Shown: positions 1-64,000 of the stretch, piece after piece | Layout of the letters: each line of letters opens with the position of its first letter | Position numbering within the stretch: position 1 is the stretch's first letter | Assembly: GCA_040384565.1 (NCBI GenBank) | Contig: JAZKJC010000023.1 | Span: 1,481-65,480 of the forward strand | DNA from: Patescibacteria group bacterium | Lineage (GTDB): Bacteria; Patescibacteriota; Saccharimonadia; Saccharimonadales; JAZKJC01 | Length of the DNA stretch: 64,000 nt | Reading direction: 5' to 3' | The notes under the pieces: model-generated | The model's database searches: none | Told to the model about the DNA's origin: nothing | What the model saw: only the letters and a program-made list of their open reading frames with translations | Position numbers and translations under genes: made by a program

Positions 1-98
1 GATAGAAAGATAGGGTTAGCAAGGTCATCGCGGCAATACCTAAAGCCCAGAACAACATAACCCAGCGTTTTTCGTATAGAGTTTTCGTGAATATGTTC

Positions 99-995
99 TT
101 AAACATTATCTTTGCCCTCGTAATATTTCATGAATATCGCCTCCAGATCGGCTTCCTGAATAACCAAATGTTTCATGTGGTGCTTACTTAACACGTTAAG
201 TATTATATTTATGTCCCCACTGTACGTGCATACAATTTTATCGCCTGAACTTGGCGATAAGCTCACTCCTTTGAGTTTTTGCAGGGCCGGCAATAGGCTT
301 TTATCAGAAGTTGCTAGCTTTACCTGCTTGGGTGACTTGGCAGATAAGGCCGCCATATTCTCGACGGCTACAATTTTACTTTCACGTATAAAGGCAACTT
401 GGTCACAAATCTCCTCAACTTCACCGAGAGCGTGAGAAGAAATAAATACTGTTTTGCCAGCGGTCTTATACTCTCGCACAATTTTATTGAATTCACCTTG
501 AATCAATGGGTCCAAGCCGCTAGTAGGCTCATCAAACACTAACAGCTCTGGCTCATTCATGAGCGCGGATATGAGCCCGACCTTTTGGCGATTGCCACGT
601 GACAAAGTTTTGATAACCCGGCTTAGATCACAAGACAACCGTTCGGCTAATTGGTTGATCATAGGTATATTCGCTCCGCCCTGTAAATTACCCATATATG
701 TCAGCTGCTGTAACCCTGTAAGCCTTGCGTCAAGCGCGAAATCTCCAGCCAAAAAACCTAATCGGCGTCGAATCGCCACACCGTCCTTTTGGCAATCCAG
801 ACCAAATATACTGGCCTGTCCGCTAGTTGGCCGAATCAGATCTATCAATATACTAATAGTTGTGGTCTTGCCCGCCCCATTCGGGCCCAAGAAGCCAAAT
901 ACTGAGCCTTTCATCACCCGCAAGTTAACATCATCTACGCCTCGAACAGAGCCATATTGCTTGGTGACGTTAGTAAGTTCAATTACGGGCTTCAT
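99..995 (-). CDS. ABC transporter ATP-binding protein
   Basis: 298 aa; Walker A GPNGAGKTT, ABC signature LSRGNRQKV, Walker B LLVFDEPTSGLD; 4-nt overlap with upstream ORF. Confidence 0.9.
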   Translation of the reverse strand: MKPVIELTNVTKQYGSVRGVDDVNLRVMKGSVFGFLGPNGAGKTTTISILIDLIRPTSGQASIFGLDCQKDGVAIRRRLGFLAGDFALDARLTGLQQLTYMGNLQGGANIPMINQLAERLSCDLSRVIKTLSRGNRQKVGLISALMNEPELLVFDEPTSGLDPLIQGEFNKIVREYKTAGKTVFISSHALGEVEEICDQVAFIRESKIVAVENMAALSAKSPKQVKLATSDKSLLPALQKLKGVSLSPSSGDKIVCTYSGDINIILNVLSKHHMKHLVIQEADLEAIFMKYYEGKDNV

Positions 996-1444
996 GATAT
1001 ACGTTTCTTTAGTTCGCTCAGTCTAGGTATAAATGATTGGGCGGCAGCTTCTAATCCCAGAACCCTCAGCGCACCAATTAGTACATACAGGCTGTCGAGC
1101 TCACCATCCGTAAGTTGAGATTTTTGTTCGGCGGCCACAAAACTAAACTCAATTTTCTCTACCAGCCATTTTTCTTCGCTTGGTTTGACTTCGTTGGTTT
1201 GGAACTTAGAAGATTCATCAGACTGAACAACTTCTAGGGAGCGGGCTGAATTTTCACGCTTTCGGATATGTCCTCTTTTTATCAAATTATTAACATGCAG
1301 AGCCACAGTCGCAACTGACGTGTAGCTGCAGCCAGCCATGATTTCCCGGTAGCTCGGGCTATAACCATGCTCAGCAATAAAAGCTTCAATAAAGGTCAGT
1401 AGTTCCCGCTGTTTTTTAGTAGGCCGGATGGGATCATTTACCAT
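992..1444 (-). CDS. LexA-type winged-helix DNA-binding protein lacking the S24 peptidase domain
   Basis: N-terminus KKQRELLTFIEAFIAEHGYSPSYREIMAGCSYTSVATVALHVNNLIKRGHIRK matches the LexA DNA-binding domain pattern. The C-terminal 70 aa has no Ser/Lys autocleavage motifs. Confidence 0.6.
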   Translation of the reverse strand: MVNDPIRPTKKQRELLTFIEAFIAEHGYSPSYREIMAGCSYTSVATVALHVNNLIKRGHIRKRENSARSLEVVQSDESSKFQTNEVKPSEEKWLVEKIEFSFVAAEQKSQLTDGELDSLYVLIGALRVLGLEAAAQSFIPRLSELKKRIS

Positions 1445-1473
1445 TGTTCATTTACCATTTTCCAATTATTTGC

Positions 1474-1719
1474 CTATTTTTCATTTTCATAAACTTTGCA
1501 GATTATCAAACTTGGGTTAAGGAGCCGCCCTGCAATAACCTCATCATCTGACCAGCCCTTTACGTCTAAAACTACTTCTGACTCAGCCCGACGTACCGAA
1601 AGTACGCCTCCCTCCTCAGAAGCAATTTTAGCTCGCAAATCATCTGGCCATATTGAGGAGGTTATTGCAGGACGGCTCCTGATGGGTTCTTGTTGTAGTT
1701 GGTTCTGGTAAATGGTCAT
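1474..1719 (-). pseudogene. Degenerate four-helix-bundle cassette: 10 codons of the gene, then hairpin element A
   Basis: The ORF starts MTIYQNQLQQ, as the intact gene at 7742 starts MTIYQTKLQQ. The remaining 'protein' is the translation of an inverted-repeat element, so it is not a credible CDS. Confidence 0.6.
1521..1679 (-). repeat. ORF-less long hairpin element A
   Basis: GGAGCCGCCCTGCAATAACCTC (1521-1542) is the reverse complement of GAGGTTATTGCAGGACGGCTCC (1658-1679) with one mismatch. That mismatch is C.A on the plus strand and G.U on the minus-strand RNA. The interior is imperfectly self-complementary around a CGTAC-CGAAA-GTACG tip. Confidence 0.7.
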
Positions 1720-1757
1720 TGGTAAATAATTGTGAATTGAAAATTGATAAATGTAAA
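1702..1757 (-). repeat. Cassette 5' flank, copy c (about 55 bp repeat family)
   Basis: The reverse complement reads TTTACATTTATCAATTTTCAATTCACAATTATTTACCAATGACCATTTACCAGAAC, near-identical to 6731-6785 and 7704-7758. Confidence 0.85.
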
Positions 1758-2249
1758 CTATGTCCTATAAGCGCTATGGCCATGTGCTCGGTGAGCCACA
1801 ATGCGGGGCACAGTAACAGTTGCATATTTACGCTTAAATTTGTCTGGAAACACCCAAAACTTGTACCACAGGTAATTCCACACCGTGAAGAACCCACTTG
1901 AGATAAATTGGCCAATGTATGGAGTAATACCAATGTTTTTAAGCCAAAGTACCAGGAAGTAATCGATTATAAAGTCTACGATGGTAATTACAGCATAACG
2001 GCCCGTCACCTCAGTCTGATGTTTTTTAAGCTTGGGATTATTAAATACCCAGTAACGCTGTAGTATAAAGTTAACCGTCCAGCCGGCAAGTGTAGAAACT
2101 GATTTCGCCCAGAAAAAACTGCCTTGGAGCCCCTTGTCTATCAGGAAAAACGTTAGATAGCCGGTCCAAAAATACGCTCCGCCACTGATCATATACTCAG
2201 TCATACGTTTAGCTTCTCGTTGTTGTTTTTTTCGTAGATGAAATATCAT
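1758..2249 (-). CDS. GtrA-family membrane protein
   Basis: 163 aa, four hydrophobic segments, GtrA-like WVF motifs (QRYWVFNNP, YKFWVFPDK). Confidence 0.7.
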   Translation of the reverse strand: MIFHLRKKQQREAKRMTEYMISGGAYFWTGYLTFFLIDKGLQGSFFWAKSVSTLAGWTVNFILQRYWVFNNPKLKKHQTEVTGRYAVITIVDFIIDYFLVLWLKNIGITPYIGQFISSGFFTVWNYLWYKFWVFPDKFKRKYATVTVPRIVAHRAHGHSAYRT

Positions 2250-2283
2250 GACGCTATTGCTTTAGCCTAGTATAGCAGTTCTG

Positions 2284-3738
2284 ATGCCTGAGAAGTGTTA
2301 CAATAAATCTAATAATATGAAGAATAATGCCTCACTCGCCTACGCTTTCTTGCTCGTTGTTGGTGATTTTGTGGCTCTTTTAGCAGCTTTTACCGCCGCG
2401 TATATTCTGCGGGTCAAATATGACCCTCGTCCGCTCATAGATCAGATTGCTGCCATTCCATATTTTTACGCCGTTGCCACCGTTCTGCCACTATGGATTC
2501 TGGTCCATGGTTTTATTGGCCTGTATAGCCATAATACCTATGAAAAGCGCTTTTCGGAACTTGGACGCTTACTGGTTGGTTCCATTATTGGCATCCTGGT
2601 AGTTATTGGCTACGATTTTAGCACTGACGCCAAATTATTTCCGGCCCGTCTGGTGCCGGTTTACGGTTTTCTGCTCGGTTTTGGCTTTCTGGTGCTATTT
2701 AGGGCTTTCGCACGACTGGTCCGCCAGTCTCTCTATTCTTACGGAATAGGCGTCAATAATGTGCTGATACTCGGTGACACTGTGGTGAGCAGCGAGATTG
2801 CCAACAGCATTGCCAATACGGTCAAAACAGGCCACCGAGTGGTGGGAATGATTGGGCGGGAGGACAGGGATTTCCGGATATTTGCCAGCTTTGAAGAAGC
2901 CCTGCAGAAACTCAAAAAACCCTTTGACAGTATCATCCAGACAGAGCTGTACCGTGATCAGGAAAAAAACAACACCATACTTCTTTACGCCCAGCAGCAT
3001 CATGTATCATACCGGTTCGTGCCGGGCAACACTGATCTTTTTGTCGGTAATATTACGGTTGAGCTATTTGGCGGATTGCCTATGATAGCCGTTCATCAAA
3101 CTGCCCTAACTGGCTGGGGGCGCATAGCCAAGCGTCTGTTTGATTTTGCGGCCAGTTTAGTGCTAGTTGTTTTGCTTAGTCCGATAATGCTGATTATTGC
3201 CGCCTTAGAGAAGCTAACAGATCCGCGTGGCCCGGTTTTTCTGCGCCAAACTCGCCTAACCCGCTTTAATCGTGAGTTCACTGTTTTCAAGTTCCGTACA
3301 CATAAGTCAGCTATTAGTGGAATTAGTGATAAAGAGGCGTTTGCAAAGCTCGGTAAGCCTGAGCTATATGAAAAGTACAAAGCCAATGGTTACTCGCTCA
3401 AGAATGACCCTCGCATTACCAGACTAGGGCGCTTTCTTAGGGCTTCCAGCCTAGACGAGCTGGCTCAGCTATTTAATGTGCTAAGAGGAGATATCAGCCT
3501 GGTTGGGCCACGTGCTCTTATCCCAACCGAGCTAAACACTTACGAGAAAAAACACGCTATTTTAAGCGTCAAGTCCGGCATGACAGGGCTAGCTCAAATA
3601 TCTGGACGGGAGGATCTTAGCTTCGATGAACGCAGAAGATTAGACGTATATTACGTGCAGAATTGGAGCTTCTGGGGTGACATAGTAATTCTGTTAAAAA
3701 CTTTGCGGGCCGTTCTAAGCGGCGTGGGCGCTAGGTAA
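2284..3738 (+). CDS. Polyprenyl glycosylphosphotransferase (WbaP/EpsL-type initiating sugar transferase)
   Basis: 484 aa; N-terminal TM segments. C-terminal bacterial sugar-transferase domain (KRLFDFAASLVLVVLLSPIML, FKFRT, LDELAQLFNVLRGDISLVGPRA, GMTGLAQISGR). Confidence 0.85.
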   Translation: MPEKCYNKSNNMKNNASLAYAFLLVVGDFVALLAAFTAAYILRVKYDPRPLIDQIAAIPYFYAVATVLPLWILVHGFIGLYSHNTYEKRFSELGRLLVGSIIGILVVIGYDFSTDAKLFPARLVPVYGFLLGFGFLVLFRAFARLVRQSLYSYGIGVNNVLILGDTVVSSEIANSIANTVKTGHRVVGMIGREDRDFRIFASFEEALQKLKKPFDSIIQTELYRDQEKNNTILLYAQQHHVSYRFVPGNTDLFVGNITVELFGGLPMIAVHQTALTGWGRIAKRLFDFAASLVLVVLLSPIMLIIAALEKLTDPRGPVFLRQTRLTRFNREFTVFKFRTHKSAISGISDKEAFAKLGKPELYEKYKANGYSLKNDPRITRLGRFLRASSLDELAQLFNVLRGDISLVGPRALIPTELNTYEKKHAILSVKSGMTGLAQISGREDLSFDERRRLDVYYVQNWSFWGDIVILLKTLRAVLSGVGAR

Positions 3739-4144
3739 GATTGCGGTCTTCCTTAGAATTTTCTGAAAAAACAAACATCTTCAAAATCAGGTAATTCCAC
3801 CCAGCTATAAATATCATAGTTGTTAGCTTACTAAGCATGCCCTCAACACCTAATAACCGTAGATATCCTATTAAGGCGTTACTAAACATAAGGTTAATTG
3901 CTGCCAAGCCGCTATAGAACCCCATCTGGGCTCGCAAACGTAGTCTATATTCTGAGCCCTTATTAAATGCCCACCATCGGTTTAGGCTGAAGCTGACAAC
4001 AAACCCCGCCAAAAAGCTGATTGAGTTGGCAACAATTAATGGCAGGCCTAGCTCTTTATATAAAACGTAAAACAATAGATAATCGGTTGCAGCCGCAGCC
4101 AAGCCAACCCGTAAAAACCTGGATAGAGATTTCCCGTGTCTCAT
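3731..4144 (-). CDS. GtrA-family membrane protein
   Basis: 137 aa; LNRWWAFNK and GWNYLILKMFVF motifs; abuts the GT2 gene. Confidence 0.7.
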   Translation of the reverse strand: MRHGKSLSRFLRVGLAAAATDYLLFYVLYKELGLPLIVANSISFLAGFVVSFSLNRWWAFNKGSEYRLRLRAQMGFYSGLAAINLMFSNALIGYLRLLGVEGMLSKLTTMIFIAGWNYLILKMFVFSENSKEDRNLT

Positions 4145-4145
4145 G

Positions 4146-4838
4146 CTAACTTTCCCTCATGACCCTAAACCGATACACCATCAGTTCTCTCAGGATGTTA
4201 AAGGCGTTAAACACCGACTGGCCTTTAGCCTTAGAATAAGCTGTATAGATTATGGTCACTGGCCGTTCAGCGTACCTGAACTGGTTTTCGGCAATGCGGT
4301 AAATTATCTCGGAAGCGTGCGCCATGCCAGAGCAATACAAACGCATTTTTGCCGCCACATCTCTGTCAAAAACTCGCAGTCCATTATGCGTATCAGTCAT
4401 TTTAAGCCCAGTAGTTACGTTAGAGAACCATATAGCCGCCTTAAGCACTACCCGTTTAATTGCAGGCATATCAATGGCACTTCCCAAAAACCGGGAGCCC
4501 AGCACTATATCCACGTCATTCCTGCGCAAATATTTAAGCATTGATGCGGCATCACTTGCCCTATGTTGCCCATCCGCATCAAATGTTATAAAATACTTGT
4601 TTTTTGGATCGCTCAAAGCCTGCTGTATCCCTGTACGCAGTGCAGCCCCAGAACCTTTATTCTTGGCATGCTGAACCAGCTTTACGCCACTTTTCAGAAT
4701 CAAATCGGCTGATTCGTCATCACTACCGTCGTCCACACAAAGAATATTAGCAAATTCCTTTTTAACACTCCTAAGCACATCCTCAATAACCTCGGCTTCG
4801 TTGTAAACCGGAATAATAACACAGGTATCGTGGTTCAC
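4146..4838 (-). CDS. Family-2 glycosyltransferase (polyprenol-phosphate sugar synthase-like)
   Basis: 230 aa; VIIPVYNEAEVI, CVDDGSDDES, FDADGQH (DxD) motifs. Confidence 0.85.
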   Translation of the reverse strand: MNHDTCVIIPVYNEAEVIEDVLRSVKKEFANILCVDDGSDDESADLILKSGVKLVQHAKNKGSGAALRTGIQQALSDPKNKYFITFDADGQHRASDAASMLKYLRRNDVDIVLGSRFLGSAIDMPAIKRVVLKAAIWFSNVTTGLKMTDTHNGLRVFDRDVAAKMRLYCSGMAHASEIIYRIAENQFRYAERPVTIIYTAYSKAKGQSVFNAFNILRELMVYRFRVMRES

Positions 4839-5255
4839 CGGTATCCCTCCTCTTAACTTAAGAACTGAGAATAACTATACCTCTAATTGACCTCATCTGG
4901 CAGTAAGCTATCTAACATTCAATAGACTCGCCTTGATCTAAAAATTAGATGCCAAACTTGATGATTCTTCATTGATAAACCCAATATATTGCTGCCAACG
5001 GCGAAGCCGGTGATTTTTGTTCAAAACTGACAAGCCGTAACAAAGCGTATTTTTGTATGGAGCGAAGCGGGTTGATCGGTTTTGGGGCAAAAATGGCATG
5101 TTTGGGGCTAATTTCTTATATTAAAGTGAGTCTAATAAAAGTCACATTTTTCGGCACCTAACGAATAATGTGACTGCTCTTTACTGGCGTCAACTGTCCG
5201 CAGACTTGGTATACCCAACAGAAATTGGTCTTTGCATCGTGAATACTATCCGTTT

Positions 5256-6692
5256 TTACAGGCGGCTGAGCGCTAATACGGTACTGGCAAACCCTGCCAG
5301 CATAACTATTGCAATAAATCCTGCGCTATATGTACGTATAAACCGGGCTGCGGGCCCTGGTAGCTCCGGTCTCAGCGCAATCAGTAGTGGCGCTAGCGGT
5401 AACAAGTATCTACCCTGAAAGCCTTCAATAACCGGGTTTCCAACTTTGGTAAAGGCAATATACAACGCCAGGTTTGAAAGAATAAATGTCCCTATCAGCA
5501 CTCCTGCGCTGCACCACTCCAGCCGGTAACCCTCTTTAGCAAGCAGCTTGCTGCGCTTAAAGTTAAGCAAGGCCACTCCAAGCGCCACGTACAATAGCAC
5601 AATGACCGCAATCGGCAGATACAGCAGCTTATTGGTCAGCACCCCGACTAGCCCCGCGTAAACTCCTGCGTAAGCCACTGTCAACGGCGTTATTAAAATA
5701 GTCAGGAGCACCTCAAAGGGATTAGTTAAAATGTATGCAATCTGGTCCAGGCTATCGACATGCAGCCCAGGACGCTGGACAAAGTGCAGGATCGAGGCAA
5801 TTGGTCCCGTGACAGATATATACCACATAGTGATTAAAGCTAAGGCCAAGCTAAACCCTACTCTAACTTTGAGCGCTTTGCGGCCAGAATATGGATAAAA
5901 ACTCGCAGGGATGATCAGTGGAAACGCCGCAATCAGTAAGTAGCCCTGCTTGGTAGTAGCCAGGAAAAAGGCCAGAAATACCATCAGCCCAAAAAGTCCC
6001 TTTGTAAATTTAATCGTTCTAGCCAAAACGGCAATAGTTAGCGCGATAATGAGCCAGGAAACACCATTGACCACCCCATCCATGCCAATCGTAGAAGCCT
6101 GCACATAAGCGGGGGGCAGCAATGCTAGCGAAGCCATGAATAGCTTACCGGTAGGCAGTATCCTAAGCACTCCGTATGTTAGCATTAGCCAAAATATAAA
6201 ACAGCTGAGCCGCGACAAATAAACGTACCAAATAATTGGCAGATCAGCTATCCTGGCAATCAACATTCCAAATGCAGCCGGGAAGTATGACCAAGGCGAA
6301 TACGGCCCCGCAGACGTAAACGAAAGCCTGGTATCATCCGGTGTTTCCAGTTTTTGCTTAGAATATTGCTGTCTTAATTCTTTAAGGCGGTTCGGGTCAG
6401 GATTATTATTTTGGACTTGTTCTCTAAAACCATCATTAAACTCTTTCAATTCCCTTGGGACATATCCACCATAATCATGATCACTAAACTTCTGCGTCCA
6501 AAACGTTCCACGGCTTACTTGATAAGCCCTTGGAAAGTGTACAATCTCATCATTACCATATATCGGCGGTATCATAAAAATCGCCGTCAAGCCACAGATA
6601 AATACAGCCACAAGCCACACATTTAGCGCATTAGCCCTAATCCAATTACCTGCCAGTTTTAGCCAAGAACTGCTTTTGCTTTTCATATACAC
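5256..6692 (-). CDS. Polytopic membrane protein, DUF2142-like (putative glycan-modifying)
   Basis: 478 aa, more than 10 hydrophobic segments. N-terminal loop NDEIVHFPRAYQVSRGTF resembles the DUF2142 signature. Confidence 0.5.
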   Translation of the reverse strand: MYMKSKSSSWLKLAGNWIRANALNVWLVAVFICGLTAIFMIPPIYGNDEIVHFPRAYQVSRGTFWTQKFSDHDYGGYVPRELKEFNDGFREQVQNNNPDPNRLKELRQQYSKQKLETPDDTRLSFTSAGPYSPWSYFPAAFGMLIARIADLPIIWYVYLSRLSCFIFWLMLTYGVLRILPTGKLFMASLALLPPAYVQASTIGMDGVVNGVSWLIIALTIAVLARTIKFTKGLFGLMVFLAFFLATTKQGYLLIAAFPLIIPASFYPYSGRKALKVRVGFSLALALITMWYISVTGPIASILHFVQRPGLHVDSLDQIAYILTNPFEVLLTILITPLTVAYAGVYAGLVGVLTNKLLYLPIAVIVLLYVALGVALLNFKRSKLLAKEGYRLEWCSAGVLIGTFILSNLALYIAFTKVGNPVIEGFQGRYLLPLAPLLIALRPELPGPAARFIRTYSAGFIAIVMLAGFASTVLALSRL

Positions 6693-6730
6693 TCATAATA
6701 CCTTAACCAGAAGCTGGAAGCTGAAAATAT

Positions 6731-6785
6731 TTTACATTTACCATTTTTCAGTTCACAATTATTTACCAATGACCATTTACCAAAC
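6731..6785 (+). repeat. Cassette 5' flank, copy a
   Basis: 51/55 identical to 7704-7758. Contains ATG at 6771 opening a truncated ORF MTIYQTKKTS... that stops at 6855, inside the left arm of hairpin B. Confidence 0.85.
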
Positions 6786-6849
6786 TAAAAAAACTTCAAT
6801 AGCACAATTAACTACACTCAATTCACGGCTTTTACAAATGGTAATTATC

Positions 6850-7018
6850 CTATAGCAACCCCAAAACAAAACCTGTCTTTTTTGGGGTGATGGATCAGTG
6901 AGTCAAAAACTTTCATTTCCGACTAAAACATATCTGTTGATACGTTGCAGGAGGAATGGAAGTTTTTGGCCACTGAGGCGCAACCCAAAATGCAGGTTTT
7001 GTTTTGGGGTTACTATAG
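6850..7018. repeat. ORF-less long hairpin element B
   Basis: A 26-nt terminal inverted repeat: CTATAGCAACCCCAAAACAAAACCTG (6850-6875) pairs with CAGGTTTTGTTTTGGGGTTACTATAG (6993-7018). It has one mismatch, which is G.U on the minus-strand RNA. There is a second inner stem (GTGAGTCAAAAACTTTCATTTCC / GGAATGGAAGTTTTTGGCCACTGAG). The element ends 1 nt from the vapC stop codon. Confidence 0.75.
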
Positions 7019-7408
7019 CTACTGACGGGCATCGATCAGCTTAACCCCGGAGTATTTCAGAATATCACTGTCGCCTGTTATGAGCGTCAAATTCTCGCTC
7101 ATAGCCTGGGCAATCAGCATGCGGCCAAACGGATCCCTATGAATTAGTTCTAGTCCCCTCAACCCTTTGGCATGCTCAGCCTGAATAGGCAGCAGAGGTA
7201 ATTTTTGTGCTGTAACCTTTTGCTGAATATCCTCTGCCCCTTTTAGCTTACCAACTGCCAACTTTATCTCAATCTCTACAAAAGCGATAACGGATATAGC
7301 AACCTCTCCCTGTCCCGAATTTGTAAGCATACGTCGAGTGCTATGGCCCAGCTTTGAATCGTTTAGCATAAACCATATGAGTGTATGTGTATCTAATAGG
7401 TACTTCAT
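7019..7408 (-). CDS. vapC: PIN-domain toxin VapC
   Basis: 129 aa; MKYLLDTHTLIW start and C-terminal LITGDSDI are typical of PIN; 4-nt overlap with the antitoxin gene. Confidence 0.85.
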   Translation of the reverse strand: MKYLLDTHTLIWFMLNDSKLGHSTRRMLTNSGQGEVAISVIAFVEIEIKLAVGKLKGAEDIQQKVTAQKLPLLPIQAEHAKGLRGLELIHRDPFGRMLIAQAMSENLTLITGDSDILKYSGVKLIDARQ

Positions 7409-7659
7409 TCTTTAGGCTCAATTGGCCCATAAAAAAGCTCTTCAATTTCTTCATCAGTCCATTCAAAGTTATCAGGAACCTCAATTTCATCTTTCAATGC
7501 ACCAAGCAATGCACTCAGAGGTTTTGTATTATTCGATGGCTTTGTAAGCTCCGCTACCGGAGTGCCGCGGTTAGTTATAACCACACGCTCACCCTCGGCT
7601 ACTTTGGCAAGCAGCTTGGATAAGTTAGTTTTAGCATCGTGTACATTAGCTGTAATCAT
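7405..7659 (-). CDS. Phd/YefM-type antitoxin
   Basis: 84 aa; HDAKTNLSKLLAKVAEGERVVITNRGTPVAEL matches the Phd/YefM N-terminal pattern. Confidence 0.75.
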   Translation of the reverse strand: MITANVHDAKTNLSKLLAKVAEGERVVITNRGTPVAELTKPSNNTKPLSALLGALKDEIEVPDNFEWTDEEIEELFYGPIEPKE

Positions 7660-7703
7660 AATGTCATTATAGCTAACTTAGCTAAGTATGTCAATATAAA
7701 AAT

Positions 7704-7758
7704 TTTACATTTATCATTTTTCAATTCACAATTACTTATCAATGACCATTTACCAAAC
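7704..7758 (+). repeat. Cassette 5' flank, copy b
   Basis: TTTACATTTATCATTTTTCAATTCACAATTACTTATCAATGACCATTTACCAAAC; includes the start codon of the gene at 7742. Confidence 0.85.
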
Positions 7759-8104
7759 CAAACTACAGCAGCTTGAGCAGCGAACAATCAATTTTAGTGT
7801 CAATATCATAAAAACGTGTGGGAAATATTCGGGCGATGTTACTTTACGTTCACTCATTGATCAGTTAGTACGTGCTTCTACTAGTATTGGGGCTAATTAC
7901 GCGGAGGCAAACAATGCTAGCTCAAAGGCAGATTTCAAAAACAAAATATTCATCGCCAAGAAAGAAGCAGCCGAAACTCGCTACTGGCTAAGAGTATTAT
8001 CAGAACTGCTACCAAACGAGGATTTTAACGAATTATCCCAAGAAGCTCTAGAGCTTAACTTAATTCTACAAAAGATCGTAACTACAATGAACGCAGGCAA
8101 ATAA
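7742..8104 (+). CDS. Four-helix-bundle protein (23S rRNA intervening-sequence protein / Avd-like family)
   Basis: 120 aa; family hallmarks QLVRASTSIGANYAEANNASSKADFKNKIFIAKKEAAETRYWLRVL. Confidence 0.85.
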   Translation: MTIYQTKLQQLEQRTINFSVNIIKTCGKYSGDVTLRSLIDQLVRASTSIGANYAEANNASSKADFKNKIFIAKKEAAETRYWLRVLSELLPNEDFNELSQEALELNLILQKIVTTMNAGK

Positions 8105-8128
8105 TGTTCTCTATTTGGTAAATTTGAA

Positions 8129-9262
8129 ATGGCAAATAATTTGGTAAATCGGCTAATGGTAAATGGTAAATCTTTAAAGGTCGCTCTAGTCTGTGACTGG
8201 TTAACTGGCATTGGTGGCGCGGAGCGGGTTTTGCTGGAACTGCACAAAATGTTTCCAGAAGCCCCAATCTACACCTCCCAATACAACCCCAAAAAAATCG
8301 ATTGGTTCAACGAAGCCGATGTGCGTACTTCGTGGCTACAAAAGCTACCCGTAAGCCTCAAGAAATTTTTGCCCGTATTACGCTTTTGGTACTTCTGGCG
8401 GCTGGACTTGAGCGAGTACGACTTGGTCATATCGGAGACTGGAGCCGAAGCCAAGGCGATCAAATTTGGCTCCTCCACTACTCACATATGCGTCTGTAAC
8501 GCACCGACACATTATTACTGGAGCCGTTACGATGATTATATGAAGCACCCAGGCTTTGGCCCACTTGATCCCCTGGCTCGCCTGGGCCTGCGTTTACTAG
8601 CAGGCCCCTTACGTCGCTGGGACAAAAAAGCCGCTCAGCGCCCAACGCACCTGGTCGCTATTTCTACCCACATCCAAACCGAAATCCAGAAATACTATGG
8701 CCGGGAATCTGCCGTTATCCATCCTCCAGTAGACATAGAACGCTTCCAGCTAACAGCTACCAGCCATGAGCTACCAGCTAAGCGAGGCTTCGCAACCGCA
8801 GGCCGTCAAACCCCCTACAAACGCATAGATTTAGCCGTAGCTGCTTGCACGGAGCTAGAACTGCCACTCACAGTCATAGGGGACGGTCCGGAACACGCCA
8901 AACTTGTTAAAATGGCCGGCCCCACCATCACATTTGTCACTAGTGCTACGGACGAGCAAGTTGCCCAGCATTTCGCCTCCGCCAATGCTTTCATTTTCCC
9001 CGGCCTAGACGATTTTGGAATCGTTGCCGTAGAAGCTTTGGCCGCTGGCACTCCCGTAATAGCTTATCAAGCTGGTGGCGTATTGGATTACCTGGTTGAT
9101 GGAGAAACTGGCGCATTTTTCAGCAAACAAAGTTCGAGGAGCCTTATGCAAGCACTACATAACTTCAACCCAACAAAATATGATTCTGAAAAAATCAAAC
9201 AACATGCCCAAAAATTTTCAGCAGAACAGTTTAGGAATAATTTTGAAAAATTGATTAAGTAA
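8129..9262 (+). CDS. Family-4 (GT-B) glycosyltransferase
   Basis: 377 aa; C-terminal EDFGIVAVEALAAGTPVIA motif. The true start is probably ATG 8156 (MVNGKSLKV), because 8129-8155 is cassette flank low-complexity sequence. Confidence 0.8.
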   Translation: MANNLVNRLMVNGKSLKVALVCDWLTGIGGAERVLLELHKMFPEAPIYTSQYNPKKIDWFNEADVRTSWLQKLPVSLKKFLPVLRFWYFWRLDLSEYDLVISETGAEAKAIKFGSSTTHICVCNAPTHYYWSRYDDYMKHPGFGPLDPLARLGLRLLAGPLRRWDKKAAQRPTHLVAISTHIQTEIQKYYGRESAVIHPPVDIERFQLTATSHELPAKRGFATAGRQTPYKRIDLAVAACTELELPLTVIGDGPEHAKLVKMAGPTITFVTSATDEQVAQHFASANAFIFPGLDDFGIVAVEALAAGTPVIAYQAGGVLDYLVDGETGAFFSKQSSRSLMQALHNFNPTKYDSEKIKQHAQKFSAEQFRNNFEKLIK

Positions 9263-10028
9263 CTTTGGTAATGGTTTCAATAACCAGGGCAGTATCTTGC
9301 CATTTTTCAACGGCAATCGTCTCGGCACCCATTGCCTTAACGGGGTAGTCATTGCCACCCTCAGATAATCTATCTCCCACAAAAAGCAGCTCATCTAGAC
9401 CAAACTCCAACATTTCCAGAAGTTTTCTCATCCCATAGGCTTTATCAATATCCAGTTTAGTAACGTCAATGGAGGTAAGGCCACCTACCCGTACCTCGAA
9501 CCCAGGCATCATAGGGGCAATATAGTCCCGCAATTTATTCTTTTTAGAATTATTCGGATCCCATGCCTCTTTTATATCTACGCCTTTAGGGCCAAGTGCG
9601 GTCACAATATCTTGTCCCAGTGCCGAGAATGTAATTTGGCTGCCTCTATCTTCTAATATTTCACCGTATACTTTCTTTTCCCGGAAACCCAAATCATCCA
9701 AGCCCTTATTAAATGCCTTGATGATTTTTTCTTTTTCAGCGGGTGTAAAATCTTCTGCGTATTGCATTTCCCACTTGCCGCTAGCAATGTCAAACAGATA
9801 ATAGCGGGTGCCGCAGGTTGGCATAATGTGTAGCCGCTGCAGTTCAGTCGGGGATGCCTCTAGATTACCTAATAGCTGCATCTCGAACTGGCCAAACTTA
9901 CCACCTGATATAACACATACTTCGTAGAGTTGCAGAAGCCGTTTTATAAGTCCTGACATTTTACCGGGTAGTGGTGATTTGCTGGGCGCTAATGTTCCAT
10001 CTAAATCAAAGGCTATAACTTTCTTCAT
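9255..10028 (-). CDS. HAD-IIB hydrolase, eukaryotic-type phosphomannomutase-like
   Basis: 257 aa; motif I AFDLDGTL; GGLTSIDVTKLDIDKAY and FVGDRLSEGGNDYPV match the PMM pattern GGxISxDV...DK / GDxxxxGGNDY. Confidence 0.7.
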   Translation of the reverse strand: MKKVIAFDLDGTLAPSKSPLPGKMSGLIKRLLQLYEVCVISGGKFGQFEMQLLGNLEASPTELQRLHIMPTCGTRYYLFDIASGKWEMQYAEDFTPAEKEKIIKAFNKGLDDLGFREKKVYGEILEDRGSQITFSALGQDIVTALGPKGVDIKEAWDPNNSKKNKLRDYIAPMMPGFEVRVGGLTSIDVTKLDIDKAYGMRKLLEMLEFGLDELLFVGDRLSEGGNDYPVKAMGAETIAVEKWQDTALVIETITKVT

Positions 10029-10040
10029 TCTACTCCTCGT

Positions 10041-11252
10041 CTATTTTTTAAATCGTTTGCTACTCTCCGACTCGGCGCTGCCACCAACAAAAGCTAGAAA
10101 TCTCTCTGGAGTTATCAGTTCCCACTCAACTTGATCGCCATAATTTGCCAGCCATTCCTTTGGAGCCAAAACCGCTTTTTTGGTGTTCCATTTCATTTCA
10201 TAACCAAAATACTTTCCGTCACGCTCCTCCACCAGATCAATCTCGCTGCCTTTCCAGGTTCGCCAAAAGTACTGGTTGGCGTGCGGGCCATAATATGATC
10301 TTTTTTTAAGTCGCTCCACAACCGCGAAATTTTCCCATAACTGCCCAATATCATTTCTTATTTCTAGAGGGTTGAAGTTGCCAATTACCGCATTACGCAC
10401 ACCGAGATCATAGAAATAGTATTTAGGCTTTCGCGTGACCTCGCTACGCATATTACGGCTTAACCCTCCAAGCCTGAATATAATAAACGCTTTTTCCAAC
10501 AGATCCAGGTAACGCTCAACTGTTTTACGGTCTATCCTCAAATTGCCTCCAATCTCGGTAGCCGAAACTTCACCCCCAACCTGATATGCCAACAAATTTA
10601 GTAGCTGCAATAATATTCTAGAGCCTTTGACTTGTTGGAATTCCAAAATATCTTTTAGCAAATACGAATCTACCAATTCCTGCAAAAACTCCCGCTTTTG
10701 ATCATCGTTTTTGGCAGTAACTGATGAGGGGTACATTCCATAAACCAGTAGATTCGGTAGCGCTTTTGATAAGTCATGCTCGGGTGTACGGCTCTCTCCA
10801 ACTAGCTCACTAACGCTCATTGGCAAAATATAACTTGTCCGCTTACGGCCCGTCAATGGCTCACCTATCTGTCCGGATAGCTCAAAAGCAGATGAGCCCG
10901 TCACTACAACCGTGACCTCTGGCATAACATCTACAAGTAACTTCAGGCTACGCCCAATATTGGGTATCATCTGGGCTTCATCGATAATCAAAACCTGGTT
11001 ATCCCCAACCAGCTTGCGCAAATTATCGGTTTCAGTGTAGGCAAAGTCATTTTGCACACTCAGACTATCCCCAACGTAGTGGACGAATTTGGTCTTTGTG
11101 GTCGCCATAAAGCTTTTTAGTAGAGTAGTCTTGCCGCTACGCCTGGGTCCAAGCAGCACCAAGGCCTTGCCTGGCATTAGTTCTTTTTCGATATCAATAT
11201 ATCTTTGTAGCTGCATAGGCAACATCTTAGCACGAATGCCTCCAAATTGCAA
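10041..11252 (-). CDS. AAA ATPase with DUF4143-like C-terminal region
   Basis: 403 aa; Walker A GPRRSGKTTLL, Walker B VLIIDEAQ; the real start is probably an internal Met (MLPMQLQRY). Confidence 0.7.
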   Translation of the reverse strand: MQFGGIRAKMLPMQLQRYIDIEKELMPGKALVLLGPRRSGKTTLLKSFMATTKTKFVHYVGDSLSVQNDFAYTETDNLRKLVGDNQVLIIDEAQMIPNIGRSLKLLVDVMPEVTVVVTGSSAFELSGQIGEPLTGRKRTSYILPMSVSELVGESRTPEHDLSKALPNLLVYGMYPSSVTAKNDDQKREFLQELVDSYLLKDILEFQQVKGSRILLQLLNLLAYQVGGEVSATEIGGNLRIDRKTVERYLDLLEKAFIIFRLGGLSRNMRSEVTRKPKYYFYDLGVRNAVIGNFNPLEIRNDIGQLWENFAVVERLKKRSYYGPHANQYFWRTWKGSEIDLVEERDGKYFGYEMKWNTKKAVLAPKEWLANYGDQVEWELITPERFLAFVGGSAESESSKRFKK

Positions 11253-11334
11253 TACTTAGGGGACTACTACTCCCCCAAATATCAATATTTAGGTCATTAA
11301 TGCTGGCTCAAACCGATGTACACTACCGGTCTGA

Positions 11335-12372
11335 CTATTTTTTAAACCGCTTACTGACTTCACCCACCTGTTGGGCCAAATCTTTTCTGGTTACTAGCAA
11401 GCCATGTGGTGTGTTAATAACCGCCACGTTATTCAGGCCAATCACTGCCAATGGCTTGTCCTCATGATTTTGTATGAAAGAGTTTTCCACGCCCTCCAGC
11501 TCTACTTTTTCACCGTGCACATGATTGCGCTGCTCATCGCTTTCCACAGCTTTATGAATATCATTAAATGACCCTACGTCCATCCAGTCAAACGCCGCCG
11601 GAATCACAAGCAGGTCTTTTACCTTTTCCATTAACGCATAGTCAATAGAATTATTCTCTAGCGCCAGATAAACTTCTTCAAATGCTTCAGGAGTTTTGGT
11701 AGCCAGAAGCTCCTCATAACCTTTCGCCATATTTGGGGCGTACTCTTTTAAGCTGTGCAAGAACGTATCCAGTGAGCCAATAAAATAGCTGCAGTTCCAC
11801 AAATAGTTACCACTTTTTAGGTATTTCTGGGCAAGCTTATGGTCGGGCTTTTCCTTAAAGGAATGCACGTTATAAACAAATTTTTCATCGTCAAATATCG
11901 CATCCTTTTGTATATACCCAAAGCCCGTAGCCGGATAATCAGGTTCAACCCCGATAAGCACAATTCTTCCCTGTTGTGCGGAAACGTCTGCAGCAATACT
12001 AAACGTCGCTACAAAACCATCGCTATCACGGATATAGTGATCGGCAGAGATGAACGCAATAGGCTCTTTGCTATCATGCCTGGAAGCCACATACATCAAC
12101 GCTGCAATTACACAGCTCGCCGTACCGCGCCGAGCTGGTTCAACTATAAATGCCTCGTCAGGTAGCTCAGAAAGCTGCTCACGGACATGATGGGCATGCC
12201 CAATTTCTGGTACAACGTAGATCTTGTCAGTCAAAAGCTTAGCTCTATCATAAGTATTTTGTAACAAAGAGCGCTCATCGCCATTAATTTTTAACAGGTG
12301 TTTGGGGTAATCAGGCGTAGACAGCGGCCACAGGCGTGTCCCAGAACCCCCCGCAATAATGACAATAATCAT
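11335..12372 (-). CDS. manC: Mannose-1-phosphate guanylyltransferase
   Basis: 345 aa; N-terminal IIAGGSGTRLWPLS nucleotidyltransferase motif; no C-terminal isomerase/cupin part. Confidence 0.8.
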   Translation of the reverse strand: MIIVIIAGGSGTRLWPLSTPDYPKHLLKINGDERSLLQNTYDRAKLLTDKIYVVPEIGHAHHVREQLSELPDEAFIVEPARRGTASCVIAALMYVASRHDSKEPIAFISADHYIRDSDGFVATFSIAADVSAQQGRIVLIGVEPDYPATGFGYIQKDAIFDDEKFVYNVHSFKEKPDHKLAQKYLKSGNYLWNCSYFIGSLDTFLHSLKEYAPNMAKGYEELLATKTPEAFEEVYLALENNSIDYALMEKVKDLLVIPAAFDWMDVGSFNDIHKAVESDEQRNHVHGEKVELEGVENSFIQNHEDKPLAVIGLNNVAVINTPHGLLVTRKDLAQQVGEVSKRFKK

Positions 12373-12533
12373 ATAGCTCCTATATTACCAGAGACATGGA
12401 CTTACTCCGAGGACATTCCGAACATAAGTACCTATTGAAAGCCTTCATATAAAAGCGTACAATTGACAACCTATTATGTTTATATTTAGGTATTGCAATA
12501 AAATAAACATTGTGTTATCATAGTAAGTGAAAT

Positions 12534-13106
12534 ATGAAAAATAAAAACTCAAAAAACAATACAGTTTCAAGCCGCAACAAAAAGTTAATGCTAGTAGCCT
12601 TTGCTGCCGTTTTATTAATTAGCGCTGCTCTATTGTACACACGCAAACAGTCCCAAAACACCGCTGGTACAGCTGAAACGCCCCAGCCAACAGAAACAAT
12701 CAATCTAGAACCAGCAACCGAGGAAGACAAGTTGCGAGCAGAGCAAAACAAACAGGCCATTGTTGAGCGTGAACGGCAGCTAGAAGAACAGCCACCTACT
12801 TCAGGCAAAAAAGAAGTTAAGCCAGTTATTACTTATGCGGGGCAATATGGCCCACGCGTTGAAGTGGGCGGGTATATACCAGGCATCTTTGAGGACGGTG
12901 GTACATGTACTGCTACATTTAGCCAAGGTTCTGCAACATTCAGCAAGTCTGTGAACGCCATCAAGGGGGCTAGTTCGGTAGATTGCCCGGTTATAGAAGC
13001 AACTACTGGAGAGTTCTCAACAAAAGGCACCTGGACAGTCATACTGGCTTACAACTCAGCTTCTGCAGCCGGATCATCAGAGCCTAAACAGGTTGAAGTA
13101 AAGTAA
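12534..13106 (+). CDS. Membrane-anchored hypothetical protein
   Basis: 190 aa; basic N-terminus, one TM segment (LMLVAFAAVLLISAALL), low-complexity linker, Cys-containing C-terminal domain. Confidence 0.5.
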   Translation: MKNKNSKNNTVSSRNKKLMLVAFAAVLLISAALLYTRKQSQNTAGTAETPQPTETINLEPATEEDKLRAEQNKQAIVERERQLEEQPPTSGKKEVKPVITYAGQYGPRVEVGGYIPGIFEDGGTCTATFSQGSATFSKSVNAIKGASSVDCPVIEATTGEFSTKGTWTVILAYNSASAAGSSEPKQVEVK

Positions 13107-13108
13107 TT

Positions 13109-15229
13109 ATGAAACGCTTTATATTCGCACTAAGTTTACTGGCAGGACTGGGTGTTTTTGCTTCATCTGGGATCCAAGTATCAGCTGCGAATAGTTCTGA
13201 TTTCCAAGCTGGACGCATTATGGATGACAGCGTTTTTTTCAATCCAAATACTATTTTGCCTATAACAATCCAAAGTTTTCTAGATAGCAAAGTACCAATT
13301 TGCGATACCTGGCATGCCGGTAGTGGCAGCAACCAACCACCCTTTACCTGTCTCAAAGATTATCGCCAGGAAACTCCTAATAAATGGGCAGAGCCAGGTT
13401 TATGCGGCGACTTCCAGGGAGGCAATAAATCATCCGCAGAAATTATCTATTACGTAGCCCAAAGCTGTGGGATCAATCCAAAAGTTTTGATTGTTATGCT
13501 TGAGAAAGAACAGTCTTTGATAACAGACAGCTGGCCATGGAATATTCAGTATAGGAGTGCTATGGGCTTTGGATGCCCTGACACTGCCCCTTGTGACGCA
13601 GAATATTATGGCTTCTTTAATCAAGTTTACAACGCTGCTCGCCAGTTTAAGCGCTATGCCAGAGACTCTGCATCTTTTAGGTACCGTGCCTACCGCGATA
13701 ATTACGTTCAGTACAACCCCAACCCAGGCTGCGGCGGGACTAACCTCTACATACGAAACCAGGCAACTGCGGGTTTATATAATTACACCCCTTATCAGCC
13801 TAATGCCTCTGCCTTAAACAACTTATATGGCGGCGGCGATAGTTGTGGAGCCTATGGCAATCGTAACTTTTGGAGGCTTTACACTGATTGGTTTGGAGGT
13901 ACATTTGGAGATCCGTACTATGCTCAACATCAATCTCAAAGTGGCTATCCAACTTTATACACCGGACAAAATACAACCGCATTCATTCAGTACAGAAACA
14001 TGGGCAACGCCCGTTGGTATGACGATACTAACGTTCCTAGTGGCGGCAGTCCAACACACCTTGCGGCTACTACGCCAATTAATCGTTCCAGCGTTTTCTC
14101 TGCCACATGGCCATCACCAGGCAGACCCAATGTTACTTTTTCTAAGGTTTTTGAAGCCGATGGTACGACACTTGCGGTTAATCAACATGCGGTTGAGCCA
14201 GGTCAAATTGCACGTTTTGAGTTTACTATTAGCGCTTCTGCTAACTTGGCTCCTGGTGTTTACCGCGAACACTTCCAGCCTGTCCTGGAGGGTTCTTCCA
14301 GTTGGTCAATGGGCGGTATGTCATGGTTAGACGTTACCGTTCTTAACCCCTATAAAGCAACTTTCCACTCACAAAGTGGCTATCCAACCCTTGTTCAAAA
14401 TACGACTACGCAAAGCTATATACAATATAAAAACACTGGGGTGAAAGATTGGTATGATGATCTTACCTCACCTACTAATAACAATGCGCCGCCTATTCGT
14501 TTGGCTACCACCGCCCCCATTAACAGAGCGAGTGGTTTTGGCAGCACATGGCCAACTACTAATCGTCTAAGCACGCTGTTCAGTATGGTATACGAAGCTG
14601 ATGGCATAACTCCCAGCAACGTGCAACACCTAGTACAACCCGGCCAAATCGCTCGTTTTGAGTTTAAATTTACTGCAGGAGCAGATCTAGCTCCAGGGGT
14701 TTACAGAGAACAATTTCAACCTTTAGTTGAAGGTTCATCAAACTGGAATATTGGCGGAGTTGCTTGGTACGATGTAGGTGTAGCCCCACGTGCCGGTAAA
14801 GCACAATATTTCTTACAAAGTGCCTACCCCACCACTGCTCGTGGGCAGGCTAACCCAAGCTTCATAAGCTACAAGAATGCGACTAATTTTCCTTGGTATG
14901 ATAGTGCGAGCAAGCCTGTTGGTATTTTGCCAGTTCACTTAGCATCCACATTTAATATCAATAGGTTGAGCGTCTTTAGCTGGGGATGGATAACTCAGAA
15001 TCGGCCTAATATTACTTTTTCAAAAGTTTATGAAGCTGACGGCACAACTCTTGCTTCAAACCAGAATATTGTTCAACCTGGGCAGATTGGTAAATTTGAG
15101 TTCAAACTGACACCACCGTGGAATATAAATTCTGGTACACACCGTGAGTACTTTCAGCCTCTTGTTGAGGGCGCGCAAGTCTGGGGCATTAGCGGGCTTG
15201 CGTGGCTCGATGTGACAGTCACACCCTAA
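13109..15229 (+). CDS. Secreted protein: Cys-rich N-terminal domain plus 4 Ig-like (NBR1-like) repeats
   Basis: 706 aa; signal peptide. Four repeats of about 120-135 aa share GYPT...W(Y/F)D...L(A/S)(T/S)..PINR.S.F...W....RP...S.V(F/Y)EADG(T/I)(T/P)......V.PGQI.(R/K)FEF......PG..RE.FQP(L/V).EG. The N-terminal domain is not assigned. Confidence 0.6.
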   Translation: MKRFIFALSLLAGLGVFASSGIQVSAANSSDFQAGRIMDDSVFFNPNTILPITIQSFLDSKVPICDTWHAGSGSNQPPFTCLKDYRQETPNKWAEPGLCGDFQGGNKSSAEIIYYVAQSCGINPKVLIVMLEKEQSLITDSWPWNIQYRSAMGFGCPDTAPCDAEYYGFFNQVYNAARQFKRYARDSASFRYRAYRDNYVQYNPNPGCGGTNLYIRNQATAGLYNYTPYQPNASALNNLYGGGDSCGAYGNRNFWRLYTDWFGGTFGDPYYAQHQSQSGYPTLYTGQNTTAFIQYRNMGNARWYDDTNVPSGGSPTHLAATTPINRSSVFSATWPSPGRPNVTFSKVFEADGTTLAVNQHAVEPGQIARFEFTISASANLAPGVYREHFQPVLEGSSSWSMGGMSWLDVTVLNPYKATFHSQSGYPTLVQNTTTQSYIQYKNTGVKDWYDDLTSPTNNNAPPIRLATTAPINRASGFGSTWPTTNRLSTLFSMVYEADGITPSNVQHLVQPGQIARFEFKFTAGADLAPGVYREQFQPLVEGSSNWNIGGVAWYDVGVAPRAGKAQYFLQSAYPTTARGQANPSFISYKNATNFPWYDSASKPVGILPVHLASTFNINRLSVFSWGWITQNRPNITFSKVYEADGTTLASNQNIVQPGQIGKFEFKLTPPWNINSGTHREYFQPLVEGAQVWGISGLAWLDVTVTP

Positions 15230-15266
15230 GCCTGCTACAATCATTACTGAATTATCGAGGGAAATC

Positions 15267-16652
15267 ATGTTAAAAAGCCACGCTCTTGTTTTTAGTGACT
15301 TCGAATCAAGCTGGTACAAACATTGGACACGAAAATTAAAACAAACACCCGCAGGCAAGGGAAAATTCGCTTTAAAAGCTAATAAGTTTTGGCAAAATGC
15401 CGTTATCACGCAAGCGCTTTACGAGAGAGGTGCATTGTCAAAAGGTCGTACAGGCATTGGATTTGGCGTTGGTATGGAGAGATTGCCGGCGCTTTTTGCG
15501 AGCATGGGTGTCAATGTAACAGCAACCGACCAAGAGTTCACTAAAGATCAAGCAAAAGACTGGGACAATGATCAGCTTGCATATGGTGCACAGTCTCTTA
15601 ATACGGAAGGTATATGCCCAGCCAATCTCTTCAAAAACAACGTTAGTTATCGTGCCGTCGATATGAAAAAAATCCCGAAAGATCTTGCAGGATCTTATGA
15701 TTTTCTATGGTCAAACTGTGCGCTAGGTCATCTTGGTTCAATAGAAGCGAGTCTGGACTTTATACAAAAGAGTCTGGATTGCCTAAAACCTGGTGGTTGG
15801 GCAGTTAGCACCACGGAAGTAAATTTCTTGTCAAATACCGAAACTCTGGATCAGAGCAGTACGGTATTTTTTAGGCAAAAGGATTTCCTGAACCTCTTCA
15901 CTAAATTGAGCAGGCAGGGTTACATCGTCAATCCACTTACCTTTGGCTTGGGAGAAAGTCAGGAAGACAAGCGATTTACTCTGGAGCCTTTGTGGGGAAA
16001 TGATTATTCCAAAATCTTATTTAACGGTTATATGGCTACGCAGGTAGTACTTATAGTTCACAAGCCACGGCGGCAACTAAGCCATGCCTTACGTAGTTTC
16101 CAGGTCGCCAAGCACAAACAGCAATATGTCAGAAATCTGTTGAAAATGCGCAAACACATTCGAAAAAATAAAGCGCTAGCTCAGGCCATTGCGGCCAATC
16201 TAGCAGCAAAGTCTCTTACAGCTGCAGACACTGCTGTACGCAAGCAAAAACAGCAACTAAAAGTCCGCCTGAAACGTGGTGAAAGTAAAGCGGTGCAGCT
16301 TGGTTATACTAATGCTTCTCAAGCTGGGCTATTCAAAATCCACCATTGTTTTGAAGGCACTAATCCAGTCACCGTAGCCACAGCCCATCCAATAAATCGT
16401 GTTTCACAGTTTAGGGACATGAACTGGTATGAGCCAAACCGGCCAGGCCTGCGATACCTAGAGACAGCTTCCAATTTTACAAATCCTCTAGAGGTTGAGT
16501 ATGTTAGGCCTATGCGGTCATTTTTTGCGGAGATAAACGTATCAGCCAAAAACGTAAAGCCAGGGCATTACGAAGAATGGTTTTGTTTGGTCAAAGAGCG
16601 GGATGACATGATACCCGACACTGAAGTTAAGCTGCTGGTAGAAGTGGTGTGA
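15267..16652 (+). CDS. Class I SAM-dependent methyltransferase fused to a C-terminal Ig-like (NBR1-like) domain
   Basis: 461 aa; motif I GIGFGVGMERL, DFLWSNCALGHL, LKPGGWAV. A basic coiled linker precedes a C-terminal module (PINRVSQF..W..PNRP...VKPGHYEEWF) related to the repeats of 13109-15229. No signal peptide seen. Confidence 0.6.
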   Translation: MLKSHALVFSDFESSWYKHWTRKLKQTPAGKGKFALKANKFWQNAVITQALYERGALSKGRTGIGFGVGMERLPALFASMGVNVTATDQEFTKDQAKDWDNDQLAYGAQSLNTEGICPANLFKNNVSYRAVDMKKIPKDLAGSYDFLWSNCALGHLGSIEASLDFIQKSLDCLKPGGWAVSTTEVNFLSNTETLDQSSTVFFRQKDFLNLFTKLSRQGYIVNPLTFGLGESQEDKRFTLEPLWGNDYSKILFNGYMATQVVLIVHKPRRQLSHALRSFQVAKHKQQYVRNLLKMRKHIRKNKALAQAIAANLAAKSLTAADTAVRKQKQQLKVRLKRGESKAVQLGYTNASQAGLFKIHHCFEGTNPVTVATAHPINRVSQFRDMNWYEPNRPGLRYLETASNFTNPLEVEYVRPMRSFFAEINVSAKNVKPGHYEEWFCLVKERDDMIPDTEVKLLVEVV

Positions 16653-16662
16653 TAAGCCGAAT

Positions 16663-19032
16663 CTAGAGGCTGGCTAGAATTTTTTTGAGTGGGGCTCCGC
16701 TCTTAATTAATGCCGCTACCTCCCCATTCTTTGTGTTGCTGCTAGTATTGCCAATTATATCTTTGAGTGTCTGCGCGTAGAGTTCATGCGAGTACTTACG
16801 TCTTACCAAAGCCACGCCAGCAGAGCTCATAACACTGCGTTTAGCCGGATGGGTGATTAAATCTTCCAGAACCCTTACTACGTCATCGAGATTATCTACT
16901 CTTGCGAGAGCGCTCTCTGGCATTTCCCGGTACCATCCAACGTTTCTGACAATTGGTACGACTCCGTAGCGCATTGCTTCTAACACTGTCAGTGATGTCT
17001 CTCCCCTGTATTCCAGACGGAAATTAACCAGAATGTCCTGCTGCGACAAGAGCGTTTGGAATTCAAAATCAGATGGGTTTGTAATGAGATTAACCCGTGG
17101 CAACTTACTAAGCTGATTTATTGATTCCGGTTTGAGAAAATCATAACCAAAGAGGTTGATAGTACACTGCTCAAACCGGACATCATGCGCAATATGGTTG
17201 ATAATTTCCAAGCCTTTGACGTCAGCAAGTATGCCAGCAAAACCGATTTTGATACCTTCTTTTGAGCGATCAACAAAACTTTTGAACGGCGCGGCAAGTG
17301 GAAGGTCAATAGTTTTAACTATAGTTTCCGGATTAGCTAGGACTTGCTTAGCGGCCTTTTCGGCATATTCTGAATGGCACAATACACCCAAGGAAGCATT
17401 GAGGAGGGTTGTCAGGAAGCTACTGGTTGGTGGATCTATCCTGTCACTCAGTTGCCTTTCCAGCTCAACCCGCTTTTCAGTCATATAGCCATCTACCTGA
17501 GTACGTGAATAAGCGCCGTGCAAGAATGTATCATGCAAAATCAGAAAACCCGGCAAGTGCAAAGCATTCTTAATTGTCTCAAGATGGTAATCACTGTTGC
17601 CAATATGGTAAACAACTGCATCATAATCAGCATAGCGCTTGGCATTGAACTCAATTGCATCGTAACAGCGCGCCACGGCCGACAAATATTCCGGCCGGAC
17701 TTCTTTATGGTACAGGCCGTAGTCAAAATAGTACTCCACCTCAAACTCTTCTGTCATAGCAGCGTGGCTTTCTGCAACAACTTTGCCGATGGCAGAATAT
17801 CCAGCGGGGTGTGGAGTAAAAATTGCTATTTTGGGCTTTTGTTTTTCTTCTAACTGGGGCGATAAGGTATCGACAGCATCGAGAAACAAACTGGCTGTGC
17901 GTGGCCATGTGTACTTTTTGAGGATACGTTTGTATGTTTCTTTTCTTTTTTGGCTAAGACTGTCACCAACGGCAATAGTCATAACCTCTGCGATATTTTC
18001 AGGTTCAAGATGGTTGAAGTAGTAGAAAGCACTTGTAGAAATTTCCCTGAAAACTGGGATGTCGGAACAGGCAATTTTTTTACCCACCGTCATAGCTTCG
18101 AGTACCGGCAAACCCAAGCCTTCGTATTCAGTAGCAAATAGGACAAGTTCGGCATATTTGTAGAGCCAAAGTAGTTCAGCCTCTGAAACATTTCCTGTAA
18201 AAACCAAGTTATCTGAATAGTGGTTTAACTCTTCAATGGTCTTCGGACTGAAAAAAGATGTCAAAACAAGCTTATACTCACCTTTATTGGCAGCACTGAA
18301 TCTATCAAATGATTTAACTGCTCGGAGATTATTTTTACGTAGCTCATCACCAGAGGGCATCAATATAAACTTGGTGCCAACGTCTATGTCAGGTTTGACA
18401 GCTTTTAAGTTTTTCCGATTAATTGGCGCGCCATCAATGCTGACAAGTTTGCGTTCCGGAATACCCAAGTAAACCGCCATGTCATTAGCAACAGTCTGTG
18501 AAATAGTCAGAATAAGGTCGGCCTCAAAGATTGCTTCAAAATTTGCCAAATAGTCTTCATAGACAATGCGCGGAATATAGCGTTCGCTATAAAGCAGAGG
18601 GATAAGGTCATAGAATAATAGAATATTACGGGTATTTTTTGGAAACACAACACACGTGGCTTCGCCCAAAAATAAAGATAGTACAAGGTAGTCAATATTA
18701 GTGTTGTTATTGAATGTTTTTTCAAGATACTGACTTATTAGATCTTTATTGTGCTGTAAGTAGCGTGTAATTCGTTTGTTGTGAACGTCAGCCAGTGGCA
18801 AATAAGAGAACTCCCCAGTTTTGCAAATCTCTTTTAGGGCTGCTTTGCAATCATCAGGCATTGCCAAATTTTTGTTAAAGACAAACACGACTCGCTGGTA
18901 TTTTTCAATCTTCTGATTGCGAAACACAGCAGTCAAAAAACTCAGCGAGTATTTGCCCATGCCGCGATGCCAGGCATCAGTCTGAAATAACTGACAATCT
19001 ATTATTAATACATGCTCAGATGACTTAGCCAC
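16663..19032 (-). CDS. Dual-domain GT-B glycosyltransferase (two GT4-like modules)
   Basis: 789 aa; two separate E(G/T)..L..LEAM motifs (EYEGLGLPVLEAM, GETSLTVLEAMRYG). Confidence 0.7.
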   Translation of the reverse strand: MAKSSEHVLIIDCQLFQTDAWHRGMGKYSLSFLTAVFRNQKIEKYQRVVFVFNKNLAMPDDCKAALKEICKTGEFSYLPLADVHNKRITRYLQHNKDLISQYLEKTFNNNTNIDYLVLSLFLGEATCVVFPKNTRNILLFYDLIPLLYSERYIPRIVYEDYLANFEAIFEADLILTISQTVANDMAVYLGIPERKLVSIDGAPINRKNLKAVKPDIDVGTKFILMPSGDELRKNNLRAVKSFDRFSAANKGEYKLVLTSFFSPKTIEELNHYSDNLVFTGNVSEAELLWLYKYAELVLFATEYEGLGLPVLEAMTVGKKIACSDIPVFREISTSAFYYFNHLEPENIAEVMTIAVGDSLSQKRKETYKRILKKYTWPRTASLFLDAVDTLSPQLEEKQKPKIAIFTPHPAGYSAIGKVVAESHAAMTEEFEVEYYFDYGLYHKEVRPEYLSAVARCYDAIEFNAKRYADYDAVVYHIGNSDYHLETIKNALHLPGFLILHDTFLHGAYSRTQVDGYMTEKRVELERQLSDRIDPPTSSFLTTLLNASLGVLCHSEYAEKAAKQVLANPETIVKTIDLPLAAPFKSFVDRSKEGIKIGFAGILADVKGLEIINHIAHDVRFEQCTINLFGYDFLKPESINQLSKLPRVNLITNPSDFEFQTLLSQQDILVNFRLEYRGETSLTVLEAMRYGVVPIVRNVGWYREMPESALARVDNLDDVVRVLEDLITHPAKRSVMSSAGVALVRRKYSHELYAQTLKDIIGNTSSNTKNGEVAALIKSGAPLKKILASL

Positions 19033-20188
19033 GTTTTCTCCCCATCCGTCTTAATGTTTGTAAAGTCCGAAAGCCAAATTTGAGTGGTAGTTTGATGGCC
19101 TTTTTGGCAAGCTTGTAGCTAAACAGCACGGTATTGTACGCATACTGACCCTTGAACGAACCGCTGGCTTTACCGAAAGTATAATAATTTTGTAGGTCAA
19201 CTTTCCGAGCGGTTATGAGCAATTCTTCGTCGGAAAGTTTTGCTATATCTGTGTCAATTTCTATGTTTCGGCTAGCGTGTTTGCGTTTGGGATGACTAAA
19301 ACGACTAATCTGAATCATGAAAATTTTATCGACTGCCTGGGTTAAGTTTTTAAACGCAATACGGAACCGTTTGGTCTCCGCCAATAAAGCATCACGATGA
19401 ACAATTTCGCGCCTTAGTTCAAACTCTCGGGCTTCTTGTAAGCCGATATCCTGCTTCAGACTTCTGACAGTGTTTTTGTAGGTCATGATCTGTTCATGAT
19501 CTTTATAAAAGATAACGTTCTCGCCAAGAGCAAACTTGACATAAGAAAAGGCTGCAGTTCTGTGCTTGGATGATGAGTAATACTCGTTCAAACCATCAAA
19601 AAAAATTAGCTCATAGCCAGCTTTGGTAAGGATGGGCCGCCAGTCATGAACGACATGATTGGCTTCAATGCAAATCACCTCCGGGCGATATTTAACCCAG
19701 TCGTTTCCTCGTAATGCATTGTATTCGTAGCCTTCTATGTCAATTTTAAGAAAATGTATTATGTATGGCTTGTGTTTTTCAAAGAGCTCTTGAAGCGTAA
19801 TGACTTCAACTACGTCGTCATGGAATTTAGTGGTTACTGCATTACTCTTTGTACTATATTCTTTTTTCATTTCTTCAGAGAATGTCGACAAGCCGTCACC
19901 CTCTTCATATACCCGAAGTTTTAATGTTCCTTGTTTGTCGGCAATACCAACATTGACATTCGTGTCGTCAAGCCTTTCCTCAGAAAGCAAACGGTACATT
20001 TCTTTGTTGGGCTCAACATTGATACCACGCCATCCGCGATTATAAAAGTATTTTGTAACAGAATCCTCAGTTGGGTGATGGGCGCCAATATCCACATAAA
20101 AACCATGCTCAATATCCGGGAAAAAGGCTGCGAGAATCACATCTTCCCTGTTTTGTGCAAACGATATTATTTTGTGCTCTGCGTTCAT
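19025..20188 (-). CDS. FkbM-family methyltransferase with C-terminal extension
   Basis: 387 aa; FYVDIGAHHPTEDSVTKYF and LKIDIEGYEYNAL motifs. Confidence 0.7.
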   Translation of the reverse strand: MNAEHKIISFAQNREDVILAAFFPDIEHGFYVDIGAHHPTEDSVTKYFYNRGWRGINVEPNKEMYRLLSEERLDDTNVNVGIADKQGTLKLRVYEEGDGLSTFSEEMKKEYSTKSNAVTTKFHDDVVEVITLQELFEKHKPYIIHFLKIDIEGYEYNALRGNDWVKYRPEVICIEANHVVHDWRPILTKAGYELIFFDGLNEYYSSSKHRTAAFSYVKFALGENVIFYKDHEQIMTYKNTVRSLKQDIGLQEAREFELRREIVHRDALLAETKRFRIAFKNLTQAVDKIFMIQISRFSHPKRKHASRNIEIDTDIAKLSDEELLITARKVDLQNYYTFGKASGSFKGQYAYNTVLFSYKLAKKAIKLPLKFGFRTLQTLRRMGRKRG

Positions 20189-21366
20189 TATTTTATACCC
20201 AGTTCATCAACAAGCAGTTGGGCAGATGCATCCCATGTATATTTCCGCGCCTGCTGCTTTCCTTTATCGGATAACTCTTTGCGAAGCCAAAAATCTTCGA
20301 GAAGTTTTCTTATTTTATCAGAAATGTCCTGTTCACTGTCTGCATCCACCAAGAGCGCAGCATCACCCACAACCTCTGGTAAAGCAGAGTTGTTAGCGAC
20401 GATTACCGGTGTCCCACATGCCATAGCCTGGAGTGGGGATAAACCAAAACCTTCATATAATGCCGGATGTACGAGTAGCGTAGCTCCACTATGTAAAGCG
20501 GGCAGGTCCTTGTCTGCGACATATTTATCAGGTTTGATAATGTCATAGCCCTCAGCTTGCGCGGCAGCTATTTCCTCTAATATAGGCTCGTTCAGCCAAC
20601 CACCGCCGCCCACTAACAGCAGGCTGTATTGACTGCGCAGATTCTCGGGCAACAGTTTGTAAGCAGCAATAAGCCGGGAAATATTTTTACGGGGTTCTAT
20701 ATTACCAAGATACAAAATATATTTTTTGCTTATGCCTAGGCTTTTTTTAAGTTGGGCAACTTTGTCCTCGGCACGCTTGTAAAAGATACTTGTGTCAACG
20801 CCACACGGCACTAATAAGGTTTTTGCCGGATCAACCACCAAGTTCTCAATTATCTCTGTTTGAGAGTTCTTGGAAATAGCCAGGACTTTATCAGTTCTTT
20901 TTACCCATTTATTGATGTTTTTTGCCAGGAATTTTTGGTTTTTTGGGCTAACAAATTGTGGATATAGCAGATAACTAATATCACAAACAAACGTCATGGA
21001 TTTGGAAAACATCAACCGCCAGTTTTTATAATTAGGGAAGATGTATATCCCCTTGCCAACCCAAATGTCCACTGGGGGCAAAAGATCAAACTTCCATATG
21101 ATATTAAAAAGCCGCATAGGGATTGGGATGGATTTGTAGCGGACTGCCTGAAACCCCCAACGCTTAAGACTTTTTTTTCTGTCCCACGCTACGGTTAGAA
21201 TAATTTCAAATTTTTTTTGGTTATCAGGGTGTTTTTCGAGCGCCCTGATGAGCTCCAAAGTCATATGCCCAATGCCACTAATGTGCGCTTCTGTGAGACA
21301 TGACACTTCGATGAAAACTTTACGAACTTCCATTGGCTTTTTCCCGCAACTCTTCGTAAGCGGCAA
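20188..21366 (-). CDS. Family-4 glycosyltransferase
   Basis: 392 aa; LYEGFGLSPLQAMACGTPVIV motif; the start is probably the internal MEVRKVF. Confidence 0.8.
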   Translation of the reverse strand: MPLTKSCGKKPMEVRKVFIEVSCLTEAHISGIGHMTLELIRALEKHPDNQKKFEIILTVAWDRKKSLKRWGFQAVRYKSIPIPMRLFNIIWKFDLLPPVDIWVGKGIYIFPNYKNWRLMFSKSMTFVCDISYLLYPQFVSPKNQKFLAKNINKWVKRTDKVLAISKNSQTEIIENLVVDPAKTLLVPCGVDTSIFYKRAEDKVAQLKKSLGISKKYILYLGNIEPRKNISRLIAAYKLLPENLRSQYSLLLVGGGGWLNEPILEEIAAAQAEGYDIIKPDKYVADKDLPALHSGATLLVHPALYEGFGLSPLQAMACGTPVIVANNSALPEVVGDAALLVDADSEQDISDKIRKLLEDFWLRKELSDKGKQQARKYTWDASAQLLVDELGIK

Positions 21367-22363
21367 TCAAGATTGACATATCCTTGTTGTAAGACCTAAA
21401 TAAGCTGTCTTGCATCCGGTTTTCGCTGACGTCTAGATGAAAGCCTTTGTCTTCTTCAAAGAAAGATGCTACAACCAAGCCATCACCACTAAAAGACTCA
21501 TGAATCGCATGCTCAACAATGATGTGCCCGCCTAATTCTTTGATTTTTTCTATACATTTTTCGTGCGTCAAAACATCGTTAGAAATAAGGTAGTGGTGTG
21601 TTGAGACTATGAGGAACCGAACCTTACCTTGTTTAATAGACTGTTCAGCGCCTTCTATGGTATCTAGCTCGACACCCTGGATATCCATGTGGATTATATC
21701 GAGCCTTGGGATTTTGTATTCAGCAACAATACCGTCAACAGACCTGATTGCCACGTCAACGGGTTCAAAATCACCCTCTTGAGGCTTAAAGCTTATAATT
21801 TTGCCGTCTTCCTTACCCGCAGCGGCGTTAATGAAAGTAATATTTTCCAATTTATTTATCTTTACGTTCCTTTGCCCGAGGGCAAGGTTCTTAGGGTCTG
21901 GTTCGCAGCAGTAGTTTGTGCTCCTTTTTATTTCTTTGTTAAACCACATGGAATAGTAAGCCCAGTAAGACCCCAGCTCTATCATGGTGGCTTTTGCTGG
22001 TAGAAGTTTTAGAAGTTCGTAAAATACCTTTTCTTCTTGAGGTTCGTGGTGGCCTTTCAGCGTAGTGATTGTTTCGGACATCCAGTCACCAAAGTACCCA
22101 CCATGTTCTACCAATAGCCCGTTATGCATAATCTGGTATTCATTTCCATCTACGGTGATTATTTTGCCGGCATTTTTTACTTTAGGTATGTGGTCACTAT
22201 CACGGCACGAAGTTGTCATGTGTATTCGAAATGCTGAATCTTTCCCAATCCCGCTTGGGTGGTTAACCAAAAGGCTTACCCATGGTTCATAGTGTTTCTC
22301 CTCCGTAACATTTTTTCTCCTGGAAACTAGCGGAGTTATGAGTTTTTTAATACGCTTTTTCAA
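21320..22363 (-). CDS. FkbM-family methyltransferase (second copy)
   Basis: 347 aa; MIELGSYWAYYSMWF and IIHMDIQGVELD motifs. Confidence 0.6.
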   Translation of the reverse strand: MKKRIKKLITPLVSRRKNVTEEKHYEPWVSLLVNHPSGIGKDSAFRIHMTTSCRDSDHIPKVKNAGKIITVDGNEYQIMHNGLLVEHGGYFGDWMSETITTLKGHHEPQEEKVFYELLKLLPAKATMIELGSYWAYYSMWFNKEIKRSTNYCCEPDPKNLALGQRNVKINKLENITFINAAAGKEDGKIISFKPQEGDFEPVDVAIRSVDGIVAEYKIPRLDIIHMDIQGVELDTIEGAEQSIKQGKVRFLIVSTHHYLISNDVLTHEKCIEKIKELGGHIIVEHAIHESFSGDGLVVASFFEEDKGFHLDVSENRMQDSLFRSYNKDMSILIAAYEELREKANGSS

Positions 22364-23574
22364 CTATGAACCTCCCAGCTAAACTCAACAGGCAGGTCGA
22401 TCACATAAGGAATATGTTGAGCTTTTTTTATGGTTAACTCCGCCGCATCAACCCACCAATCAGCAATTACTGACCCATTGTTTCTGAGCGCCGCTATGGT
22501 GACCTTGTAGTCACCGTCGTTAAAAACATTAATCATGTCGAATGTTATTTTATACTCCTTTCCTTTCACGTAAGGCCCTATGAAACTGCCCAGTATCTGA
22601 GTATTAGTCCCGCATATTTGTTTATCCAAGCTATCAGTAAAATAGTATCCGACTATTGGATCTTGGATATCTTGTTTTGCTTTTAGTATGAACTCCAGGC
22701 GAAGTTTATCTTTATCCGTTTTGATAATCTTTGGGGATAAAATCTCTGCTGAAGCATCTCCCCAGCGCTCCAGCTTTTTCTTTCCATTTTCTGATAGTTT
22801 TTGTTTGCCCTCGTCATCTTTAGCCAAAAAAAGCTTGGAGTACTCACCGGCAACTTTTGCTGCTGTGCCAATGGTTACAAGATGGCTTTTTTCGATTAAG
22901 GCTGCCCCATCACAGTATTCCCTGACGGCGTTCATATCATGGGTCACAAATATAACCGTTGTCTCACTGCCTTTCAATTTTTTGAAATAATCAAAACACT
23001 TTCGTTGGAAGTCTGCATCACCAACTGCAAGAACTTCATCAATCAATAGTATGTCGGCCTTGGCCGTGGTTGCTACAGAAAAAGCCAGGCGGACTTGCAT
23101 ACCAGAGGAATAGTTCTTGAGCTTTTGGTCCATAAAATCTTTCAGCTCTGCAAAGGCAACAATATGATCATATTGCCCGTCTATTTGCTTTTTTGTAAAA
23201 CCCATTAATGCGCCGTTCAGATAGACATTTTCCCGCCCGGTCAGTTCCGGATTAAAGCCAACACCTAGCTCAATGAATGGCACCAGTTTCCCGACTGTCG
23301 TAATCCTACCTGAGTTTGGTTGGTAGACGCCTGCAAGCATTTTGAGGAGCGTGCTTTTGCCACTGCCATTGCGCCCAACAATGCCAAAGAATTCACCTTT
23401 TTTTACTTCAAATGAAATGTCTTGTAGGGCGTGTTGAACCTTATAGCCATGTCGGTTTTTCCGAAATAGTTTATTGGTAAATAGCCCTTTCACCGTAGAA
23501 ATATTTTCGTGGGGTAATTTGAAGTCTTTGGAAACGTGGTTGACCCTAACGGCAAACTCATCTGCTTGTTTCAT
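22360..23574 (-). CDS. wzt: Polysaccharide ABC exporter ATP-binding protein with C-terminal glycan-binding-type domain (Wzt/TagH-like)
   Basis: 404 aa; Walker A GRNGSGKST, signature YSSGMQVRL, Walker B ILLIDEVLAVGD; about 150-aa C-terminal beta-rich extension. Confidence 0.8.
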   Translation of the reverse strand: MKQADEFAVRVNHVSKDFKLPHENISTVKGLFTNKLFRKNRHGYKVQHALQDISFEVKKGEFFGIVGRNGSGKSTLLKMLAGVYQPNSGRITTVGKLVPFIELGVGFNPELTGRENVYLNGALMGFTKKQIDGQYDHIVAFAELKDFMDQKLKNYSSGMQVRLAFSVATTAKADILLIDEVLAVGDADFQRKCFDYFKKLKGSETTVIFVTHDMNAVREYCDGAALIEKSHLVTIGTAAKVAGEYSKLFLAKDDEGKQKLSENGKKKLERWGDASAEILSPKIIKTDKDKLRLEFILKAKQDIQDPIVGYYFTDSLDKQICGTNTQILGSFIGPYVKGKEYKITFDMINVFNDGDYKVTIAALRNNGSVIADWWVDAAELTIKKAQHIPYVIDLPVEFSWEVHS

Positions 23575-24378
23575 CTAGAGCTCCTCCGCAAAATACTTTG
23601 AACGGCGTCTAAAAAACGAAGTGGACAATACAAGAATTATGATAATTATTCCTACCGGCATCACTCGTATAAAATGCGTGCCATACAAATCATCTATGGT
23701 TGTTGTCTGCTGCGTCACGACTAGATAACGCATGTCCTGGATAATTTGCGCCATGGGATTAAGCATTAATATTTTGGCTGCTTTTGGTGGCACCAGTGAA
23801 AGCGGGTATAAAATAGGCGTCGCATAAAAAGCTCCTTGTATCACTACTTCCCAAATATGGGCAATATCGCGAAATCGAACGTACAAGGCGCTCAAGAAAA
23901 ATGCCAAGGCAAGTGCAAGCACAAAAAGTTCTATAAGTAGTAGGGGGACTAATATGGCGAGCGGGGAAACCTCCACCTTGCTTATAACCATAAAAAACCC
24001 TATAACCAGTGTGTTGATACCAAGGTTGATAAGGGCAGAAAAAGAGCCTGACAAGACAATGACATATTTGGGGAAGTTAAGCTTCCTCAGCAGGTCGCCG
24101 CGCCCTACGATAGAGCCAACACTACTGCTGGTAACTTCTGTGAAATAACTCCACAACACAATACCCAGGAGCAAATAAACTGGGTAGTCGGGTATGGCCT
24201 CACCGATTTTCAGAAATTTGGCAAAAACTATATACAAAATGAGAAAAAGTGCTAGCGGCCTGAGCAATGACCACAAATAGCCAAGTACTGAGCCTTGATA
24301 GCGTAATTTGAAATCAGTTTTGACAAGTTCTTTCAGCAGGATTACTGCGTAGGAATACCTCTGTTTTAGTTGCTCCAT
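23575..24378 (-). CDS. wzm: ABC-2 type polysaccharide exporter permease (Wzm/TagG-like)
   Basis: 267 aa, six hydrophobic segments, directly upstream of and abutting the ATPase gene. Confidence 0.8.
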   Translation of the reverse strand: MEQLKQRYSYAVILLKELVKTDFKLRYQGSVLGYLWSLLRPLALFLILYIVFAKFLKIGEAIPDYPVYLLLGIVLWSYFTEVTSSSVGSIVGRGDLLRKLNFPKYVIVLSGSFSALINLGINTLVIGFFMVISKVEVSPLAILVPLLLIELFVLALALAFFLSALYVRFRDIAHIWEVVIQGAFYATPILYPLSLVPPKAAKILMLNPMAQIIQDMRYLVVTQQTTTIDDLYGTHFIRVMPVGIIIIILVLSTSFFRRRSKYFAEEL

Positions 24379-24445
24379 ATTTGTACTATTTTAACTCTTT
24401 TGAACAGATAGAGCAAAGGTGATTTAGGGCTAAGACTGTACGGCG

Positions 24446-25051
24446 CTATTTATTTGATTGCAAGCTATCAAAGGATGTATTAAATACGTTGAAGGTAGCA
24501 TTGTCTTTGTCGTCGTCACAAGGCATCCCGTTGCCATGCCTGAACAAGTAGCCATAACCATCAATAACCTTGAATTCTTGCGGGTTACTTTTGGCTGCCT
24601 CCTCGAAGCTAACTAGGGTGTAGCCACCGTTGACAGGTATCTGTTCATCAGCAGTGAAACGTTGAATGTTCTGAAAAGAAAGAGTGCTGGGACCATAGTA
24701 TTTTTGGCAAGCTAACGAACTATCGAGCCTGCTTGTGGACAGGAAAGCGTTTGAGCCCCCATATATGCTGTTAGTGGTAATTTTATACGTAGGTTTTCCT
24801 GATAAACCAATGACATCCATTTTTACGCCCCATTCAGTAATTTCCAGTTGTTGAATTTGAGCAGTTTGGTTGGGTTGTTGTGCTATTGTCTCTGAATTTG
24901 CTACTCCCTGCGAAGTGTTGGGTATAGCCTGCCTGCTTTGGTACCGGCTTCGCCAGACCATCCAACCCGTTCCAGCAACAGCAATTATTAAAACTAGAGC
25001 AAGGATGACTGCTAATACCCCAAAGCCTTGTTGATATGTTTTAGTTTTCAT
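24446..25051 (-). CDS. Membrane-anchored protein with degenerate pilin-like N-terminus
   Basis: 201 aa. QQGFGVLAVILALVLIIAVAGTGWMVWRS resembles the N-terminus of 33335-34027 but lacks Glu at +5. Confidence 0.4.
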   Translation of the reverse strand: MKTKTYQQGFGVLAVILALVLIIAVAGTGWMVWRSRYQSRQAIPNTSQGVANSETIAQQPNQTAQIQQLEITEWGVKMDVIGLSGKPTYKITTNSIYGGSNAFLSTSRLDSSLACQKYYGPSTLSFQNIQRFTADEQIPVNGGYTLVSFEEAAKSNPQEFKVIDGYGYLFRHGNGMPCDDDKDNATFNVFNTSFDSLQSNK

Positions 25052-25075
25052 AATTTATAGTATACAAAAAATAAT

Positions 25076-27367
25076 TTAATTGCCGCCAACGGCTGCAATG
25101 CCGACAATTGGCTGGAATAGAGGTAAGCCACCTAATGAACCGTAGTTAATAGCTCCGTAGCTGAAGCTACCGCCATCGGCTGCAGCCATGGTGTAACCGC
25201 CGGTTGGGAATCTGGCCATGCCTTTAATGGGCTGAACGAGTGGTAAGTTCCCAGCCGAGCCATATCCTACTGCGTCACCAAAGGGGAATATGCCTCCATC
25301 AGCGGCAACTAACCAGTAACCGTTGCCACTGGCGGTACGCTCCATGCCTACAATAGGTTTAGCAAGATTAATATTACCCGTAGAACCGTAGCCAACTGCG
25401 TCACCAAAGGGGAATATGCCTCCATCAGCGGCAACTAACCAGTAACCGTTGCCTGACGCAGTACGTGCCATACCAACTACCGGTTGCCTAAGATTAATAT
25501 TACCTGTTGAGCCTCTTCCGACTGCGTCACCAAATGGGAAGATACCGCCATCGGCTGCGACTAGCCAGTAACCGTTGCCACTAGGAGATGCTTCCATGCC
25601 TACAATAGGTTTAAAGAGTCTCACATTCCCGGTTGAGCCTAAGCCGCCTTTTGCATTTCCAAATGGGAAGATGCCACCGTCTGCTGCGACAAGCCAATAC
25701 CCTCCACCGTTAGGAGTACTGGCCATTCCTACCATAGGCTGGTTCAAGCGGATATTGCCGGTTGAACCGTAACCCCTGGCTTCTCCGAATGGGAAGATAC
25801 CACCGTCACTTGCTACCATCCAATATCCTTTACCCGCTTCACCTGTTGGACCATCCAGCAGGTCTGTCGCTGCCCATGATCCTGTCTGTCTGGGGTCCTT
25901 GCGGTTCATATGCCAGCCTTTTGCTCCCAGAACGGCATTGTCCGCAGCCTCAAACTCGTAACGACGCAAAACCCCTATATGCCCTGAAGGCTTTTCACCC
26001 GCAACCACAATATCAATCAGGCCATCGCTATCCAGATCTGTAACCAGAGGAGAATTTCTAAATACTACTCCGTCACCTCCATAACTCAGGGTGTATAGCT
26101 CGTTGCCATTTTTGCCATCAAAAATATGAATGCCATTAGCCGTGGGGACTAGGGCATCTTGGCCGCCATCGTTATTTACATCCGCGGTTACAATCTGACC
26201 AATAACTAATGATCCTCCTGAAGCCCGAGGATAACCAGGCAGAGGTTCTCCTGTTACTCCATCCAAAATCCATACTCGTCCGTCATTGGTGTCTGCGGGA
26301 GGATTACAAGGCCGTTGCCAACCACCTATTGCCACATCAAGCCGGCCATCACCATTAAAGTCCGCCATAGTTGGCGACGCCATGGTTTGCGCGCCAATGT
26401 CCTTAGACCATATTAAAGTTCCATTCCGCCTAACCGCAAAGATTTTTGAGCAATCCGTAGCACCACCGGGTTGTCTTGCCCAGTAATTTCCGGTACCAAA
26501 CACAATTTCTATATCACCATCTCCAGTAATATCTCCGATACTGGGCGATGAACGCACAATCTCGTTGGTGTGGAATGCCCATAGCTGTTGGTTTTTGCCG
26601 GTAAGTGCCCGCACCATACCACCACGGTGATCAACAGGGGGCCCTGGTGATGAATCCCCTGGCATAATTATTTCTGTCTGGCCATCACCAGTAATATCAG
26701 CCAGTGCCGGAGAACCATATATTGTGTCATCCCAATAAAGCGGCCAGTTATAGTTCGTCCCGCCATTGCTGGCATTAAGTGACCACGCCCTTAGCCCAAG
26801 CACGCCAAAACTGGCATCGGCAACACCGTCTTTGTTCACATCTCCAAGTGCGGGTGAAGCAAACACTGAGGGTCGGCCACACTGACTACCCTCAAAAGGA
26901 GCATCGTCTGGGAGAATCCTTGGGCTAAAACGCCACGGGCCCCAGGCTGCAAATGAGTACAAACCGCCGTCCCCTTGGCATTCTACTTCTGAGCCACCAG
27001 CCCCAAGGAAAATATCATCATTACCATCCTGGTCAACATCACCAACAGACACGCTATTGGTTGGCGCACTAAGCGTCTCCAGTGTCCAGCCATCATCACC
27101 ATTAAATATACGCGCATCACTTGGTGTCAAACTATTGCCATAAGGTACTGCGGAGCCCAGCACAATATCCAACGAGCCACCGTTTGATTGCATGGGGATT
27201 GGAGAAGAATAGGTAAACGGATTATTGGGAAATTCTTTGGTCCACACAAGTTGTGGCGTAGCAAAGGCTTTAGCGGGACTATTAATGAATAGAAACGTAT
27301 AGCTAGGAGCCATCAAAATAACCAAAAACAGAATTTTTCTCAAAGTTTGTCTAAAAAGCATAGACAT
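25076..27367 (-). CDS. Secreted FG-GAP/VCBS-repeat protein with six C-terminal 42-aa GYWLVAADGGIFPFGDA repeats
   Basis: 763 aa; signal peptide; D.DGDG/ADVNNDG calcium-loop-like FG-GAP motifs. The C-terminal 250 aa is a 42-aa tandem repeat (126-bp DNA period). Confidence 0.7.
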   Translation of the reverse strand: MSMLFRQTLRKILFLVILMAPSYTFLFINSPAKAFATPQLVWTKEFPNNPFTYSSPIPMQSNGGSLDIVLGSAVPYGNSLTPSDARIFNGDDGWTLETLSAPTNSVSVGDVDQDGNDDIFLGAGGSEVECQGDGGLYSFAAWGPWRFSPRILPDDAPFEGSQCGRPSVFASPALGDVNKDGVADASFGVLGLRAWSLNASNGGTNYNWPLYWDDTIYGSPALADITGDGQTEIIMPGDSSPGPPVDHRGGMVRALTGKNQQLWAFHTNEIVRSSPSIGDITGDGDIEIVFGTGNYWARQPGGATDCSKIFAVRRNGTLIWSKDIGAQTMASPTMADFNGDGRLDVAIGGWQRPCNPPADTNDGRVWILDGVTGEPLPGYPRASGGSLVIGQIVTADVNNDGGQDALVPTANGIHIFDGKNGNELYTLSYGGDGVVFRNSPLVTDLDSDGLIDIVVAGEKPSGHIGVLRRYEFEAADNAVLGAKGWHMNRKDPRQTGSWAATDLLDGPTGEAGKGYWMVASDGGIFPFGEARGYGSTGNIRLNQPMVGMASTPNGGGYWLVAADGGIFPFGNAKGGLGSTGNVRLFKPIVGMEASPSGNGYWLVAADGGIFPFGDAVGRGSTGNINLRQPVVGMARTASGNGYWLVAADGGIFPFGDAVGYGSTGNINLAKPIVGMERTASGNGYWLVAADGGIFPFGDAVGYGSAGNLPLVQPIKGMARFPTGGYTMAAADGGSFSYGAINYGSLGGLPLFQPIVGIAAVGGN

Positions 27368-27427
27368 TATTATATAGGATAGCTACATTTCTGCAGTTAT
27401 TAACCCAAGTTGAGTATTAAAGTTGCA

Positions 27428-29632
27428 TCAGTTTGCGATACCGACCATTGGCTGGCTTAACTGTAAATCTCCAGTCGAACCATAATACCTAGCGTCACCA
27501 TAGGTGAAAATCCCCCCATCGGCACCAACTAACCAATAGCCGTTGCCTAAGGCGGTCTTGGCCATGCCAACAATAGGACGTGCCAATGATAAATTACCTG
27601 CCGAACCGTAGCCAACTGCGTCACCGAACGGGAAGATTCCGCCATCGGCTGCTACTAACCAGTAACCGTTACCTGAGGCTGTCCGCGCCATTCCAACAAC
27701 TGGCGAACGTAACTTAATATTGCCCGTGGAGCCATAGCCTACGGCGTCACCGAACGGGAAGATTCCGCCATCGGCTGCTACTAACCAGTAACCGTTACCT
27801 GAAACTGTTCGCTCCATCCCAACTACCGGCTGAGCTAGACGAATGTTGCCAGTAGATCCATACCCTCCGGCATTACCGAATGGGAAGATGCCCCCATCAG
27901 CGGCAACCAGCCAATAGCCTTGGCCATTAAGTGTGCTTGCCATTCCAACCATGGGTTTGGCCAAATTAATATTTCCAGTTGAGCCCTTGCCTGGGGCGTC
28001 CCCGAATGGGAAGATTCCGCCATCGGCTGCTACGAGCCAATAACCCTCCCGAGTTGGAGTCGCTGAAACCCCCACCATGGGCTTGGTAAGCTTAATGTTT
28101 CCGGTTGAACCGTATCCCCCGGCATCACCAAATGGAAAGATGCCTCCATCCGCGGCTGCTAAAACATAGCCTCCATCCGCTTGGGAAAGAGGAGCACCAT
28201 TGAAGTTAAAAGTTTGCTGAGGGGTAGTCCCCGGCATGGGGTATATATCTAGCTGAATAGTCTCATCTAAGCTAACCCCGCCATCTGTGAGCCGATAAAG
28301 TTCGGTCACAAAATTATCCACAAGGTTACTGCCTTGGTAAGCAAGCACCATTTCGCCGTCAGCAAACCATATGCCGGCATACTCGCATGATTCGCCGGAG
28401 TTTATGGTCCATAGCTCTTGGTGATCAGACCCACGGTAAGCTTTGAGACCTTTAGAAGTAGGTACCAAAATATCATTGCTTGTATGAGAACCAGACAACT
28501 TTACGCTTATCATGCTCGAACGTATAACAGTATTGCTTATTATAAAAGGATATCCCGCTAAGACTGTGCCGTTACTACCATTAACAATGCCTATAGTTGC
28601 ATCCGAAGGGTTAACACTGTTGGTGTGATAAATAATTTCGAGTTCAGGGTCTGCATCCATATTACTTACAATCAAAGAGTAACATGGTGTATTGCTTTGC
28701 CATTTTATGGTGCCATTATAATTAAAAACTCGTAGTTTTTGATTTGTACAGACGACCAACTCATCAGTACCATCACCATCAACATCAGCAGCCAAAGGTT
28801 GTGCAGGTGTTTCCGTACCAAGAGAAGCTTGCCATAATATGGATCCGTTATAGTTAAGGGTGACTACATAGTATTGATCACTACTACCACTCGTTACTCT
28901 GAACTGGCCAATTGTCATTACGTCAGAAAAACCATCACCACTGTAATCGGCAATAACGGAATTATGCAAAAAATGACTATCGCTATAAGGTACGATTGAG
29001 TAGGCTGAGATAGTTTGTGCTAATGCTCCGCTTTTATTCATTCGGTATAAGTTACAGCCTGCTCCTCCAAGCACATCCGGTTGACCATCATGGTCAATAT
29101 CGGCTATTGCTGGTGAGCGCATCTTTGACGCCCCAGAATTTCCGGGGTTACAGTATTCACTGTCACCATACGGTGTTAAGTATTTATCGCCAGAAGAGTA
29201 TTCTATTGCTGTTTTGTAGCTTCTTGGATCGTCACCTGCTTTATGAAAAAGAGATAGACCCAAATCCTCTGTTCCGTCACCATTTAAATCAGCTGCCGAA
29301 TATCCAGACTCATTAACAGCACTTGATGGGTTAGCTACATAGTCTCCTGTTAAGGCTGGTTCTCCAAAGCTATAACCACCAGCTCCATCAGGGTATATGA
29401 TATTCCAGTAAGACCTTAATGAATTTGGAGAGTAGGTGCTGAATAAAACATTATTGTTATAAAATTGGGGGTAGCTTAAAGGCGTAAGACCATTCGTACC
29501 ACTCTGCGGACGATTCGAAGCTAAGAGCTGAACTGCAGAAAGTGCACTAACCTTGGGAAGATATATAGTATTGAGCCCTGTAATGAAAAGGGCACTGATT
29601 ATTAAAAACTTTATTGTTCTATAGAGTGACAT
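27428..29632 (-). CDS. Secreted FG-GAP-repeat protein, tandem paralogue with the same six 42-aa repeats
   Basis: 734 aa; same architecture as 25076-27367. The C-terminal repeat region is nearly identical at protein level, while the N-terminal halves are diverged. Confidence 0.7.
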   Translation of the reverse strand: MSLYRTIKFLIISALFITGLNTIYLPKVSALSAVQLLASNRPQSGTNGLTPLSYPQFYNNNVLFSTYSPNSLRSYWNIIYPDGAGGYSFGEPALTGDYVANPSSAVNESGYSAADLNGDGTEDLGLSLFHKAGDDPRSYKTAIEYSSGDKYLTPYGDSEYCNPGNSGASKMRSPAIADIDHDGQPDVLGGAGCNLYRMNKSGALAQTISAYSIVPYSDSHFLHNSVIADYSGDGFSDVMTIGQFRVTSGSSDQYYVVTLNYNGSILWQASLGTETPAQPLAADVDGDGTDELVVCTNQKLRVFNYNGTIKWQSNTPCYSLIVSNMDADPELEIIYHTNSVNPSDATIGIVNGSNGTVLAGYPFIISNTVIRSSMISVKLSGSHTSNDILVPTSKGLKAYRGSDHQELWTINSGESCEYAGIWFADGEMVLAYQGSNLVDNFVTELYRLTDGGVSLDETIQLDIYPMPGTTPQQTFNFNGAPLSQADGGYVLAAADGGIFPFGDAGGYGSTGNIKLTKPMVGVSATPTREGYWLVAADGGIFPFGDAPGKGSTGNINLAKPMVGMASTLNGQGYWLVAADGGIFPFGNAGGYGSTGNIRLAQPVVGMERTVSGNGYWLVAADGGIFPFGDAVGYGSTGNIKLRSPVVGMARTASGNGYWLVAADGGIFPFGDAVGYGSAGNLSLARPIVGMAKTALGNGYWLVGADGGIFTYGDARYYGSTGDLQLSQPMVGIAN

Positions 29633-29839
29633 TGTTTAGGCTTTTACTCCGACTATTGTAAGCCTATGTATTCTCTAATTACAATGTTTCGAGCGATAAT
29701 ATCTTGGCTACTGCACATATTGCTCGAGCGGCTTCGCCAATTAGTGGCATATGTCACACTTCGCAAAGGGAATGTAATGGTTCCGAATCTAGTAAAGTTT
29801 ACACTTCGGCTTTATGTCCCTGTGGTGTAATCTAAAAAG

Positions 29840-30781
29840 ATGGCTAAAATTCTAGTGACCGGAGTTAATGGATTTGTTGGACACCACTTGGTGCGTGAAT
29901 TAAAATCTCAGGGCTTTTCTGTTGTGGGAGCGGGGCGCGAGCCTGAAGTATCAGTTGAGATAAAAGAGTTACTGGAACAGTATTTTGTATGTGAACTAAC
30001 CGAAAAGGCTGATGTTCAGAAGCTACCTTTAGGTGAAATTGCGGGCATAATAAATCTAGCCGGTCTGGCGGCAGTAGGCCCGTCTTTTGATAACCCTGAC
30101 TTATATATGAGGATTAATACTGCGGTTCTTTCTGTTATATGCGAGGAAATTCTAGCACGTGGTCTGGAAAGTAATATTCGTATTGTGGCAGTAAGTAGTG
30201 GCGCCGTATATGACTCCAACCAACAAATGCCTTTAACGGAAATCTCAAAAGTCAATCCTAGCTCCTCGCCTTATACCGCCAGCAAACTGGCTATGGAAGA
30301 CGTTGCAAAAGATTACCGTTCTAAAGGGCTTGATTGCATCGTCGCACGGCCACTTAATCATATTGGCCCCGGACAAGGTGAAGGATTTTTGCTACCAGAT
30401 CTGTACGCCAAAATTAGCTCATCAATAGCTTCCGGGCAACCTTTGCGTGTGGGCAAACTTACCACTAAACGTGACTATACAGATGTGCGCGATGTTACCA
30501 AAGCTTATGTAGCCCTAATGATGGCAGATAATTTGGTTAGCACTACCTACAATATTTGCAGCGGTGTCGCCCGTTCAGGAGAAGAAGTACTGGGAGCACT
30601 AAAGTCAGCCCTAGAACAGCCTAATGTGGAAACAATAGTAGACGAAAGCCTGTTCCGCCCCTCTGACGCCCCAGAGCTTTATGGCAGCAATGAACGTATC
30701 AACAAAGAAACAGGCTGGAAACCTATGATTCCTTTTGGAAAAACAGTTCAGGATTTTGTAGCCTGGAAAAAACTTAGCTAA
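29840..30781 (+). CDS. NAD(P)-dependent SDR epimerase/reductase (GDP-4-keto-6-deoxymannose reductase-like)
   Basis: 313 aa; Rossmann VTGVNGFVGHHL, catalytic YTASK. The specific substrate is inferred only from the neighbouring gmd/manC genes. Confidence 0.7.
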   Translation: MAKILVTGVNGFVGHHLVRELKSQGFSVVGAGREPEVSVEIKELLEQYFVCELTEKADVQKLPLGEIAGIINLAGLAAVGPSFDNPDLYMRINTAVLSVICEEILARGLESNIRIVAVSSGAVYDSNQQMPLTEISKVNPSSSPYTASKLAMEDVAKDYRSKGLDCIVARPLNHIGPGQGEGFLLPDLYAKISSSIASGQPLRVGKLTTKRDYTDVRDVTKAYVALMMADNLVSTTYNICSGVARSGEEVLGALKSALEQPNVETIVDESLFRPSDAPELYGSNERINKETGWKPMIPFGKTVQDFVAWKKLS

Positions 30782-30939
30782 CGCCAAACATAATGTATGT
30801 CAGATATGTCATTTGCAATACTTACTTAAGCATTATAATGTAAGAACCCTTAGGGTTTTTATCATGGTTGTAGTTAGGAGTACTACTTCTGTTTAGAGTA
30901 AAGAAATTATACCTAGTCCTTTTTTTAGCACTCTGCATC

Positions 30940-32979
30940 GTGCTCTTTGGTATGTTTGCTGGCAATAATAAACCCAAGCCAGTTCCTGTTGAAATTAAAA
31001 CAAGCACGCTAAATAACGTTTCAGACAACGGGCGTATTGCTGAAGGCGAGAACATTAGGCCTGAACCCAAAACTATACAAACTGAGTCTAAGCTTGTATT
31101 TGAATCCAAAGAAATCGTGACTCAATCTGAAACAGCAAACTCGGCTGTTCTTAAATGGGATCAGATTACACCCCCTGCTCAAACAGATTCAGAAAGTCAC
31201 TCTACTTCTTATGCCTTAGTCCAGTTCAGAACTTTCAATGGCAAAGAATGGTCAGATTGGGTGGACGCGCCAAGCCCAGAAGATCGTAAAGATGGCACAG
31301 AGGCACCGCATAATGCGTTGGTGCTAGCAGACGTTATTAAGGGTATACAGTACCGTTTTGTTTTAGAAGGAAAGGCCCAGCAACCGTCGCCTGAGATCAA
31401 TCTAGATAGCACCTCGATTGAGCTTATAGACACTACCCAAGGACCATCACTAAACGAACAAAATAAACAAAGTCTACTGCAAAAAGTTCATAAATATTTA
31501 GGTTCGGGCAGTACTCAAGCTAAATCCGACAGTCCGTATATATATAACCGGGCACAGTGGGGTAGCCCAGAGCCATATAACTCTCCAGCCTGGGACCCAG
31601 AATATGAACCACTCCACAGAGTAACAATTCACCACACCGCCACAACATTTACTCCTGATTCATTTGCTGCCATGCGTTCTATTTGGCAGTTTCACACATA
31701 CACTAACGGCTGGGGTGACATTGGCTATAACTACGTGGTTGATTCCAGGGGCAATATGTTCCAAGGACGTTTTTACGATTACGCAGAAGCGGCGCGTCTA
31801 AAGGGGGAGGTAGTAGGTGCGCACGCTTACGAGCACAATCGTGGAACTAGTGGTATCGCCGTAATAGGTAACTTCACTTCATCGGACCCATCAAATGATG
31901 TTTTTTACTCTGTTGCCCGTCTAGCCGCATTCAAGGCTGCTCCTTATGATTTTAATCCGGCGGGCAGCAGCTGGTTTGGGCAACATTTAATTGGCCATAG
32001 AGACGTCAACAGCACGTCTTGCCCTGGGCAGAAACTTTATGACCGCTTGCAAGAAGTACGAAATTTGGCAAGCACGTACTATCCTACCTATAACAGCATG
32101 GAACATCTGGACACTGTCTATAAGGGCCAAGGGTTCAATGATATCCAGAGATCGCAAGTACTTATATGGCCTGGTACCACTGGAACCGCCTTTATAGATA
32201 TACAAAATAATGGCACTGAGACATGGAATAATAATGGTTTTGGAGCAATTATGCTGGGTACCGATGCGCCACGTGATCGGGCAAGCCTGTTTTGCGACAG
32301 TTCATGGCTAGGTTCGAATTGTGACCGTCCATCCACATTTAAGAATAAGGTTCTGACTGATGCGAATGGCGTACGGACATTACAGCCTACGAACACTATT
32401 GCACCCGGAGAAATAGCTCGCTTTCAATTCCAAGTACGGGCTCCCATGCAAAGCCAAACATATAGAGAGCAGTTCCATTTATTATCCGCTAACCGCACAT
32501 GGTTCTTGCGCAATAGAGGCATCTACTTCGACTTTATAGTCCCGCCGCCGTTTTACGCCTGGGAATGGCAAACTCAGGGCATCTATACAGACCAAACCAC
32601 TAGTGTGCCGGTAGATATAAATAATGTCCGGGCAGGCCAACGAGTATATTTCCAGCTTAAGGGAGAAAATACTGGTAACCAACCATGGCTACGGGATGGT
32701 CCGAATCCTACACGGCTGGCAACAAATAGACCTCAGGATAAATATAGTTGGTTATGCGATCCTACATGGGTAAATAGTACTCACTGTAATCGAGCCGCTG
32801 CGCTTACGGAAACTCGCGTGGAGCCTGGCCAAATTGGTACTTTTGGCTTCTGGGGAAGAATTCCTTATGGCGGTCCTGGTGATGCAGTATTGCGAGAATA
32901 CTTTAATCTGACACTTGAGAGCAAAGCGTGGTTAAATGATGTGGGCCAATACTGGGAATTCACCGTTCGAAACCCATAG
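30940..32979 (+). CDS. N-acetylmuramoyl-L-alanine amidase (Amidase_2/PGRP type) with two C-terminal Ig-like repeats
   Basis: 679 aa; VTIHHTAT, WGDIGYNYVVD, GAHA..HNRGTSGIAVIGNF, IGHRDVNSTSCPG. The in-frame upstream sequence encodes a hydrophobic anchor but has no ATG/GTG/TTG (see findings). Confidence 0.8.
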   Translation: MLFGMFAGNNKPKPVPVEIKTSTLNNVSDNGRIAEGENIRPEPKTIQTESKLVFESKEIVTQSETANSAVLKWDQITPPAQTDSESHSTSYALVQFRTFNGKEWSDWVDAPSPEDRKDGTEAPHNALVLADVIKGIQYRFVLEGKAQQPSPEINLDSTSIELIDTTQGPSLNEQNKQSLLQKVHKYLGSGSTQAKSDSPYIYNRAQWGSPEPYNSPAWDPEYEPLHRVTIHHTATTFTPDSFAAMRSIWQFHTYTNGWGDIGYNYVVDSRGNMFQGRFYDYAEAARLKGEVVGAHAYEHNRGTSGIAVIGNFTSSDPSNDVFYSVARLAAFKAAPYDFNPAGSSWFGQHLIGHRDVNSTSCPGQKLYDRLQEVRNLASTYYPTYNSMEHLDTVYKGQGFNDIQRSQVLIWPGTTGTAFIDIQNNGTETWNNNGFGAIMLGTDAPRDRASLFCDSSWLGSNCDRPSTFKNKVLTDANGVRTLQPTNTIAPGEIARFQFQVRAPMQSQTYREQFHLLSANRTWFLRNRGIYFDFIVPPPFYAWEWQTQGIYTDQTTSVPVDINNVRAGQRVYFQLKGENTGNQPWLRDGPNPTRLATNRPQDKYSWLCDPTWVNSTHCNRAAALTETRVEPGQIGTFGFWGRIPYGGPGDAVLREYFNLTLESKAWLNDVGQYWEFTVRNP

Positions 32980-33003
32980 CTAACTTCAGCTCGCTAGTTT
33001 ATC

Positions 33004-33201
33004 TTAAGCTTCGAGTTTAAGGTCGTTTTCTACCATCATTTTGACTAAGCCTGGGAAGTCGACTTGGCGCTTCCAGCCTAGTTTTTGTTCGGCTTTGGTT
33101 GGATCGCCTAGAAGTAGATCTACTTCTGCGGGGCGCATGAACTCGGGGTCTTGGCGGACGTATGGCTTCCAATCATCTATGCCCTCTCCTGATCTGGCCA
33201 A
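33004..33201 (-). pseudogene. Duplicated 3' fragment of gmd
   Basis: 33020-33183 is 159/164 identical (counted by eye) to 34066-34229. It encodes WKPYVRQDPEFMRPAEVDLLLGDPTKAEQKLGW, the same as the gmd C-terminus. Confidence 0.85.
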
Positions 33202-33334
33202 GTAACCCCAAGGATTTATACGGCAGCAGCCAGCGCTTGCATAACCAAACCGGCTAGCAGCCCACTATATCAATTAAGCAAACAATTAGTGATTTCGTAA
33301 TCCAAACTATATAATCGATAATCAGGAGTCTAAG

Positions 33335-34027
33335 ATGCATAAAAAAGAGTCTGGCTTTAGTGCTATAGAGGGTTTGCTAATAATAATTATTCTTGGGATG
33401 TTAGGACTAGTCAGCTGGTATGTATATAGGTCTACACACGCCACAAAGTCTACTTCTAATACTTCTGTTACAGATGCCCCCAGTCAAACCAATTTGCCAA
33501 GCGCTCCAAAATATGAAACTAAAACTTTCACTGACAGCAGCGGTAACTACAGTGTAGCTTACCCGGCCACTTGGGCAATTGCAGAATTACCAGAGCAGAG
33601 TGCCGGCTTTGCCCCACCTGTGGATGAAATTAAAGGCATCAGAATTGTGCCGCCTGACGCATCAACTCTTAATATCAATAGCCCCTTAGGTTTAATGAAT
33701 AAGAATGGCGTGAGTGTGTCTGCATTAAAGGGGTCTCTACAGGACCTTAAACAGCGCCTCACAAATGCAGAGCTGGGCGTCAGCCCTGACACTGAACCGT
33801 ATCCAAGCCAAGACTTAACTATTAACGGCTACAGCGCATCATTCTACCAAATCGAGAAAGCTGGCTACGCTGACCAATTCTATTTAATTAATCATGGCGG
33901 CATAACAGTTAAGGTGGACTTTAGATTAAAGCAAGCAGCAGGTCTGGCAGGAGTAACTGAATTCGATGAATCTAAAAATATCCCTTACTTTCAAGAGATC
34001 GCTAAATCAATAAAGTTTCTAAAATAA
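33335..34027 (+). CDS. Type IV pilin-like protein (prepilin-type N-terminal motif)
   Basis: 230 aa; KKESGFSAIEGLLIIIILGML has G/F at the cleavage site, Glu at +5 and a hydrophobic helix. Confidence 0.65.
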   Translation: MHKKESGFSAIEGLLIIIILGMLGLVSWYVYRSTHATKSTSNTSVTDAPSQTNLPSAPKYETKTFTDSSGNYSVAYPATWAIAELPEQSAGFAPPVDEIKGIRIVPPDASTLNINSPLGLMNKNGVSVSALKGSLQDLKQRLTNAELGVSPDTEPYPSQDLTINGYSASFYQIEKAGYADQFYLINHGGITVKVDFRLKQAAGLAGVTEFDESKNIPYFQEIAKSIKFLK

Positions 34028-34037
34028 TTAAGCCTTT

Positions 34038-35030
34038 TTAGTCTTTGCTGGGAGCTTCTAGGCCGAGGTCGTTTTCTACCATCATTTTGACTAGGCCTGG
34101 GAAGTCAACTTGGCGCTCCCAGCCTAGTTTTTGTTCGGCTTTGGTTGGATCGCCTAGAAGTAGATCTACTTCTGCGGGGCGCATGAACTCGGGGTCTTGG
34201 CGGACGTACGGCTTCCAATTATCTATGCCGATTTCTTTGAAAGCAAGATTCAGAAATTCCTGTATAGAATGCGTTTCGCCAGTTGCCAAGACATAATCCT
34301 CCGGCTTGTCCTGCTGCAGCATCCGCCACATACCCTCTACATAGTCTCCGGCGTAGCCCCAGTCCCGCTTGGGATCTAGGCTGCCTAGGACAATTTCTTT
34401 CTGCTTACCCAGCTTGATTCGGGCAACAGAGTTGCTGATTTTACGTGTCACAAATTCCAAGCCGCGGCGCGGACCCTCGTGGTTAAACAATATGCCGCTG
34501 CAGGCAAACATGTCATAGCTTTCACGGTAGTTAACGGTAATCCAGTGTCCGTATAGTTTGGCAACACCGTAGGGGCTGCGCGGGTGAAAGGCAGACTCTT
34601 CGTTGTAGCCTTTTTCTGGCCGGTTATAATCGAGCCCGCCAAACATTTCTGAAGTGGATGCTTGGTAAAACCTGATTGTTTTTTCACCACCGCTCAACCG
34701 GACCGCTTCCAGCATATTTAGCACGCCCTTGCCGGTGATTTCTGCCGTCAGAATTGGGTCTTTAAAAGAGTAGCCAACATGGCTAACAGCACCTAAGTTA
34801 TACACTTCATCCGGCTTAGACACTTCTATGGCTCTGATGAGTGAGGACAAATCTGTAAGGTCGGCTTCAATAAGTTTGACAAAGGGCAGCAGTTCTTCTG
34901 TCAGCCGCCGGCGCGGATTTTGTTGCCCCCGCATGATTCCGTATACTTCGTAACCTTTTTGGTGCAGTAATTCTGCTAGGTGTGAACCATCCTGACCTGT
35001 AATACCTGTGACTAGAGCGCTTTTAGCCAT
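34038..35030 (-). CDS. gmd: GDP-mannose 4,6-dehydratase
   Basis: The track ORF runs to 35063, but the likely start is MAKSALVTGITGQDGSHLAELL at 35030. The protein is a strong Gmd pattern throughout (YGVAKLYGHW, LFNHEGPRRG). Confidence 0.9.
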   Translation of the reverse strand: MAKSALVTGITGQDGSHLAELLHQKGYEVYGIMRGQQNPRRRLTEELLPFVKLIEADLTDLSSLIRAIEVSKPDEVYNLGAVSHVGYSFKDPILTAEITGKGVLNMLEAVRLSGGEKTIRFYQASTSEMFGGLDYNRPEKGYNEESAFHPRSPYGVAKLYGHWITVNYRESYDMFACSGILFNHEGPRRGLEFVTRKISNSVARIKLGKQKEIVLGSLDPKRDWGYAGDYVEGMWRMLQQDKPEDYVLATGETHSIQEFLNLAFKEIGIDNWKPYVRQDPEFMRPAEVDLLLGDPTKAEQKLGWERQVDFPGLVKMMVENDLGLEAPSKD

Positions 35031-36390
35031 TAAATCCCCTTTTAGTTTGCTTTCGTTCTGCAATTATACCGGGTTGCATGGCTTTTTGCACCTTGCCGGA
35101 TCTTGTTATTGTAGATGCGCCTAGGCAAAAACCTGCCAGTAACCACCATTGTGCCGCTACGGCCTCGTTAGTCCAAAGATGCATGAGCAATGCCATCAAA
35201 GCATAAGCTATCGACGTAGCCAGTAGGGCAACTTCCAATATGCCAGGTTCTTTGCGGTAAAGCGTCCATAGCACTATAGCCAACAAAGCCATAAACAAAA
35301 CTAGGCCTGCTATCCCAACTTCATGGGCAATCTGAACGTAATAATTCTCGGTCAAATAACTCCCGTTTTTGTTTTGGATAGAAACAATACCGGCGGTACC
35401 TGGCCCATGCCCTAATGGTTTGTTCTGGATGCCTCCTACACCTTTTTTTATGAACTCTACATGCAGATCGTTTGAATCCAGTTGAGCGGTAGTTGTTTCG
35501 TCACTATGAAAAATCACATTCTGAATAAAGTACTGGTCTCTGAGCAAGAAAGCCCCCGCAATAATAGTTACTAGGCCAAGCGCCAGGAATGGCCAAAAAC
35601 GACGCGTTGTTTTAATGATTTGGGACTTAAACTTTAACCCCAGAGCAAGGCTAAGGGCAATAATTGCGCCTGCCCAAGCCGCTCTGGAAAAGGTCAGCAG
35701 TAACGTCAAAATGTGCAAACCAAACAGACCCAACAATAACGTCCTGGCATTTTTGTTTTGCCATTTCTGCAATAGAAAAAGGGTAATAATAGTTAGCGGC
35801 ACTAACAAAAACGCGCCAAGAGAATTGGGATCACGAAGCGTTGACATGACACGCGGCAAATCAGGCTTATCATCAATAAAGAAGATCGGCTTAACCCCAC
35901 GTTCCACCGAATACCCAAAATGCGTCAGCAAATCTTTGGGCAATAAATACTGGGCAACCCCAAACACGCACACGATAGTACTAACAACCAATACTATTTT
36001 CATTAGTTTTGTCTGGTCAATTTGTTTTGGCATCAGATACGCCACAGCCATGCCAATCAACAAAAACCAAAACAGCCGGGTATTATATACGGTCGCCAAC
36101 CCCGCAACCTGCCAAGTAGTATCGCGGTTAAGGGAATAAACCAGCAGATGCAATAAGCCGTAAGTTATTGCCAGTAAAAGCAGCTTTACGTAAAGGGGCG
36201 GCTTTTGGCGGCGTGACATCAGCCCAAGGGAGATTATTAGCACCAAAAAAGCAAAGATGTCTTTGGCTATTTTCCACCCGCTTAAGCCCCCGGTTGCCAG
36301 GCTCAGCCACTGCGACCAAAAAATATGGAAAGGCATGTAGGCAAGTAAAGCTATCATGCCGTAGTACGGAATTCTGCGTAAAGTTATCAT
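35023..36390 (-). CDS. O-antigen ligase/polymerase-family (Wzy_C-like) membrane protein
   Basis: 455 aa, more than 10 TM segments; LLTFSRAAWAGAIIAL loop motif typical of the family. Confidence 0.6.
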   Translation of the reverse strand: MITLRRIPYYGMIALLAYMPFHIFWSQWLSLATGGLSGWKIAKDIFAFLVLIISLGLMSRRQKPPLYVKLLLLAITYGLLHLLVYSLNRDTTWQVAGLATVYNTRLFWFLLIGMAVAYLMPKQIDQTKLMKIVLVVSTIVCVFGVAQYLLPKDLLTHFGYSVERGVKPIFFIDDKPDLPRVMSTLRDPNSLGAFLLVPLTIITLFLLQKWQNKNARTLLLGLFGLHILTLLLTFSRAAWAGAIIALSLALGLKFKSQIIKTTRRFWPFLALGLVTIIAGAFLLRDQYFIQNVIFHSDETTTAQLDSNDLHVEFIKKGVGGIQNKPLGHGPGTAGIVSIQNKNGSYLTENYYVQIAHEVGIAGLVLFMALLAIVLWTLYRKEPGILEVALLATSIAYALMALLMHLWTNEAVAAQWWLLAGFCLGASTITRSGKVQKAMQPGIIAERKQTKRGFNG

Positions 36391-36401
36391 TGTCTATATA
36401 A

Positions 36402-37532
36402 TTGTACGGTATGAGCAACCACATTGTTATTGATGCGCGCATCCGCCGTTCCAGCACTGGCCGGTACGTTGACCGTCTAGTGGAGCACTTGCAGGCAATT
36501 GATCACGAAAACCGTTATACCGTCCTTGCTCAACCTGACGACCCATGGCAGCCAGTTGCCAAAAACTTTGCCCGTGAGGACTGTGGGTTTGCCCAGTTTT
36601 CTTTTAATCCTATGGACCAAATTAAGTTTCCGCGTCAACTGCGCAAGTTACAGCCCGATCTGATACATTTTCCTATGAACCAACAACCAGTCTTTTATGC
36701 CGGCAAAGTAGTAACATCTACGCTAGATCTCACCATGCTGAGCTTCACCCGTGCAGGCAAAACACCACTGCCAATATTTTGGCTCAAGATGCTGGGTTAT
36801 CGTTTTTTGTTTGCCCGCAGCAATAAAAAATCAAAAGCAGTTATTACTATATCTAACTACGTCAAAGATGCCTTGGCCAAAAAATATCCGTTCACGATTG
36901 GCAAAACTTTTACGACATATTGCGCAAGCGAACCGCCGCTGCTTGTGAAAGCCGTCGAGCCCGCCATTGCTCAAAACTCATTGCTCAAAACTCAAGGGTT
37001 TTTGCTATATGTGGGCGCCGCTTTCCCGCACAAGAATCTGGAAACGCTTATCAAAGCCTTTGAAATCGCTAATGCGGCGCATCCTGAACTAAATTTGATT
37101 CTGGTAGGGAAGAGGGAATACTACTATGAAAAGCTGGAACAGTTCGCGGAAGACTCCCCCGCCCGGGCTTCAATTATATTTACCGGCTTTATTCCAGACG
37201 AAGAACTCAAATGGTTGTACGAAAACGCCGAGATGTATGTGTTCCCTTCCTTGAGCGAGGGTTTTGGATTACCTGGGCTGGAAGCTATGGTGCACGGCTG
37301 CCCTGTTATCAGCAGCAATGCCACTTGCCTGCCAGAGGTATATGAAGACGCTGCCCTATATTTCGACCCGCATAACACTGAAGATATGGCAGAAAAGATT
37401 CAGATCGTCTTGTCAGACAAAAATATCCGCCAAAACTTAATAGAAGCCGGCCACATCCAAGCTGCTAAATTCTCCTGGCGCCGCATGGCCGAACAAACCC
37501 TGGAAATCTACCAAAAAGTCCTCGCTGATTAG
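36402..37532 (+). CDS. Family-4 glycosyltransferase
   Basis: 376 aa; PSLSEGFGLPGLEAMVHGCPVISS motif. Confidence 0.8.
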   Translation: MYGMSNHIVIDARIRRSSTGRYVDRLVEHLQAIDHENRYTVLAQPDDPWQPVAKNFAREDCGFAQFSFNPMDQIKFPRQLRKLQPDLIHFPMNQQPVFYAGKVVTSTLDLTMLSFTRAGKTPLPIFWLKMLGYRFLFARSNKKSKAVITISNYVKDALAKKYPFTIGKTFTTYCASEPPLLVKAVEPAIAQNSLLKTQGFLLYVGAAFPHKNLETLIKAFEIANAAHPELNLILVGKREYYYEKLEQFAEDSPARASIIFTGFIPDEELKWLYENAEMYVFPSLSEGFGLPGLEAMVHGCPVISSNATCLPEVYEDAALYFDPHNTEDMAEKIQIVLSDKNIRQNLIEAGHIQAAKFSWRRMAEQTLEIYQKVLAD

Positions 37533-38542
37533 CGTTTTAGTTTTCGCCAGTATTGCATTATAAGGCGGCCAACTTCCGCACCGTCATGGCGGATGAATGT
37601 TCGCCGTACGGCCACGTCGTTGACTGGTGCCGGGAATACGTGGCCGGCAACCACATTACCCCCTATTGACCGGGCTTTAATCTCCTTGAACCTTTCATCA
37701 TCAAAAGCCACCGGGAACTCGCCAGCGGCAGCGTATTTTTTTAATAAATAAGTGCTGGGTGGACGGTTGTTATACAGCACCATGTCTATAGTGCCCTTGC
37801 CCAACTCCCGTTCAAACCTATGAATATAGTCCACCGCATGCCAACCATCAGTCTGGCCGGGTTTTGTCACCAGATTAGAAACTACAATTTTTGGGGCTTT
37901 GGCAGCGCGTATTGCTTCTGGCACACCATTGACTGCCAGTAGCGAAAGCAGCGATCCATACAAACTGCCTGGGGCCAGCACAATTAGATCGGCTGCTGCC
38001 AGTGCGGCGGCTGCGTCAGGATTCATCACAGCCGCTGGCTCTAGTTCAAGCTTGGGATCAGCCGTACGCAAGACGCTTTGGTCAATTTCAAATTGCCCCC
38101 GGATGGTACGCCTGCCGTCATGCAGCACAAGCGTGTGCTTGTCTGTGGTAATAGGTATAACCTGCCCGGTAATGTTTAGGACTGAGCTAGCGACTTTAAT
38201 GGCCTTTCTAAAATCATACTGCAGCTCCAACCCCGCCAATATGATGTTGCCAAGTGACTGCCCCGCCAACGAGCCCTCCCCAAAACGATAGCCAAAAATA
38301 TCCCGTATTTCCGGCGCATTACTTAGCGCCACCAGGCATTGCCGCACATCGCCGGCTGGCAATACGCCCAGCTCGTCCCTTAACCTGCCAGTTGAGCCCC
38401 CATCATCGCACATAGTAATCAGCGCAGTTATGTGCGGAGTAATGCGCTTTAAGTCCTGAAGCAAAGTAAAGCTGCCGGTTCCACCACCGCAGACAACAAT
38501 TTTAGGAGGCTCAAGGAGCCTTTTTTTACCGATTTTCAACAT
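37529..38542 (-). CDS. YvcK/CofD-family protein (UPF0052, gluconeogenesis factor-like)
   Basis: 337 aa; VVCGGGTGSFTLL, DDGGSTGRLR, LGNIILAG motifs. Confidence 0.8.
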   Translation of the reverse strand: MLKIGKKRLLEPPKIVVCGGGTGSFTLLQDLKRITPHITALITMCDDGGSTGRLRDELGVLPAGDVRQCLVALSNAPEIRDIFGYRFGEGSLAGQSLGNIILAGLELQYDFRKAIKVASSVLNITGQVIPITTDKHTLVLHDGRRTIRGQFEIDQSVLRTADPKLELEPAAVMNPDAAAALAAADLIVLAPGSLYGSLLSLLAVNGVPEAIRAAKAPKIVVSNLVTKPGQTDGWHAVDYIHRFERELGKGTIDMVLYNNRPPSTYLLKKYAAAGEFPVAFDDERFKEIKARSIGGNVVAGHVFPAPVNDVAVRRTFIRHDGAEVGRLIMQYWRKLKR

Positions 38543-38597
38543 GCAAGGTTTAATATAAGCTTCGAATTTTTTGTGTCAATGCCATTAGGCTAACTAT

Positions 38598-39353
38598 TCA
38601 ACGTGTTTGGGCCGCAGCTACAAACGCCGCAAATAACTTCTGCCATAATGGCTCAATCGTCGCTTCCAGGGCTTCAGGATGGCATTGCACACCGCACACA
38701 AACGCTTTGCCGGGCAGTTCCAACGCTTCTATCATGCCGTCTTCTGACCAGGCTGTCGCCCGGAGCTTGCTTGCCAGTGTTTTGACAGCTTGGTGGTGGT
38801 TAGCATTGGCTTTGATGGTTGCGGAACTTAACATGGCTGCCAGCTTAGATTCCGGCGCAATACGCAATACATGGGCGATATGCCCCAAGTCTTTAACTTC
38901 ATTAGCCCCCCGGTGGCCCTGCCCATGTGGCACATCCCGGGCAATATCCTGGTACAGCGTGCCGCCACAAGCTACATTTATAACCTGCATGCCCCGGCAA
39001 ATCCCCAAGACTGGTTTTTGGTCTTTTAGTGCCAGACTCAGCAGCAGCAATTCCACGTCATCGCGCATGTCAGAAATTTTCATATTCCCACGTCTGGGCT
39101 TTTCGCCGTAAAGCTTGGGGTTAATATCTGTCCCGCCAGCAAACATCAGCCCATCCAGCTTGGTGTATATATCTTTTATGGCTTGTTCATCAGTTGTAAG
39201 CGGAATTATGACGGGCAAACCGCCGGCACTGACAATAGCGTCTGTGTACGTATGTGGCTGGCCGTAAGCAATTGGGTACCAGGGTATGTGTTTGTTCTGT
39301 ATCTCGCCAGCAATTACGCCGATCAAAGGCTTCATCCTCTTAAATCTTACCAC
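38598..39353 (-). CDS. Class I glutamine amidotransferase-like hydrolase (peptidase C26 / PuuD-like)
   Basis: 251 aa; nucleophile elbow GICRGMQ, HHQAV, GVQCHPE. Confidence 0.8.
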   Translation of the reverse strand: MVRFKRMKPLIGVIAGEIQNKHIPWYPIAYGQPHTYTDAIVSAGGLPVIIPLTTDEQAIKDIYTKLDGLMFAGGTDINPKLYGEKPRRGNMKISDMRDDVELLLLSLALKDQKPVLGICRGMQVINVACGGTLYQDIARDVPHGQGHRGANEVKDLGHIAHVLRIAPESKLAAMLSSATIKANANHHQAVKTLASKLRATAWSEDGMIEALELPGKAFVCGVQCHPEALEATIEPLWQKLFAAFVAAAQTR

Positions 39354-39372
39354 ATGGGCTCAGCTACAATGC

Positions 39373-40092
39373 CTAAAACTTGGTGTAGGGTTGTGTGTGT
39401 ACAACTCCTACCGGATTTAATATTACGGCTGTTGATAGCAGGTCGGCAGTCAGTTGTCCAATAGGTACGTCGTGAATATCCCCCTCCCTAATACTTAAAT
39501 TGCACAGTATGGCACCAACTATAGGAACCGTGCCAGGTGTGAGAGTGGGCGCTATAGAGGTTTCACCGTTAGCTTCCCATATAGCCGCCCGTTCATCGAA
39601 CATTAAATAGCGCGGCCCACGGTCATCTGGTTTGGTGGGCGCCCGTACATCCGCAAAGTTTGCCCGCAAATTAAACGTCCCATCGCCCATTTTTTTCAGT
39701 TCCAGATATTTCAGGAATGTGGGCGGAGACGGTTCTTTGGACTCCTCGCCCAGTACGCCAGTATTGTACAACAATGCTAAAGCAGCCTTTAGCGAAGCTT
39801 CGCGATCTGATCCTCCTGATGGCCTATGCAAGAGCTTATACCCAGGCAATTTTTTGATACCAGAGGGTGGAGCATGTACCACTCCAGGATCTTTACGCAT
39901 TTGGGCCGTAACAGTTTCCGGCACATGCTCCCTAAATATTCTCATGAATTTTGTTTGCCACTCTATCCCAATGGTTCGGCCCAAAGCAATCATGCTTAAA
40001 GCCTTTGCCCCGCCATTAATTTTACCTTTCCGAGCGCTTTCAGCTTGCTGCATATCTGCAAGTTCCATTGCTAACCTATCAAATCGTGACAT
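39373..40092 (-). CDS. Hypothetical protein
   Basis: 239 aa, no TM segment or motif recognised; called on ORF length and spacing only. Confidence 0.4.
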   Translation of the reverse strand: MSRFDRLAMELADMQQAESARKGKINGGAKALSMIALGRTIGIEWQTKFMRIFREHVPETVTAQMRKDPGVVHAPPSGIKKLPGYKLLHRPSGGSDREASLKAALALLYNTGVLGEESKEPSPPTFLKYLELKKMGDGTFNLRANFADVRAPTKPDDRGPRYLMFDERAAIWEANGETSIAPTLTPGTVPIVGAILCNLSIREGDIHDVPIGQLTADLLSTAVILNPVGVVHTQPYTKF

Positions 40093-40153
40093 AGAAGTAT
40101 ATTATACCATATTCCTTAACAGATGTATGTGGCTCTACTGGTAAATACCTCCA

Positions 40154-40759
40154 TTGCTGGTTACAATAACCATTATGGCCCGAACAAAAAAACAGAAAAT
40201 ATTGCGCTATGTGATACTTCCATTAGTGACAATAAGCACGCTAGGCGTATTGTCATATGTTTTAATAGTCCGCCCTATGCAAATACGCAACCAAAAACAA
40301 CAGTTTGAAAAGGCAGAAGCCAGCCTAGACACTCTAGCCGCCCAAATAGAACAAACCATCGGCAAACCTGACGAAACCAAGAAAGAAAAAACCTGCGGTA
40401 GAGCAAACCTGAAATCTAGCCAGGGGCCACTTATTTGCAGCATTAGATCATACTTACTTTTTAGATCAAAAACCGCAGATTCAGCCTCTAGTCTTATGGC
40501 ACAACTATCAACACTGAGCAATAAAGAATTGAGAATTGGTTCTGGTGCAGCACGAGGAACATCATTTACATCATCGTCACCCCAAAAGGGTGAGCAAACT
40601 TTTTACCAAGATTTTAGTCTAGACTCAGAGCCAAGCTGCTCGTTCAGCTATAGCTATCCAGCAACCGATAGAGAATTTACGGTTGAAGGTGAAAACTTTG
40701 AATTAGGTCTTGTTTGCGGAGGCAAATCACTTTCCCAACTTTACCCCATAAAAGACTAA
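40154..40759 (+). CDS. Membrane-anchored hypothetical protein
   Basis: 201 aa; basic N-terminus plus a single TM segment (YVILPLVTISTLGVLSYVLIV). Confidence 0.45.
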   Translation: MLVTITIMARTKKQKILRYVILPLVTISTLGVLSYVLIVRPMQIRNQKQQFEKAEASLDTLAAQIEQTIGKPDETKKEKTCGRANLKSSQGPLICSIRSYLLFRSKTADSASSLMAQLSTLSNKELRIGSGAARGTSFTSSSPQKGEQTFYQDFSLDSEPSCSFSYSYPATDREFTVEGENFELGLVCGGKSLSQLYPIKD

Positions 40760-40842
40760 TCACAGTATAGTAAGCTGAGTTAAATTTGCTTTTTAAGGCT
40801 TTCGACCATAAAGTGTAGCTTAACAGTTACCAAAGGTGGCAT

Positions 40843-43833
40843 ATGAGCCCTATACAGTTACGGCGGAGTTGGATTATAGAAGTTGCATGTCTGCTGACAG
40901 GCTTTATGTTGTTTTTTGCCTACTCCCAGTTGGTTAGAGCAGAAGCTACGATTTCCCCATGGTTAACAACAGCTGCTCCAACCCTGGATAAATTGGCAGA
41001 TGTTACAGAAGCTAATCTGCCCACCGCTATAGCTAATGGCAATCAGCCTTGCGAAAAGCGAGATGTAATAACACGCCCACAAAGATTTGTGCCGATACCG
41101 CAGACAAAGCAAAGCCACAGCAGCTGCGTAATCAATACTGCCTACGGTGCAGTTTCCAGCAGTGGCTTTTTGCAACGCCCAGGCAGCACAGTGTCTGGCG
41201 CAGTCAGGAGCAGTGTTGGTGGTTCGACTACACTCTTGCCCATACCTCGCTCCTCGACTGGTTTAGTGCTGAGTGGAGGTGGTTTTGATGGCTCAAATCT
41301 CTACTTCTTTGACAACTTGGATATGTACATTAGCAGTGTTGCCATCAACAATGGCGAGGTTACTCATAAGCTGCCACCGCTTTCCGCAGCAACAGTCTTG
41401 CGTGACAGAAGTGGCAACCTTATCACCGCTACCTATGAGTCTATGAGCTTCTCCGCCAACGGCGACTGGCTGGTAATATATGTTCCGTCGACTGGCATGA
41501 TTAGGGTAAATACTAAAACGCGTGAAATTTTACCGTTTGGGGCAGCCGTCAACACCGGTTCATTAGGGCCATCTTTCCGTACAGCAATTAGCCCTGATGG
41601 CAAATACGCAGTCGTGGCCTCCAAAGTATTTGACATACTAAAACTGTACGATCTGTCTACATGCGCCGCTGTGCCTAACTCGATTACCGCGCCAGTTGCG
41701 TGTAGCTCACGCGATCTACGCCAATTGATCAAAGGCAATATACCCGGCTTTGCCAGCATGATTACAGTGAGGTTCCGCAGCAATTACACATTGGATTTTT
41801 ATAACAGCACTCAACCTGGTTCCCCAACTCCATTTTCTCATCATGTATTAGTAGCCGCTGGGCAGCAAGCTAGTGGTTTCCAGTACTTGGCATTGGGCGA
41901 TTCCTTCGCGGCTGGCGAGGGTGCCTACGCTTACAAAGCCCTGACAGACACAAACGATAACAAATGCCACCTATCACAAGTCTCGTATCCCTACCTCATT
42001 TCAAGTGCTTTAGGATACGGGGAATACGAATCGGTGGCATGCTCCGGAGCTGTTATTGATGATATAGTTCGAAAGGACGATGAGTATGAGGGGCAGGTTA
42101 AAGATGGGAAAACAAGACTAGATAGGAATATTGATAATGTTTTGAAAAGTTTTAGCTCAGGATACTTGGGGCAAAAGGAGTTTCTTGAAAAACATAGTCC
42201 CAAGCTCATAACCATATCTACAATCGGCAATGATATAGGTTTCGCGGATAAAATAAAACGCTGCCTAGGCAGTGACACCTGCTATGAAACGTATGAAGAC
42301 CGGTTAGAAATCGTCCAAGAAATCAACCAACAGTTTGACCGGCTAACCGATATGTACAGTCAAATCAAAGGTGCTGGCGACCCCAGAGCAAAAATCTACA
42401 TCATTGGCTACCCGCAAATTGGTGACCCAAGCGGCAACTGCGCGCTAAACGTTCATCTCAATCAACAAGAGCTCCAATTTGCCAACGATTTGGTTAGCTA
42501 TCTAAACTCTGTCATTAAAATCGCGGCCACCAAAATCGGAGTTGCCTACGTTGATGTGGAAAATGCTTTTGCCGGCCACCGGCTATGCGAAACCGATAGC
42601 TGGAACGTAGCCGTCAACGGCCTAACCAATGGCAACGATATCGTGGATATCCCTTTTGTCCACGGCCCGATAGCTAACGAGAGCTACCACCCAACTGCCT
42701 TTGGCCAATATCTACTCAAGACTGCTATTCTGGACAAAACTGCCAACCTAAGCCTGCCCATGCCCTCTCCAAACTCCGCTATCATACTTCCTGACATCCA
42801 GAGCACACTCCCTATCCTGAATGCTCCCAAAAGCACGCCTACACGCCCTGTTCACATTATTCAAAGCTATACCGGCAATGAAGCGGACATTCTGGAATTT
42901 GGCAAAACCTGGGCATACGAGTACACAGGGTTATCGGACGTAGTCCAAGTAGGTAGCTCAGTTAAAGCAGTGCTCAACTCCGCACCTGTTAACCTTGGTG
43001 AATTCCCGGTAGATGCCTCGGGCAACGTGACAATAACCACAAATATCCCCAACTCTGTCCCTACTGGGTTTCACACCCTACATCTATACGGCAAAAACTC
43101 CAGCGGAGAAGAAGTAGACATCTACAAAACGGTATACGTAAGTAATGGTACCCCGGCCAACTCCTGCACAGTGGTTGAACCTAGCAATATCGACACGGAC
43201 AAAGACAACCAGGACGATGCCTGCGACCGTTTTATAGATCAGACCCCAATTGTAGCTCCACCCAGTCTTGAGCTATCTGATGATACCCCTAACGTTGAAG
43301 TCATCCCAATAACTCCCCCTACTTTGCCCCCCATAAACGAGGACTTACCATCGCTGATAGTAACTCCAACACCAATAGTTACCTTGCCACCAATCAACAC
43401 TCCCGTTAACCTGCCGGTTACTGACCCCCAGATCCCAACTGAAAACCCTCAAACAACTGCACCGCCAGACACAACCAATAACCCCCAAGACACAAAACCT
43501 CCAGAAAACAACCCAGAAACCGTAGCCGGCCACGAAGAGCTAGTTAACCCATCTAGCGAAACCGCATCAAGCACCCCTATTCAGCTAGTAGTGGCAACCC
43601 ACAGAAGCTTCCCGCCGCCGCTTACAGACACTTCTTCACCTGCCTCTCCGCAGGAGGTTGCGGCCGCGACCACCACGGCTGAAGAAAAGCCACTTTCATA
43701 TGACCAGGAAATTACTGAGCTGGCAACCCAAACGCCAAGAAAAGAATACAACAAATGGCTTTTAATACCTGTGGCACTACTAATCCTGGCAACCTTGTCA
43801 GTATTAATAATGGTCATACGCCGCCCCAAATAA
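40843..43833 (+). CDS. Large surface protein with SGNH/GDSL hydrolase domain, Pro-rich stalk and C-terminal TM anchor
   Basis: 996 aa; signal/anchor. SGNH blocks: LALGDSFAAGEG, ACSGA, TIGNDIGF, SYHPT. The Pro/Thr-rich region covers aa 800-900, with a terminal LLIPVALLILATLSVLIMVIRRPK. Confidence 0.7.
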   Translation: MSPIQLRRSWIIEVACLLTGFMLFFAYSQLVRAEATISPWLTTAAPTLDKLADVTEANLPTAIANGNQPCEKRDVITRPQRFVPIPQTKQSHSSCVINTAYGAVSSSGFLQRPGSTVSGAVRSSVGGSTTLLPIPRSSTGLVLSGGGFDGSNLYFFDNLDMYISSVAINNGEVTHKLPPLSAATVLRDRSGNLITATYESMSFSANGDWLVIYVPSTGMIRVNTKTREILPFGAAVNTGSLGPSFRTAISPDGKYAVVASKVFDILKLYDLSTCAAVPNSITAPVACSSRDLRQLIKGNIPGFASMITVRFRSNYTLDFYNSTQPGSPTPFSHHVLVAAGQQASGFQYLALGDSFAAGEGAYAYKALTDTNDNKCHLSQVSYPYLISSALGYGEYESVACSGAVIDDIVRKDDEYEGQVKDGKTRLDRNIDNVLKSFSSGYLGQKEFLEKHSPKLITISTIGNDIGFADKIKRCLGSDTCYETYEDRLEIVQEINQQFDRLTDMYSQIKGAGDPRAKIYIIGYPQIGDPSGNCALNVHLNQQELQFANDLVSYLNSVIKIAATKIGVAYVDVENAFAGHRLCETDSWNVAVNGLTNGNDIVDIPFVHGPIANESYHPTAFGQYLLKTAILDKTANLSLPMPSPNSAIILPDIQSTLPILNAPKSTPTRPVHIIQSYTGNEADILEFGKTWAYEYTGLSDVVQVGSSVKAVLNSAPVNLGEFPVDASGNVTITTNIPNSVPTGFHTLHLYGKNSSGEEVDIYKTVYVSNGTPANSCTVVEPSNIDTDKDNQDDACDRFIDQTPIVAPPSLELSDDTPNVEVIPITPPTLPPINEDLPSLIVTPTPIVTLPPINTPVNLPVTDPQIPTENPQTTAPPDTTNNPQDTKPPENNPETVAGHEELVNPSSETASSTPIQLVVATHRSFPPPLTDTSSPASPQEVAAATTTAEEKPLSYDQEITELATQTPRKEYNKWLLIPVALLILATLSVLIMVIRRPK

Positions 43834-43837
43834 CCCC

Positions 43838-44579
43838 TACTGTACAAGGTTGAACCTTGTACAGTATGATTAAGGCATGCCTAGCAGGAATGTAGTTAAG
43901 CAGTTTGAGGCTGATGCTATGTATCATGTCTATAACCGCGGAGTTGATAAGAGGATTATTTTTGCTGATGAACGTGATTACGCTGTTTTTCTGAGTTTTC
44001 TAAAATATGCGCTTTTATCTGATTCAGAAAAATCTAAGAAAGATGAATTTGACCCCTCCCTCCTCACTGAAGCCCAACGATTTAACCTAAGGCGAGAAGG
44101 TTTGGCAGAAAAAGTTGACCTGGTTAGTTTTTGTCTCATGCCCAACCACTTCCATCTTTTGTTGTTTCAGCATTCGCCTGATGGTATCACCAAGCTAATG
44201 CGCTCGATCATAACCGGTTACTCAATGTACTTTAATAAACGCCATAAGCGGGTTGGAAGTTTATTCCAAGGTGTTTATAAGGCTAGCCGTATTAATTCTG
44301 ATGCATATTGGTGGCACGTAAGCCGATACATACACCTTAACCCCATAGATTTGGGTACTGATTATAAGATGTATCCCTACTCTAGTTACCGGTTCTTTAC
44401 TAATAACGCCAAGGCAGAATGGGTAAAGCCAGATAGGGTATTGGGTATTTTCAAGAACATAGCCGAATATGAAAAATTTGTAACTGAATATATACCCCAC
44501 AGAAACGAACTTTTAGAAATCAAAGATGTTTTGGCCAACTCTAAAGAACTTACTGTACAAGGTTGAACCTTGTACAGTA
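43838..44579 (+). mobile_element. IS200/RAYT-like unit: Y1 transposase gene bracketed by two identical 29-nt palindromes
   Basis: TACTGTACAAGGTTGAACCTTGTACAGTA occurs at 43838-43866 and 44551-44579 (14-bp stem). Total length is 742 bp. Confidence 0.75.
43877..44566 (+). CDS. HUH Y1 transposase (IS200/IS605 TnpA / REP-associated RAYT-like)
   Basis: 229 aa; YHVYNRG, HUH motif MPNHFHLLL, Tyr motif SRYIHLNP. The stop codon TGA sits at the centre of the downstream palindrome. Confidence 0.75.
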   Translation: MPSRNVVKQFEADAMYHVYNRGVDKRIIFADERDYAVFLSFLKYALLSDSEKSKKDEFDPSLLTEAQRFNLRREGLAEKVDLVSFCLMPNHFHLLLFQHSPDGITKLMRSIITGYSMYFNKRHKRVGSLFQGVYKASRINSDAYWWHVSRYIHLNPIDLGTDYKMYPYSSYRFFTNNAKAEWVKPDRVLGIFKNIAEYEKFVTEYIPHRNELLEIKDVLANSKELTVQG

Positions 44580-44630
44580 GTAAGGCAGGTTTGTTTGTTG
44601 TAAGTTTAAGTTTGGTAGGGGCTGGGTTTG

Positions 44631-45158
44631 TTATTTTGAGGGTTTTAGGACTATGTGGCGGTCACGACCTTCGCCTACTGATTCTGTGGTTAGGCCGGCT
44701 TCTCCGGCTACTTTGTGGACTATGCGGCGATCGGCTGCATTCATGGGGTTTAGCTCCATGGGCTCCTTGGTATCCTGGACTTTTTTGATCCAATCTTCGG
44801 CGCGTTCGGCTAGTTGCCCAGCCCTGGCCTTTTTATAATCTGCCACATCCACGTTGACTCTAGTGTGGGCGTAACGGTTGCTTCTGAGGGCGCTAGATAC
44901 AAGGAACTGAAGCGCACGCATGGTATCGCCCTGTTGGCCGATTAAAAAGCCATTTAGATGCGTGCTGGGGACATTAAGCTCAATAACTTCGTTGTCTTCT
45001 GTTGTGGCGTACACATCGGTATTTAGACCAAAGAAAGACAGCAGGTCTTCTAGGTACTTTTTAGCATATTGGATGGCTTCTTCCACGTCTTCAATAACAT
45101 CACCGGCTGGGGATGAATCAGCTGCTAAGTCGGTGTTTTCGAGCTCGTTATCGCTCAT
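44631..45158 (-). CDS. jag: Jag/KhpB-type RNA-binding protein (KH + R3H)
   Basis: 175 aa; R3H-type MNAADRRIVHKVA...GLTTESVGEG..R.IVL; conserved position after yidC. Confidence 0.8.
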   Translation of the reverse strand: MSDNELENTDLAADSSPAGDVIEDVEEAIQYAKKYLEDLLSFFGLNTDVYATTEDNEVIELNVPSTHLNGFLIGQQGDTMRALQFLVSSALRSNRYAHTRVNVDVADYKKARAGQLAERAEDWIKKVQDTKEPMELNPMNAADRRIVHKVAGEAGLTTESVGEGRDRHIVLKPSK

Positions 45159-46078
45159 TTTTTCCTCCGTTTTTTGCCGTTGGAGGATTTCTTTTTGTCT
45201 GATTTTGGTTTTTTAGGCTTTTCAACGACTTCGCCCTCTATGATGGGTTTTTCGTCTGCTAGTTTTTCCATCTCTGTTTCATCCTGGCCCAAAATACGAG
45301 CTTGTTGAATATAGGCCACGATGCCAGTTGTGAGCCAGTATAGCGATAACGCGGAAGCTAGGTTGATAGTAAATATAATAATCACAAACGGCAACAAGTA
45401 TCTTGTGCTTTTGCCAACAGCCGCATTGACCTCGGCTTGTTCGGCTTTTTTGCCGGTACCGGCTTCCTTTAAGATTGACCGAAGCCCCCGCCCGTCTTTA
45501 GGATTAGGCATGAGCTGCTTGCTCTGATAATACTGCGCAACTGCACTGGCCAGCACCAGAAATAGGGCTGGATAATAAAAACCGCCGGCCTTATTTATTG
45601 CTGGTCGGGTCAGATCAATAAAACCCAGCAAAGTTGCATCGAAATCACCAATATTTCCAGCTATCGCCTTGAGCCCAGGCAGGCTGTGTAGGGCATTGTA
45701 CGAAAAGTCAAAAATGGTCTGCGGGTTAACTACCAGCCGGTTTAGGCCAGAATACAAGCCAATCAAGATTATAAGTTGCACGACTAGGATACCGATTGAG
45801 CCAAACGGGCTGATACCGCGCTCTTTGTATAGCTCCATTAGCATCATTGATTCTTGTTGGCGGTTACCCTTGGTGCTTTGCTTGATTTTTTTCAGCTCTG
45901 GTTGGAGCTCCCGCATGGCTTTGGCCTGGTGCAACTGTTTTTTGACAAGTGGCCACATCAGTAAACGTACAACAATAGTAAACAAGATTATGCTGACGCC
46001 AAAGTTGTACCCCGGGACAAGCCCGTAGATCAACACCAAAAGATTGAATATAGGCTTTACTATCAACACCTCAAACAT
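45155..46078 (-). CDS. yidC: Membrane protein insertase YidC (short form)
   Basis: 307 aa; PLVKKQ...MRELQPELKKI...YKERGISPF pattern; synteny rnpA-yidC-jag. Confidence 0.85.
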   Translation of the reverse strand: MFEVLIVKPIFNLLVLIYGLVPGYNFGVSIILFTIVVRLLMWPLVKKQLHQAKAMRELQPELKKIKQSTKGNRQQESMMLMELYKERGISPFGSIGILVVQLIILIGLYSGLNRLVVNPQTIFDFSYNALHSLPGLKAIAGNIGDFDATLLGFIDLTRPAINKAGGFYYPALFLVLASAVAQYYQSKQLMPNPKDGRGLRSILKEAGTGKKAEQAEVNAAVGKSTRYLLPFVIIIFTINLASALSLYWLTTGIVAYIQQARILGQDETEMEKLADEKPIIEGEVVEKPKKPKSDKKKSSNGKKRRKK

Positions 46079-46475
46079 CCGAGGCCTCCTTACTTGACTC
46101 TATCTTACCATGGGGCGGGTCAGATGTGGGCTTCAAAAGCCCGCCTTGACGGAGCTGGGCACGCATTAGGCGCTGCAATTGATCTGCCGGAATTGTGGCA
46201 AGACTATCGCTAAAAACGGTAATAACGATATCGTACGGACCACTCAGCAACGGTTCGTAGGCCCGGAAAGCCTCGTACAAGCGGCGACGGATTCGGTTAC
46301 GCTTGACAGCGGATTTGCTAATTTTTTTGCTTACCACAACCGCCAGCCGGTAGCTTGGACGTTTTTTATTAAGCGAGTACTTAAGGGCTGTCATGGGCCC
46401 GCGAACGGTTTGGCCGTGCTGGTACACAAAACGGAGTGAACCATGGCCATGAAAACGGTGGACTCGGCTAATCAT
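46071..46475 (-). CDS. rnpA: Ribonuclease P protein component
   Basis: 134 aa; RLAVVVSKKISKSAVKRNRIRRRLYEAF matches the RnpA basic motif. Confidence 0.8.
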   Translation of the reverse strand: MISRVHRFHGHGSLRFVYQHGQTVRGPMTALKYSLNKKRPSYRLAVVVSKKISKSAVKRNRIRRRLYEAFRAYEPLLSGPYDIVITVFSDSLATIPADQLQRLMRAQLRQGGLLKPTSDPPHGKIESSKEASDV

Positions 46476-46480
46476 ACTTC

Positions 46481-46599
46481 GTAGTCTAATAGTCGCTAGT
46501 CATATAGTCCAACTTCTTAGTCAAATAGCTGGCCAAGAACTATAGAGTCCTTGGCTTTAGACCAGACAATCAGACCATTAGACAATTTGACAATTCTGA
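46481..46599. repeat. Cargo-less cassette-flank remnant in the rpmH-rnpA spacer
   Basis: GTAGTCTAATAGTCGCTAGTCATATAGTCC resembles the left flank at 49907 (GTAGTCCAATAGTAGGATAGCC..TAGTCC). GACCATTAGACA lies on the other side as an imperfect inverted partner. Confidence 0.45.
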
Positions 46600-46737
46600 C
46601 TAAGCTGAAAGCTTGCTGCGGCCTTTGAGACGGCGACGCTTAAGTACAGCTTGGCCGGCTTTACTAGCCATTCGCTTCATGAATCCATGTTCACGAGCCC
46701 GGCGACGGGTTTTGGGTTGAAATGTTCGCTTTGGCAT
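46600..46737 (-). CDS. rpmH: 50S ribosomal protein L34
   Basis: Not in the ORF track (45 aa). My translation is [45 protein letters not shown]; canonical position upstream of rnpA. Confidence 0.9.
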
Positions 46738-47108
46738 AGAGCCCTATTCTACAGGTGTTACCCCAAGTGGTCAAACTATTATACAATAACCACTTTATTG
46801 ACAGGCTTAAAAAGTAGGTTCAATCAATAGTTTTTAGCCATATTGTTAATTATCAATTAGAACTGCTTGTTTGTGCTAAAAATTTTAATACGGCGTGATT
46901 TTGACAATGTTTACCCACGAAATCAATCAAGTTGTCCCCATATCATCAAGCTTTTTCCACAGATTAACAGATGAGGCTTGTGCTTGGGTATAACCCCTGC
47001 TCTGTTTGGGACAAATTGTTAATATATTGTTGTGAGTTATAGAAACTTGTGGAAAACCCCTCAGTGCAAGGGTATAGTTAGATAACAAATAAATATTAAG
47101 GGAGTAAG
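46738..47108. promoter_or_regulatory. rpmH-dnaA divergent spacer with DnaA-box-like 9-mers
   Basis: TTTTCCACA at 46953-46961 and its reverse complement TGTGGAAAA at 47048-47056 fit TT(A/T)TNCACA. A weaker TTACCCACG lies at 46911; there are AT-rich tracts. Confidence 0.6.
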
Positions 47109-48479
47109 GTGCAAGAGGACCTGTGGCAAGCGGTCTTGGGTGAAATAGAGCTCACAGTTTCTAGGGGCAGTTTTGTCACGTGGTTTAAGAACACTCACTT
47201 AGTTCGCCAAAAGGACAATGTGCTAGTTATTGGCGTTCCCAATGTTTTCATCAAACAACAGATGGAACGCAAGTATAACGACTTAGTCCTGGAAACACTT
47301 GCCAAGAATGGGGTTAAGCCAGAACGAGTTGAATATAAGATCCACGCGGGGATATCGCCACGGAAAACTGAGGAAGAACCAATGATTTTGGGCGCCCAAG
47401 CTAAAACTCAGTCCGATTATCAGGCGTCCAATCAGTTGACTGATGCTCTTGCCCACAGTTATCGCCAAGGACTAAACGAACGCTACACTTTTGACACGTT
47501 CATTGTAGGCTCTGGTAATGAGTTGGCTTATGCCGCCTGCCAAGCTATTGCCCAAAGTCCTGGTACCAAATATAACCCAATGTTCGTTTATGGTGGCGTA
47601 GGGATTGGCAAGACTCATCTAATACAAGCTGTTGGCAACGCGATTTTAGCCAAAAACCCAGCTGCCCGCATTGTCTACGCGTCGACTGAGCAGTTTGTCC
47701 AAGAGTTCGTGGATGCGCTCAGGTTTAAAAAAACGACTGATTTTGCCAAGCACTATCGCAGCGCCGATGTGCTCATTGTTGATGATATGCAGTTCATTGC
47801 TGGCAAAGAAAAAATGCAGGAAGAGTTCTTCCACACCTTTAATGCTTTGCATCAAGCCAACAAACAAATTATTATCAGCAGCGATAAGCAACCTAAAGAA
47901 ATTCCAACCCTGGAAGAGCGATTACGATCACGCTTTGCTTGGGGTATGACCATTGATATGCAGAACCCAGACTTTGAAACACGCTGCGCTATTATTCAAA
48001 CCAAGGCCCAAAATCATGACGTTGTCTTGCCTCAACCGGTGGTGGAGTACCTTTCTAACCTTGTACAATCCAACATCCGCGAGCTGGAGGGCGCACTTAA
48101 CCAGCTGCTAGCTTTCTGTGAAATGCGCTCACTCGCCCCTGATCTCCATTTAGCCATGAGCTTGCTTGGTAATAGTAAGGCTCGGCCTAAGCACATCAGC
48201 GCTAAACAGATAATTGAGCGAACAGCCAAGTATTTTCAGCTACCGATGGAAGATATATTAGGCCCTAAGCGAGACAAAGACATTGTGGTACCACGCCAAA
48301 TAGCTATGTACATATTACGTAGCGAGCTGCACCTTAGTTTCCCTAAAATCGCCAGAGAACTGGGCCGCAAAGACCATACCACAGCCATACACTCGGTTGA
48401 GAAAATCGAAAAAGAATCCGGATATGATATTGACATCAAAGCCGCAATAACCGAAATTAAAGAGCGACTTTATGCATAG
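47109..48479 (+). CDS. dnaA: Chromosomal replication initiator DnaA
   Basis: 456 aa, GTG start; Walker A GGVGIGKTHL, Walker B VLIVDDMQF, C-terminal DNA-binding HTTAIHSVEKI. Confidence 0.95.
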   Translation: MQEDLWQAVLGEIELTVSRGSFVTWFKNTHLVRQKDNVLVIGVPNVFIKQQMERKYNDLVLETLAKNGVKPERVEYKIHAGISPRKTEEEPMILGAQAKTQSDYQASNQLTDALAHSYRQGLNERYTFDTFIVGSGNELAYAACQAIAQSPGTKYNPMFVYGGVGIGKTHLIQAVGNAILAKNPAARIVYASTEQFVQEFVDALRFKKTTDFAKHYRSADVLIVDDMQFIAGKEKMQEEFFHTFNALHQANKQIIISSDKQPKEIPTLEERLRSRFAWGMTIDMQNPDFETRCAIIQTKAQNHDVVLPQPVVEYLSNLVQSNIRELEGALNQLLAFCEMRSLAPDLHLAMSLLGNSKARPKHISAKQIIERTAKYFQLPMEDILGPKRDKDIVVPRQIAMYILRSELHLSFPKIARELGRKDHTTAIHSVEKIEKESGYDIDIKAAITEIKERLYA

Positions 48480-48801
48480 AAAAGCAGCGAGCAATGAGCA
48501 GCGAGCAATGAGCAGCGAAAATACTTTAATGGCGCTTATTTTGGTTTTTGGTGTTTGTGCAGATCGTGTTCACATTGTTGGTAAAGCATTTGTACAAACT
48601 GTGTACATCTGCAGTGGTTATGCTCAGGTAGTTTTTGCAACAAAGGTATTGTGTACAAAGCCGGGCATTGTGCGCAGCTTGTCCGAGCGGCTAGCACAGG
48701 CTTTTACACACGTAAATTTGGCATTTAACAGGTTTGTGTTGGTAGTTATACACATTGTCCCCAGCCCTAATAATGATTACTACAAAGGAGTTTAATATAT
48801 T
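48480..48801. promoter_or_regulatory. dnaA-dnaN spacer, candidate oriC module
   Basis: TTATACACA at 48746-48754 and TTTTACACA at 48702-48710. TGTGTACAA at 48650-48658 is the reverse complement of TTGTACACA. An AT-rich tract precedes dnaN. Tandem AGCAGCGAGCAATG x2 lies at 48484-48511. Confidence 0.6.
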
Positions 48802-49893
48802 ATGAAATTACAGGTCACCCAGGAAAATCTCCACAAAGCACTTAGTAGTGTTGGCCGAGTTGCAAGTGGTAAGGGTACTTTACCGATTCTATCCAACCTT
48901 TTAATTAAAACTATCGGCAATCGACTAAGTGTCGCAGCCACAAATCTAGACATAGCAATTACTCATTTTATTGGTTCTAAGGTTAGTGATGAGGGGGCAA
49001 TCACAGTGCCAGCAAGGCTCATGGTTGATTTTGTTGCTAGCCTGCCCTCTGGGACAATTACGCTCGAACTTGATGAGACTAAATTAAAAATCACAACCGA
49101 CCAGTACGAATCAATTATTAACGGCACCAACGCGGAAGAATATCCGGTGATGCCAACAATTGCTGACGGCACCAACTGGACTGTACCGTCAAATGTGCTT
49201 AGAGCTGGGCTACAACAAGGCTTAATAGCAGCTTCGTCGGACGAGAGCCGACCAGTATTAACAGGCGTATACATGCACACACACGATAAAAAGCTTTTTC
49301 TTGTAGCTACTGACAGCTATCGATTAGCAGAAAAAACCCTTATGAAAGCCTCGGAAGATGTAAATTTATTGATTCCAGCCGGTGCATTACAGGATTTGCT
49401 AAGAATACTTACGGATGTTGAAGATGAGGTTCAGGTTACCCATAACGATCAACAAGTACTTTTTCGGGTTGGTGATGTTGAACTTGTAGCCAGGTTAATT
49501 GAGGGGAACTACCCTGATTATCGTAAGCTTATCCCAAAAACATTTGCCCATAACGCAATCCTAAAAAAGCAAGAATTTATGAACATCACAAAGGTTTCTA
49601 GCTTGTTTGCACGTGAGAGCGCTGGTAGCGTAACAATCCACTTAGACAAAGCAAAGCAGTTGGTTAGTATTAGATCAATTGCCTCGCAACTGGGCGAAAA
49701 CACCGCTTCCGCTAATGCCGTGATAGAGGGAGAGGGCGTAATTACGCTTAATTCACGCTACATCATGGATGCTTTACATGCGCTGAATGGTGACGAAGTA
49801 AAAATAGCCTTTAACGGTAAGCTAGAAGCTTGTCTACTTACCAGCCCCAAACACACAGACTACCTCCATGTAATCATGCCCCTCAAAAGCTAG
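48802..49893 (+). CDS. dnaN: DNA polymerase III beta sliding clamp
   Basis: 363 aa; three-domain clamp pattern (ATDSYRLA, EGNYPDYRKLIP), position after dnaA. Confidence 0.9.
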   Translation: MKLQVTQENLHKALSSVGRVASGKGTLPILSNLLIKTIGNRLSVAATNLDIAITHFIGSKVSDEGAITVPARLMVDFVASLPSGTITLELDETKLKITTDQYESIINGTNAEEYPVMPTIADGTNWTVPSNVLRAGLQQGLIAASSDESRPVLTGVYMHTHDKKLFLVATDSYRLAEKTLMKASEDVNLLIPAGALQDLLRILTDVEDEVQVTHNDQQVLFRVGDVELVARLIEGNYPDYRKLIPKTFAHNAILKKQEFMNITKVSSLFARESAGSVTIHLDKAKQLVSIRSIASQLGENTASANAVIEGEGVITLNSRYIMDALHALNGDEVKIAFNGKLEACLLTSPKHTDYLHVIMPLKS

Positions 49894-49936
49894 CTTTTGA
49901 ATCCGGGTAGTCCAATAGTAGGATAGCCTGATAGTC

Positions 49937-50109
49937 CTTAGAGCCTGACCCATTCCCCCTGTTCAAAGGGAAAACACCAGCAGGCAGGGAGTTTTTAGCG
50001 GTTTTTTGGCTAAAAGCATACCTAAACGGTATGGTTTTAGTTGAAAAAATGGTAAAAAGCCCTGGACCTGGTGTTTTAGCCGGACGGGGGGAATGGGTCA
50101 GGCTCTTAG
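49937..50109. repeat. ORF-less long hairpin element C
   Basis: A 23-nt terminal inverted repeat: CTTAGAGCCTGACCCATTCCCCC (49937-49959) pairs with GGGGGAATGGGTCAGGCTCTTAG (50087-50109), with one mismatch. An internal loop of about 10x9 nt follows. An imperfect inner stem of about 50 bp (AAACACCAG/CTGGTGTTT, GCATACC/GGTATGG) closes on loop TAAAC. Confidence 0.75.
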
Positions 50110-50124
50110 GGGGCGTGAGATAAT

Positions 50125-50475
50125 GTGCGTATGACGATAAAAAAGTTTGAGGATATAATTGCTTGGCAAAAAGTCAGAGAACTTAATAAAGAGTTAAATT
50201 ACTCATTTGTAGATTTGAGAAATTTTACTTTTAAGGATCAAATTCTGCGCGCCGGTCTATCAATTAACAATAATATCGCAGAAGGTTTTGAAAGAAGTGG
50301 GGATAAAGAACTTAAATATTTTCTGCATGTTGCCCGAGGTTCTGCCGCAGAGGTTCGGTCTATGCTTTATATGGCTTTGGATATGAAGTACATAGAAGAA
50401 GCCCGCTTCCAGGAACTTTACGGCCTTACAGTGGAGGTTGGTCGCTTGATTACGGGTTTTATAAAGAAGTTATGA
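50125..50475 (+). CDS. Four-helix-bundle protein (23S rRNA IVS protein / Avd-like family)
   Basis: 116 aa (likely ATG at 50131: MTIKKFEDIIAWQK). Shows the AWQKVRELNKEL, INNNIAEGFERSGDKE and ARGSAAEVRSMLY hallmarks. Confidence 0.85.
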   Translation: MRMTIKKFEDIIAWQKVRELNKELNYSFVDLRNFTFKDQILRAGLSINNNIAEGFERSGDKELKYFLHVARGSAAEVRSMLYMALDMKYIEEARFQELYGLTVEVGRLITGFIKKL

Positions 50476-50514
50476 CAATCCAACTATCCGACAATAAGAC
50501 TATTGGACTAAACC

Positions 50515-51579
50515 GTGATTTCTGATATAAGGTTACGGAACTTCCGTTCATATACGGACACGACCATTGAGTTCGGAATGGGCGTGAATATTATTGTCGG
50601 GCCTAACGCCAGCGGCAAAACAAATTTGCTGGAAGCCATCCTGGTGTTATGTCGAGGCAGTTCCTATCGGGCAAATGACCAAGAGCTTATAGCCCACAAA
50701 CAGGACTGGGGCCGATTAGATGGGCAAAACAATGGCCAACAACGTACCGTAAAATTACTAAAAAAAGGAGAATTAATACAGAAAGAATACCAAGTAGGAG
50801 GCACCACCCTTAAGCGCCTGCCCTTGCAACGTACGGTGCCAGCTGTTGTGTTTGAGCCAAATCATTTGCAGCTATTAACACAGTCACCAGACTTGCGACG
50901 TAATTTTTTAGATGATATTTTAGAACAAACAGTACCAACTTTTGGAGATATCAGGCGGCGCTACAAACGCACCTTGGCCCAACGCAACTCATTGCTAAAA
51001 CAGGAGTTTGCACCCGACCAATTGTTTGTATGGAACGTGCGGCTGAGCGAACTAGGTGACCAAATTGCCGAGCACAGGCTTAACTATATATCTCAACATA
51101 AAGCTGAGCTCACAAAACTCTACAACAAACTTGCCGGAAAAAGATACAAAATAGATATGGTTTATGAAACCAAGCATAATACCGATGCTTATGGCAGCTC
51201 CCTGTTAAAAGCCCTAGAAGCTAGAACTGCGGTCGACCGCGAACGCGGCTTTACAACCGTTGGGCCACACCGAGACGATATGGGCATCATATTAGGAGGC
51301 CACTCGCTGTCATCAGCCGCCTCGCGCGGCGAAACTCGCACAATGTTGTTGGCACTAAAGCTGCTAGAAGTCCGTAGTCTAGAAAAAGCCCGCGGCATTA
51401 AACCCATACTGTTGCTAGATGACGTTTTTAGCGAACTAGACGGCAAACGCCGCCAAGCCCTAACTGCCCATTTGCAAGGCCATCAAGCTTTCATAACCAC
51501 CACCGACGCCGACATAGTAATCCAACACTTCCTAGACAACTGCACCGTCATTCCCACAGTAAAAGAATATAAGACATAA
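50515..51579 (+). CDS. recF: DNA replication and repair protein RecF
   Basis: 354 aa, GTG start; Walker A GPNASGKTNLLEAI, signature SRGETRT, Walker B ILLLDDVFSELD. Confidence 0.9.
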   Translation: MISDIRLRNFRSYTDTTIEFGMGVNIIVGPNASGKTNLLEAILVLCRGSSYRANDQELIAHKQDWGRLDGQNNGQQRTVKLLKKGELIQKEYQVGGTTLKRLPLQRTVPAVVFEPNHLQLLTQSPDLRRNFLDDILEQTVPTFGDIRRRYKRTLAQRNSLLKQEFAPDQLFVWNVRLSELGDQIAEHRLNYISQHKAELTKLYNKLAGKRYKIDMVYETKHNTDAYGSSLLKALEARTAVDRERGFTTVGPHRDDMGIILGGHSLSSAASRGETRTMLLALKLLEVRSLEKARGIKPILLLDDVFSELDGKRRQALTAHLQGHQAFITTTDADIVIQHFLDNCTVIPTVKEYKT

Positions 51580-51629
51580 TCAAAATATTAATTCCGAACA
51601 AACCCAGCCACTATCATTAAACTAAATAT

Positions 51630-52925
51630 CTAGGTTGTCGGGTTAACTCGATCGTCACTATACCACTTGATAAAAAGCTGGTTTGGGTCAACGCCTTGGC
51701 TTTTAATGAAGTCCAATGCTTTTTGAGCGTTGGCTTTGTAGGGTTCCTGGGTAATATAGATATTATATTGGTTAAGGTTGGGGAAATAAGCAATATAAAA
51801 GCCCTGCCGATAAACAGTTTTCTCATTTGCTAAAAAGTTTATATTGGCTTTTGGTAATGAATCAAATTCTTTTTTATCCCCCGAAGCCAAATAAGCCAAA
51901 TTATTGTTATCAATAAGTAGAAAGCGGTTTTTCTTGGGGGCACCTATTTTAAAAACAAAGCTAGGAGTCGCTGAACTGTCTTTAATGGCAAATTTATGTT
52001 TTTTGTCTTTTATAGCATCAAAGCCGACTATTGCCAGGTTCTCTGCTTCTTGTAATGGTACGTAAAAAGTTGGCTGACTAGTTGACCATATTGGCTGGGC
52101 GATAATCCCTTTGCTTACCAATTTCTTTTTAGCCTTATTTAAATCAAAGTGATATAAATCCTTGCTAGCCCCATCTTCTCCGCCATTTTTAGCATCACTT
52201 TGGCTATATATTATATGTTGCCCATTCTCGGATGCCATAACGCGTTTTGGCATATCGTCTGTTATTTTTTCTGAACTTAGTGCCGGCAATTGTAACCGAT
52301 CCAAATCTAGAGTTTCGCCATTGGGCTTAGCAATAATGAGGGAGGACTGGTTGGCCCAAAGTATGGCAGAGGCAGGCTTTATGCTCCCAACCAGAGCTGG
52401 AGCCGAGCCCAAATCTGCACGGTAGAGGCCTTGTGCGTCATCATTTTCGAACTGTAAGTACATGTACTGTTTGCTGTTTTCCAGCCACACCACATCAGTA
52501 ATATTGTGTTCAATATCGGGGCTACCTACTAGCGATATAACACCAGTTTCAAAATTAGCAAGCCACCAATATTGTGAATCAGGGGCAAGGCCACGCTGAT
52601 TCAACTGAGGCTCCAGCTGGTCAACAGGGCTGTAGCCCGATGCCTTAAATAGTGCGCCTCCAGTTCCCCATTTCACATCGTATACATTAGGTAATGCATA
52701 ATTTGGGGTTAATGATTTTGTTTTATGACTAGAAAGGTCATATTCGGCGAATCCTGAACCTGTGAAATACTTAATGGAGCTCTCATTAACACGGGGGAAC
52801 TGGATATTGGCAGCAAATGCATCAGATATAAATAACTGACCATTTTGACTAGGCCACAACGCCACAACAATGAGTAATAATATAATAATTATTGCAGCCA
52901 AGATTAAAATTAAACGCTTATTCAT
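51630..52925 (-). CDS. Membrane-anchored extracytoplasmic hypothetical protein
   Basis: 431 aa; N-terminal anchor LILILAAIIIILLLIVVAL; no catalytic motif recognised. Confidence 0.45.
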   Translation of the reverse strand: MNKRLILILAAIIIILLLIVVALWPSQNGQLFISDAFAANIQFPRVNESSIKYFTGSGFAEYDLSSHKTKSLTPNYALPNVYDVKWGTGGALFKASGYSPVDQLEPQLNQRGLAPDSQYWWLANFETGVISLVGSPDIEHNITDVVWLENSKQYMYLQFENDDAQGLYRADLGSAPALVGSIKPASAILWANQSSLIIAKPNGETLDLDRLQLPALSSEKITDDMPKRVMASENGQHIIYSQSDAKNGGEDGASKDLYHFDLNKAKKKLVSKGIIAQPIWSTSQPTFYVPLQEAENLAIVGFDAIKDKKHKFAIKDSSATPSFVFKIGAPKKNRFLLIDNNNLAYLASGDKKEFDSLPKANINFLANEKTVYRQGFYIAYFPNLNQYNIYITQEPYKANAQKALDFIKSQGVDPNQLFIKWYSDDRVNPTT

Positions 52926-52958
52926 CCGGGTATCTCCTATTATAGTAGTCGAGTTTCA

Positions 52959-54245
52959 TTATTGGTTAACCGCTAGATGAATATGGTCTTCGTGACCGCC
53001 CAGACAGTTCCTTGCACCATCCTTACCATCTATAGTTATTTTGTCGAATGTAAAGGCTTTGCCGTTATCCAGAGTGGTAGTGCCGGCAGGTGGGTATGCG
53101 TAAATTAACTCGTTTACTTTCAAAACAGCGCGGTTTTCATACAAAAACTTAAAAAGCTTGTCTTGCTCAGGGCCTTTGCATGCACCAGCTACTAAGTCAG
53201 CCCCAAGGCCCTGTTCATGGAAAGTCCCCGGGTAATGATCACACTTAAGCGCCGTGGTAGTGACCTTTATTTTGGCTTGTTCTACAATTGCCACCAAAGC
53301 TAAAATGGTAGAGCTTTTGACAGCCCCGCTTTGTATTTCAATGCGTTGGCAAGCAGCCCCAAGTACCAATAAGGGATTGTTTAGAAGCCTTGTCCTGAGC
53401 TCTTGGTCAGTCCCTGTCGGTAGGGTTGCGTTGGTAGTAGTTCCCCCCCCTGGGCAGTTGGGTGTGCTTTCACTAACCGTGCCGGCAGCGTTGGTGGGGC
53501 CAGGCACTGCATTTTGGTCCGGAGCCCAGGAATATTGCAAGTCATCCCCACTGCCATCAGACATTCTTTGTGTAGCGCCAATGGCCTGGAATGCAACTGG
53601 TGGTAGTCCCGCAACCCTTCCGCGATAATTGGGTGGTGTTCCGTCTTGCGGGTTGGTCCAGCCTTGCTTTGGTGAATTATTAGAGCTTCTATCAACTCCG
53701 GTCCAAGGCGCAGGTCCTGATTCCATTACGACTGTAATAATACTTTTACCCGTGCGAGGGTTGGTTACAAGTACTCGCGGCGCTTTAGAATAAAAATCTG
53801 CACTTTCAGGCCCTTTTGCCGAAGTCCCATTCCAGTTCCAGACTGCATACCGCCAGCGCATCGTTATGTAAAAATCCCGAAATTCTTGGCCAAGCTTGGC
53901 GTTGTTAGCAAACGTTACCTTGCCTCCTGTGCTAAGTACCCGTCCTTCGGCATCAATAACTTCCTCTAGACCTACCCCTCCATTAGTTGCTGGTAGATTG
54001 TGGCCCTCGATTGAGCCTCCCCCAACTGTCGCCCCAGTTGCTGCAGCTTCCCCACAACCGGTACTTTCTTGGACATCAAAGTAACGAATATTAGATTCAA
54101 AAGCACGCCGCTGTTCGTCGGATAGTTGAGCTGATACAATAATTGGCTTAAATACCCCAATACCTAAAGACAAAATTATTAAAATCGGAAACAGCACCCT
54201 TATTTTTGATGATTCACTTCCTCTAAGCTGGAATAATTTCTTCAT
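52959..54245 (-). CDS. Secreted protein with C-terminal LAS/M15-like (VanY-type) metallopeptidase motifs
   Basis: 428 aa; signal anchor. The C-terminal TFHEQGLGADL and GGHEDHIHLAV fit SxHxxGxAxD ... HxH zinc ligands. Confidence 0.5.
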   Translation of the reverse strand: MKKLFQLRGSESSKIRVLFPILIILSLGIGVFKPIIVSAQLSDEQRRAFESNIRYFDVQESTGCGEAAATGATVGGGSIEGHNLPATNGGVGLEEVIDAEGRVLSTGGKVTFANNAKLGQEFRDFYITMRWRYAVWNWNGTSAKGPESADFYSKAPRVLVTNPRTGKSIITVVMESGPAPWTGVDRSSNNSPKQGWTNPQDGTPPNYRGRVAGLPPVAFQAIGATQRMSDGSGDDLQYSWAPDQNAVPGPTNAAGTVSESTPNCPGGGTTTNATLPTGTDQELRTRLLNNPLLVLGAACQRIEIQSGAVKSSTILALVAIVEQAKIKVTTTALKCDHYPGTFHEQGLGADLVAGACKGPEQDKLFKFLYENRAVLKVNELIYAYPPAGTTTLDNGKAFTFDKITIDGKDGARNCLGGHEDHIHLAVNQ

Positions 54246-54249
54246 ATGC

Positions 54250-57129
54250 TTATTGGCTTACCGTAAAGTCAAAGTGATGATGGTTAGTTTCAGAGTTTTT
54301 CTTGCCGCCATATTTAGTTGCAATTGGTATTATGATGCTTAATGGGCCGGATTGAAGATCAAGGTCTACAGCCATTCCTATGTAATGCTTGGAGCCATCG
54401 GTGTGGCACTTATCAGTAAGGGCATTTACCATGATGTTTGTTTGTTGTCCAGCATCGACCAAAAACTGCAGGATTTTGGGATTAACTTCAGTTGTTTTGT
54501 TGGTAGCGTTTGCGCATGTAGTATAGGCAGGCTTGCCTTCAGATAATGCCACTATCACATCGCGAGTATTGACACCCTTGTTGGTCCAGTAGGTCACCCT
54601 AGGGTTCGTTAATAATTGTTTGGCCAATTCTTGTACGTTTCCCGCAGGCTGCGTTGGTGGGATTGTGGGTGTGCTGGAGGTCTGGCCACCACCATTCGCG
54701 CCTACGCCAATTTCTTCACAGGCCTCATTATCGCCCTCATAACAGGCAGCTGTTATGTGTGTCATTAGATCACCCACATAAAAACGATAACGCACAAATG
54801 TTGGATCGGTGCTTCTGCATTCAGCGTAATCAGGGGCTTCTGCAATTTTCTTCATATTAACTAACTGGCTTAGTTGGAATTTTTCCTGATCATCAAATTT
54901 TAGACCAAAACACTTTTCGCTGTACTTATTGTGCAATTCAGGAATTTGGGCGTCAATAATGCTTGCGTTTACATAAGGATTGGAGAATGATTCGTCGGTA
55001 TCTGCCCTTTCAAGTTCGGAAGGCCGATAGGCAAATTTAGGTAGCCCATAGTCGTAATTTTGGGGTTGTTGAGCTAAAGCCCTGGCACCAAACAGTTTGG
55101 TAAGCGAGCCAAAGGCAGCCGGGATGTCGACCAATCTTGCCATTGTTTTTGTCGGGTTGGATATATTTATTCGCGCCAAACCGCTCATTAATGAGTCGGT
55201 ATTTGCTAGTGAAAAGTAACGTTCAGTCCAAGGAGCTTCATCGGCGTAATGTTTATGTTCAGCCTCGGTCTGGGACCGTAATACAGTTCTTTCACCCTCG
55301 GATAATGGGGTAGCTGCCATAGTTAAAAACTGTTGGTCTGCTAGGAAAAAAGCGCCTTGATTTGACACTGAGCCCAAGGTAGCACCAGCCAAGTCTTCAC
55401 TTATCTCCTCACCTGCTACGTATTTTGCCAAGTCGTTTAGCAGTGGCCCAGCCGCCATGCTAGCCCCAAAGCCGACTACGGCCGATGCAGGAGCCAAAAA
55501 TAAATCAATTCCGAAAGTAAAAGCCATTCCTATAGGGCTATTTACGACCCCGCAGCCTTTCGAAAGCAGCCATTGCCCCGTTTCTGGGGTATCCTCCTGG
55601 AGTTGGGTAAGTATGTTATTAGAGCCACCTAGCTTTGCGGAATTAGGTGTATCTGGCCCAATCGGGTTTTGACCGAGCTCTGTTTGTATGCTTCTAGCTT
55701 CAAAAAACGAACTGGGTTCAGTTGTTGGATCATTGTCGTTAGATTCATCATACATTTGGTCAGATTCAAAGCCTACTTGCACTGCCTGTAGCTCGCTTTT
55801 ATCAGTACTTTGCAGTTGGCCGCCAAGCCCAAGCTGGTACCCTCCAACCCTCTCAGAGGGTTGGACTACATTTTGATATTCGGCGTCGCTAGCAACTGTA
55901 GCGAGTGTGTAAACCATGCAAATTAAGCCCGTAACCATATTTACCGCACCTGCAGTCGCTAGTCCGCTCCTTACATTCGTTTTGACGCTTTCTACTCTGG
56001 GCCGGCCTGTTAAATCCGGGTCAACATTACCAGCGCCGTCTACCGTGCCCGCAGCATCAGCCCCAGGGTTGGGTTTCGGGTTGCCGTTTTCGTCTGTTGC
56101 ATTGGGGCTGCCCCGGATTCGTATTCGTTCATCACCGCTAATTATTGACCGTTTACGTTCTTTCCAGCGCGTATAGGCGTCACCTGTATTTCTTACAAGT
56201 TTTTCGTCAATTTTTTTTATAGGGTGGAACATAGAAGGACTAATACGGTTAGCAACAAGCCTAGTCTGAATAAACGAACCAAATCCTGTTAACCCCAATG
56301 ATCCACGCGTCCTATCAAATAAAGCCCTGGTTTGACGTGCATTAAAATTCTCTGGAACATCAATCTCTACCAACTTATTGGTGGCATCAACCGCACCGCG
56401 AACGTTGAAGTCCTGGCGTAATTTGGCTAGATCATCAGCCGGAAACTTGGTTGTATCAACGCGTATTTTCTTCATAAAACCCCTACCATCAAACTCCAAT
56501 TCCATACCAGCTTTGGCATATCTGGTTTCAATTTTATCGGCCAGATTATTGCCTATACGGCTCAAACGGCGATTTTGCGGTTTATCCTGCCATTTGTAGT
56601 AGCGGTATATCCTAGCGGTTCGACCTTCAATATATGATTCAACAGCCCCAAAATGGAACTTTTGTAACATCTGAGCCGCATGAATTAACTTCAGCGGTCC
56701 CATAACAATTAACGCTACAAAGAAAGCAACAGCAACAATAACGCTAGAAATACTACTCAGGATAAAAATTTTTTTGGCCCTACTAAGATCGCCATACTTG
56801 GCCCTTAGGCCCTTTTTAGCAAGTTGAGTTGCTAATGATAGGGCCAATGGGGATAATCCACCACCGGTATAGCCATTGCCTAGTTGATCTCCTTCTCGTT
56901 GAGCTGCGGCTGTCCCAGAATAGGAATCTGCCGATTGCTCGGCATTTTGCAATTGGCTGGCATCTAGCTCATTGTTCTGGCTATTTGGCCCGGGAGATGG
57001 TCGATTGTAGGCATTTTCTAGATTTGCAATTTCAGCTTGTCTATCCGCCGGGTTAACCCCTAGGTCATCGTGCTGGCCGTTATTTCCGGCTGATCTTTCT
57101 TTTTCGTCATAGTATACGGGTACAGGCAC
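54250..57129 (-). CDS. Large polytopic membrane protein of the T4SS-like cluster with C-terminal LAS/M15-like domain
   Basis: 959 aa; disordered Q/N-rich N-terminus and several TM segments. The C-terminal SKHYIGMAVDL ... ETNHHHFDF resembles the C-terminus of 52959-54245. A VirB6-like role is a guess. Confidence 0.45.
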   Translation of the reverse strand: MPVPVYYDEKERSAGNNGQHDDLGVNPADRQAEIANLENAYNRPSPGPNSQNNELDASQLQNAEQSADSYSGTAAAQREGDQLGNGYTGGGLSPLALSLATQLAKKGLRAKYGDLSRAKKIFILSSISSVIVAVAFFVALIVMGPLKLIHAAQMLQKFHFGAVESYIEGRTARIYRYYKWQDKPQNRRLSRIGNNLADKIETRYAKAGMELEFDGRGFMKKIRVDTTKFPADDLAKLRQDFNVRGAVDATNKLVEIDVPENFNARQTRALFDRTRGSLGLTGFGSFIQTRLVANRISPSMFHPIKKIDEKLVRNTGDAYTRWKERKRSIISGDERIRIRGSPNATDENGNPKPNPGADAAGTVDGAGNVDPDLTGRPRVESVKTNVRSGLATAGAVNMVTGLICMVYTLATVASDAEYQNVVQPSERVGGYQLGLGGQLQSTDKSELQAVQVGFESDQMYDESNDNDPTTEPSSFFEARSIQTELGQNPIGPDTPNSAKLGGSNNILTQLQEDTPETGQWLLSKGCGVVNSPIGMAFTFGIDLFLAPASAVVGFGASMAAGPLLNDLAKYVAGEEISEDLAGATLGSVSNQGAFFLADQQFLTMAATPLSEGERTVLRSQTEAEHKHYADEAPWTERYFSLANTDSLMSGLARINISNPTKTMARLVDIPAAFGSLTKLFGARALAQQPQNYDYGLPKFAYRPSELERADTDESFSNPYVNASIIDAQIPELHNKYSEKCFGLKFDDQEKFQLSQLVNMKKIAEAPDYAECRSTDPTFVRYRFYVGDLMTHITAACYEGDNEACEEIGVGANGGGQTSSTPTIPPTQPAGNVQELAKQLLTNPRVTYWTNKGVNTRDVIVALSEGKPAYTTCANATNKTTEVNPKILQFLVDAGQQTNIMVNALTDKCHTDGSKHYIGMAVDLDLQSGPLSIIIPIATKYGGKKNSETNHHHFDFTVSQ

Positions 57130-57147
57130 TTTATTTCCTCTTTGTGA

Positions 57148-59067
57148 TTATGCGCCGGGGTACAGACGATTCTGTAGGTCTATCGTTCCCTGCGGTTGGT
57201 TGAATTCACCAGATTGCTCCATGGCCTTAATTTGGTCCGGATTGGTGGTAATAAGTCCCGCCTCTGTTGGGCTGGCTGTTATCTGTATATGCACATGGTT
57301 TTGCCCGGCAAAGAACAGCCCCTGGCCTACCGGGAATTGGCTCAGCCGCTTCTTTTCCTCGCTAGTGAGCTTGAAAGTATCTGCCAAAACATCTACGGCT
57401 GAGGGAGATTGTTTAAGCAAAATTTGCATGCTTGCGTTAGCTACAATTGCCCGGCCCATGCGTGAACCCATAAAGTCTTCAACATCTTGTGTGATGGTGG
57501 TAATGCCAAGGTTATATTTACGAGCCCGCTTAGCCAAAGAAAATAAGAAATTAGCCGAATCCTCATATTTCATCAGCTGCCAGGCTTCGTCGACTATTAA
57601 GATGCGTTTTTTCTGGTCAGATTTAGTCTTATTCCAGATAAAATTCAACACTATATACATTGCTACGGGCCGCAGTTCATCCTCCAGGTCGCGAATATTA
57701 AACACCACCAACGGATTGTTGATGTCTATATTGCTTTGCTGGCTAAAGATGCCCGCGAATGTTCCAGTAGTGTATTTGCGCAGCCTTTGAGCCAACTGTG
57801 GGCCTGTGCCACCCATATGAAGCAGCGTATCGTACAAGTCCGCGATGGTAGGTGGCTGAGAATTGTGTGTTAGTGGGTCATTAGTAATGCCGGCTTTGGC
57901 GTAAGTTTCAATTAATGAAGCATCAAGGTCAGCCTCTTCTGTTGGTGTTAGGGCTGGCGCAATCATGCTGGCGCCGCCTGTTTGGCTAGCAGCCATTTGG
58001 GCTTGAGCACCACCCATCATTAGCCTAAGCAGCCCATGCAAAGTAATTAAGTTGCTTCTTAGCGCATTGTCAGCCTCCTCAGTATCAACTACCTTGGGTA
58101 GTTCAAAGGGGTTAATGCGCACCGTTGAGTTTAGGCTTAAGCGCACATAGGCGCCACCAACGGCTTCAGCCATACGTTCGTACTCATTCTCCGGATCAAT
58201 AATAAAAATTTCTGTGCCGTACATCATGCTGCGGATGGCCTCCAGCTTAACAGTAAAGCTCTTTCCCGCGCCAGACTTGGCAAACACTACTGAATTGCCG
58301 TTTTCCAGAGAAAACCGGTCAAATATAACTAGTCCGGAATTGTGCATATTGATTCCATAGAGAATACCGTTATCTTGTGTCAAATCGGCGCTGGTAAATG
58401 GAAATGTCGTGCTGAGAGCGCCGGTGCTAAAGTTACGCTTAATCTGCAACTGATCACTAAACTGTGGAATCGTGCTGTTGAAGCCCTGCTCCTGCTGGCT
58501 GGTTGCCGGCTTAGAGTAAACCAGTTGCTGGCCCAACACTGACTCCACTTTATGAGCCACAAATTCCAGCTCGTCCATTGAAGAAGCATAGATGGTAAAG
58601 TAAATGCTAAACCGGAAAAATCTTTCCTCACCCACTTGCAACTTGTCGCGCATTTCTTCGGCGTCAATAATAGCCGCTTGTTTGCCGGGGTCACGTACTC
58701 GGCCTTTCTCTGAATCTATCTGAATTCCGGCTTCTATTTGGCTCACTTTTTTGCGCAGATTTTCCAGAACAACCTGGCTTTCCACCGGGTAAACATACAT
58801 CGATAGATCAATAACTTCGTCCAGATTAACGATGCTGGATAGCCAACCCGTAAAGACCTGATGAGGAAAACCAAAAATATAGTACGTCCGGGCAATCCTG
58901 GTACCAATCTGGAAGTGGCTGGCAGAATATTCCAAGGAACTTGGCGCGATAAAATCACGCAGCGCTGTAATGCCCTTTTGGAAAGCAATCTGCACCTCCT
59001 GTTGCTCACGCATCTGCTGCTGCTGTGCCAAACTAACCGGATCCAAAGGTTGCTTACGCTTGCTCAT
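57148..59067 (-). CDS. VirB4/TrbE-family type IV secretion ATPase
   Basis: 639 aa; Walker A FAKSGAGKSFTVK, Walker B ILIVDEAWQLM. The N-terminal domain pattern is RTYYIFGFPHQVFTGWL. Confidence 0.75.
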   Translation of the reverse strand: MSKRKQPLDPVSLAQQQQMREQQEVQIAFQKGITALRDFIAPSSLEYSASHFQIGTRIARTYYIFGFPHQVFTGWLSSIVNLDEVIDLSMYVYPVESQVVLENLRKKVSQIEAGIQIDSEKGRVRDPGKQAAIIDAEEMRDKLQVGEERFFRFSIYFTIYASSMDELEFVAHKVESVLGQQLVYSKPATSQQEQGFNSTIPQFSDQLQIKRNFSTGALSTTFPFTSADLTQDNGILYGINMHNSGLVIFDRFSLENGNSVVFAKSGAGKSFTVKLEAIRSMMYGTEIFIIDPENEYERMAEAVGGAYVRLSLNSTVRINPFELPKVVDTEEADNALRSNLITLHGLLRLMMGGAQAQMAASQTGGASMIAPALTPTEEADLDASLIETYAKAGITNDPLTHNSQPPTIADLYDTLLHMGGTGPQLAQRLRKYTTGTFAGIFSQQSNIDINNPLVVFNIRDLEDELRPVAMYIVLNFIWNKTKSDQKKRILIVDEAWQLMKYEDSANFLFSLAKRARKYNLGITTITQDVEDFMGSRMGRAIVANASMQILLKQSPSAVDVLADTFKLTSEEKKRLSQFPVGQGLFFAGQNHVHIQITASPTEAGLITTNPDQIKAMEQSGEFNQPQGTIDLQNRLYPGA

Positions 59068-59086
59068 TGGTTAACCCCAATGAGTT

Positions 59087-59150
59087 CAAATCCGAAATCT
59101 GAAATCAGAAAACCGAAACAAATCCGAAATCTGAAATCAGAAAACCGAAA
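59087..59150. repeat. 2 x 32-bp tandem repeat (3' flank of cassette)
   Basis: CAAATCCGAAATCTGAAATCAGAAAACCGAAA occurs twice in perfect tandem. Confidence 0.9.
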
Positions 59151-59152
59151 CA

Positions 59153-59554
59153 TTACGCCGTGCTCCTAAGGATGGCGCCAAGAATTTTCATGATTTCAGT
59201 AGCTTCATTCAAGAGCTTCTGTTGAGCGGCTATGAACTCCGGTGGAGCAACCATAACTTCCAGCCACCAAATTGTTTCCCTAGCTTCTTTCTTTGCGATT
59301 TTTATACGCATAGCAAAGTCTTTCTTGCTAAGTGATTCATTAGCCTCAAGATAATTCGCGCCAACAGAACCCGAAGAACGAACCACTTGTTTCCCATCTT
59401 CTATGAATGCTGTTGTCTTAGGCAGCTTACTCACAAAAGAACGAACATCACGCGCAAATAATAACGCACGATCCTCCAGGTCAAACCGTTTCTGATTTCG
59501 TGCTTCGAGTTTCGTATTTGTTTCTGATTTCGTGCTTCGAGTTTCGTATTTCAT
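59153..59554 (-). CDS. Four-helix-bundle protein (23S rRNA IVS protein / Avd-like family)
   Basis: 133 aa; FDLEDRALLFARDV, SSGSVGANYLEANESLSKKDF, KKEARETIWWLEV. The first 22 aa are encoded by flank repeats. The start overlaps the upstream stop as TAATG. Confidence 0.85.
   Translation of the reverse strand: MKYETRSTKSETNTKLEARNQKRFDLEDRALLFARDVRSFVSKLPKTTAFIEDGKQVVRSSGSVGANYLEANESLSKKDFAMRIKIAKKEARETIWWLEVMVAPPEFIAAQQKLLNEATEIMKILGAILRSTA
59488..59551. repeat. 2 x 32-bp tandem repeat (5' flank of cassette, inside its N-terminal codons)
   Basis: GTTTCTGATTTCGTGCTTCGAGTTTCGTATTT occurs twice. It is an imperfect inverted counterpart of 59087-59150, sharing TTTCTGATTTC / GAAATCAGAAA. Confidence 0.9.
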
Positions 59555-60516
59555 TATTGTAGTTCTTTCTCAAGGTTTGGCTGGCGAGCCATACCTTGTC
59601 CCTTTTCTATGACAGGGGCTGATAAATCCGCGAAATTTTTGAGTGGTTGCCGTGTGGCTGTATCTGGGTTATAAGTATCATAATAAAGCTCAATCAACTC
59701 CTGGGTATCCAAGGGCAATCCCTGGATACTGCACTGTTGCAGCCCGCCCAATACGGCCTGTACTCGGTTACGTAATTCATCCTTGGCTTTATTCAAATCC
59801 GCCTCATGAATAGTGACATGTTGCTGCTTATTATTAAGCAAACCCTTAAGCCCGCTAAAAAAGTTTTTGCTTTGTGTCAGGGCTTTAGTGAGATCCGCTA
59901 TCGGGAAATACGGCACCACCACATAAAACTTCTTGTCCATGATGTTGGTTTGCTGTGACAAATCACTAATAAAGCCAATGTAATCCTCCATCAGCAACGA
60001 TAAAAGCATGTTGTCATGTTCTGAGCGGATTTTATCTAAACGGTCAATATAGGGGCGTAAATCTACTTTTTGCGAACGGACAAAAATTTGTACTGGGAAG
60101 TAAAGCGAGTTCAAAAAGCCCTGATAACTATACTCTACGGCTTCGCGTTCCTGTGGACTCATCAGATCAAAATTAATAGATTTAACCATAATCACAGATC
60201 TGAAACTGCCATCATTCATAATGACTATGCCGTCCCTTATCTCGGCGATTTGCAAGGTGTTCTGGGTACTGTTTGGGTTTGATTTGATTGGGGCTACAGC
60301 TGGAGCCAAGCCTTGCATGCCAACAGGCATAGCCGGTTGCATTGGCGTCCCTAGGCTATAACCCTGAGGTTGTTGATAGGCTGGTGGATAGGCTTGAGCT
60401 TGGCCAACTGGGCTTGGCGGTGGCGGTCCATAGGCAGCGTAAGGGTCTGTCGCGACAGGCTGGGGTGCCTGAGCTCCCATCTGCGGGTTATTCTGCGCTT
60501 GTGTATTTGGATCCAT
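59554..60516 (-). CDS. T4SS-cluster protein: Pro/Gln-rich N-terminus plus a domain resembling VirB4 N-terminal regions, no ATPase motifs
   Basis: 320 aa. RSVIMVKSINFDLMSPQEREAVEYSYQGFLNSLYFPVQIFVRSQKVDLRPYI is reminiscent of VirB4-type N-domains. This assignment is tentative. Confidence 0.4.
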   Translation of the reverse strand: MDPNTQAQNNPQMGAQAPQPVATDPYAAYGPPPPSPVGQAQAYPPAYQQPQGYSLGTPMQPAMPVGMQGLAPAVAPIKSNPNSTQNTLQIAEIRDGIVIMNDGSFRSVIMVKSINFDLMSPQEREAVEYSYQGFLNSLYFPVQIFVRSQKVDLRPYIDRLDKIRSEHDNMLLSLLMEDYIGFISDLSQQTNIMDKKFYVVVPYFPIADLTKALTQSKNFFSGLKGLLNNKQQHVTIHEADLNKAKDELRNRVQAVLGGLQQCSIQGLPLDTQELIELYYDTYNPDTATRQPLKNFADLSAPVIEKGQGMARQPNLEKELQ

Positions 60517-60838
60517 CTTTATTCTTTTCCCACCTAAGAAAGTTATAATTACATCTTATTATATCAAGACAGTGAGTTAAGTGCACAGAATAGCCCATTT
60601 ATTAATTTTCAATTTTCAATTTTTCAATTTTCAATCAAGGATCAATGACTCAAATAATCCAAAAATTCGACCTGGAGGAACGGACGGCTCGTTTCGGGGA
60701 AGACGTCATTAAACTTTGTCGAACCATTAAGCAAGATGCTATTACCCGTAGTTTGGTTGATCAAGTCATACGATCGGCGACAAGTATAGGAGCTAACTAT
60801 ATGGAAGCCAATGGCGCGAGTTCTAAAAAGGATTTTCG

Positions 60839-61932
60839 AGGTTATAGGAACTTTCGTGGAGGTTTTGGCTCCTCCGTTCGGCTGTAAAGATACCACTCAA
60901 CCAGCCGTCTTTGGTGTTCTTCGCTCATGCCCCGATGTAGCTTGAGCTTGGTTCTGAGCTGGGAGTTAATACCACCCTCTACATAGTTAGTAGTTCTGGG
61001 GATTGGTTCGGTAGTTAGCGCAGTATCCAGGTAAGTGAATAATTGGTTAGTTTGCACTAGTTTCTCCAGTTGTTTGTAGGCTGAGCGTAAGCCCCTATGG
61101 GTATACCACCAGCGTCTATGACCGCTGGTTGGACTGGCAAAGTAGGTTCGCTCCCGGATGAAGCTACCGTATTGTTCCTGCCATGCCTGGAGACGTTGTT
61201 GCCACTCCAGCGATTGTTGGCTGGTCTTGACCTGCCACAAATCTCTGGTGAGTTGGAGTAGCTCCTGTCCAGCAATGGTTTGCGGATGGAGCGTGAGCTT
61301 AACCCGGATGTTCTGCCAGACATGAAACACACAACGCTGAATCCTGGTCTTTGGCCAGCACCGAACAATAGCCAGCAGGACACCTTTCTGGCCATCACAA
61401 ACGATCACTAAGGGAGCTGGCAGCCTCCCAAGCAGCAGCGACCAGGTATTCCCAGATTCCCAACCGACCCACTGCCAGGCGATAACAGCAGTTGGGGTGC
61501 GGGCTATGAGGCAGACCATACTACCAACTCGGATACCGTCAATGAGGATGATGGGGTATAGCTCACCCGTAACCTCAGGCTTTGGAGCAATCTCCCAGCA
61601 CCAGGCTGTCTGAGACCGCCAGGCGCGGTCAGTTACGCCATGGCCGAGTTCGGTCTGCGATTGTTTACCTAGCAACCAGGATACGAAGCGTTCTAGTACA
61701 AATGCCTGGCTTAAGTCAGCTCGTGGCTTGGTAGCACTGCTGGTGCAGCGCGGGCAATACCATCGTTGAGTGCCAGCAGCCGTTAAGCCACGTTTTTGTA
61801 GTTTCTTGCTGCACGTGGGACAGGCATACTTATAGGCTCTTTTTTCATACCATTAATGTCTCACGACATTAATTAAACACAAATAACAGAGGGGAATTGG
61901 TTAAAAAACCTCCACGAAATTTCCGATTAGCC
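60839..61932 (-). mobile_element. IS element (IS256/Mutator-like transposase) with 8-bp target duplication
   Basis: 1094 bp. Direct repeat GATTTTCG lies at 60831-60838 and 61933-61940. The terminal inverted repeats of about 28 bp are imperfect (..GGAACTTTCGTGGAGGTTTT / AAAACCTCCACGAAATTTCC..). Confidence 0.8.
60842..61848 (-). CDS. DDE transposase (IS256/Mutator-like), N-terminal Zn-ribbon out of frame at an A6 run
   Basis: The main ORF carries VCDGQKGVLLAIVRCWPKTRIQRCVFHVWQN and TTNYVEGGINSQLR. Upstream, the same frame encodes YACPTCSKKL...WYCPRCT. The only ATG (61848) is one frame off, across AAAAAAG (61840-61845). Confidence 0.65.
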
Positions 61933-62167
61933 GATTTTCGTAACAAAGCACATATCTGCAAAAAAGAAGCTCAGGAAACCCAGCACTGGCTCCGTATGCT
62001 AAGTGCCGCTGTACCAGAACATAAAGACGCATTACGCGTCCTGTGGCAAGAGGACCATGAATTCGTACTAATCTTCCAGAAAATAATTTCGAGTTTGAAA
62101 CAATGAAAAATGGTATTTGAATGAAAATTGATAATTGTAAATTGGAAATTCCTTTGCGCTAACTCAC

Positions 62168-62191
62168 AAGCTAATAGCTGATGGCGTATAG
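62168..62191 (+). repeat. Cassette-flank word, copy 1 (AAGCTAATAGCTGATGGCGTATAG)
   Basis: Direct repeat of 62896-62926 (AAGCTAATAGCTTGTAGCTGATGGCTTATAG). The pair brackets the PIN/RHH module. Confidence 0.7.
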
Positions 62192-62197
62192 TTCTAA

Positions 62198-62611
62198 TTA
62201 GGCCTGGTTGGGGGCTACAGTTTGCAGTAGCGGGACATGATTGAAGTGCCTATCGTTGGTTGCCAAAGTGCAAGTGTATTGTAGGCTCAAGGTTGCGATC
62301 CAGAGGTCATTCGTAGGTATTGGAGTACCCTTAAGAGCCAATTCTGCCCAAAGTCGGGCGTATATTTCTAACGTTTCATGGTTTGGGAATAGAACGGTTA
62401 CTCTTTCTGAAGCTAGAAAAGCATCTAGTTTCGCATAATTTTTAGTCATACGATTGCCTTTTTGAAAGCCAGCCCTTAGCTCGGCTACCACAATAAAAGG
62501 CATCAATATCTCACAACCACCAACCACCATTTCTTTAAGTTTGGTTGCTTTGCCCTCTATGAATTTATCGTATGAGTTAGTGTCAATGCTAACTCTTAAA
62601 TCGTTGGCCAT
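62198..62611 (-). CDS. PIN-domain toxin (VapC-like)
   Basis: 137 aa; SIDTNSY, VVAELRAG, TNDLWIA, LATNDRHF acidic/PIN motifs; overlaps the antitoxin gene. Confidence 0.8.
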   Translation of the reverse strand: MANDLRVSIDTNSYDKFIEGKATKLKEMVVGGCEILMPFIVVAELRAGFQKGNRMTKNYAKLDAFLASERVTVLFPNHETLEIYARLWAELALKGTPIPTNDLWIATLSLQYTCTLATNDRHFNHVPLLQTVAPNQA

Positions 62612-62853
62612 AGCTCTTTGTCAATCTTGTGTTGGGCATCGAACGCCTTTCGTTCCTCGGTGCCAATACCGCCACTGCCATAAAACCAATCAAGGTCGTT
62701 ATAAGTCTTGTTTTTTTCTGCTTGGCCTGTGGCCTGCTGTAGCACTTCCACTATTGTCGCGTTAAAGCTTTGCCCCTGTTTCCGGGCACGCCGGCGCAAA
62801 ACCTTATCAACGGGCTCCGGAATATTACGAATGGTATATTGTATACTACTCAT
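62596..62853 (-). CDS. Ribbon-helix-helix antitoxin (VapB/FitA-like)
   Basis: The likely start is MSSIQYTIRNIPEPVDKVLRRRARKQGQSFNATIVEVL (the track ORF extends to 62892). The beta-strand plus two helices pattern fits RHH. Confidence 0.65.
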   Translation of the reverse strand: MSSIQYTIRNIPEPVDKVLRRRARKQGQSFNATIVEVLQQATGQAEKNKTYNDLDWFYGSGGIGTEERKAFDAQHKIDKELWPTI

Positions 62854-62895
62854 GTAGGCAGTATACATAATATGTATGCATAAGTCAAGCAAAAG

Positions 62896-62926
62896 AAGCT
62901 AATAGCTTGTAGCTGATGGCTTATAG
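62896..62926 (+). repeat. Cassette-flank word, copy 2
   Basis: See 62168-62191. It is followed by a 17-codon four-helix-bundle gene stub. Confidence 0.7.
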
Positions 62927-62943
62927 CAGTTAAAATAGAGGCA

Positions 62944-62997
62944 ATGGCGACAAACTCATTTAAAGACTTGTTTGTATGGCAAAAGTCCAGCCACTAA
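62944..62997 (+). pseudogene. N-terminal stub of a four-helix-bundle gene
   Basis: My translation is MATNSFKDLFVWQKSSH*. FKDL.VWQK is the family N-terminal signature. Confidence 0.6.
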
Positions 62998-63045
62998 GCA
63001 GTGCGTGTTGAGAGGTGAGCGGTGAGATAGGAAGAGAAAGGGCTA

Positions 63046-63423
63046 GTGCGGTACAATTGGCTTATGAAAGGACACTCATTTCGGGATATTATTGCGTGGC
63101 AAAAAGCGCATAGCCTTTGTGTCGATATTTATAAAATTTTAGCCAGTAATAAAGATTTTTCTTACAGGGATCAAATACAGCGTGCGGCTGTATCCATAAT
63201 GAATAATATTGCCGAAGGACATTCCAGAAGGAGCGACAAATCGTTCCGAAACCTTCTGCTCATAGCTAAGGGTTCGGCCGCAGAAGTTGAATCTATGCTT
63301 GAACTTGGGAAAAGCTTGGGGTACTTCACCTCAATTCAACACGAAGACCTCACCCAAAGAGTTGACGAAATTTCTCGTCTAATAACTGGCCTGGTTAAAT
63401 TCCTAGAAACCCGCCAGCCCTAG
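63046..63423 (+). CDS. Four-helix-bundle protein (23S rRNA IVS protein / Avd-like family)
   Basis: 125 aa; FRDIIAWQKAHSL, IMNNIAEGHSRRSDKSF, AKGSAAEVESML. Flanked by TGAGAGGTGAG (63009-63019) and CTCATCTCTCA (63442-63452). Confidence 0.85.
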   Translation: MRYNWLMKGHSFRDIIAWQKAHSLCVDIYKILASNKDFSYRDQIQRAAVSIMNNIAEGHSRRSDKSFRNLLLIAKGSAAEVESMLELGKSLGYFTSIQHEDLTQRVDEISRLITGLVKFLETRQP

Positions 63424-63457
63424 TTTTTTCATCTCTCACAACTCATCTCTCATGGCT

Positions 63458-63973
63458 CTATCGGAGCGATATAACTACTTCGTCATCCGGGGGTTTTTTG
63501 TTGTTTCGTTCCGCTTCTCTGGCTATCGTTGACACGTTCAGATCATCCCTGGCTGCTAGGCTCAGTAGAGCTGGGTCTACCGGTTTAGTGGCCTCAGCTG
63601 GTGGTTGGTGTTTGTCTGCTGAGCTTTTAGGCTTATGTTTTTTGTTTTGCCCGGTGTCTCGAGTCTTGCTGCCGTGTGGATCAACTACCCGCATGTGGCC
63701 GTAGGCAGGGTTCGGTCGCGCTTTGTCTTTATGTATTTGCTCCAAAAGTGCCTCTTCGGCTGCTCCTGTGTCTTGGGGGATGGTAGCAGGAGTTGTACCT
63801 GGCAGTACTGTCTGGGATTGCGAGAAAGTCGCATAACCTGGGGGGGTCAGTGCAGGGTCTGGTTGGTTCATGAACCAGTAATCGTCTTGAGGGGCTTGCG
63901 ATTGCTGCCCGCCGCTGCCCTGTGCCGCCGCGACAGCCGACTGGCGGTGCGCCTGCTCCGCCTGATTAATCAT
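63458..63973 (-). CDS. Low-complexity (Pro/Gln/Lys-rich) hypothetical protein
   Basis: 171 aa, predicted disordered; same strand as the T4SS-like genes; weak coding evidence. Confidence 0.35.
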   Translation of the reverse strand: MINQAEQAHRQSAVAAAQGSGGQQSQAPQDDYWFMNQPDPALTPPGYATFSQSQTVLPGTTPATIPQDTGAAEEALLEQIHKDKARPNPAYGHMRVVDPHGSKTRDTGQNKKHKPKSSADKHQPPAEATKPVDPALLSLAARDDLNVSTIAREAERNNKKPPDDEVVISLR

Positions 63974-64000
63974 TGTGTCTAGGTGTTGGGCAGTAGGGTT

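Follow-up and report, generated by a model that had tools for sequence, protein, structure and literature searches.

The ERIC elements of enterobacteria and the RPEs of Rickettsia are palindromic over their whole length of 100–170 bp; several distinct families may coexist in one reduced genome, and RPEs sit in frame within genes, where they are annotated as protein. Salmonella has short ORF-less intervening sequences (IVSs), and how rRNA IVSs originate and move has, to our knowledge, lacked an explanation since 1990. Correia elements, the MITEs of Neisseria, which the hairpins described here resemble in these respects, are about 100–200 bp long, end in inverted repeats of about 26 bp, lack coding capacity and sit in intergenic DNA as well as in genes, where they can invert in place (PMC10969869, PMC2649163). 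Their sequence is transcribed together with its surroundings, RNase III cleaves the RNA at the inverted repeats, and transcripts of prokaryotic MITEs form stable stem-loops while their direct repeats fade with age (PMC10969869, PMC2649163). The IVS of Coxiella is closed by a terminal stem of 28 bp that contains a single mismatch and is cut by RNase III (PMC4990558), and 64 of 66 rRNA insertions in Saccharibacteria measure at most 250 bp, without ORF or intron (PMC11270868).

Scanning the entire 64,000-nucleotide stretch of a Saccharibacteria (TM7) genome analysed here (the window) for inverted repeats, with a seed of 11 and an arm spacing of up to 400 nt, returned hairpins A, B and C (Table 1) as its only strong local inverted repeats. 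Their arm pairs (1520–1546/1654–1680 in A, 6850–6881/6987–7018 in B and 49936–49962/50084–50110 in C) were the top three of the scan, and the remaining output comprised two weak 75% pairs and one 16-nt palindrome. Each element folds as a single rod of 64–72 pairs with an apical loop of 3–5 nt, far more stable than its shuffled counterparts (z about −10 to −14), not one of which was equally stable. Local alignment of A, B and C in both orientations gave scores within the shuffle distribution, revealing no primary-sequence kinship. A preliminary description of this DNA had placed three hairpins within 1 bp of these positions and had described them as alike in size and architecture without a common sequence; both statements were borne out, and the folds passed the comparison with shuffles that it had proposed. 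Open frames within the hairpins are by-products of the palindromes, with homologues only in the element itself, and none is a credible gene.

At 161–175 bp, non-coding and bounded by terminal repeats of 22–26 bp with one mismatch, the three hairpins have the size and make-up of generic MITEs. We hold, with moderate confidence, that they are three different low-copy, non-coding palindromic insertion elements of the Correia/ERIC/RPE (MITE-like) kind, co-transcribed as dsRNA rods of about 70 bp that are likely RNase III substrates, and lodged in cassettes that are built around a four-helix-bundle (4HB) gene and are similar to rRNA IVSs. A MITE-like nature was among the alternatives listed in the preliminary description and is the one that the evidence favours. 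Elements of this kind are already known; judging by the searchable literature, they are apparently undescribed in this phylum or in a cassette setting. Unlike the Correia elements, which form one family of more than 100 copies with a TA duplication, the hairpins have three unrelated sequences with one or two known copies each, and no unambiguous duplication was found; the ends of A, B and C also show no apparent similarity to the Correia repeat. ERIC and RPE differ from them in showing no sequence relationship, in belonging to another phylum and in having far more copies, and here selfish 4HB cassettes are hit instead of housekeeping genes.

Table 1. Positions of the hairpins and neighbouring features in the window, with folding energies (MFE, kcal/mol) of each strand of the hairpins; z-scores against shuffles in brackets.
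Feature	Positions	Strand	Details	MFE, plus strand	MFE, minus strand
Cassette A 3' frame	1436–1519	−	last ~15 codons of 4HB gene, stop 1474–1476, then 3' flank
Hairpin A, copy 1	1520–1680	− (sense)	161 nt; 23-bp terminal stem with one G-U	−65.1	−97.7 (z −12.8)
Cassette A 5' frame	1681–1757	−	promoter-like TTTACA-17-CACAAT (1757→1729), near-leaderless ATG 1719
Cassette B 5' frame	6725–6849	+	promoter-like TTTACA-17-CACAAT (6731–6759), ATG 6769
Hairpin B	6850–7018		169 nt; 26-bp terminal stem, one C.A / G-U mismatch	−91.3 (z −13.8)	−83.3
vapBC-type toxin-antitoxin pair (PIN + Phd/YefM)	7019–7694	−	from Pfam, promoter scan and ORF list
Intact reference cassette, A/B type	7698–8128	+	same 5' flank and promoter, 4HB gene 7742–8104, 3' flank
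Cassette C 5' flank	49894–49935	+	pairs with 3' flank, enclosing hairpin C and 4HB gene
Hairpin C	49936–50110	+ (sense)	175 nt; 20-bp perfect terminal stem extended by CTTAG/CTTAG	−106 (z −13.7)	−84
Cassette C body	50111–50514	+	leader, 4HB gene 50131–50475, 3' flank to recF start

The 4HB gene of the intact reference cassette matches Pfam PF05635 (E=5e-20) and TIGR02436; the 4HB protein is related to Avd, an accessory protein of DGRs. Flanks of 56–67 nt preceding A and B are 90–93% identical to the flank of this gene, the flank of cassette A recurring at 6727–6782 and 7704–7770 with 90–93% identity, and a conserved promoter-like site followed by a near-leaderless start codon lies upstream of both, 39 nt from A and 81 nt from B. 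In the 5' frame of cassette A, codons 1 to 13 of the 4HB gene are left (MTIYQNQLQQEPI; the N-terminus was matched by tblastn), and in that of cassette B a decayed 4HB gene is left with about 27 codons, in agreement with the preliminary description, according to which A and B follow a cassette flank and the first codons of such a gene (MTIYQ...). At A, the middle part of the gene is missing; the ORF at 1474–1719 ends in ...LIICKVYENEK, compared with ...LILQKIVTTMNAGK in the intact 4HB gene. In the fold of 1436–1765, the 5' and 3' flanks of cassette A pair around the hairpin.

Hairpin A is a repeated and discrete insertion. It is stop-free in one frame per strand and, in the manner of RPEs, both of its copies are annotated as hypothetical proteins. 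The ORF spanning A has a sole relative in the protein database, P0001, which was clustered with P0002, a protein identical to the window ORF. P0001 and P0002 have the common locus-tag prefix V4702 and lie on different contigs, tying the second copy (A2) to the window's own genome/MAG. Similarity to P0001 is limited to RSRPAITSS...VIAGRLL, which corresponds to hairpin A from its first to its last base, with both flanks unrelated. In addition, a metagenome contig (L088) matches the window at 99.9% up to the last base of hairpin A and then enters the flank of the other copy. A2 resides on a 15.7-kb NCBI contig; its 5' flank was read as the peptide MKKL only, and its 3' flank consists of a small membrane ORF and then an ATP-grasp gene, which is not 4HB cassette sequence. 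The earlier proposition that all the hairpins sit in cassette frames thus held for A, B and C of the window and failed for A2, with its non-cassette 3' flank. Between A1 and A2 we inferred seven nucleotide differences, five in pairs and two in loops; all five at paired sites retain pairing (G-U to G-C, or A-U to G-U). When the A peptide was run through a full HMMER search, nothing came up beyond this known second copy, and a metagenome scan with degenerate patterns of the peptide gave, among the matches listed, only a chance match that is not a hairpin (L087).

Hairpin C lies between a cassette 5' flank and the 4HB gene's own promoter. The gene is intact (PF05635, E=2e-27) and near-leaderless, with an extended −10 element (TGaGATAAT, 50116–50124) in its leader, so that the placement of C between a flank and an intact gene in the preliminary description was correct. 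The flanks of cassette C pair over 28 nt with 79% complementarity (49908–49935/50483–50510), and this outer stem is present in the MFE structure of 49890–50530. We compared the locus with 80 dnaN loci from other Saccharibacteria, 74 of which had a readable spacer. C occurred in none of the 74 readable dnaN–recF spacers and was not conserved across the 80 loci; in the 15 loci whose DnaN is at least 72% identical to that of the window, the dnaN–recF gap measures 17–31 nt. One relative (L070) has an orthologous 4HB cassette (protein 70% identical, leader conserved) without a hairpin. On these comparative grounds C is identified as an insertion, since it is missing both from related spacers and from the orthologous cassette of L070. 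Other hairpins occur here in relatives: L073 has one of 107 nt (−66 kcal/mol) at the dnaN–recF spacer, L035, L062 and L051 have one common hairpin family there, its inner part inverted in L051, and L005 and L079 have hairpins upstream of dnaA. The dnaN–recF spacer carries a 4HB cassette in nine loci of relatives and an ORF-less structured insert of 90–140 nt in at least five.

These spacer states, either a 4HB cassette or an ORF-less insert, bear on whether the hairpins might be the ORF-less form of an IVS-type cassette, excised by RNase III and arising as gene-loss derivatives or as a parallel lineage, rather than transposon-type MITEs. The hairpins are like 23S rRNA IVSs in their terminal stem of 20–30 bp with a single mismatch, their sporadic occurrence among close relatives and their association with PF05635; the three window hairpins all lie within cassette frames, cassette flanks can pair around the gene, and there are precedents in the Coxiella IVS (PMC4990558) and the Saccharibacteria rRNA insertions (PMC11270868). 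Nevertheless, we consider this derivation unlikely. Pairing reaches an apical loop of 3–5 nt, and the hairpins are therefore full palindromes, not two leftover cassette flanks; for the same reason, decayed cassette stems were ruled out as their source. IVS interiors, by comparison, are not palindromic to the tip. The hairpin arms are of normal sequence complexity, as opposed to the low-complexity, strand-skewed cassette flanks, no part of any hairpin resembled the 4HB gene in tblastn searches, C stands alongside an intact gene that has its own promoter, and the 3' flank of A2 is not a cassette. A fold-back copy of adjoining or 4HB sequence was likewise ruled out by tblastn and blastn. The idea in the preliminary description that the hairpin replaced the ORF, taken to mean an ORF-less cassette form, thus finds no support, given the pairing to the tip, the L070 cassette lacking C and the location of A2. 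As for the flanks, their duplex energies exceeded those of shuffles significantly in about half of the cassettes; cassette flanks are complementary in composition, so that shuffled flanks pair too, and with coordinates unsuitable for two window cassettes the test is weak, so we treat flank pairing as context and not as a result.

Moreover, IVSs are defined by their location in helices 25 or 45 of rRNA (or, more broadly, in a 23S/16S rRNA helix), whereas the hairpins lie in mRNA spacers, between or inside protein-gene cassettes, and the window contains no detectable rRNA in which that location could be occupied. We do not claim IVS membership, since no hairpin here lies in rRNA; the analogy to ORF-less rRNA IVSs nonetheless describes fairly how the RNA might behave. 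RNase III excision is presumed for the 23S rRNA IVS (PMC4990558), and cleavage of the hairpins is predicted from a reading of the stem.

At B, promoter-like sites aim at the hairpin from both sides in the promoter scan. One belongs to cassette B; on the other side, the vapBC promoter has the consensus TTGACA-17-TATAAT (7694→7666), and the vapC stop codon adjoins the hairpin, so that the predicted vapBC transcript would enter B on the minus strand.

The distribution of wobble pairs is strand-specific. Over the full stem, the ratio of sense to antisense G-U pairs is 8:0 in A, 6:0 in C and 4:3 in B; the pooled 14:0 of A and C has p=6e-5 at even odds and p<1e-3 at 60:40 odds. For A the minus strand is favoured and for C the plus strand, in each case the strand predicted to be transcribed locally; B, the exception to the bias, which is predicted to be convergently transcribed from two promoter-like sites, favours neither. 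Third-codon-position skews of the neighbouring genes are too small to account for the bias and, at C, run in the wrong direction. As G-U pairs are almost confined to the locally transcribed strand, the fold appears to be under strand-specific selection, and the observed pattern suggests selection on the fold itself. The terminal-stem mismatch of A and B is indeed G-U on the minus strand, as had been stated earlier; a function as minus-strand RNA, which had been read into it, is not borne out, the favoured strand being the transcribed one.

With DNA energy parameters the strand asymmetry is the same as with RNA folding, and genes in the window run along with replication; a hairpin formed by single-stranded DNA of the lagging-strand template would predict the wobble asymmetry just as well. 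One could therefore suppose that the selected structure is such a DNA hairpin, moved by an HUH/Y1 enzyme (IS200/IS605, RAYT) or by attC-like recombination without target duplication, a supposition to which we give little weight. If oriC lies at about 46.5–47.1 kb (rnpA–dnaA), the strand favoured in A, like that favoured in C, serves as the lagging-strand template. Target duplication is not evident, the genome encodes a RAYT-like Y1 transposase between identical palindromes, and the favoured strand reads ...ATC just 5' of A1 and of B and ...GTC just 5' of C, which recalls the fixed 5' target used by IS200/IS605 elements. However, a three-base motif at three sites, with the 5' flank of A2 not included, is weak evidence, and B shows no minus-strand preference although it shares its replichore with A. 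The palindromes of 29–31 nt flanking the Y1 gene (CTACTGTACAAGGTTGAACCTTGTACAGTAG) occur only at 43837 and 44551 and share nothing with A, B or C, in which they have no match. A REPIN is a doublet of REP sequences flanking its RAYT, and REPINs are shorter than the hairpins and usually numerous. The hairpins are like the REPIN/RAYT system in being long, imperfect and intergenic, in lacking a clear target duplication and in having a RAYT-like gene with palindromes in the same window; REPIN identity was ruled out because the RAYT-flanking palindrome is missing from all three. Integron attC sites were also ruled out: the core sites (RYYYAAC/GTTRRRY) are missing from all three ends, with no GTTRRRY at the 3' terminus of A, B or C on either strand, the length of 161–175 bp compares with 57–141 bp for attC, and there is no integrase among the 53 window ORFs scanned.

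Transposase genes in the window are limited to an IS256-type fragment and the Y1 gene, both with ends unlike those of the hairpins; none has matching ends, which leaves the hairpins without assignment to a known MITE with transposase-matched ends in these 64 kb, a possibility raised earlier. Movement of three unrelated end sequences would require three transposases or one structure-specific enzyme. Nor was a clear target-site duplication, another feature suggested for scrutiny, found for A, B or C: A copy 1 has no target duplicate on its 5' side, and the ends of B (CTATAG...CTATAG) and C (CTTAG...CTTAG) are readable either as TA/TNA duplication or as palindrome extension. Since these ends fall within short palindromic motifs, a TA/TNA duplication is indistinguishable from an extension of the inverted repeat.

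With respect to copy number, A occupies two loci in the same MAG, and direct searches gave no second copy of B or C. A further copy, of the kind that the preliminary description had proposed to look for, thus exists for A; for B and C the negative outcome is weak, as the concatenated six-frame peptide query of the two, which gave no match, sees only copies called as genes. Scans of viral contigs with one arm per hairpin gave chance single-arm matches only, and phage and plasmid collections held no match to the hairpins. Contig breaks offer a further indication. The ends of Logan contigs from SRR26324625 fall exactly 30 nt inside a proven 31-nt repeat of the cassette flanks (1707, 6781) and likewise exactly 30 nt from an A1/A2 difference. 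At B, one Logan contig begins at position 6982, which is 30 nt within a repeated k-mer block ending at 7011; at C, contigs break at 49990 and 50077, from which the 30-nt rule gives a repeated block at 49961–50106. The breaks inside B and C are therefore an indirect sign that both are repeated. If the hairpins inverted in place (flip-flop), this would explain the breaks on the right-hand side but not the left break of C at 49990.

Long inverted repeats are known to misassemble, and such breaks at hairpins might also arise if the hairpins were fold-back chimeras from MAG construction. We find this hardly credible: the independent Logan contigs of SRR26324625 exactly reproduce the two junctions of C and, for B and A2 each, the right one, a separate NCBI assembly has all of A at 99.9%, and the stems are imperfect, with directional G-U pairs, and are not copies of adjacent sequence.

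The position of A and B downstream of a conserved promoter-like site, and the strand-specific wobble pairs suggesting selection on the fold, would also be compatible with genes for dedicated RNAs of regulatory or structural function (6S-like, antitoxin-like or some other sRNA), driven by the cassette promoter and with a conserved function in trans. This seems very improbable to us. The three sequences are unrelated, C is not downstream of a cassette promoter, A also occurs in a second, unrelated context, and no conservation was seen in 80 related loci. Rfam gave no match at the gathering score in the whole window; with permissive filters (E≤5) there was none on A or B, and C matched only IMES-3 (E=0.54, 18.6 bits compared with a gathering score of 55), which leaves no credible match and speaks against the earlier suggestion of a 6S-like or other known sRNA. 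Neither tRNA nor tmRNA genes were found in the window. An intrinsic terminator was ruled out because of the lack of a U tract: the scan gave no terminator-like site at the 3' ends of A, B and C, its sole terminator-like match being an apical mini-hairpin within C.

Returning to palindromic insertion elements of the Correia/ERIC/RPE kind, we propose that each element landed within a dispensable 4HB cassette (PF05635, "23S rRNA IVS protein"), and that at A a one-sided adjacent deletion following insertion would have removed the middle of the 4HB gene. Each would be co-transcribed with its surroundings into one rod of about 65–72 base pairs, whose fold, to judge from the wobble-pair asymmetry, selection may maintain on the transcribed strand. 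The near-perfect terminal helix of 22–26 bp would constitute an RNase III-type substrate, and the corresponding alternative of the preliminary description is plausible for a predicted dsRNA of this form; no rnc gene was found among the 53 window ORFs in the Pfam/ORF scan. In Correia transcripts, RNase III cuts or binds the paired repeats (PMC10969869, PMC2649163). For the hairpins, the most likely consequence would be that the rod is cleaved, or that it serves as a 3'-end or insulator structure. It would thereby part neighbouring units (dnaN from 4HB–recF, GtrA from a LexA-like gene, a cassette promoter from vapBC), and this separation of transcription units could be what allows the insertion to be tolerated. 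If this is correct, reduced, gene-dense Saccharibacteria genomes harbor low-copy palindromic mobile elements, previously unnoted in the searchable literature, that break short-read assemblies, are mis-annotated as proteins and probably reshape operon transcripts.

The setting is the point of greater interest, with hairpins inside PF05635 "IVS protein" cassettes that have pairing flanks of their own. 4HB cassettes of different species repeatedly occupy one dnaN–recF spacer of 13–30 nt, and its empty, gene-bearing and hairpin-only states make it a tractable comparative system, which could address the origin and movement of IVS-type elements and whether RNase III processing makes such elements tolerable. 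It is conceivable, if improbable, that hairpins and 4HB cassettes are two forms of one mobile system active outside rRNA, defined by structure and not by sequence, recognised as hairpins and colonising one another as well as common hot spots at the dnaN–recF spacer and upstream of dnaA, with the 4HB protein as a nucleic-acid-binding factor for spread or processing. Were that so, Saccharibacteria would show IVS-type elements caught mid-act, and the question of how rRNA IVSs originate and move would become testable.

The window belongs to a metagenome-assembled genome (MAG) of Saccharibacteria (TM7). The three hairpins (table) stand out among the local inverted repeats found by scanning it. Each folds as one rod of 64-72 pairs up to an apical loop of 3-5 nt, with better-strand energies of -91 to -106 kcal/mol (z = -12.8 to -13.8), and none of the shuffled controls folded as well as A, B or C. 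The three could not be aligned with one another in either orientation, and no further copies were present inside the window. The preliminary description of them as unrelated, ORF-less hairpins was thus accurate. Membership of a known RNA family was rejected, as Rfam yielded no match to the hairpins at gathering scores and no credible one at E<=5.

Hairpins, cassette genes and neighbouring elements, in window coordinates
Feature	Position	Strand	Basis or state	G-U pairs, sense	G-U pairs, antisense
Hairpin A	1520-1680		local inverted-repeat scan	8	0
Hairpin B	6850-7018		local inverted-repeat scan	4	3
Hairpin C	49936-50110		local inverted-repeat scan	6	0
4HB gene	7742-8104	+	intact
4HB gene of cassette C	50131-50475	+	intact
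4HB gene	59153-59554	-	intact
Tandem 32-nt units of 59153-59554	59087-59150, 59488-59551
TraG/VirB4-type ATPase	57148-59067
4HB gene	60645-62106	+	split by IS256-type element
Split gene, residues ~11-67	60672-60842
Split gene, residues 63-116	61930-62097
Insert, terminal inverted repeats	60844-60866, 61905-61927
Insert, IS256/Mutator-type transposase	60842-61675	-	truncated
PIN + FitA-like pair (region 62160-62930)	62198-62892	-
4HB gene	63046-63423	+	intact
177-nt direct repeats	33007-33183, 34053-34229
230-aa ORF	33335-34027		no Pfam match
Y1 transposase gene (region 43837-44580)	43877-44566		Pfam Y1_Tnp

Each of A, B and C is a discrete insertion of palindromic sequence, and at least one is repeated. 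The ORF spanning A, identical to NCBI protein MES2971791, has a sole relative among 5.8 billion proteins, P0001, and a full HMMER search with this ORF found nothing beyond it. P0001 is encoded on a different contig of the same MAG; it resembles the ORF over precisely the hairpin's 54 codons, with unrelated sequence on both sides (MKKL before the hairpin; after it a small membrane ORF, followed by an ATP-grasp gene). Because similarity ends at the hairpin bounds and a second locus exists, A is a discrete, repeated unit. The claim that all such elements lie in cassette frames, i.e. with four-helix-bundle (4HB) genes and their flanks, holds for the three window hairpins; the second copy of A, in its membrane-ORF and ATP-grasp surroundings, departs from it. 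Five of the seven inferable differences between the two A copies fall in pairs, all of which keep pairing, and two in loops. L088, a 2.9-kb contig of another assembly, is 99.9% identical to the window through the final base of hairpin A and then runs on into the flank of the second copy. This contig is recombinant, or else the assembler jumped from one copy to the other. The 4HB gene of cassette A retains both its ends but lacks about 85 codons, a state consistent with insertion and a subsequent deletion next to it.

NCBI annotates both A copies as hypothetical proteins (MES2971791 and MES2971216; window ORF 1474-1719; related proteins P0001-P0004), which are spurious gene calls caused by the palindromic element. 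Rickettsia RPEs likewise give rise to such calls. Both strands of A, and both of C, contain a stop-free frame (joint probability about 3% for shuffled palindromes).

For hairpin C, the window DnaN retrieved 80 loci (best identity 85%), all from Saccharibacteria/Patescibacteria contigs or bins containing them, and the dnaN-recF spacer was readable in 74. Hairpin C was in none of these 74. The gap measures 17-31 nt in the 15 loci whose DnaN is at least 72% identical to that of the window; in nine loci of more distant relatives a 4HB cassette widens it to 397-518 nt, and in at least five loci it holds a structured insert of 90-140 nt with no ORF. One relative, L070, has a cassette orthologous to that of C, with a 70% identical protein and the same leader, CGTGAGATAAT...GTATGACGATA, and no hairpin between flank and leader. 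This sequence comparison shows hairpin C to be an insertion. Across Saccharibacteria, the 13-30 nt spacer has repeatedly received insertions and forms a hot spot for them (L003-L082; window 49894-50514). The nine spacer cassettes have at least three different flank families; ORF-less hairpins occupy the spacer in at least five loci, and one hairpin family is common to L035, L062 and L051, its inner part inverted in L051.

Short-read (Logan) contigs of sample SRR26324625 (k = 31) end exactly 30 nt (k-1) inside demonstrably repeated sequence, so that their ends serve to map repeats (window 1707, 6781, 6982, 49990 and 50077; loci L001, L002, L089, L090 and L091). Both ends of one contig, at 1707 and 6781, lie within an exact 31-nt flank repeat, and another end lies 30 nt from the base that tells the two A copies apart. 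By the same rule, the contig start at 6982 in B implies a repeated block ending at 7011, and the contig end at 49990 and start at 50077 in C imply one spanning 49961-50106. The block edges coincide with stem mismatches or wobbles, as expected if the copies are point changes away from a more perfect palindrome. These data are suggestive of the interiors of B and C being repeated in the sample.

A transition in a perfect palindrome is equally likely to leave G-U on either strand, with A.C on the opposite one. In A and C combined, G-U pairs are distributed 14:0 (p = 6e-5) in favour of the sense strand, i.e. the direction of the cassette and flanking genes (minus for A, plus for C). Third-codon-position skews of neighbouring genes are small and opposite in direction at C, so that mutation bias is not the cause. 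In A and C the fold is kept on the presumably transcribed strand. B lies between two facing promoter-like sites, the cassette's (plus) and a perfect-consensus vapBC promoter (minus), with the vapC stop codon touching the hairpin; its lack of strand preference fits transcription of both strands. Alternatively, selection may act on a single-stranded DNA hairpin: genes in the window are co-oriented with replication and the cumulative GC skew has its turning point near 44-47 kb, adjacent to dnaA, so the favoured strand is also the lagging-strand template, and DNA energy parameters give the same asymmetry, but B argues mildly against this.

The hairpins are probably co-transcribed with their surroundings; a promoter-like site precedes A by 39 nt and B by 81 nt, and C is located in the dnaN 3' region. 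The transcripts would form dsRNA rods whose near-perfect terminal helix of 22-26 bp may serve as an RNase III substrate, as documented for Correia elements and rRNA intervening sequences (IVSs) (PMC10969869, PMC2649163, PMC4990558). Cleavage or a stable 3' end could then separate neighbouring transcription units. As to mobility, no unambiguous target duplication was found at the hairpin ends, of which CTATAG and CTTAG are themselves palindromic, and no transposase in the window matches them. In a genome this dense in genes, the 4HB cassettes may simply offer the safest places to insert; an IS has struck a third one.

In behaviour, A, B and C come closest to the Correia, ERIC and RPE palindromic elements. 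Unlike these, however, they comprise three sequences alike in build and unrelated to one another, have very low copy numbers, show no demonstrable duplication and reside inside IVS-protein cassettes. Identity as rRNA IVSs (wrong location), attC sites (core sites absent) or REPINs (RAYT-flanking palindrome unmatched) was rejected. Insertions in Saccharibacteria rRNA are noted in one paper to be short and without an ORF in almost all cases (PMC11270868). In the literature searched, elements of this sort were not described for Saccharibacteria or Patescibacteria; the shared insertion hot spot and the association between cassettes and hairpins seem most worth following.

Besides five PF05635/TIGR02436 4HB genes, the window contains a remnant at A and another at B. 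A 5' flank of 56-67 nt (90-93% mutual identity) is common to cassettes A, B and 7742 and carries a promoter-like TTTACA-17-CACAAT ending 9-10 nt ahead of the ATG; in cassette C an extended -10 (TGaGATAAT) lies 6 nt ahead of its ATG. Empty dnaN-recF spacers of relatives have TACAAT 6-8 nt ahead of the recF ATG. With boxes so near the ATG, near-leaderless starts seem the rule, suggesting that mRNAs of this lineage often have no leader or almost none. Such -10-like boxes (TACAAT, GATAAT or TATAAT) lie 6-10 nt ahead of the start codons of recF, 4HB genes and vapB (read just upstream of recF in L003-L082 and at window 50116-50133, 6754-6771 and 7666-7659). The two flanks of a cassette are predicted to pair around its gene; duplex energies exceeded shuffles significantly in only about half of the cassettes, and we therefore treat this pairing as context.

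The cassette of the 4HB gene at 59153-59554, within a type IV secretion-like gene row, has two tandem 32-nt units per side, one side complementary to the other (75%); the upstream pair is read as the N-terminus of the ORF annotated for this gene. The insert in the split gene is about 1.09 kb long with 23-nt terminal inverted repeats. Toxin-antitoxin modules are lodged among the cassettes: vapBC adjoining hairpin B, and the PIN + FitA-like pair between two 4HB cassettes, bracketed by direct repeats (AAGCTAATAGCT..GATGGC.TATAG) resembling cassette flanks of the comparison loci L040 and L042. The 177-nt repeats (94% identical, each with palindrome AGAAGTAGATCTACTTCT) bracket the 230-aa ORF, and a Logan contig boundary falls within the second. 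The RAYT-like Y1 (IS200-type) transposase gene, whose best NCBIfam match is REP-associated tyrosine transposase (below cut-off), has an identical perfect 29-31 nt palindrome, CTACTGTACAAGGTTGAACCTTGTACAGTAG, on each side; the region resembles a REP/RAYT unit, here carried by a Saccharibacteria genome.

Follow-up and report, generated by a model that had tools for sequence, protein, structure and literature searches.

The window, i.e. the whole stretch of 64,000 nucleotides that was analysed, carries a minus-strand gene cluster immediately after recF. Besides a VirB4-type ATPase and a TrsD-like protein, this cluster encodes a membrane protein of 959 aa, a secreted hydrolase of 428 aa and an anchored protein of 431 aa (the latter three are called p959, p428 and p431 below; Table 1). 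A sequence-only reading of this DNA had listed five minus-strand genes starting 50 bp past recF. All its open reading frames were found at their positions and the distance is correct, as recF ends at 51579 and the stop codon of the next gene starts at 51630. However, six genes are co-oriented there, including a four-helix-bundle gene of the "23S rRNA IVP" type between trsD and virB4, and the cluster continues beyond 60516, since a PrgI-like gene lies further on and runs past the end of the window. The window contains the distal half of the operon, i.e. a partial PrgI, the TrsD-like protein, VirB4 and three extracytoplasmic or membrane proteins.

Table 1. Features of the origin region and the T4SS operon in the window.
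Feature	Position	Strand	Basis or remark
rpmH	46600-46737	-	
rpmH-dnaA spacer, probable oriC region	46738-47108	.	between rpmH and dnaA
dnaA, 107-aa ORF, dnaN, four-helix-bundle gene (50125-50475), recF	47109-51579	+	Pfam
p431, N-terminal membrane anchor and TolB-like (PD40) beta-propeller	51630-52925	-	third variable-module gene
p428, signal peptide, double-psi beta-barrel, Gly/Thr linker, putative LAS/M15-like C-terminal domain	52959-54245	-	AF2, profiles
p959, low-complexity cytoplasmic N-terminus, three-helix body, putative LAS/M15-like C-terminal domain	54250-57129	-	hydropathy, homologues
VirB4-type T4SS ATPase without canonical N-terminal domain	57148-59067	-	NF045971, 4ag5, Pfam
Four-helix-bundle ("23S rRNA IVP") gene (59153-59554) with flanking repeats	59087-59554	-	PF05635, TIGR02436
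TrsD-like protein, Pro/Gln-rich N-terminus and VirB4-N-terminal-domain homologue	59554-60516	-	NCBIfam
IS1249/IS256-family IS inside plus-strand four-helix-bundle gene	60660-62094	.	NF033544, split tblastn
FitA-like RHH antitoxin and PIN toxin	62169-62926	-	Pfam PIN, FitA-like_RHH
Four-helix-bundle (23S rRNA IVP) gene between prgI and trsD	63046-63423	+	PF05635, 1.2e-32
PrgI-family (VirB3-like) protein, C-terminal half, gene cut by window end	63458-64000	-	tblastn

The proposed VirB4 ATPase was verified. The protein reaches 354.7 bits against the NCBIfam model NF045971 (cutoff 325) and covers profile positions 182-732 of 752, it matches PDB entry 4ag5 (8.9e-48) as well as the Pfam families P-loop_TraG, AAA_10 and DUF87, and Walker A (AKSGAGKS, residues 263-270) and Walker B (LIVDEAW) motifs are visible in the sequence. 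The neighbouring 320-aa protein is indeed Pro/Gln-rich, as had been noticed, and its identity could be added: it matches TrsD of NCBIfam (1.9e-6) and the N-terminal positions of two VirB4 models (98-255 of NF045975 and 2-104 of NF045971), and its orthologues carry PF26593 (TraC-like). The N-terminal domain of VirB4 is encoded separately, as TrsD. With the PrgI protein of locus L001 as tblastn query, residues 189-361 align to 64000-63461, and the full 369-aa prgI gene of the independent contig L085 matches PF12666 PrgI (8.3e-12). No VirB6-like or VirB2-like gene, both of which are expected upstream, can be seen within the window; in L085, a 451-aa unknown protein is encoded upstream of prgI, where TrbL is expected. 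The earlier statement that a VirD4-like coupling protein (T4CP) and a relaxase are missing agrees with our search, in which the window ORFs of at least 250 aa yielded neither, and all ORFs with a Walker A motif other than VirB4 are otherwise explained.

Position beside the replication origin

The proposed synteny comparison with T4SS loci of Saccharibacteria gave a uniform picture. All 67 Saccharimonadia species with enough flanking sequence share one gene order, prgI-trsD-virB4-[variable genes], which converges on recF-dnaN-dnaA; in each of these loci recF is found 4.6-8.5 kb downstream in convergent orientation, dnaA follows beyond recF wherever it is in range (55/55), and trsD is located immediately upstream of virB4 wherever it was detected (79/79). 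Hence, the position and the orientation of the operon are invariant across the order. The motor proteins are also strongly conserved, with identities of 80-92% for VirB4 over all 81 related loci (80 species representatives and L001) and of 69-88% for TrsD in 79 loci. The median identities of VirB4 (84%) and TrsD (76%) can be compared to 75% for DnaA, 67% for DnaN and 54% for RecF.

The cluster had been described as running head-on to the replication fork, a reading that depends on an origin between rpmH and dnaA. This location is backed by the gene order (minus-strand yidC-rnpA-rpmH followed by plus-strand dnaA-dnaN-recF), by the low GC content of the rpmH-dnaA spacer (30-41% vs. approximately 45% elsewhere) and by two DnaA-box-like 9-mers (TTTTCCACA) at 46953 and 47048, although such 9-mers show no window-wide enrichment. 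The GC skew, which had been suggested as a check, supports it weakly: a side effect of +0.030 +/- 0.010 was obtained, but the cumulative minimum is situated at 60.2 kb and not at the 46.8 kb expected for the origin. The spacer is thus the probable oriC, and the head-on orientation is putative.

The three genes downstream of virB4

p959 was called polytopic before; it is a membrane protein, in which hydropathy analysis predicts three hydrophobic helices (residues 123-141, 388-413 and 536-554). Its body is 22-27% identical to the gene immediately following virB4 in about 30 of the 67 species, found no match in PDB or NCBIfam and was modelled poorly by AF2 (pLDDT of 31.6 for the protein). p428 and p431 had both been regarded as anchored extracytoplasmic proteins. 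This is true for p431, which has a single strong hydrophobic segment (residues 5-23), whereas p428 has a signal-peptide-like N-terminus and no obvious anchor. In p428, which has no Pfam match, a double-psi beta-barrel at approximately residues 72-255 was modelled confidently (AF2 pLDDT near 97), with Foldseek matches to kiwellin, PA4485, p97-N and loosenin. For p431, the family profile matches the S9-peptidase propeller (4.2e-7) and TolB (8.1e-7), and one family member matches Pfam PD40; among the best 150 representatives of the matches listed in an exhaustive search, its relatives are mostly 410-500 aa long and at most 37% identical. The double-psi beta-barrel of p428 and the TolB-like beta-propeller of p431 are new here.

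p959 (approximately residues 830-959) and p428 (approximately residues 280-428) end in domains that had been taken as related and of the VanY/LAS type. The relationship holds at profile level (93.3%, E 2.7e-7), and the signature H-x6-D...H-x-H, known from LAS metallopeptidases such as M15 VanY/VanX and the Hedgehog N-domain fold, is invariant in both families: H915, D922, H950 and H952 among p959 homologues, H342, D349 and H420 of p428 across a mixed alignment (A3), as well as H417 and H422 within the p428-type family alone. In contrast, neither window domain reaches the threshold of any Pfam M15/VanY model, and both were modelled at low confidence. The families match Hedgehog N-domain, VanY and Peptidase_M15_3 profiles weakly; the p428-type profile hits PDB 9flh (8.5e-5), the Sonic hedgehog N-domain (0.007) and VanY (0.07), and hhalign against Pfam-verified VanY domains yielded 82.5% (E 9.8e-6). 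The p959-type domain is linked to VanY only via the p428-type family, and a PDB search with its own profile found nothing; the three closest homologues of p959, which are all the named ones recovered in a word-indexed search, carry VanY at the position of the C-terminal domain. The M15/LAS assignment of both domains, resting on weak profile evidence, is therefore putative.

In other species, the positions of p959 and p428 are occupied by proteins with VanY, M23, CHAP, amidase, lysozyme, SLT, GDSL lipase, GDPD or Exo_endo_phos domains. Furthermore, the similarity of the downstream hydrolase is uncorrelated with genome relatedness (Spearman 0.15, p = 0.23), compared to values of 0.64-0.66 for RecF and VirB4. 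The locus thus combines an ATPase core of extreme conservation with a rapidly changing set of cell-wall-cutting proteins, and the recognition of the three genes downstream of virB4 as a domain-shuffled, phylogenetically discordant module is likewise new.

Known systems and possible function

The locus belongs to the already described chromosomal T4SS of Saccharibacteria, which always adjoins the replication origin and is known but still poorly understood; as the conserved core and the fast-changing wall-cutting set occur in a known system, it is a real but ordinary member. Functional statements on it are transferred from another species or inferred. In Candidatus Southlakia epibionticum ML1, the T4SS comprises SEML1_0004 to SEML1_0019, and SEML1_0004 to SEML1_0011 all scored essential at later time points (main text and supplement of Wang et al. 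2023, PMC10633639). The published layout is the same: recF is followed, on the strand opposite to dnaA-dnaN-recF, by small exported proteins, a multidomain wall hydrolase, a protein of approximately 1000 aa with a Hedgehog/DD-peptidase domain, and then by VirB4, a TrsD-like protein and PrgI. SEML1_0007, which ends in the "Hedgehog/DD-peptidase" domain, is the positional equivalent of p959, while SEML1_0006 has two lysozyme-like and a cysteine-peptidase domain where p428 has a double-psi beta-barrel and a LAS-like domain. Moreover, two proteins, one of 249 aa and a PEGA protein of 211 aa, stand in place of p431, and ML1 is without the in-operon four-helix-bundle gene and the IS/TA insertion between prgI and trsD.

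A survey of Patescibacteria T4SSs (Quinonero-Coronel et al. 2025, PMC12102498) likewise reports MPF_FATA-related VirB4 proteins with an adjacent TrsD homologue and PrgI/VirB3, a location close to dnaA, dnaN, rnpA and rpmH, the lack of a relaxase and the absence of a T4CP from the vicinity of virB4; origin proximity and the absent relaxase were hence published for Patescibacteria in general. The searched text mentions neither how the operon is oriented relative to the fork nor that the genes following virB4 diverge, both of which are documented here for Saccharimonadia. The conjugative T4SSs that we compared from Gram-positive bacteria (pCF10 Prg, pIP501 Tra, pGO1 Trs, ICEBs1 and CTn2/CD1110) share TrsD and PrgI homologues and a multidomain wall hydrolase in the operon, and the window VirB4 exceeds the cutoff of the CD1110-type model. 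However, their hydrolases are of the SLT plus CHAP type, the VirB2-like pilin array of the window's relatives is missing from them, and the window locus has a fixed chromosomal position and no relaxase, T4CP or oriT context. We are confident that it represents one species' copy of a vertically inherited chromosomal T4SS of the Saccharimonadia, repurposed from monoderm MPF_FATA-type conjugation machinery.

According to this model, TrsD and VirB4 would energise the assembly of a membrane channel with PrgI and a TrbL/VirB6-like protein among its components, together with a VirB2-like pilus, the latter two components being encoded upstream beyond the window. p959 would display its Zn-peptidase-like domain extracellularly, the secreted p428 may bind or cleave glycans with its beta-barrel and contribute a second such domain, and, with p431 as anchored propeller, the three proteins would open or organise the peptidoglycan at the point of passage of the apparatus through the wall. 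The earlier proposal that M15-like domains replace VirB1 is plausible, was suggested in the literature and has its equivalents in SEML1_0007 and SEML1_0006. Part of the module activity is probably aimed at the host cell envelope, because the domains of the module are shuffled from one species to another, whereas the motor has hardly changed. That the action of the three proteins is confined to the wall of the epibiont itself, i.e. that they make a classical VirB1-like local gap, would fit the membrane-embedded p959 and the gene position directly after virB4, as in Gram-positive PrgK, TraG and CwlT (PMC12102498); nevertheless, we are inclined to doubt it, since a stable architecture and a tracking of the species tree would be expected, in contrast to the correlation given above, and the swapped domains include a lipase, GDPD and a nuclease/phosphatase, for which no substrate in peptidoglycan is obvious.

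The transported substrate would not be relaxase-processed DNA; proteins may be exported, or host material may be taken up. An uptake machine for DNA or RNA, similar to ComB of H. pylori and feeding a nucleotide-auxotrophic epibiont, was considered in PMC11665869, and T4SS-like tubes at the host interface and host-RNA feeding were reported for another Patescibacterium (bioRxiv 10.64898/2026.06.21.733656). The Exo_endo_phos domain on the p959-position protein of 4/47 species points in the same direction, but it occurs rarely and may represent a phosphatase, and the window cluster contains no nuclease or DNA-binding domain; we regard this reading as unlikely. Similarly improbable is a selection for the head-on, origin-side placement, e.g. 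for gene dosage (proposed in PMC12102498, whose searched text leaves out orientation) or to couple the regulation or mutagenesis of the variable module to replication. The invariant orientation in 67/67 species and the location of the variable genes closest to recF agree with it, but the invariance may simply stem from a single ancestral arrangement passed on vertically, the fork direction is deduced from gene order with a weak GC skew, and Patescibacteria may lack overlapping replication rounds. The sequence-only reading had correctly considered a chromosomal T4SS that lacks relaxase and coupling protein, but also an integrated conjugative element reduced to a decayed core, for which the conjugative MPF_FATA type of VirB4, the missing relaxase and T4CP and the nearby IS and TA pair could be quoted. 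Such a remnant is extremely unlikely and, for practical purposes, refuted by the synteny in 67/67 species and by a VirB4 more conserved than DnaA, DnaN and RecF; additionally, every ORF of the cluster is intact, the orthologues are essential in ML1, and the IS resides within a four-helix-bundle gene and not at the cluster boundary.

Insertions in the operon

The IS, the TA pair and the cassettes noticed before were confirmed by profile matches and repeats. prgI and trsD are separated by 2.9 kb, compared to 31-832 bp elsewhere, and the IS, the TA pair and two four-helix-bundle genes, which are located between them, could affect expression. The IS (60844-61927) has 23-nt terminal inverted repeats (I2, 91% complementary) and a transposase that matches NF033544 IS1249 (8.6e-94) and has an N-terminal frameshift. 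It splits its target gene into halves at 60660-60836 and 61933-62094 (split tblastn matches), an arrangement also found in the independent Logan contig L085. The TA pair is flanked by 23-nt direct repeats (D3, 62169-62191 and 62904-62926, 87% identical), and an IVP-family gene with the position and orientation of the plus-strand gene next to prgI exists in L001.

The start codon of the IVP gene between trsD and virB4 overlaps the trsD stop codon, and the gap between the latter genes amounts to 489 bp here and 477 bp in L029, which has a 74% identical orthologue, but to at most 190 bp elsewhere. Exact tandem duplications of 32 nt (at 59087-59150 and 59488-59551) bracket the gene; they are mutually inverted, and the predicted folding of the RNA shows the flanks paired (z = -3.74; none of 100 shuffles was equally good).

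Gene content of the VirB4 cluster

Six co-oriented minus-strand ORFs start 50 bp past recF (see table), among them three genes between recF and virB4 which we name p431, p428 and p959 by their length in amino acids. The 639-aa protein is VirB4, as the sequence-only reading had proposed. It scored 354.7 bits against the NCBIfam model NF045971 ('VirB4-like conjugal transfer ATPase, CD1110 family'; curated cutoff 325), carries the Walker A motif AKSGAGKS at residues 263-270 and the Walker B motif LIVDEAW, and its residues 228-607 match PDB 4ag5, the solved VirB4 C-terminal domain (8.9e-48). This VirB4 is without the N-terminal domain in the same polypeptide, because only the profile positions 182-732 of 752 were matched. 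Positions 2-104 of NF045971 match the separate 320-aa ORF, which also matches the TrsD/TraD family. Hence, the 320-aa protein is a TrsD-type, separately encoded homologue of the VirB4 N-domain, and such a VirB4/TrsD split is typical of Patescibacteria and of the pGO1 type (PMC12102498).

Features of the origin neighbourhood and the T4SS cluster (positions in the window)
Feature	Position	Strand	Remarks
four-helix-bundle gene with boundary repeats	7730-8141		gene at 7742-8104
yidC	45155-46078	minus	
rnpA	46071-46475	minus	
rpmH	46600-46737	minus	
dnaA	47109-48479	plus	
107-aa ORF	48472-48795		overlaps dnaA end, occupies dnaA-dnaN gap
dnaN	48802-49893	plus	
IVP116, four-helix-bundle gene with boundary repeats	49908-50510		between dnaN and recF
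recF	50515-51579	plus	
p431	51630-52925	minus	
p428	52959-54245	minus	residues 72-255 at 53490-54030
p959	54250-57129	minus	
virB4	57148-59067	minus	ATPase, 639 aa
IVP133 with boundary repeats	59087-59554		between trsD and virB4
IVP133, ORF	59153-59554	minus	four-helix-bundle protein, 133 aa
trsD	59554-60516	minus	TrsD-like Pro/Gln-rich protein, 320 aa
second four-helix-bundle gene	60660-62094		split by the IS
IS1249-family element	60844-61927		23-nt inverted repeats
direct repeats of the toxin-antitoxin pair	62169-62926		23 nt each
FitA-RHH/PIN toxin-antitoxin pair	62198-62892		between the direct repeats
four-helix-bundle gene	63046-63423		between prgI and trsD
prgI	63461-64000 and onward		runs off window end

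The earlier view of this origin-side VirB4 cluster is borne out, with corrections. The cluster comprises six ORFs, and it does not end at 60516 but extends to prgI. A tblastn search with the PrgI of a relative as query aligned to the last part of the window. The full 369-aa PrgI gene (PF12666 at 8.3e-12) is found, together with the same intervening genes as in the window, on L085, an independent Logan contig with an identical TrsD. Upstream of prgI, L085 encodes a 451-aa protein without family match and a fragment containing a domain of the endosialidase chaperone family Peptidase_S74 (3-1723 of that contig). In relatives this slot holds a TrbL_3/VirB6-like gene, to which the 451-aa gene is unrelated; the contig (6.8 kb) ends before VirB6/TrbL and pilin genes could show. 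L001, a relative with a VirB4 92% identical to that of the window, carries a VirB6/TrbL-like gene and a VirB2-like pilin array, and the corresponding slot would lie past the window end. Pfam scans of every window ORF of at least 250 aa detected neither a relaxase nor a type IV coupling protein, in agreement with the sequence-only reading, and all Walker-A ORFs in the window are explained as ABC, AAA_14, DnaA, RecF, VirB4 or hydrolase proteins. Promoter and terminator scans stayed at chance level.

A fixed chromosomal locus beside the replication origin

The window holds the canonical origin neighbourhood yidC-rnpA-rpmH / dnaA-dnaN-recF. The rpmH-dnaA spacer (371 bp) is AT-rich (30-41% GC) and contains two TTTTCCACA 9-mers; across the whole window, DnaA-box-like matches were not enriched over shuffles. 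The ORF in the dnaA-dnaN gap had tblastn matches in only 3 loci, and a 76-aa ORF lies at the same spot in the related locus L082. Left of 46.8 kb, 63% of the genes are on the minus strand and the GC skew is negative on both strands, while it is approximately zero on the right arm. A regression separating side from gene strand gave a side effect on GC skew of +0.030 +/- 0.010, which weakly supports the rightward fork assumed before. However, the cumulative GC-skew minimum lies at 60.2 kb and a shoulder appears at 44 kb, since the right arm extends over only 17 kb and is dominated by the minus-strand cluster. Hence, transcription of the cluster head-on to the replication fork is inferred mainly from gene order. 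The convergence of the T4SS cluster on recF is invariant (67/67 loci).

For comparison, one genome per GTDB species was scanned, which resulted in 80 Saccharimonadia loci, or 81 together with L001. VirB4 of the window is 80-92% identical to its counterparts in all 81 of them, and trsD is present directly upstream of virB4 in 79. Wherever enough flank was available (67/67 loci), recF is found 4.6-8.5 kb downstream of virB4 in opposite orientation, and dnaA follows beyond recF in 55/55 loci where it was in range. Across 67 species, the median identity to the window protein was 84% for VirB4, 76% for TrsD, 75% for DnaA, 67% for DnaN and 54% for RecF, thus the ATPase is more constrained than the adjoining replication proteins.

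The same arrangement is known from the literature. In S. epibionticum ML1, recF (SEML1_0003) is likewise followed by a cluster on the opposite strand, SEML1_0004-0011 (PMC10633639). The ML1 cluster encodes a 249-aa protein (0004), an exported PEGA protein (0005), a protein with two lysozyme-like domains and a cysteine peptidase (0006), a 1113-aa protein with a 'Hedgehog/DD-peptidase' domain at 951-1105 (0007), VirB4 (0008), 0009, PrgI (0010) and 0011; all eight genes scored essential at later time points, and a requirement for epibiotic growth is known only in this strain (PMC10633639). Quinonero-Coronel et al. (2025) reported an MPF_FATA ancestry, the association with TrsD and no relaxase, T4CP genes far from virB4, and dnaA, dnaN, rnpA and rpmH nearby; they also suggested peptidase and lysozyme homologues encoded after virB4 as possible substitutes for VirB1 (PMC12102498). 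No T4SS other than the saccharibacterial one is known to be essential for the organism that carries it; the substrate of this system is unknown (PMC12857230, PMC11665869) and its function was called 'completely unknown' (PMC11665869). Effector delivery or the uptake of host material have been proposed (PMC11665869 among other sources).

The sequence-only reading had left the choice between a chromosomal T4SS and the decayed core of an integrated conjugative element. The first alternative stands. An element of the second kind should vary in its insertion site or occur in only some of the relatives; neither was seen, with the same site and orientation in 67/67 species. Together with the conservation of VirB4 above DnaA, this rules out a decayed remnant. 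Hence, the window carries the fixed chromosomal T4SS of Saccharimonadia, which is of an already published kind, and it adds no new kind of system.

Variable genes behind a near-invariant motor

The genes between virB4 and recF behave differently from VirB4. By tblastn, p959 was detectable in 20 of 67 loci with a median identity of only 25%, p428 in 5 and p431 in 2. Even L001, which is 92% identical in VirB4, 87% in DnaA and 71% in RecF, differs here: by direct BLASTP, p428 and p431 had no similarity to the proteins at the equivalent positions, and for p959 the similarity was limited to 38 N-terminal residues and one weak stretch. Nevertheless, the architecture after virB4 is kept, always with a protein of approximately 800-1700 aa, which is followed in most loci by a protein of 300-1000 aa and one or two smaller ones.

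Pfam domains were surveyed at the p959 slot (position 1) in 47 species and at the p428 slot (position 2) in 67 species. Position 1 carried VanY in 13 species, Exo_endo_phos in 4, GDSL in 2, and alginate lyase, CHAP, Amidase_2, GDPD and Amidase_5 in one species each. The Exo_endo_phos (4/47), GDSL lipase, GDPD phosphodiesterase and alginate lyase heads at this slot have non-peptidoglycan substrates. At position 2 we found Phage_lysozyme2 (35), GDSL (12), CHAP (10), C39-like (8), Amidase_3 (7), M23 (6), SLT (4) and others. In the window, p959 and p428 occupy the wall-hydrolase slots just downstream of virB4, where many other species have hydrolases recognised by Pfam.

The earlier description of p959 as polytopic applies in so far as it has three conserved hydrophobic helices. 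Signs of a VirB6-type channel, i.e. at least five TM helices or a match to VirB6, TrbL or PrgH models, were absent with these three segments, and relatives encode the TrbL_3 protein by a gene of its own. The body of p959 (approximately 700 residues) has no detectable relative in PDB, Pfam or NCBIfam, and its profile from 17 sequences likewise matched nothing meaningful in PDB or NCBIfam. An AF2 model of p959 based on a four-sequence alignment was unusable (pLDDT 31.6). At its C-terminus, H915, D922, H950 and H952 are invariant in four homologues as well as in the three-member family of this domain (p959c), and the three closest homologues have a classical VanY domain at this position.

The signature H-x6-D followed by H-x-H is present in the C-terminal domains of both p959 and p428, for which two related domains with SxHxxGxAxD...HxH motifs had been proposed. 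The p428 domain belongs to a small family (p428c) with an invariant H...D...H-x-x-H-x-H; H342, D349 and H420 of p428 are also invariant in A3, the mixed seven-sequence alignment of both domains, while H417 and H422 are so within p428c. The relatedness of the two domains holds, with p959c matching the p428c family at 93.3% (E 2.7e-7). By hhalign, p428c matched Pfam-verified VanY domains at 82.5% (E 9.8e-6), whereas p959c reached only 9.7% against VanY directly and its profile alone gave no PDB match. The A3 profile matched PDB 9flh (8.5e-5), for which we found no literature, the Sonic hedgehog N-domain (0.007-0.02) and VanY (0.07). However, neither C-domain of the window proteins had a Pfam match or passed a curated M15/VanY model, and AF2 models of both remained below a pLDDT of 50. 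Hence, the C-termini of p428 and p959 are likely two related LAS/M15-like domains.

The N-terminus of p428 resembles a signal peptide. Residues 72-255 were modelled by AF2 with a pLDDT of approximately 97, and the top Foldseek matches were all double-psi beta-barrels (DPBB), namely kiwellin (2e-4), PA4485, the p97 N-domain and loosenin, with modest TM-scores (TMt 0.39-0.61). The Pfam DPBB model did not match. This part of p428 is therefore predicted, at the level of the fold only, to be a DPBB of the RlpA/expansin/kiwellin-like type. The domain recurs with 40-73% identity in 105 database proteins, where it is fused to M23, VanY, Amidase_2, CHAP, C39-like, NlpC/P60, phage lysozyme, glucosaminidase, SLT or GDSL. 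Two of these 105 are C40 peptidases of Nakamurella, a member of the Actinobacteria, the phylum to which the hosts of cultivated Saccharibacteria belong. The third protein, p431, has one N-terminal anchor; an exhaustive search of its family returned at least 150 cluster representatives, and the family profile matches beta-propellers of S9 peptidases and TolB (4e-7 to 3e-4).

The similarity of these genes between species is not tied to genome relatedness. Identity values of DnaN are correlated with those of RecF (rho 0.64) and VirB4 (rho 0.66), but show no correlation with the p959 score (rho 0.15, p = 0.23). The homologue closest to p959, with 48% identity over 813 aa, occurs in a genome with DnaA at 76% and RecF at 55% identity, and a DPBB domain 73% identical to that of p428 in a genome with only 51% for DnaA and 65% for VirB4. 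Since virB4 is only approximately 75-77% identical at the nucleotide level to that of the nearest species, recent recombination breakpoints are unmappable, and our claim covers domain shuffling and patchy distribution but does not extend to recent recombination. In this sense the three genes after virB4 are domain-shuffled and patchily distributed independently of genome relatedness, with the best homologues in more distant genomes.

A variable module on an invariant motor was not found in the published T4SS accounts searched. It is conceivable, though rather doubtful, that the three genes separating recF from virB4 constitute an exchangeable 'envelope-breaching' module on the near-invariant motor, with heads swapped independently of the species tree, which acts on the host envelope and thereby determines the host range of Saccharibacteria. 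The heads of such a module would be Zn-peptidases, amidases, muramidases, DPBB, lipases, a phosphodiesterase and nuclease/phosphatase-family domains, and the DPBB common to the Nakamurella C40 peptidases would be a host-type wall-targeting domain. If the module proteins do act on the envelope of the host, they become candidate determinants of the host specificity of the epibionts, an idea testable in one genetically tractable species. The comparison of 80 species provides a handle for this, with an ATPase core conserved above the adjoining replication proteins and reshuffled wall-active proteins behind it. The family-wide variable, envelope-active module on an invariant motor merits follow-up.

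Insertions within the operon and neighbouring genes

The local peculiarities of the window locus are mobile and cassette insertions within the operon as well as the putative DPBB and LAS-like hydrolase. The prgI-trsD gap measures 2944 bp compared to 31-832 bp in 72 other loci, and the trsD-virB4 gap 489 bp compared to at most 190 bp in all other loci but one. The larger gap includes the IS1249-family element, whose transposase is frameshifted near its zinc-finger N-terminus. The same IS arrangement in the independent assembly L085 argues against a binning or assembly artefact. The toxin-antitoxin pair lies between 23-nt direct repeats (87% identical, 735 bp apart), which suggests that it was inserted like a cassette.

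Three four-helix-bundle genes ('23S rRNA intervening sequence protein', IVP) have inverted repeats at the ORF boundaries. IVP133 is flanked on either side by exact 32-nt tandem duplications, which form a long stem in the RNA fold (z = -3.74); for IVP116 and the gene at 7742-8104, the inverted repeats are 28 nt long. These repeats resemble the stem of rRNA intervening sequences, yet the genes lie within the protein-coding operons dnaN-recF and trsD-virB4. The distant species L029 has an IVP133 orthologue (74% identical), likewise located between trsD and virB4.

The left replichore beside the origin (1-44600) is mostly a surface-polysaccharide locus with genes for a Wzm/Wzt-type ABC exporter, several GT4 glycosyltransferases, FkbM methyltransferases, GDP-mannose dehydratases and an O-antigen-ligase-like protein. 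Further products of this region are two FG-GAP repeat proteins of approximately 750 aa, an Amidase_2 protein of 679 aa and a GDSL protein of 996 aa.

Follow-up and report, generated by a model that had tools for sequence, protein, structure and literature searches.

An intervening-sequence-type S23p cassette probably threaded into the translational coupling between trsD and virB4 of a Saccharimonadales type IV secretion operon

How can two neighbouring genes of a conserved secretion operon accommodate a repeat-bracketed reading frame between them and still be expressed together? The question is raised by a window of 64,000 nucleotides (the whole stretch of DNA analysed here, from contig JAZKJC010000023.1 of the Patescibacteria assembly GCA_040384565.1), in which an open reading frame flanked by tandem repeats, hereafter the cassette, separates a trsD-like gene from virB4. 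In the ORF list, the trsD-like gene (59554..60516, on the (-) strand like all features below; 320 aa), which is the upstream partner of virB4, ends with a TAA at 59556-59554, and the virB4 ATPase gene (57148..59067, (-) strand; 639 aa, Pfam TraG P-loop/AAA_10) starts with an ATG at 59067-59065. A distance of 486 nt was measured from stop to start, in agreement with the gap of about 490 bp given in a preliminary description of the locus.

The trsD-like protein gave weak NCBIfam matches to VirB4_plasma (positions 98-255) and to TrsD/TraD, and its orthologues at related loci carry the PF26593 TraC-like family; it appears to be a remote relative of the N-terminal part of VirB4. The ATPase matches NCBIfam conju_CD1110 over positions 182-732 (E 1e-105), and its gene is the counterpart of the C-terminal two-thirds of a full-length VirB4. 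It is 81-92% identical across 80 Saccharimonadales genomes, and all its relatives belong to Saccharimonadales/Patescibacteria. The gene order at orthologous loci is TrbL_3 - PrgI - TraC-like - VirB4; with trsD before virB4, and prgI/virB3 and a virB6-like gene upstream, this is an MPF-FATA-like T4SS. Such an order agrees with that reported for the T4SS of CPR bacteria, where TrsD adjoins virB4 and is essential, the T4SS itself being essential for the epibiotic lifestyle of one cultured Saccharibacterium (preprint 10.1101/2025.01.22.634366). An IS and two vapBC modules are also inserted near the cassette. No Rfam family, rRNA included, reached its gathering score anywhere in the window, and no HIP1 site was found in the window. 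A cyanobacterial origin, which heptamer repeats and numerous "four helix bundle" genes had at first suggested, was rejected on this ground and on that of the affiliation of the VirB4 relatives.

We compared the junction with 78 related Saccharimonadales T4SS loci, one per related species. The distance between trsD and virB4 is 5 nt or less in 63 of them, 52 of which have a 1-nt overlap, reading TAATG, TAGTG or TGATG in the junctions whose letters were inspected. Only one of the 78 loci (L028) carries the cassette. Judged from this comparison, the cassette represents an insertion with respect to most of its relatives, lying inside the T4SS-like operon as the preliminary description proposed; the occupation of the same position in all related T4SS clusters, which would have marked an integral component, was not observed, since the other 77 loci lack it.

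The cassette was found at the trsD|virB4 junction of eight other genomes (nine with the window), with 59-81% amino acid identity. Synonymous sites are saturated among these same-site orthologues (pS 0.84), so that the insertion is not a recent one. The cassette is absent from each carrier's nearest VirB4 relatives, and the carriers are scattered on a neighbour-joining tree of VirB4, which for such a conserved protein is a weak tree. A single origin with one carrier clade was rejected on account of this scatter. Cassette and VirB4 distances are correlated (r 0.50, Mantel p 0.025). On these comparisons the cassette has long resided at the junction, with a patchy distribution. Its long conservation at one site and the correlation of distances would also fit a role beneficial to the host, a point to which we return.

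The cassette ORF (59153..59554, (-) strand; 133 aa) encodes an S23p-type four-helix bundle, with a core at residues 23-133. It scored 49.2 bits against PF05635 ("23S rRNA intervening-sequence protein", or S23p; E 6.6e-13, cut-off 33.8) and 67.7 bits against TIGR02436 (E 8.8e-19, cut-off 24), and phmmer matched PDB 2rld_A, an S23-family protein, at E 1.3e-14. In an AF2 monomer model (pLDDT 87), helices span residues 27-42, 48-72, 77-100 and 105-132, the predicted structure being the up-down four-helix bundle of about 110 residues found in the S23 family; the four-helix identity first proposed from the sequence is thereby confirmed. Foldseek placed 2rld (target-normalised TM-score, TMt, 0.82; 33% identity) and 2gsc (TMt 0.82) at the top, followed by Avd. 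Each of the two entries has five chains in the Foldseek table, and a toroidal homopentamer has been described for S23p (PMC4990558).

Residues 1-3 and 5-22 have pLDDT values below 50, and the N-terminal 22 residues are predicted to be a disordered tail. This extension had been thought absent from other members of the family. It is indeed missing in the four other PF05635 genes of the window and in ordinary members, but every orthologue at the trsD|virB4 junction has it. Across these orthologues, the core has pN 0.22 for pS 0.84, which indicates that the protein is under strong purifying selection; in the 5′ arm pS is lower (0.57) and pN higher (0.31).

The likeness to Avd deserves comment. The bAvd protein of diversity-generating retroelements (PF22296; PDB 4DWL, 8UB7) belongs to the same four-helix-bundle superfamily, and its structures match the cassette model with Foldseek probabilities of 0.99-1.0 and TMt of 0.65-0.72, at an identity of only 12-14%. 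Both proteins are small and basic. Avd is a pentamer that binds the reverse transcriptase and RNA. No PF22296 match was obtained in the cassette, two other copies of the window reaching 17-20 bits for a cut-off of 40, and none of the neighbouring ORFs scanned (trsD, virB4, the IS transposase, vapBC and unassigned proteins) was recognisable as a reverse transcriptase. With neither the profile match nor an adjacent reverse transcriptase, the cassette protein does not qualify as a DGR accessory protein Avd, and by analogy the likeness may serve only as a lead for nucleic-acid binding. PADLOC gave no defence-system match for the four PF05635 proteins tested. Our guess is that the protein might form S23p/Avd-like oligomers with nucleic-acid-binding activity, to the benefit of the maintenance or spread of the element and not of the T4SS.

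The ORF is bracketed by a 5′ arm (59488..59551, (-) strand), which encodes cassette residues 2-22, and a 3′ arm (59087..59152, (-) strand), made of CGAAAY-type and TTTCNGA-type heptamers, respectively. Each arm is a perfect 2x32-nt tandem repeat, as previously noticed: TRF and a repeat search recovered the two arrays with 100% matches (59087-59150 or 59152, score 132, and 59488-59551, score 128). TRF also gave sub-periods of 7 nt in the 3′ arm and 14 nt in the 5′ arm. That the arms are imperfect inverted copies of each other likewise stands, with 24 of 32 positions complementary (75%). All junction orthologues have CGAAAY-type heptamers, and their arms turn over by non-triplet duplications, yet the reading frame is kept.

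In the window, the predicted arm-arm duplex amounts to -42.7 kcal/mol, 35 arm-arm pairs are found in the MFE fold (ensemble expectation 39), and the whole insert folds with a z of -4.4. Arm-arm pairs were present in the MFE folds of 8/8 orthologues (18-40 pairs). Mononucleotide shuffles of the arms reached up to 38 expected pairs compared to the 39 observed, the pairing being partly an effect of composition because an A-rich arm faces a U-rich one. Among 13 different elements, own arms pair better than foreign ones, with duplexes of -45.4 against -34.8 kcal/mol (permutation p 3e-5). For the eight orthologues at the junction, in contrast, own and foreign arms did not differ in duplex energy (p 0.36), because all have CGAAAY/TTTCG motifs in common; no covariation is therefore seen in the junction lineage, and lineage-specific covariation of the arms was rejected, the test having worked only across different elements. 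We infer from these folds that the arms may pair in vivo or be processed by RNase III. Translation of both arms would disfavour the formation of a stable stem on the mRNA, and likewise its cutting by RNase III.

The arms are connected to the flanking genes by a series of stop/start overlaps. In a first TAATG (59552..59556, (-) strand), the trsD stop overlaps the cassette ATG (59554-59552) by 1 nt, exactly as the preliminary description had it. By position, this TAATG would correspond to the ancestral trsD|virB4 junction, the cassette ATG standing where the virB4 ATG sits in insert-free loci. Two elements had gone unmentioned. At a second TAATG (59151..59155, (-) strand) the cassette stop overlaps the ATG of a mini-ORF (59064..59153, (-) strand; 29 codons, MFRFSDFRFRICFGFLISDFGFELIGVNQ followed by a stop), which we call the relay ORF; it extends over the 3′ arm and closes with a TGA that shares bases with the virB4 ATG (ATGA). 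The translational-coupling geometry suspected at the cassette ATG is thus present there, and the relay ORF extends the chain to virB4. An AGGAG SD-like motif lies some 8-9 nt before the relay ATG, within the last codons of the cassette (anti-SD duplex at this junction, -6.5 kcal/mol); the SD before the cassette ATG of the window is weak (-2.7 kcal/mol). A perfect 8-bp hairpin (59063..59084, (-) strand; CTCATTGG-GGTTAA-CCAATGAG), located inside the relay ORF and present in the MFE folds, is predicted to bury the virB4 AUG (59067-59065) and part of a GGGG SD-like motif (59075-59078). Complementary stretches flank the virB4 SD in the orthologues and in the loci with short inserts described below, RNAfold pairing the SD in only some of the orthologues. 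Around the cassette, no promoter-like or terminator-like site rose above chance, and so the promoter and terminator of its own that would have spoken against co-expression were not found.

This arrangement recurs in the other carriers. In 8/8 orthologous cassettes a relay ORF of 26-39 aa overlaps the cassette stop and the virB4 start, SD-like motifs precede the starts of the relay and of virB4 by 4-9 nt, and the cassette start is on or beside the trsD stop (L097, on a short contig, is arranged alike). An SD-like motif precedes the cassette start in 6/8, being weak or 13 nt away in the window and in L089. At the sequence level, the threaded geometry as a whole is conserved in 8/8 orthologues. 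Gene callers annotated the relay ORF in L088 and L089; relay ORFs of 26-39 codons mostly go uncalled in annotation, and start codons beside such elements are easily misplaced.

Unrelated short inserts were found at trsD|virB4 in 13 other species, and they too preserve the relay geometry. Of 20 inserts, all 20 have an open relay frame, which is the sole open frame in 18 of them, the product of the shuffle probabilities being ~1e-14. The idea that the short inserts are mini-IVS hairpins was rejected, as they fold no better than shuffles (z -1.4 to +1.3), except L031. Compared to the 3′ arm of the cassette, one of them (L008) shows resemblance (uncorrected p 0.04), L012 and L020 are borderline cases, and the ten others show nothing; that short inserts might be scars of the cassette is only a suggestion.

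Relatives of the cassette occupy many other places. The window itself has four further PF05635 genes away from the T4SS junction, each with its own complementary arms of 7-8 nt period; in the aligned parts their identity to the cassette is 19-35%, and their arms differ. The same protein subfamily, with CGAAAY-type arms, is found between leuC and leuD in L091, and another copy adjoins pyrG in L094, with CCAAATA-type arms. Among metagenome relatives whose context could be determined, 46 of 47 lie in other contexts, and L143/L162 represent another, independent instance of threading. The 977 kb of DNA flanking related T4SS loci yielded five PF05635 genes, four of them in T4SS intergenic spots. PF05635 ORFs occur also in rRNA insertions of CPR bacteria (PMC11270868). 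Since no target-site duplication, transposase or identical second copy was found, it is the patchy distribution and these varied contexts that point to mobility, and they only.

We consider it probable that the cassette is a PF05635 element of the intervening-sequence (IVS) type that resides in the mRNA of a chromosomal T4SS operon and is threaded into the translational coupling between trsD and virB4. Geometry and conservation together point to reinitiation and relay of ribosomes as follows. Ribosomes finishing trsD at its TAA would restart on the overlapping ATG, by position the former virB4 start, then translate the 5′ arm, giving a disordered tail of 22 aa, and make the four-helix protein. 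Stopping at the second TAATG, they would restart on the 29-codon relay ORF and cross the 3′ arm, melting on the way the 8-bp hairpin that hides the virB4 AUG, and would finally stop on the ATGA and restart on virB4. The cassette appears to be tolerated because ribosomes can pass through it and the relay by way of these overlaps; TrsD and VirB4 would, as a consequence of the hand-over chain, remain coupled across 486 nt of foreign sequence. The relay peptide itself is probably meaningless.

The comparison with the IVSs of 23S rRNA, known from Leptospira, Coxiella burnetii, Brucella and Haemophilus, is instructive. They have the same protein family (S23p/PF05635) and belong to the same size class, about 430-490 nt; in both cases, complementary termini with the capacity for a long stem enclose the ORF, and the distribution is patchy. 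Tandem heptamers of variable copy number, 5′ of or across the ORF start, are a feature of rRNA IVSs (PMC4990558) that the cassette has too, with CGAAAY-type heptamers in place of the GACAGAT x3 of Coxiella. The host differs: helix 25/45 of 23S rRNA for the IVSs, the mRNA between two protein-coding genes for the cassette. Given this position, and the lack of an rRNA match in the window, the cassette is to be called IVS-like, not an rRNA IVS. Unlike rRNA IVSs, it has both arms in open frames, borrows the start codon of its host and has a relay ORF leading to the downstream gene. In the Coxiella IVS, which RNase III cuts out, an S23p ORF is combined with terminal inverted repeats and with tandem heptamers before the ATG (PMC4990558); its ORF appears untranslated and decaying, whereas that of the cassette is under strong purifying selection. 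IVS elements and S23p/PF05635 ORFs have been known for some decades, and their function, origin and mechanism of mobility have no accepted answer (PMC4990558).

Could the four-helix protein instead have become, through domestication, an accessory T4SS subunit or regulator specific to the lineage, produced in fixed ratio with TrsD and VirB4, its arms being relics? Its retention at one junction in nine genomes with a core pN of 0.22 at saturated pS, the partial congruence of its divergence with that of VirB4 (r 0.50, p 0.025), the overlaps on both sides, suggestive of co-translation, and the four of five PF05635 genes that sit in T4SS intergenic spots of the 977 kb would all suit such a subunit. 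However, 77 of 78 related species do without it, the nearest VirB4 relatives of the carriers among them, the subfamily also sits at leuC|leuD, beside pyrG and in 46 other metagenome contexts, and the four further PF05635 elements of the window lie away from the T4SS junction; the family, moreover, is typical of selfish rRNA IVS elements. We regard domestication as unlikely. The arms invite another reading, in which their pairing creates a site for RNase III, whose cut would split the operon mRNA and leave trsD and virB4 uncoupled or differentially expressed. ORF-bearing IVSs with complementary termini are excised in this way (PMC4990558), and the predicted pairing in 8/8 orthologues (18-40 pairs), together with the duplex energy of -42.7 kcal/mol and the z of -4.4 in the window, is what such a site would look like. 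Yet complementarity in the stem reaches only 75%, mismatches being numerous, the arms lie within conserved open frames provided with SD-like motifs and overlaps, so that ribosomes arguably unwind them, and cleavage would take away the relay along with the beginning of the cassette ORF. RNA processing as the purpose of the insert is, to our mind, quite improbable. Cutting of untranslated transcripts would be compatible with the threaded-element model.

Inverted terminal arms, presence/absence polymorphism among close relatives, and the IS and two vapBC modules inserted nearby might also recall a recent, MITE-like non-autonomous transposon that happens to carry an ORF, the overlaps being accidental. 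This we find very hard to accept: saturation at synonymous sites in the same-site orthologues speaks for an old element, neither a transposase of the element nor another similar copy was found in the window, and an overlap geometry present in 8/8 orthologues and in 13 unrelated short inserts does not look accidental. A search for a target-site duplication gave nothing convincing, only ATG/AATGA being common to both insert ends, and the likeness between the tails of trsD and of the relay ORF is limited to what SD, stop and start demand. Despite its inverted arms, the cassette thus does not have the attributes of a transposon or MITE.

Returning to the threaded IVS-type element as the preferred reading, the three consecutive overlaps (TAATG, TAATG, ATGA), the SD-like motifs within the preceding coding sequence and the predicted hairpin over the virB4 AUG, for a relay ribosome to open, are all in keeping with termination-reinitiation coupling, including coupling in which a start is unmasked. 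What sets this locus apart from usual coupling is that the chain crosses a foreign element and a dedicated 29-codon ORF. A literature search returned no described inserted element bridged by such a stop/start relay, and we know of no such case. Inteins and self-splicing introns resemble the cassette in being lodged in conserved, essential host regions, in leaving the host product undisturbed and in being patchy among close relatives. Unlike them, the cassette has no RNA or protein splicing and no homing endonuclease, and its silence would come from ribosome hand-over between separate ORFs.

An element of the IVS kind would thus live here in a protein-coding operon, with an ORF clearly under selection, and the insert seems shaped so that the hand-over of ribosomes from TrsD to VirB4 is preserved. 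The locus may be a natural example of selection on translational coupling itself, 21 independent or orthologous inserts keeping the relay frame, and it suggests a general rule on which insertions are tolerable to an extremely compact genome. Genetic work is now feasible in some Saccharibacteria, so that direct tests are possible of cassette translation, of the requirement for the relay and of the function of the arms. More tentatively, and with considerable doubt, PF05635 IVS-type elements could be a selfish class able to colonise any RNA position that tolerates a looped-out hairpin. If this were true, the colonised positions would include rRNA helices as well as tightly coupled gene junctions, and within operons the elements would persist thanks to a "translational pass-through", either inherent or quickly evolved, consisting of a 5′ arm readable from the start codon of the host, a 3′ arm maintained as relay ORF, and a new SD and structured start for the downstream gene. 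It would be a third route, beside RNA and protein splicing, to a phenotypically silent insertion in an essential locus, and would offer a first experimental approach to the function of S23p proteins and of IVS arms.

On the minus strand, the trsD-like ORF (59554..60516, 320 aa) runs into the cassette ORF (59153..59554, 133 aa) through the sequence CAA TAATG AAA TAC, in which the TAA stop (59556-59554) and the cassette ATG share one base. Tandem Repeats Finder and a second repeat finder both detected a perfect 2x32-nt array at each end of the cassette, with 100% identical copies within each: the 5′ array at 59488-59551 (score 128), whose translation makes up cassette residues 2-22, and the 3′ array at 59087-59150(52) (score 132), where Tandem Repeats Finder also detected a 7-nt sub-period. 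The two arms are complementary at 24 of 32 positions, that is, imperfect inverted copies of each other. From the upstream stop to the virB4 ATG (59067), 486 nt were measured, for the separation of about 490 bp first proposed. Overlap, arrays, translated arm and gap were thus all found as in the preliminary description.

The four-helix-bundle assignment was also borne out. In profile searches the cassette protein exceeded the gathering score of PF05635 (23S rRNA intervening-sequence protein) and also hit TIGR02436 (‘four helix bundle protein’); among crystal structures it matched 2rld, from a Bacteroides member of the ‘S23 ribosomal protein family’, with an E value of 1.3e-14. An AlphaFold model built with 38 sequences (pLDDT 87) places helices at residues 27-42, 48-72, 77-100 and 105-132, after a disordered tail (residues 1-22, pLDDT <50) corresponding to the translated arm; the nearest solved folds are 2rld and 2gsc, then, more distantly, the DGR protein Avd. 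The downstream gene (639 aa) encodes a VirB4-type ATPase (conju_CD1110 positions 182-732, 1e-105), 81-92% identical in 80 Saccharimonadales genomes (the best 80 of 553 relatives), and the host is a Saccharimonadales bacterium. The upstream 320-aa gene matches the N-terminal part of the VirB4 model and TrsD/TraD, and its orthologues contain PF26593 (TraC-like). TrsD is remotely homologous to the N-terminus of VirB4, is the most widespread CPR T4SS component, is usually encoded next to virB4, and is essential in Southlakia epibionticum (preprint on Patescibacteria T4SS, 10.1101/2025.01.22.634366).

The trsD/virB4 junction was then measured in 78 related loci containing both genes, drawn from the best 80 of 553 VirB4 relatives. 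The two genes overlap by 1 nt (TAATG, with variants TAGTG/TGATG) in 52 of the 78, and lie within 5 nt of each other in 63, these 52 included. One locus (L003) has a 19-nt gap, 13 carry short inserts of 43-169 nt, and a single one (L028) carries a PF05635 cassette. The cassette is therefore not common to all related T4SS clusters, a distribution that would have pointed to an integral component. The window's nearest VirB4 relatives (91-92%) include four insert-free loci (L001, L002, L004, L013) and L008, which has a 101-nt insert. In related loci the Shine-Dalgarno (SD) sequence is located in the final trsD codons (...R/K-E-L-Q before the stop); trsD of the window ends in ...EKELQ-TAATG, so that the cassette starts at the position held by the virB4 start in insert-free loci. 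We infer that the cassette ATG is the former virB4 start. As to a promoter and terminator of its own, a simple scan gave no sigma-70-like promoter adjoining the cassette, and terminator-like hits at chance level, all inside ORFs; this counts only weakly against separate expression signals, since promoters of CPR bacteria may deviate from the consensus used.

A second TAATG, at the cassette stop (59155-59151), had escaped the preliminary description. It opens a 29-codon relay ORF (59153 to 59064, minus strand) that crosses the whole 3′ arm and places its TGA on the virB4 ATG (ATGA). Equivalents of 26-39 codons, overlapping both the cassette stop and the virB4 start, were found in 8/8 orthologous cassettes, and are already present in public gene calls for two of them (L088 and L089). 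Each relay ATG is preceded, at 5-9 nt, by an SD-like motif (AGGAG, AAGGAG, AAGGAA or GAGGAA) that falls within the codons for the cassette protein's conserved C-terminal ...ILR(S/N/K)..., and each virB4 start by a further one (GGAGG, GGGGGG or similar) at 4-7 nt. Inside the relay frame, an 8-bp perfect hairpin, CTCATTGG-GGTTAA-CCAATGAG (59084-59063), is predicted to bury the virB4 AUG. In orthologues and short-insert loci, a stretch complementary to the SD is found just upstream of it; such stretches could form SD-masking hairpins, RNAfold pairing the SD in only some orthologues.

The 13 short inserts (L008, L009, L010, L012, L014, L020, L031, L037, L042, L053, L066, L071 and L073) are mutually unrelated, yet all lie exactly at the trsD/virB4 junction. 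Many contain heptamer-like repeats, many a putative SD-masking hairpin sequence such as CCTCC-GAA-GGAGG, and only that of L008 resembles a cassette 3′ arm. In all 13, an ATG or GTG on the trsD stop opens a frame of 13-57 codons across the entire insert, ending at 0, -1, -8 or +2 nt relative to the start of virB4. When these were counted together with the eight 3′-arm relays, leaving out L042 because its frame ends 2 nt early, the relay frame was open in 20/20 inserts and was the sole open frame in 18; multiplied over the inserts, the shuffle probabilities give ~1e-14. The arms of each orthologue have perfect, non-triplet duplications of their own (2x32 in the window, 2x25 in L081, 2.5x32 in the L083 3′ arm, AAATACG x4 in L089), and the 5′ arm length is a multiple of three in every orthologue. 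By these comparisons, the reading frame is maintained against rapid repeat turnover in the arms, and selection apparently acts on the junction to keep ribosome hand-over possible.

A protein search with the cassette protein gave about 40 close relatives (59-81% identity, 128-151 aa), and the set of loci drawn from its relatives covers the best 80 of 152. All close relatives with readable context, 8 loci (L028, L081, L082, L083, L085, L088, L089, and L097 from a metagenome scan), occupy the TraC-like/trsD–virB4 position. The N-terminal extension had been described as absent from other family members; it is present in all retrieved 59-81% relatives, but the claim stands for the other four PF05635 genes of the window and for ordinary family members. 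In relatives of 48-63% identity, a 5′ arm of the same CGAAAY/CTAAAY type as in the junction lineage is untranslated, upstream of their own ATG (M-x7-YDLEER). These relatives lie in different contexts (leuC/leuD in L091, beside pyrG in L094), and other contexts were also found for 46/47 metagenome loci where this could be determined. The junction lineage no longer has this internal ATG and uses that of the host as its start. The L091 element (3703-4470), with CGAAA-type arms between aconitase-family large and small subunit genes (leuC/leuD-like), has a further small ORF, containing a hydrophobic stretch, between its 5′ arm and the four-helix gene. L083, a Saccharibacteria T4SS cluster, contains three PF05635 genes, upstream of trsD (2394-2759), at trsD/virB4 (4001-4402) and directly after virB4 (6482-6874), the stop of the last overlapping the next gene's start (TAATG).

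Among junction orthologues, the four-helix core has a pN of 0.22 and a pS of 0.84; synonymous sites are saturated, so the protein has long been under purifying selection. The pattern is reversed in the translated arm (pN 0.31, pS 0.57), which suggests that the nucleotide sequence, not the peptide, is constrained. On a quick NJ tree of VirB4, a very conserved protein, cassette carriers are scattered and the nearest neighbour of each is a non-carrier; distances between cassettes nevertheless correlate with those between VirB4 proteins (r 0.50, Mantel p 0.025). We take the cassette to have been inherited mainly vertically and lost repeatedly, perhaps also exchanged by homologous recombination; independent homing to the same site is conceivable.

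Further PF05635 genes are present in the window at 7742-8104, 50125-50475, 60645.../...62106 (split by an IS) and 63046-63423. Each of these four elements has its own complementary arm pair, of 7- or 8-nt period and with a different unit: TTTACCA/TGGTAAA, GATAGYC-type (period 8, Tandem Repeats Finder)/ACTATTGGACT, AATTTTC/GAAAATT, and TGAGAGG/CCTCTCA-like. When 13 different elements were compared, the 5′ flank of an element paired more stably with its own 3′ flank than with a foreign one (-45.4 vs -34.8 kcal/mol, p 3e-5, a statistic inflated by the A-rich/U-rich arm composition), so arm complementarity is a family-level requirement, independent of the actual sequence. In 977 kb of DNA flanking the T4SS of 80 related species, an HMM search gave only 5 PF05635 genes, which makes the window genome ~15-fold enriched. 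A second, independent threaded element was found in another metagenomic lineage (L143 2426-2851, also L162/163): the stop of an Ig-domain surface-protein gene lies on the cassette start (ATGA), and the cassette stop, again in ATGA, on the ATG of an ORF of 320-338 aa, in which the translated 3′ arm forms the N-terminus.

Other features adjoin these elements. The IS (60839-61932), which interrupts the PF05635 gene starting at 60645, contains a Mutator/IS256-family transposase fragment (ORF 60842..61675, minus strand) and is flanked by an 8-bp target duplication, GATTTTCG (60831-60838 and 61933-61940). Two vapBC modules (PIN toxin and antitoxin) are each bracketed by direct repeats: 6720-6790/7700-7760, a ~60-nt duplicate of the 7742 element's 5′ arm, and 62165-62190/62897-62927, AGCTAATAGCT...GATGGCxTATAG. 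Both look as if inserted into or beside PF05635 element arms. A ~170-nt segment (49940-50110), the two ends of which form a long inverted repeat (AGAGCCTGACCCATTCCCCC/GGGGGAATGGGTCAGGCTCT), is nested between 5′ arm and ORF of the 50125 element. The 3′ arm of the 7742 element (8105-8175, TGGTAAA repeats) overlaps the 5′ end of ORF 8129..9262, whose likely start (ATGGTAAATGGTAAATCT...) lies inside it; this arm may supply its neighbour's start codon, as at the cassette. Apart from these, 126-nt (42-aa) tandem repeats (25269-25613 and 27516-28045; 2.5-3.5 copies, 76-80% identity) lie inside two large adjacent ORFs, 25076..27367 and 27428..29632 (minus strand), which may encode repeat-containing surface proteins.

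The Coxiella 23S rRNA intervening sequence (IVS) is a selfish element of 428-444 nt that carries an S23p ORF. Its inverted terminal repeats form a 28-bp stem, a GACAGAT heptamer stands three times in tandem just upstream of the ATG, in strain-variable copy number, and RNase III excises the element (PMC4990558). CPR rRNA insertions also hold PF05635 ORFs (PMC11270868). The cassette shares the ORF, the complementary arms and the heptamer-based tandem repeats, but lies outside rRNA, and so lacks the defining IVS feature. A recent MITE-like insertion is very improbable, the saturated synonymous sites and the old, patchy orthologue lineage speaking against a recent hop. That the protein was domesticated as a T4SS subunit seems unlikely: the purifying selection on its core would favour this reading, but the cassette is absent from 77 of the 78 related loci, and members of its subfamily sit in unrelated contexts. 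RNase III processing as the main function of the element has a precedent in the excised Coxiella IVS, and appears quite unlikely here; as a process it is compatible with the threaded reading given below.

The gene family, the IVS architecture, the CPR T4SS gene order and the annotation of the cassette protein, which NCBI already holds as ‘four helix bundle protein’ from a Patescibacteria MAG (P0001), are already known. Our literature search found no description of such an element inside a T4SS operon, of the relay ORF, or of recurrent relay inserts at trsD/virB4, and ‘four helix’ is absent from the text of the T4SS preprint (10.1101/2025.01.22.634366). With all results coming from sequence comparison, the cassette is probably an IVS-type selfish element that is translationally threaded. 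Ribosomes would pass from trsD through TAATG into the 5′ arm and four-helix ORF, then through the second TAATG into the relay ORF over the 3′ arm, opening the start hairpin, and finally through ATGA into virB4. The comparisons show the anatomy, the family, the insertion status, the conserved geometry and selection on the ORF; that ribosomes reinitiate, that the arms pair in vivo and that RNase III may cut is inferred. By analogy with toroidal S23p pentamers and Avd, we favour a cassette protein that would bind nucleic acid, perhaps the arms, and thereby serve the element.
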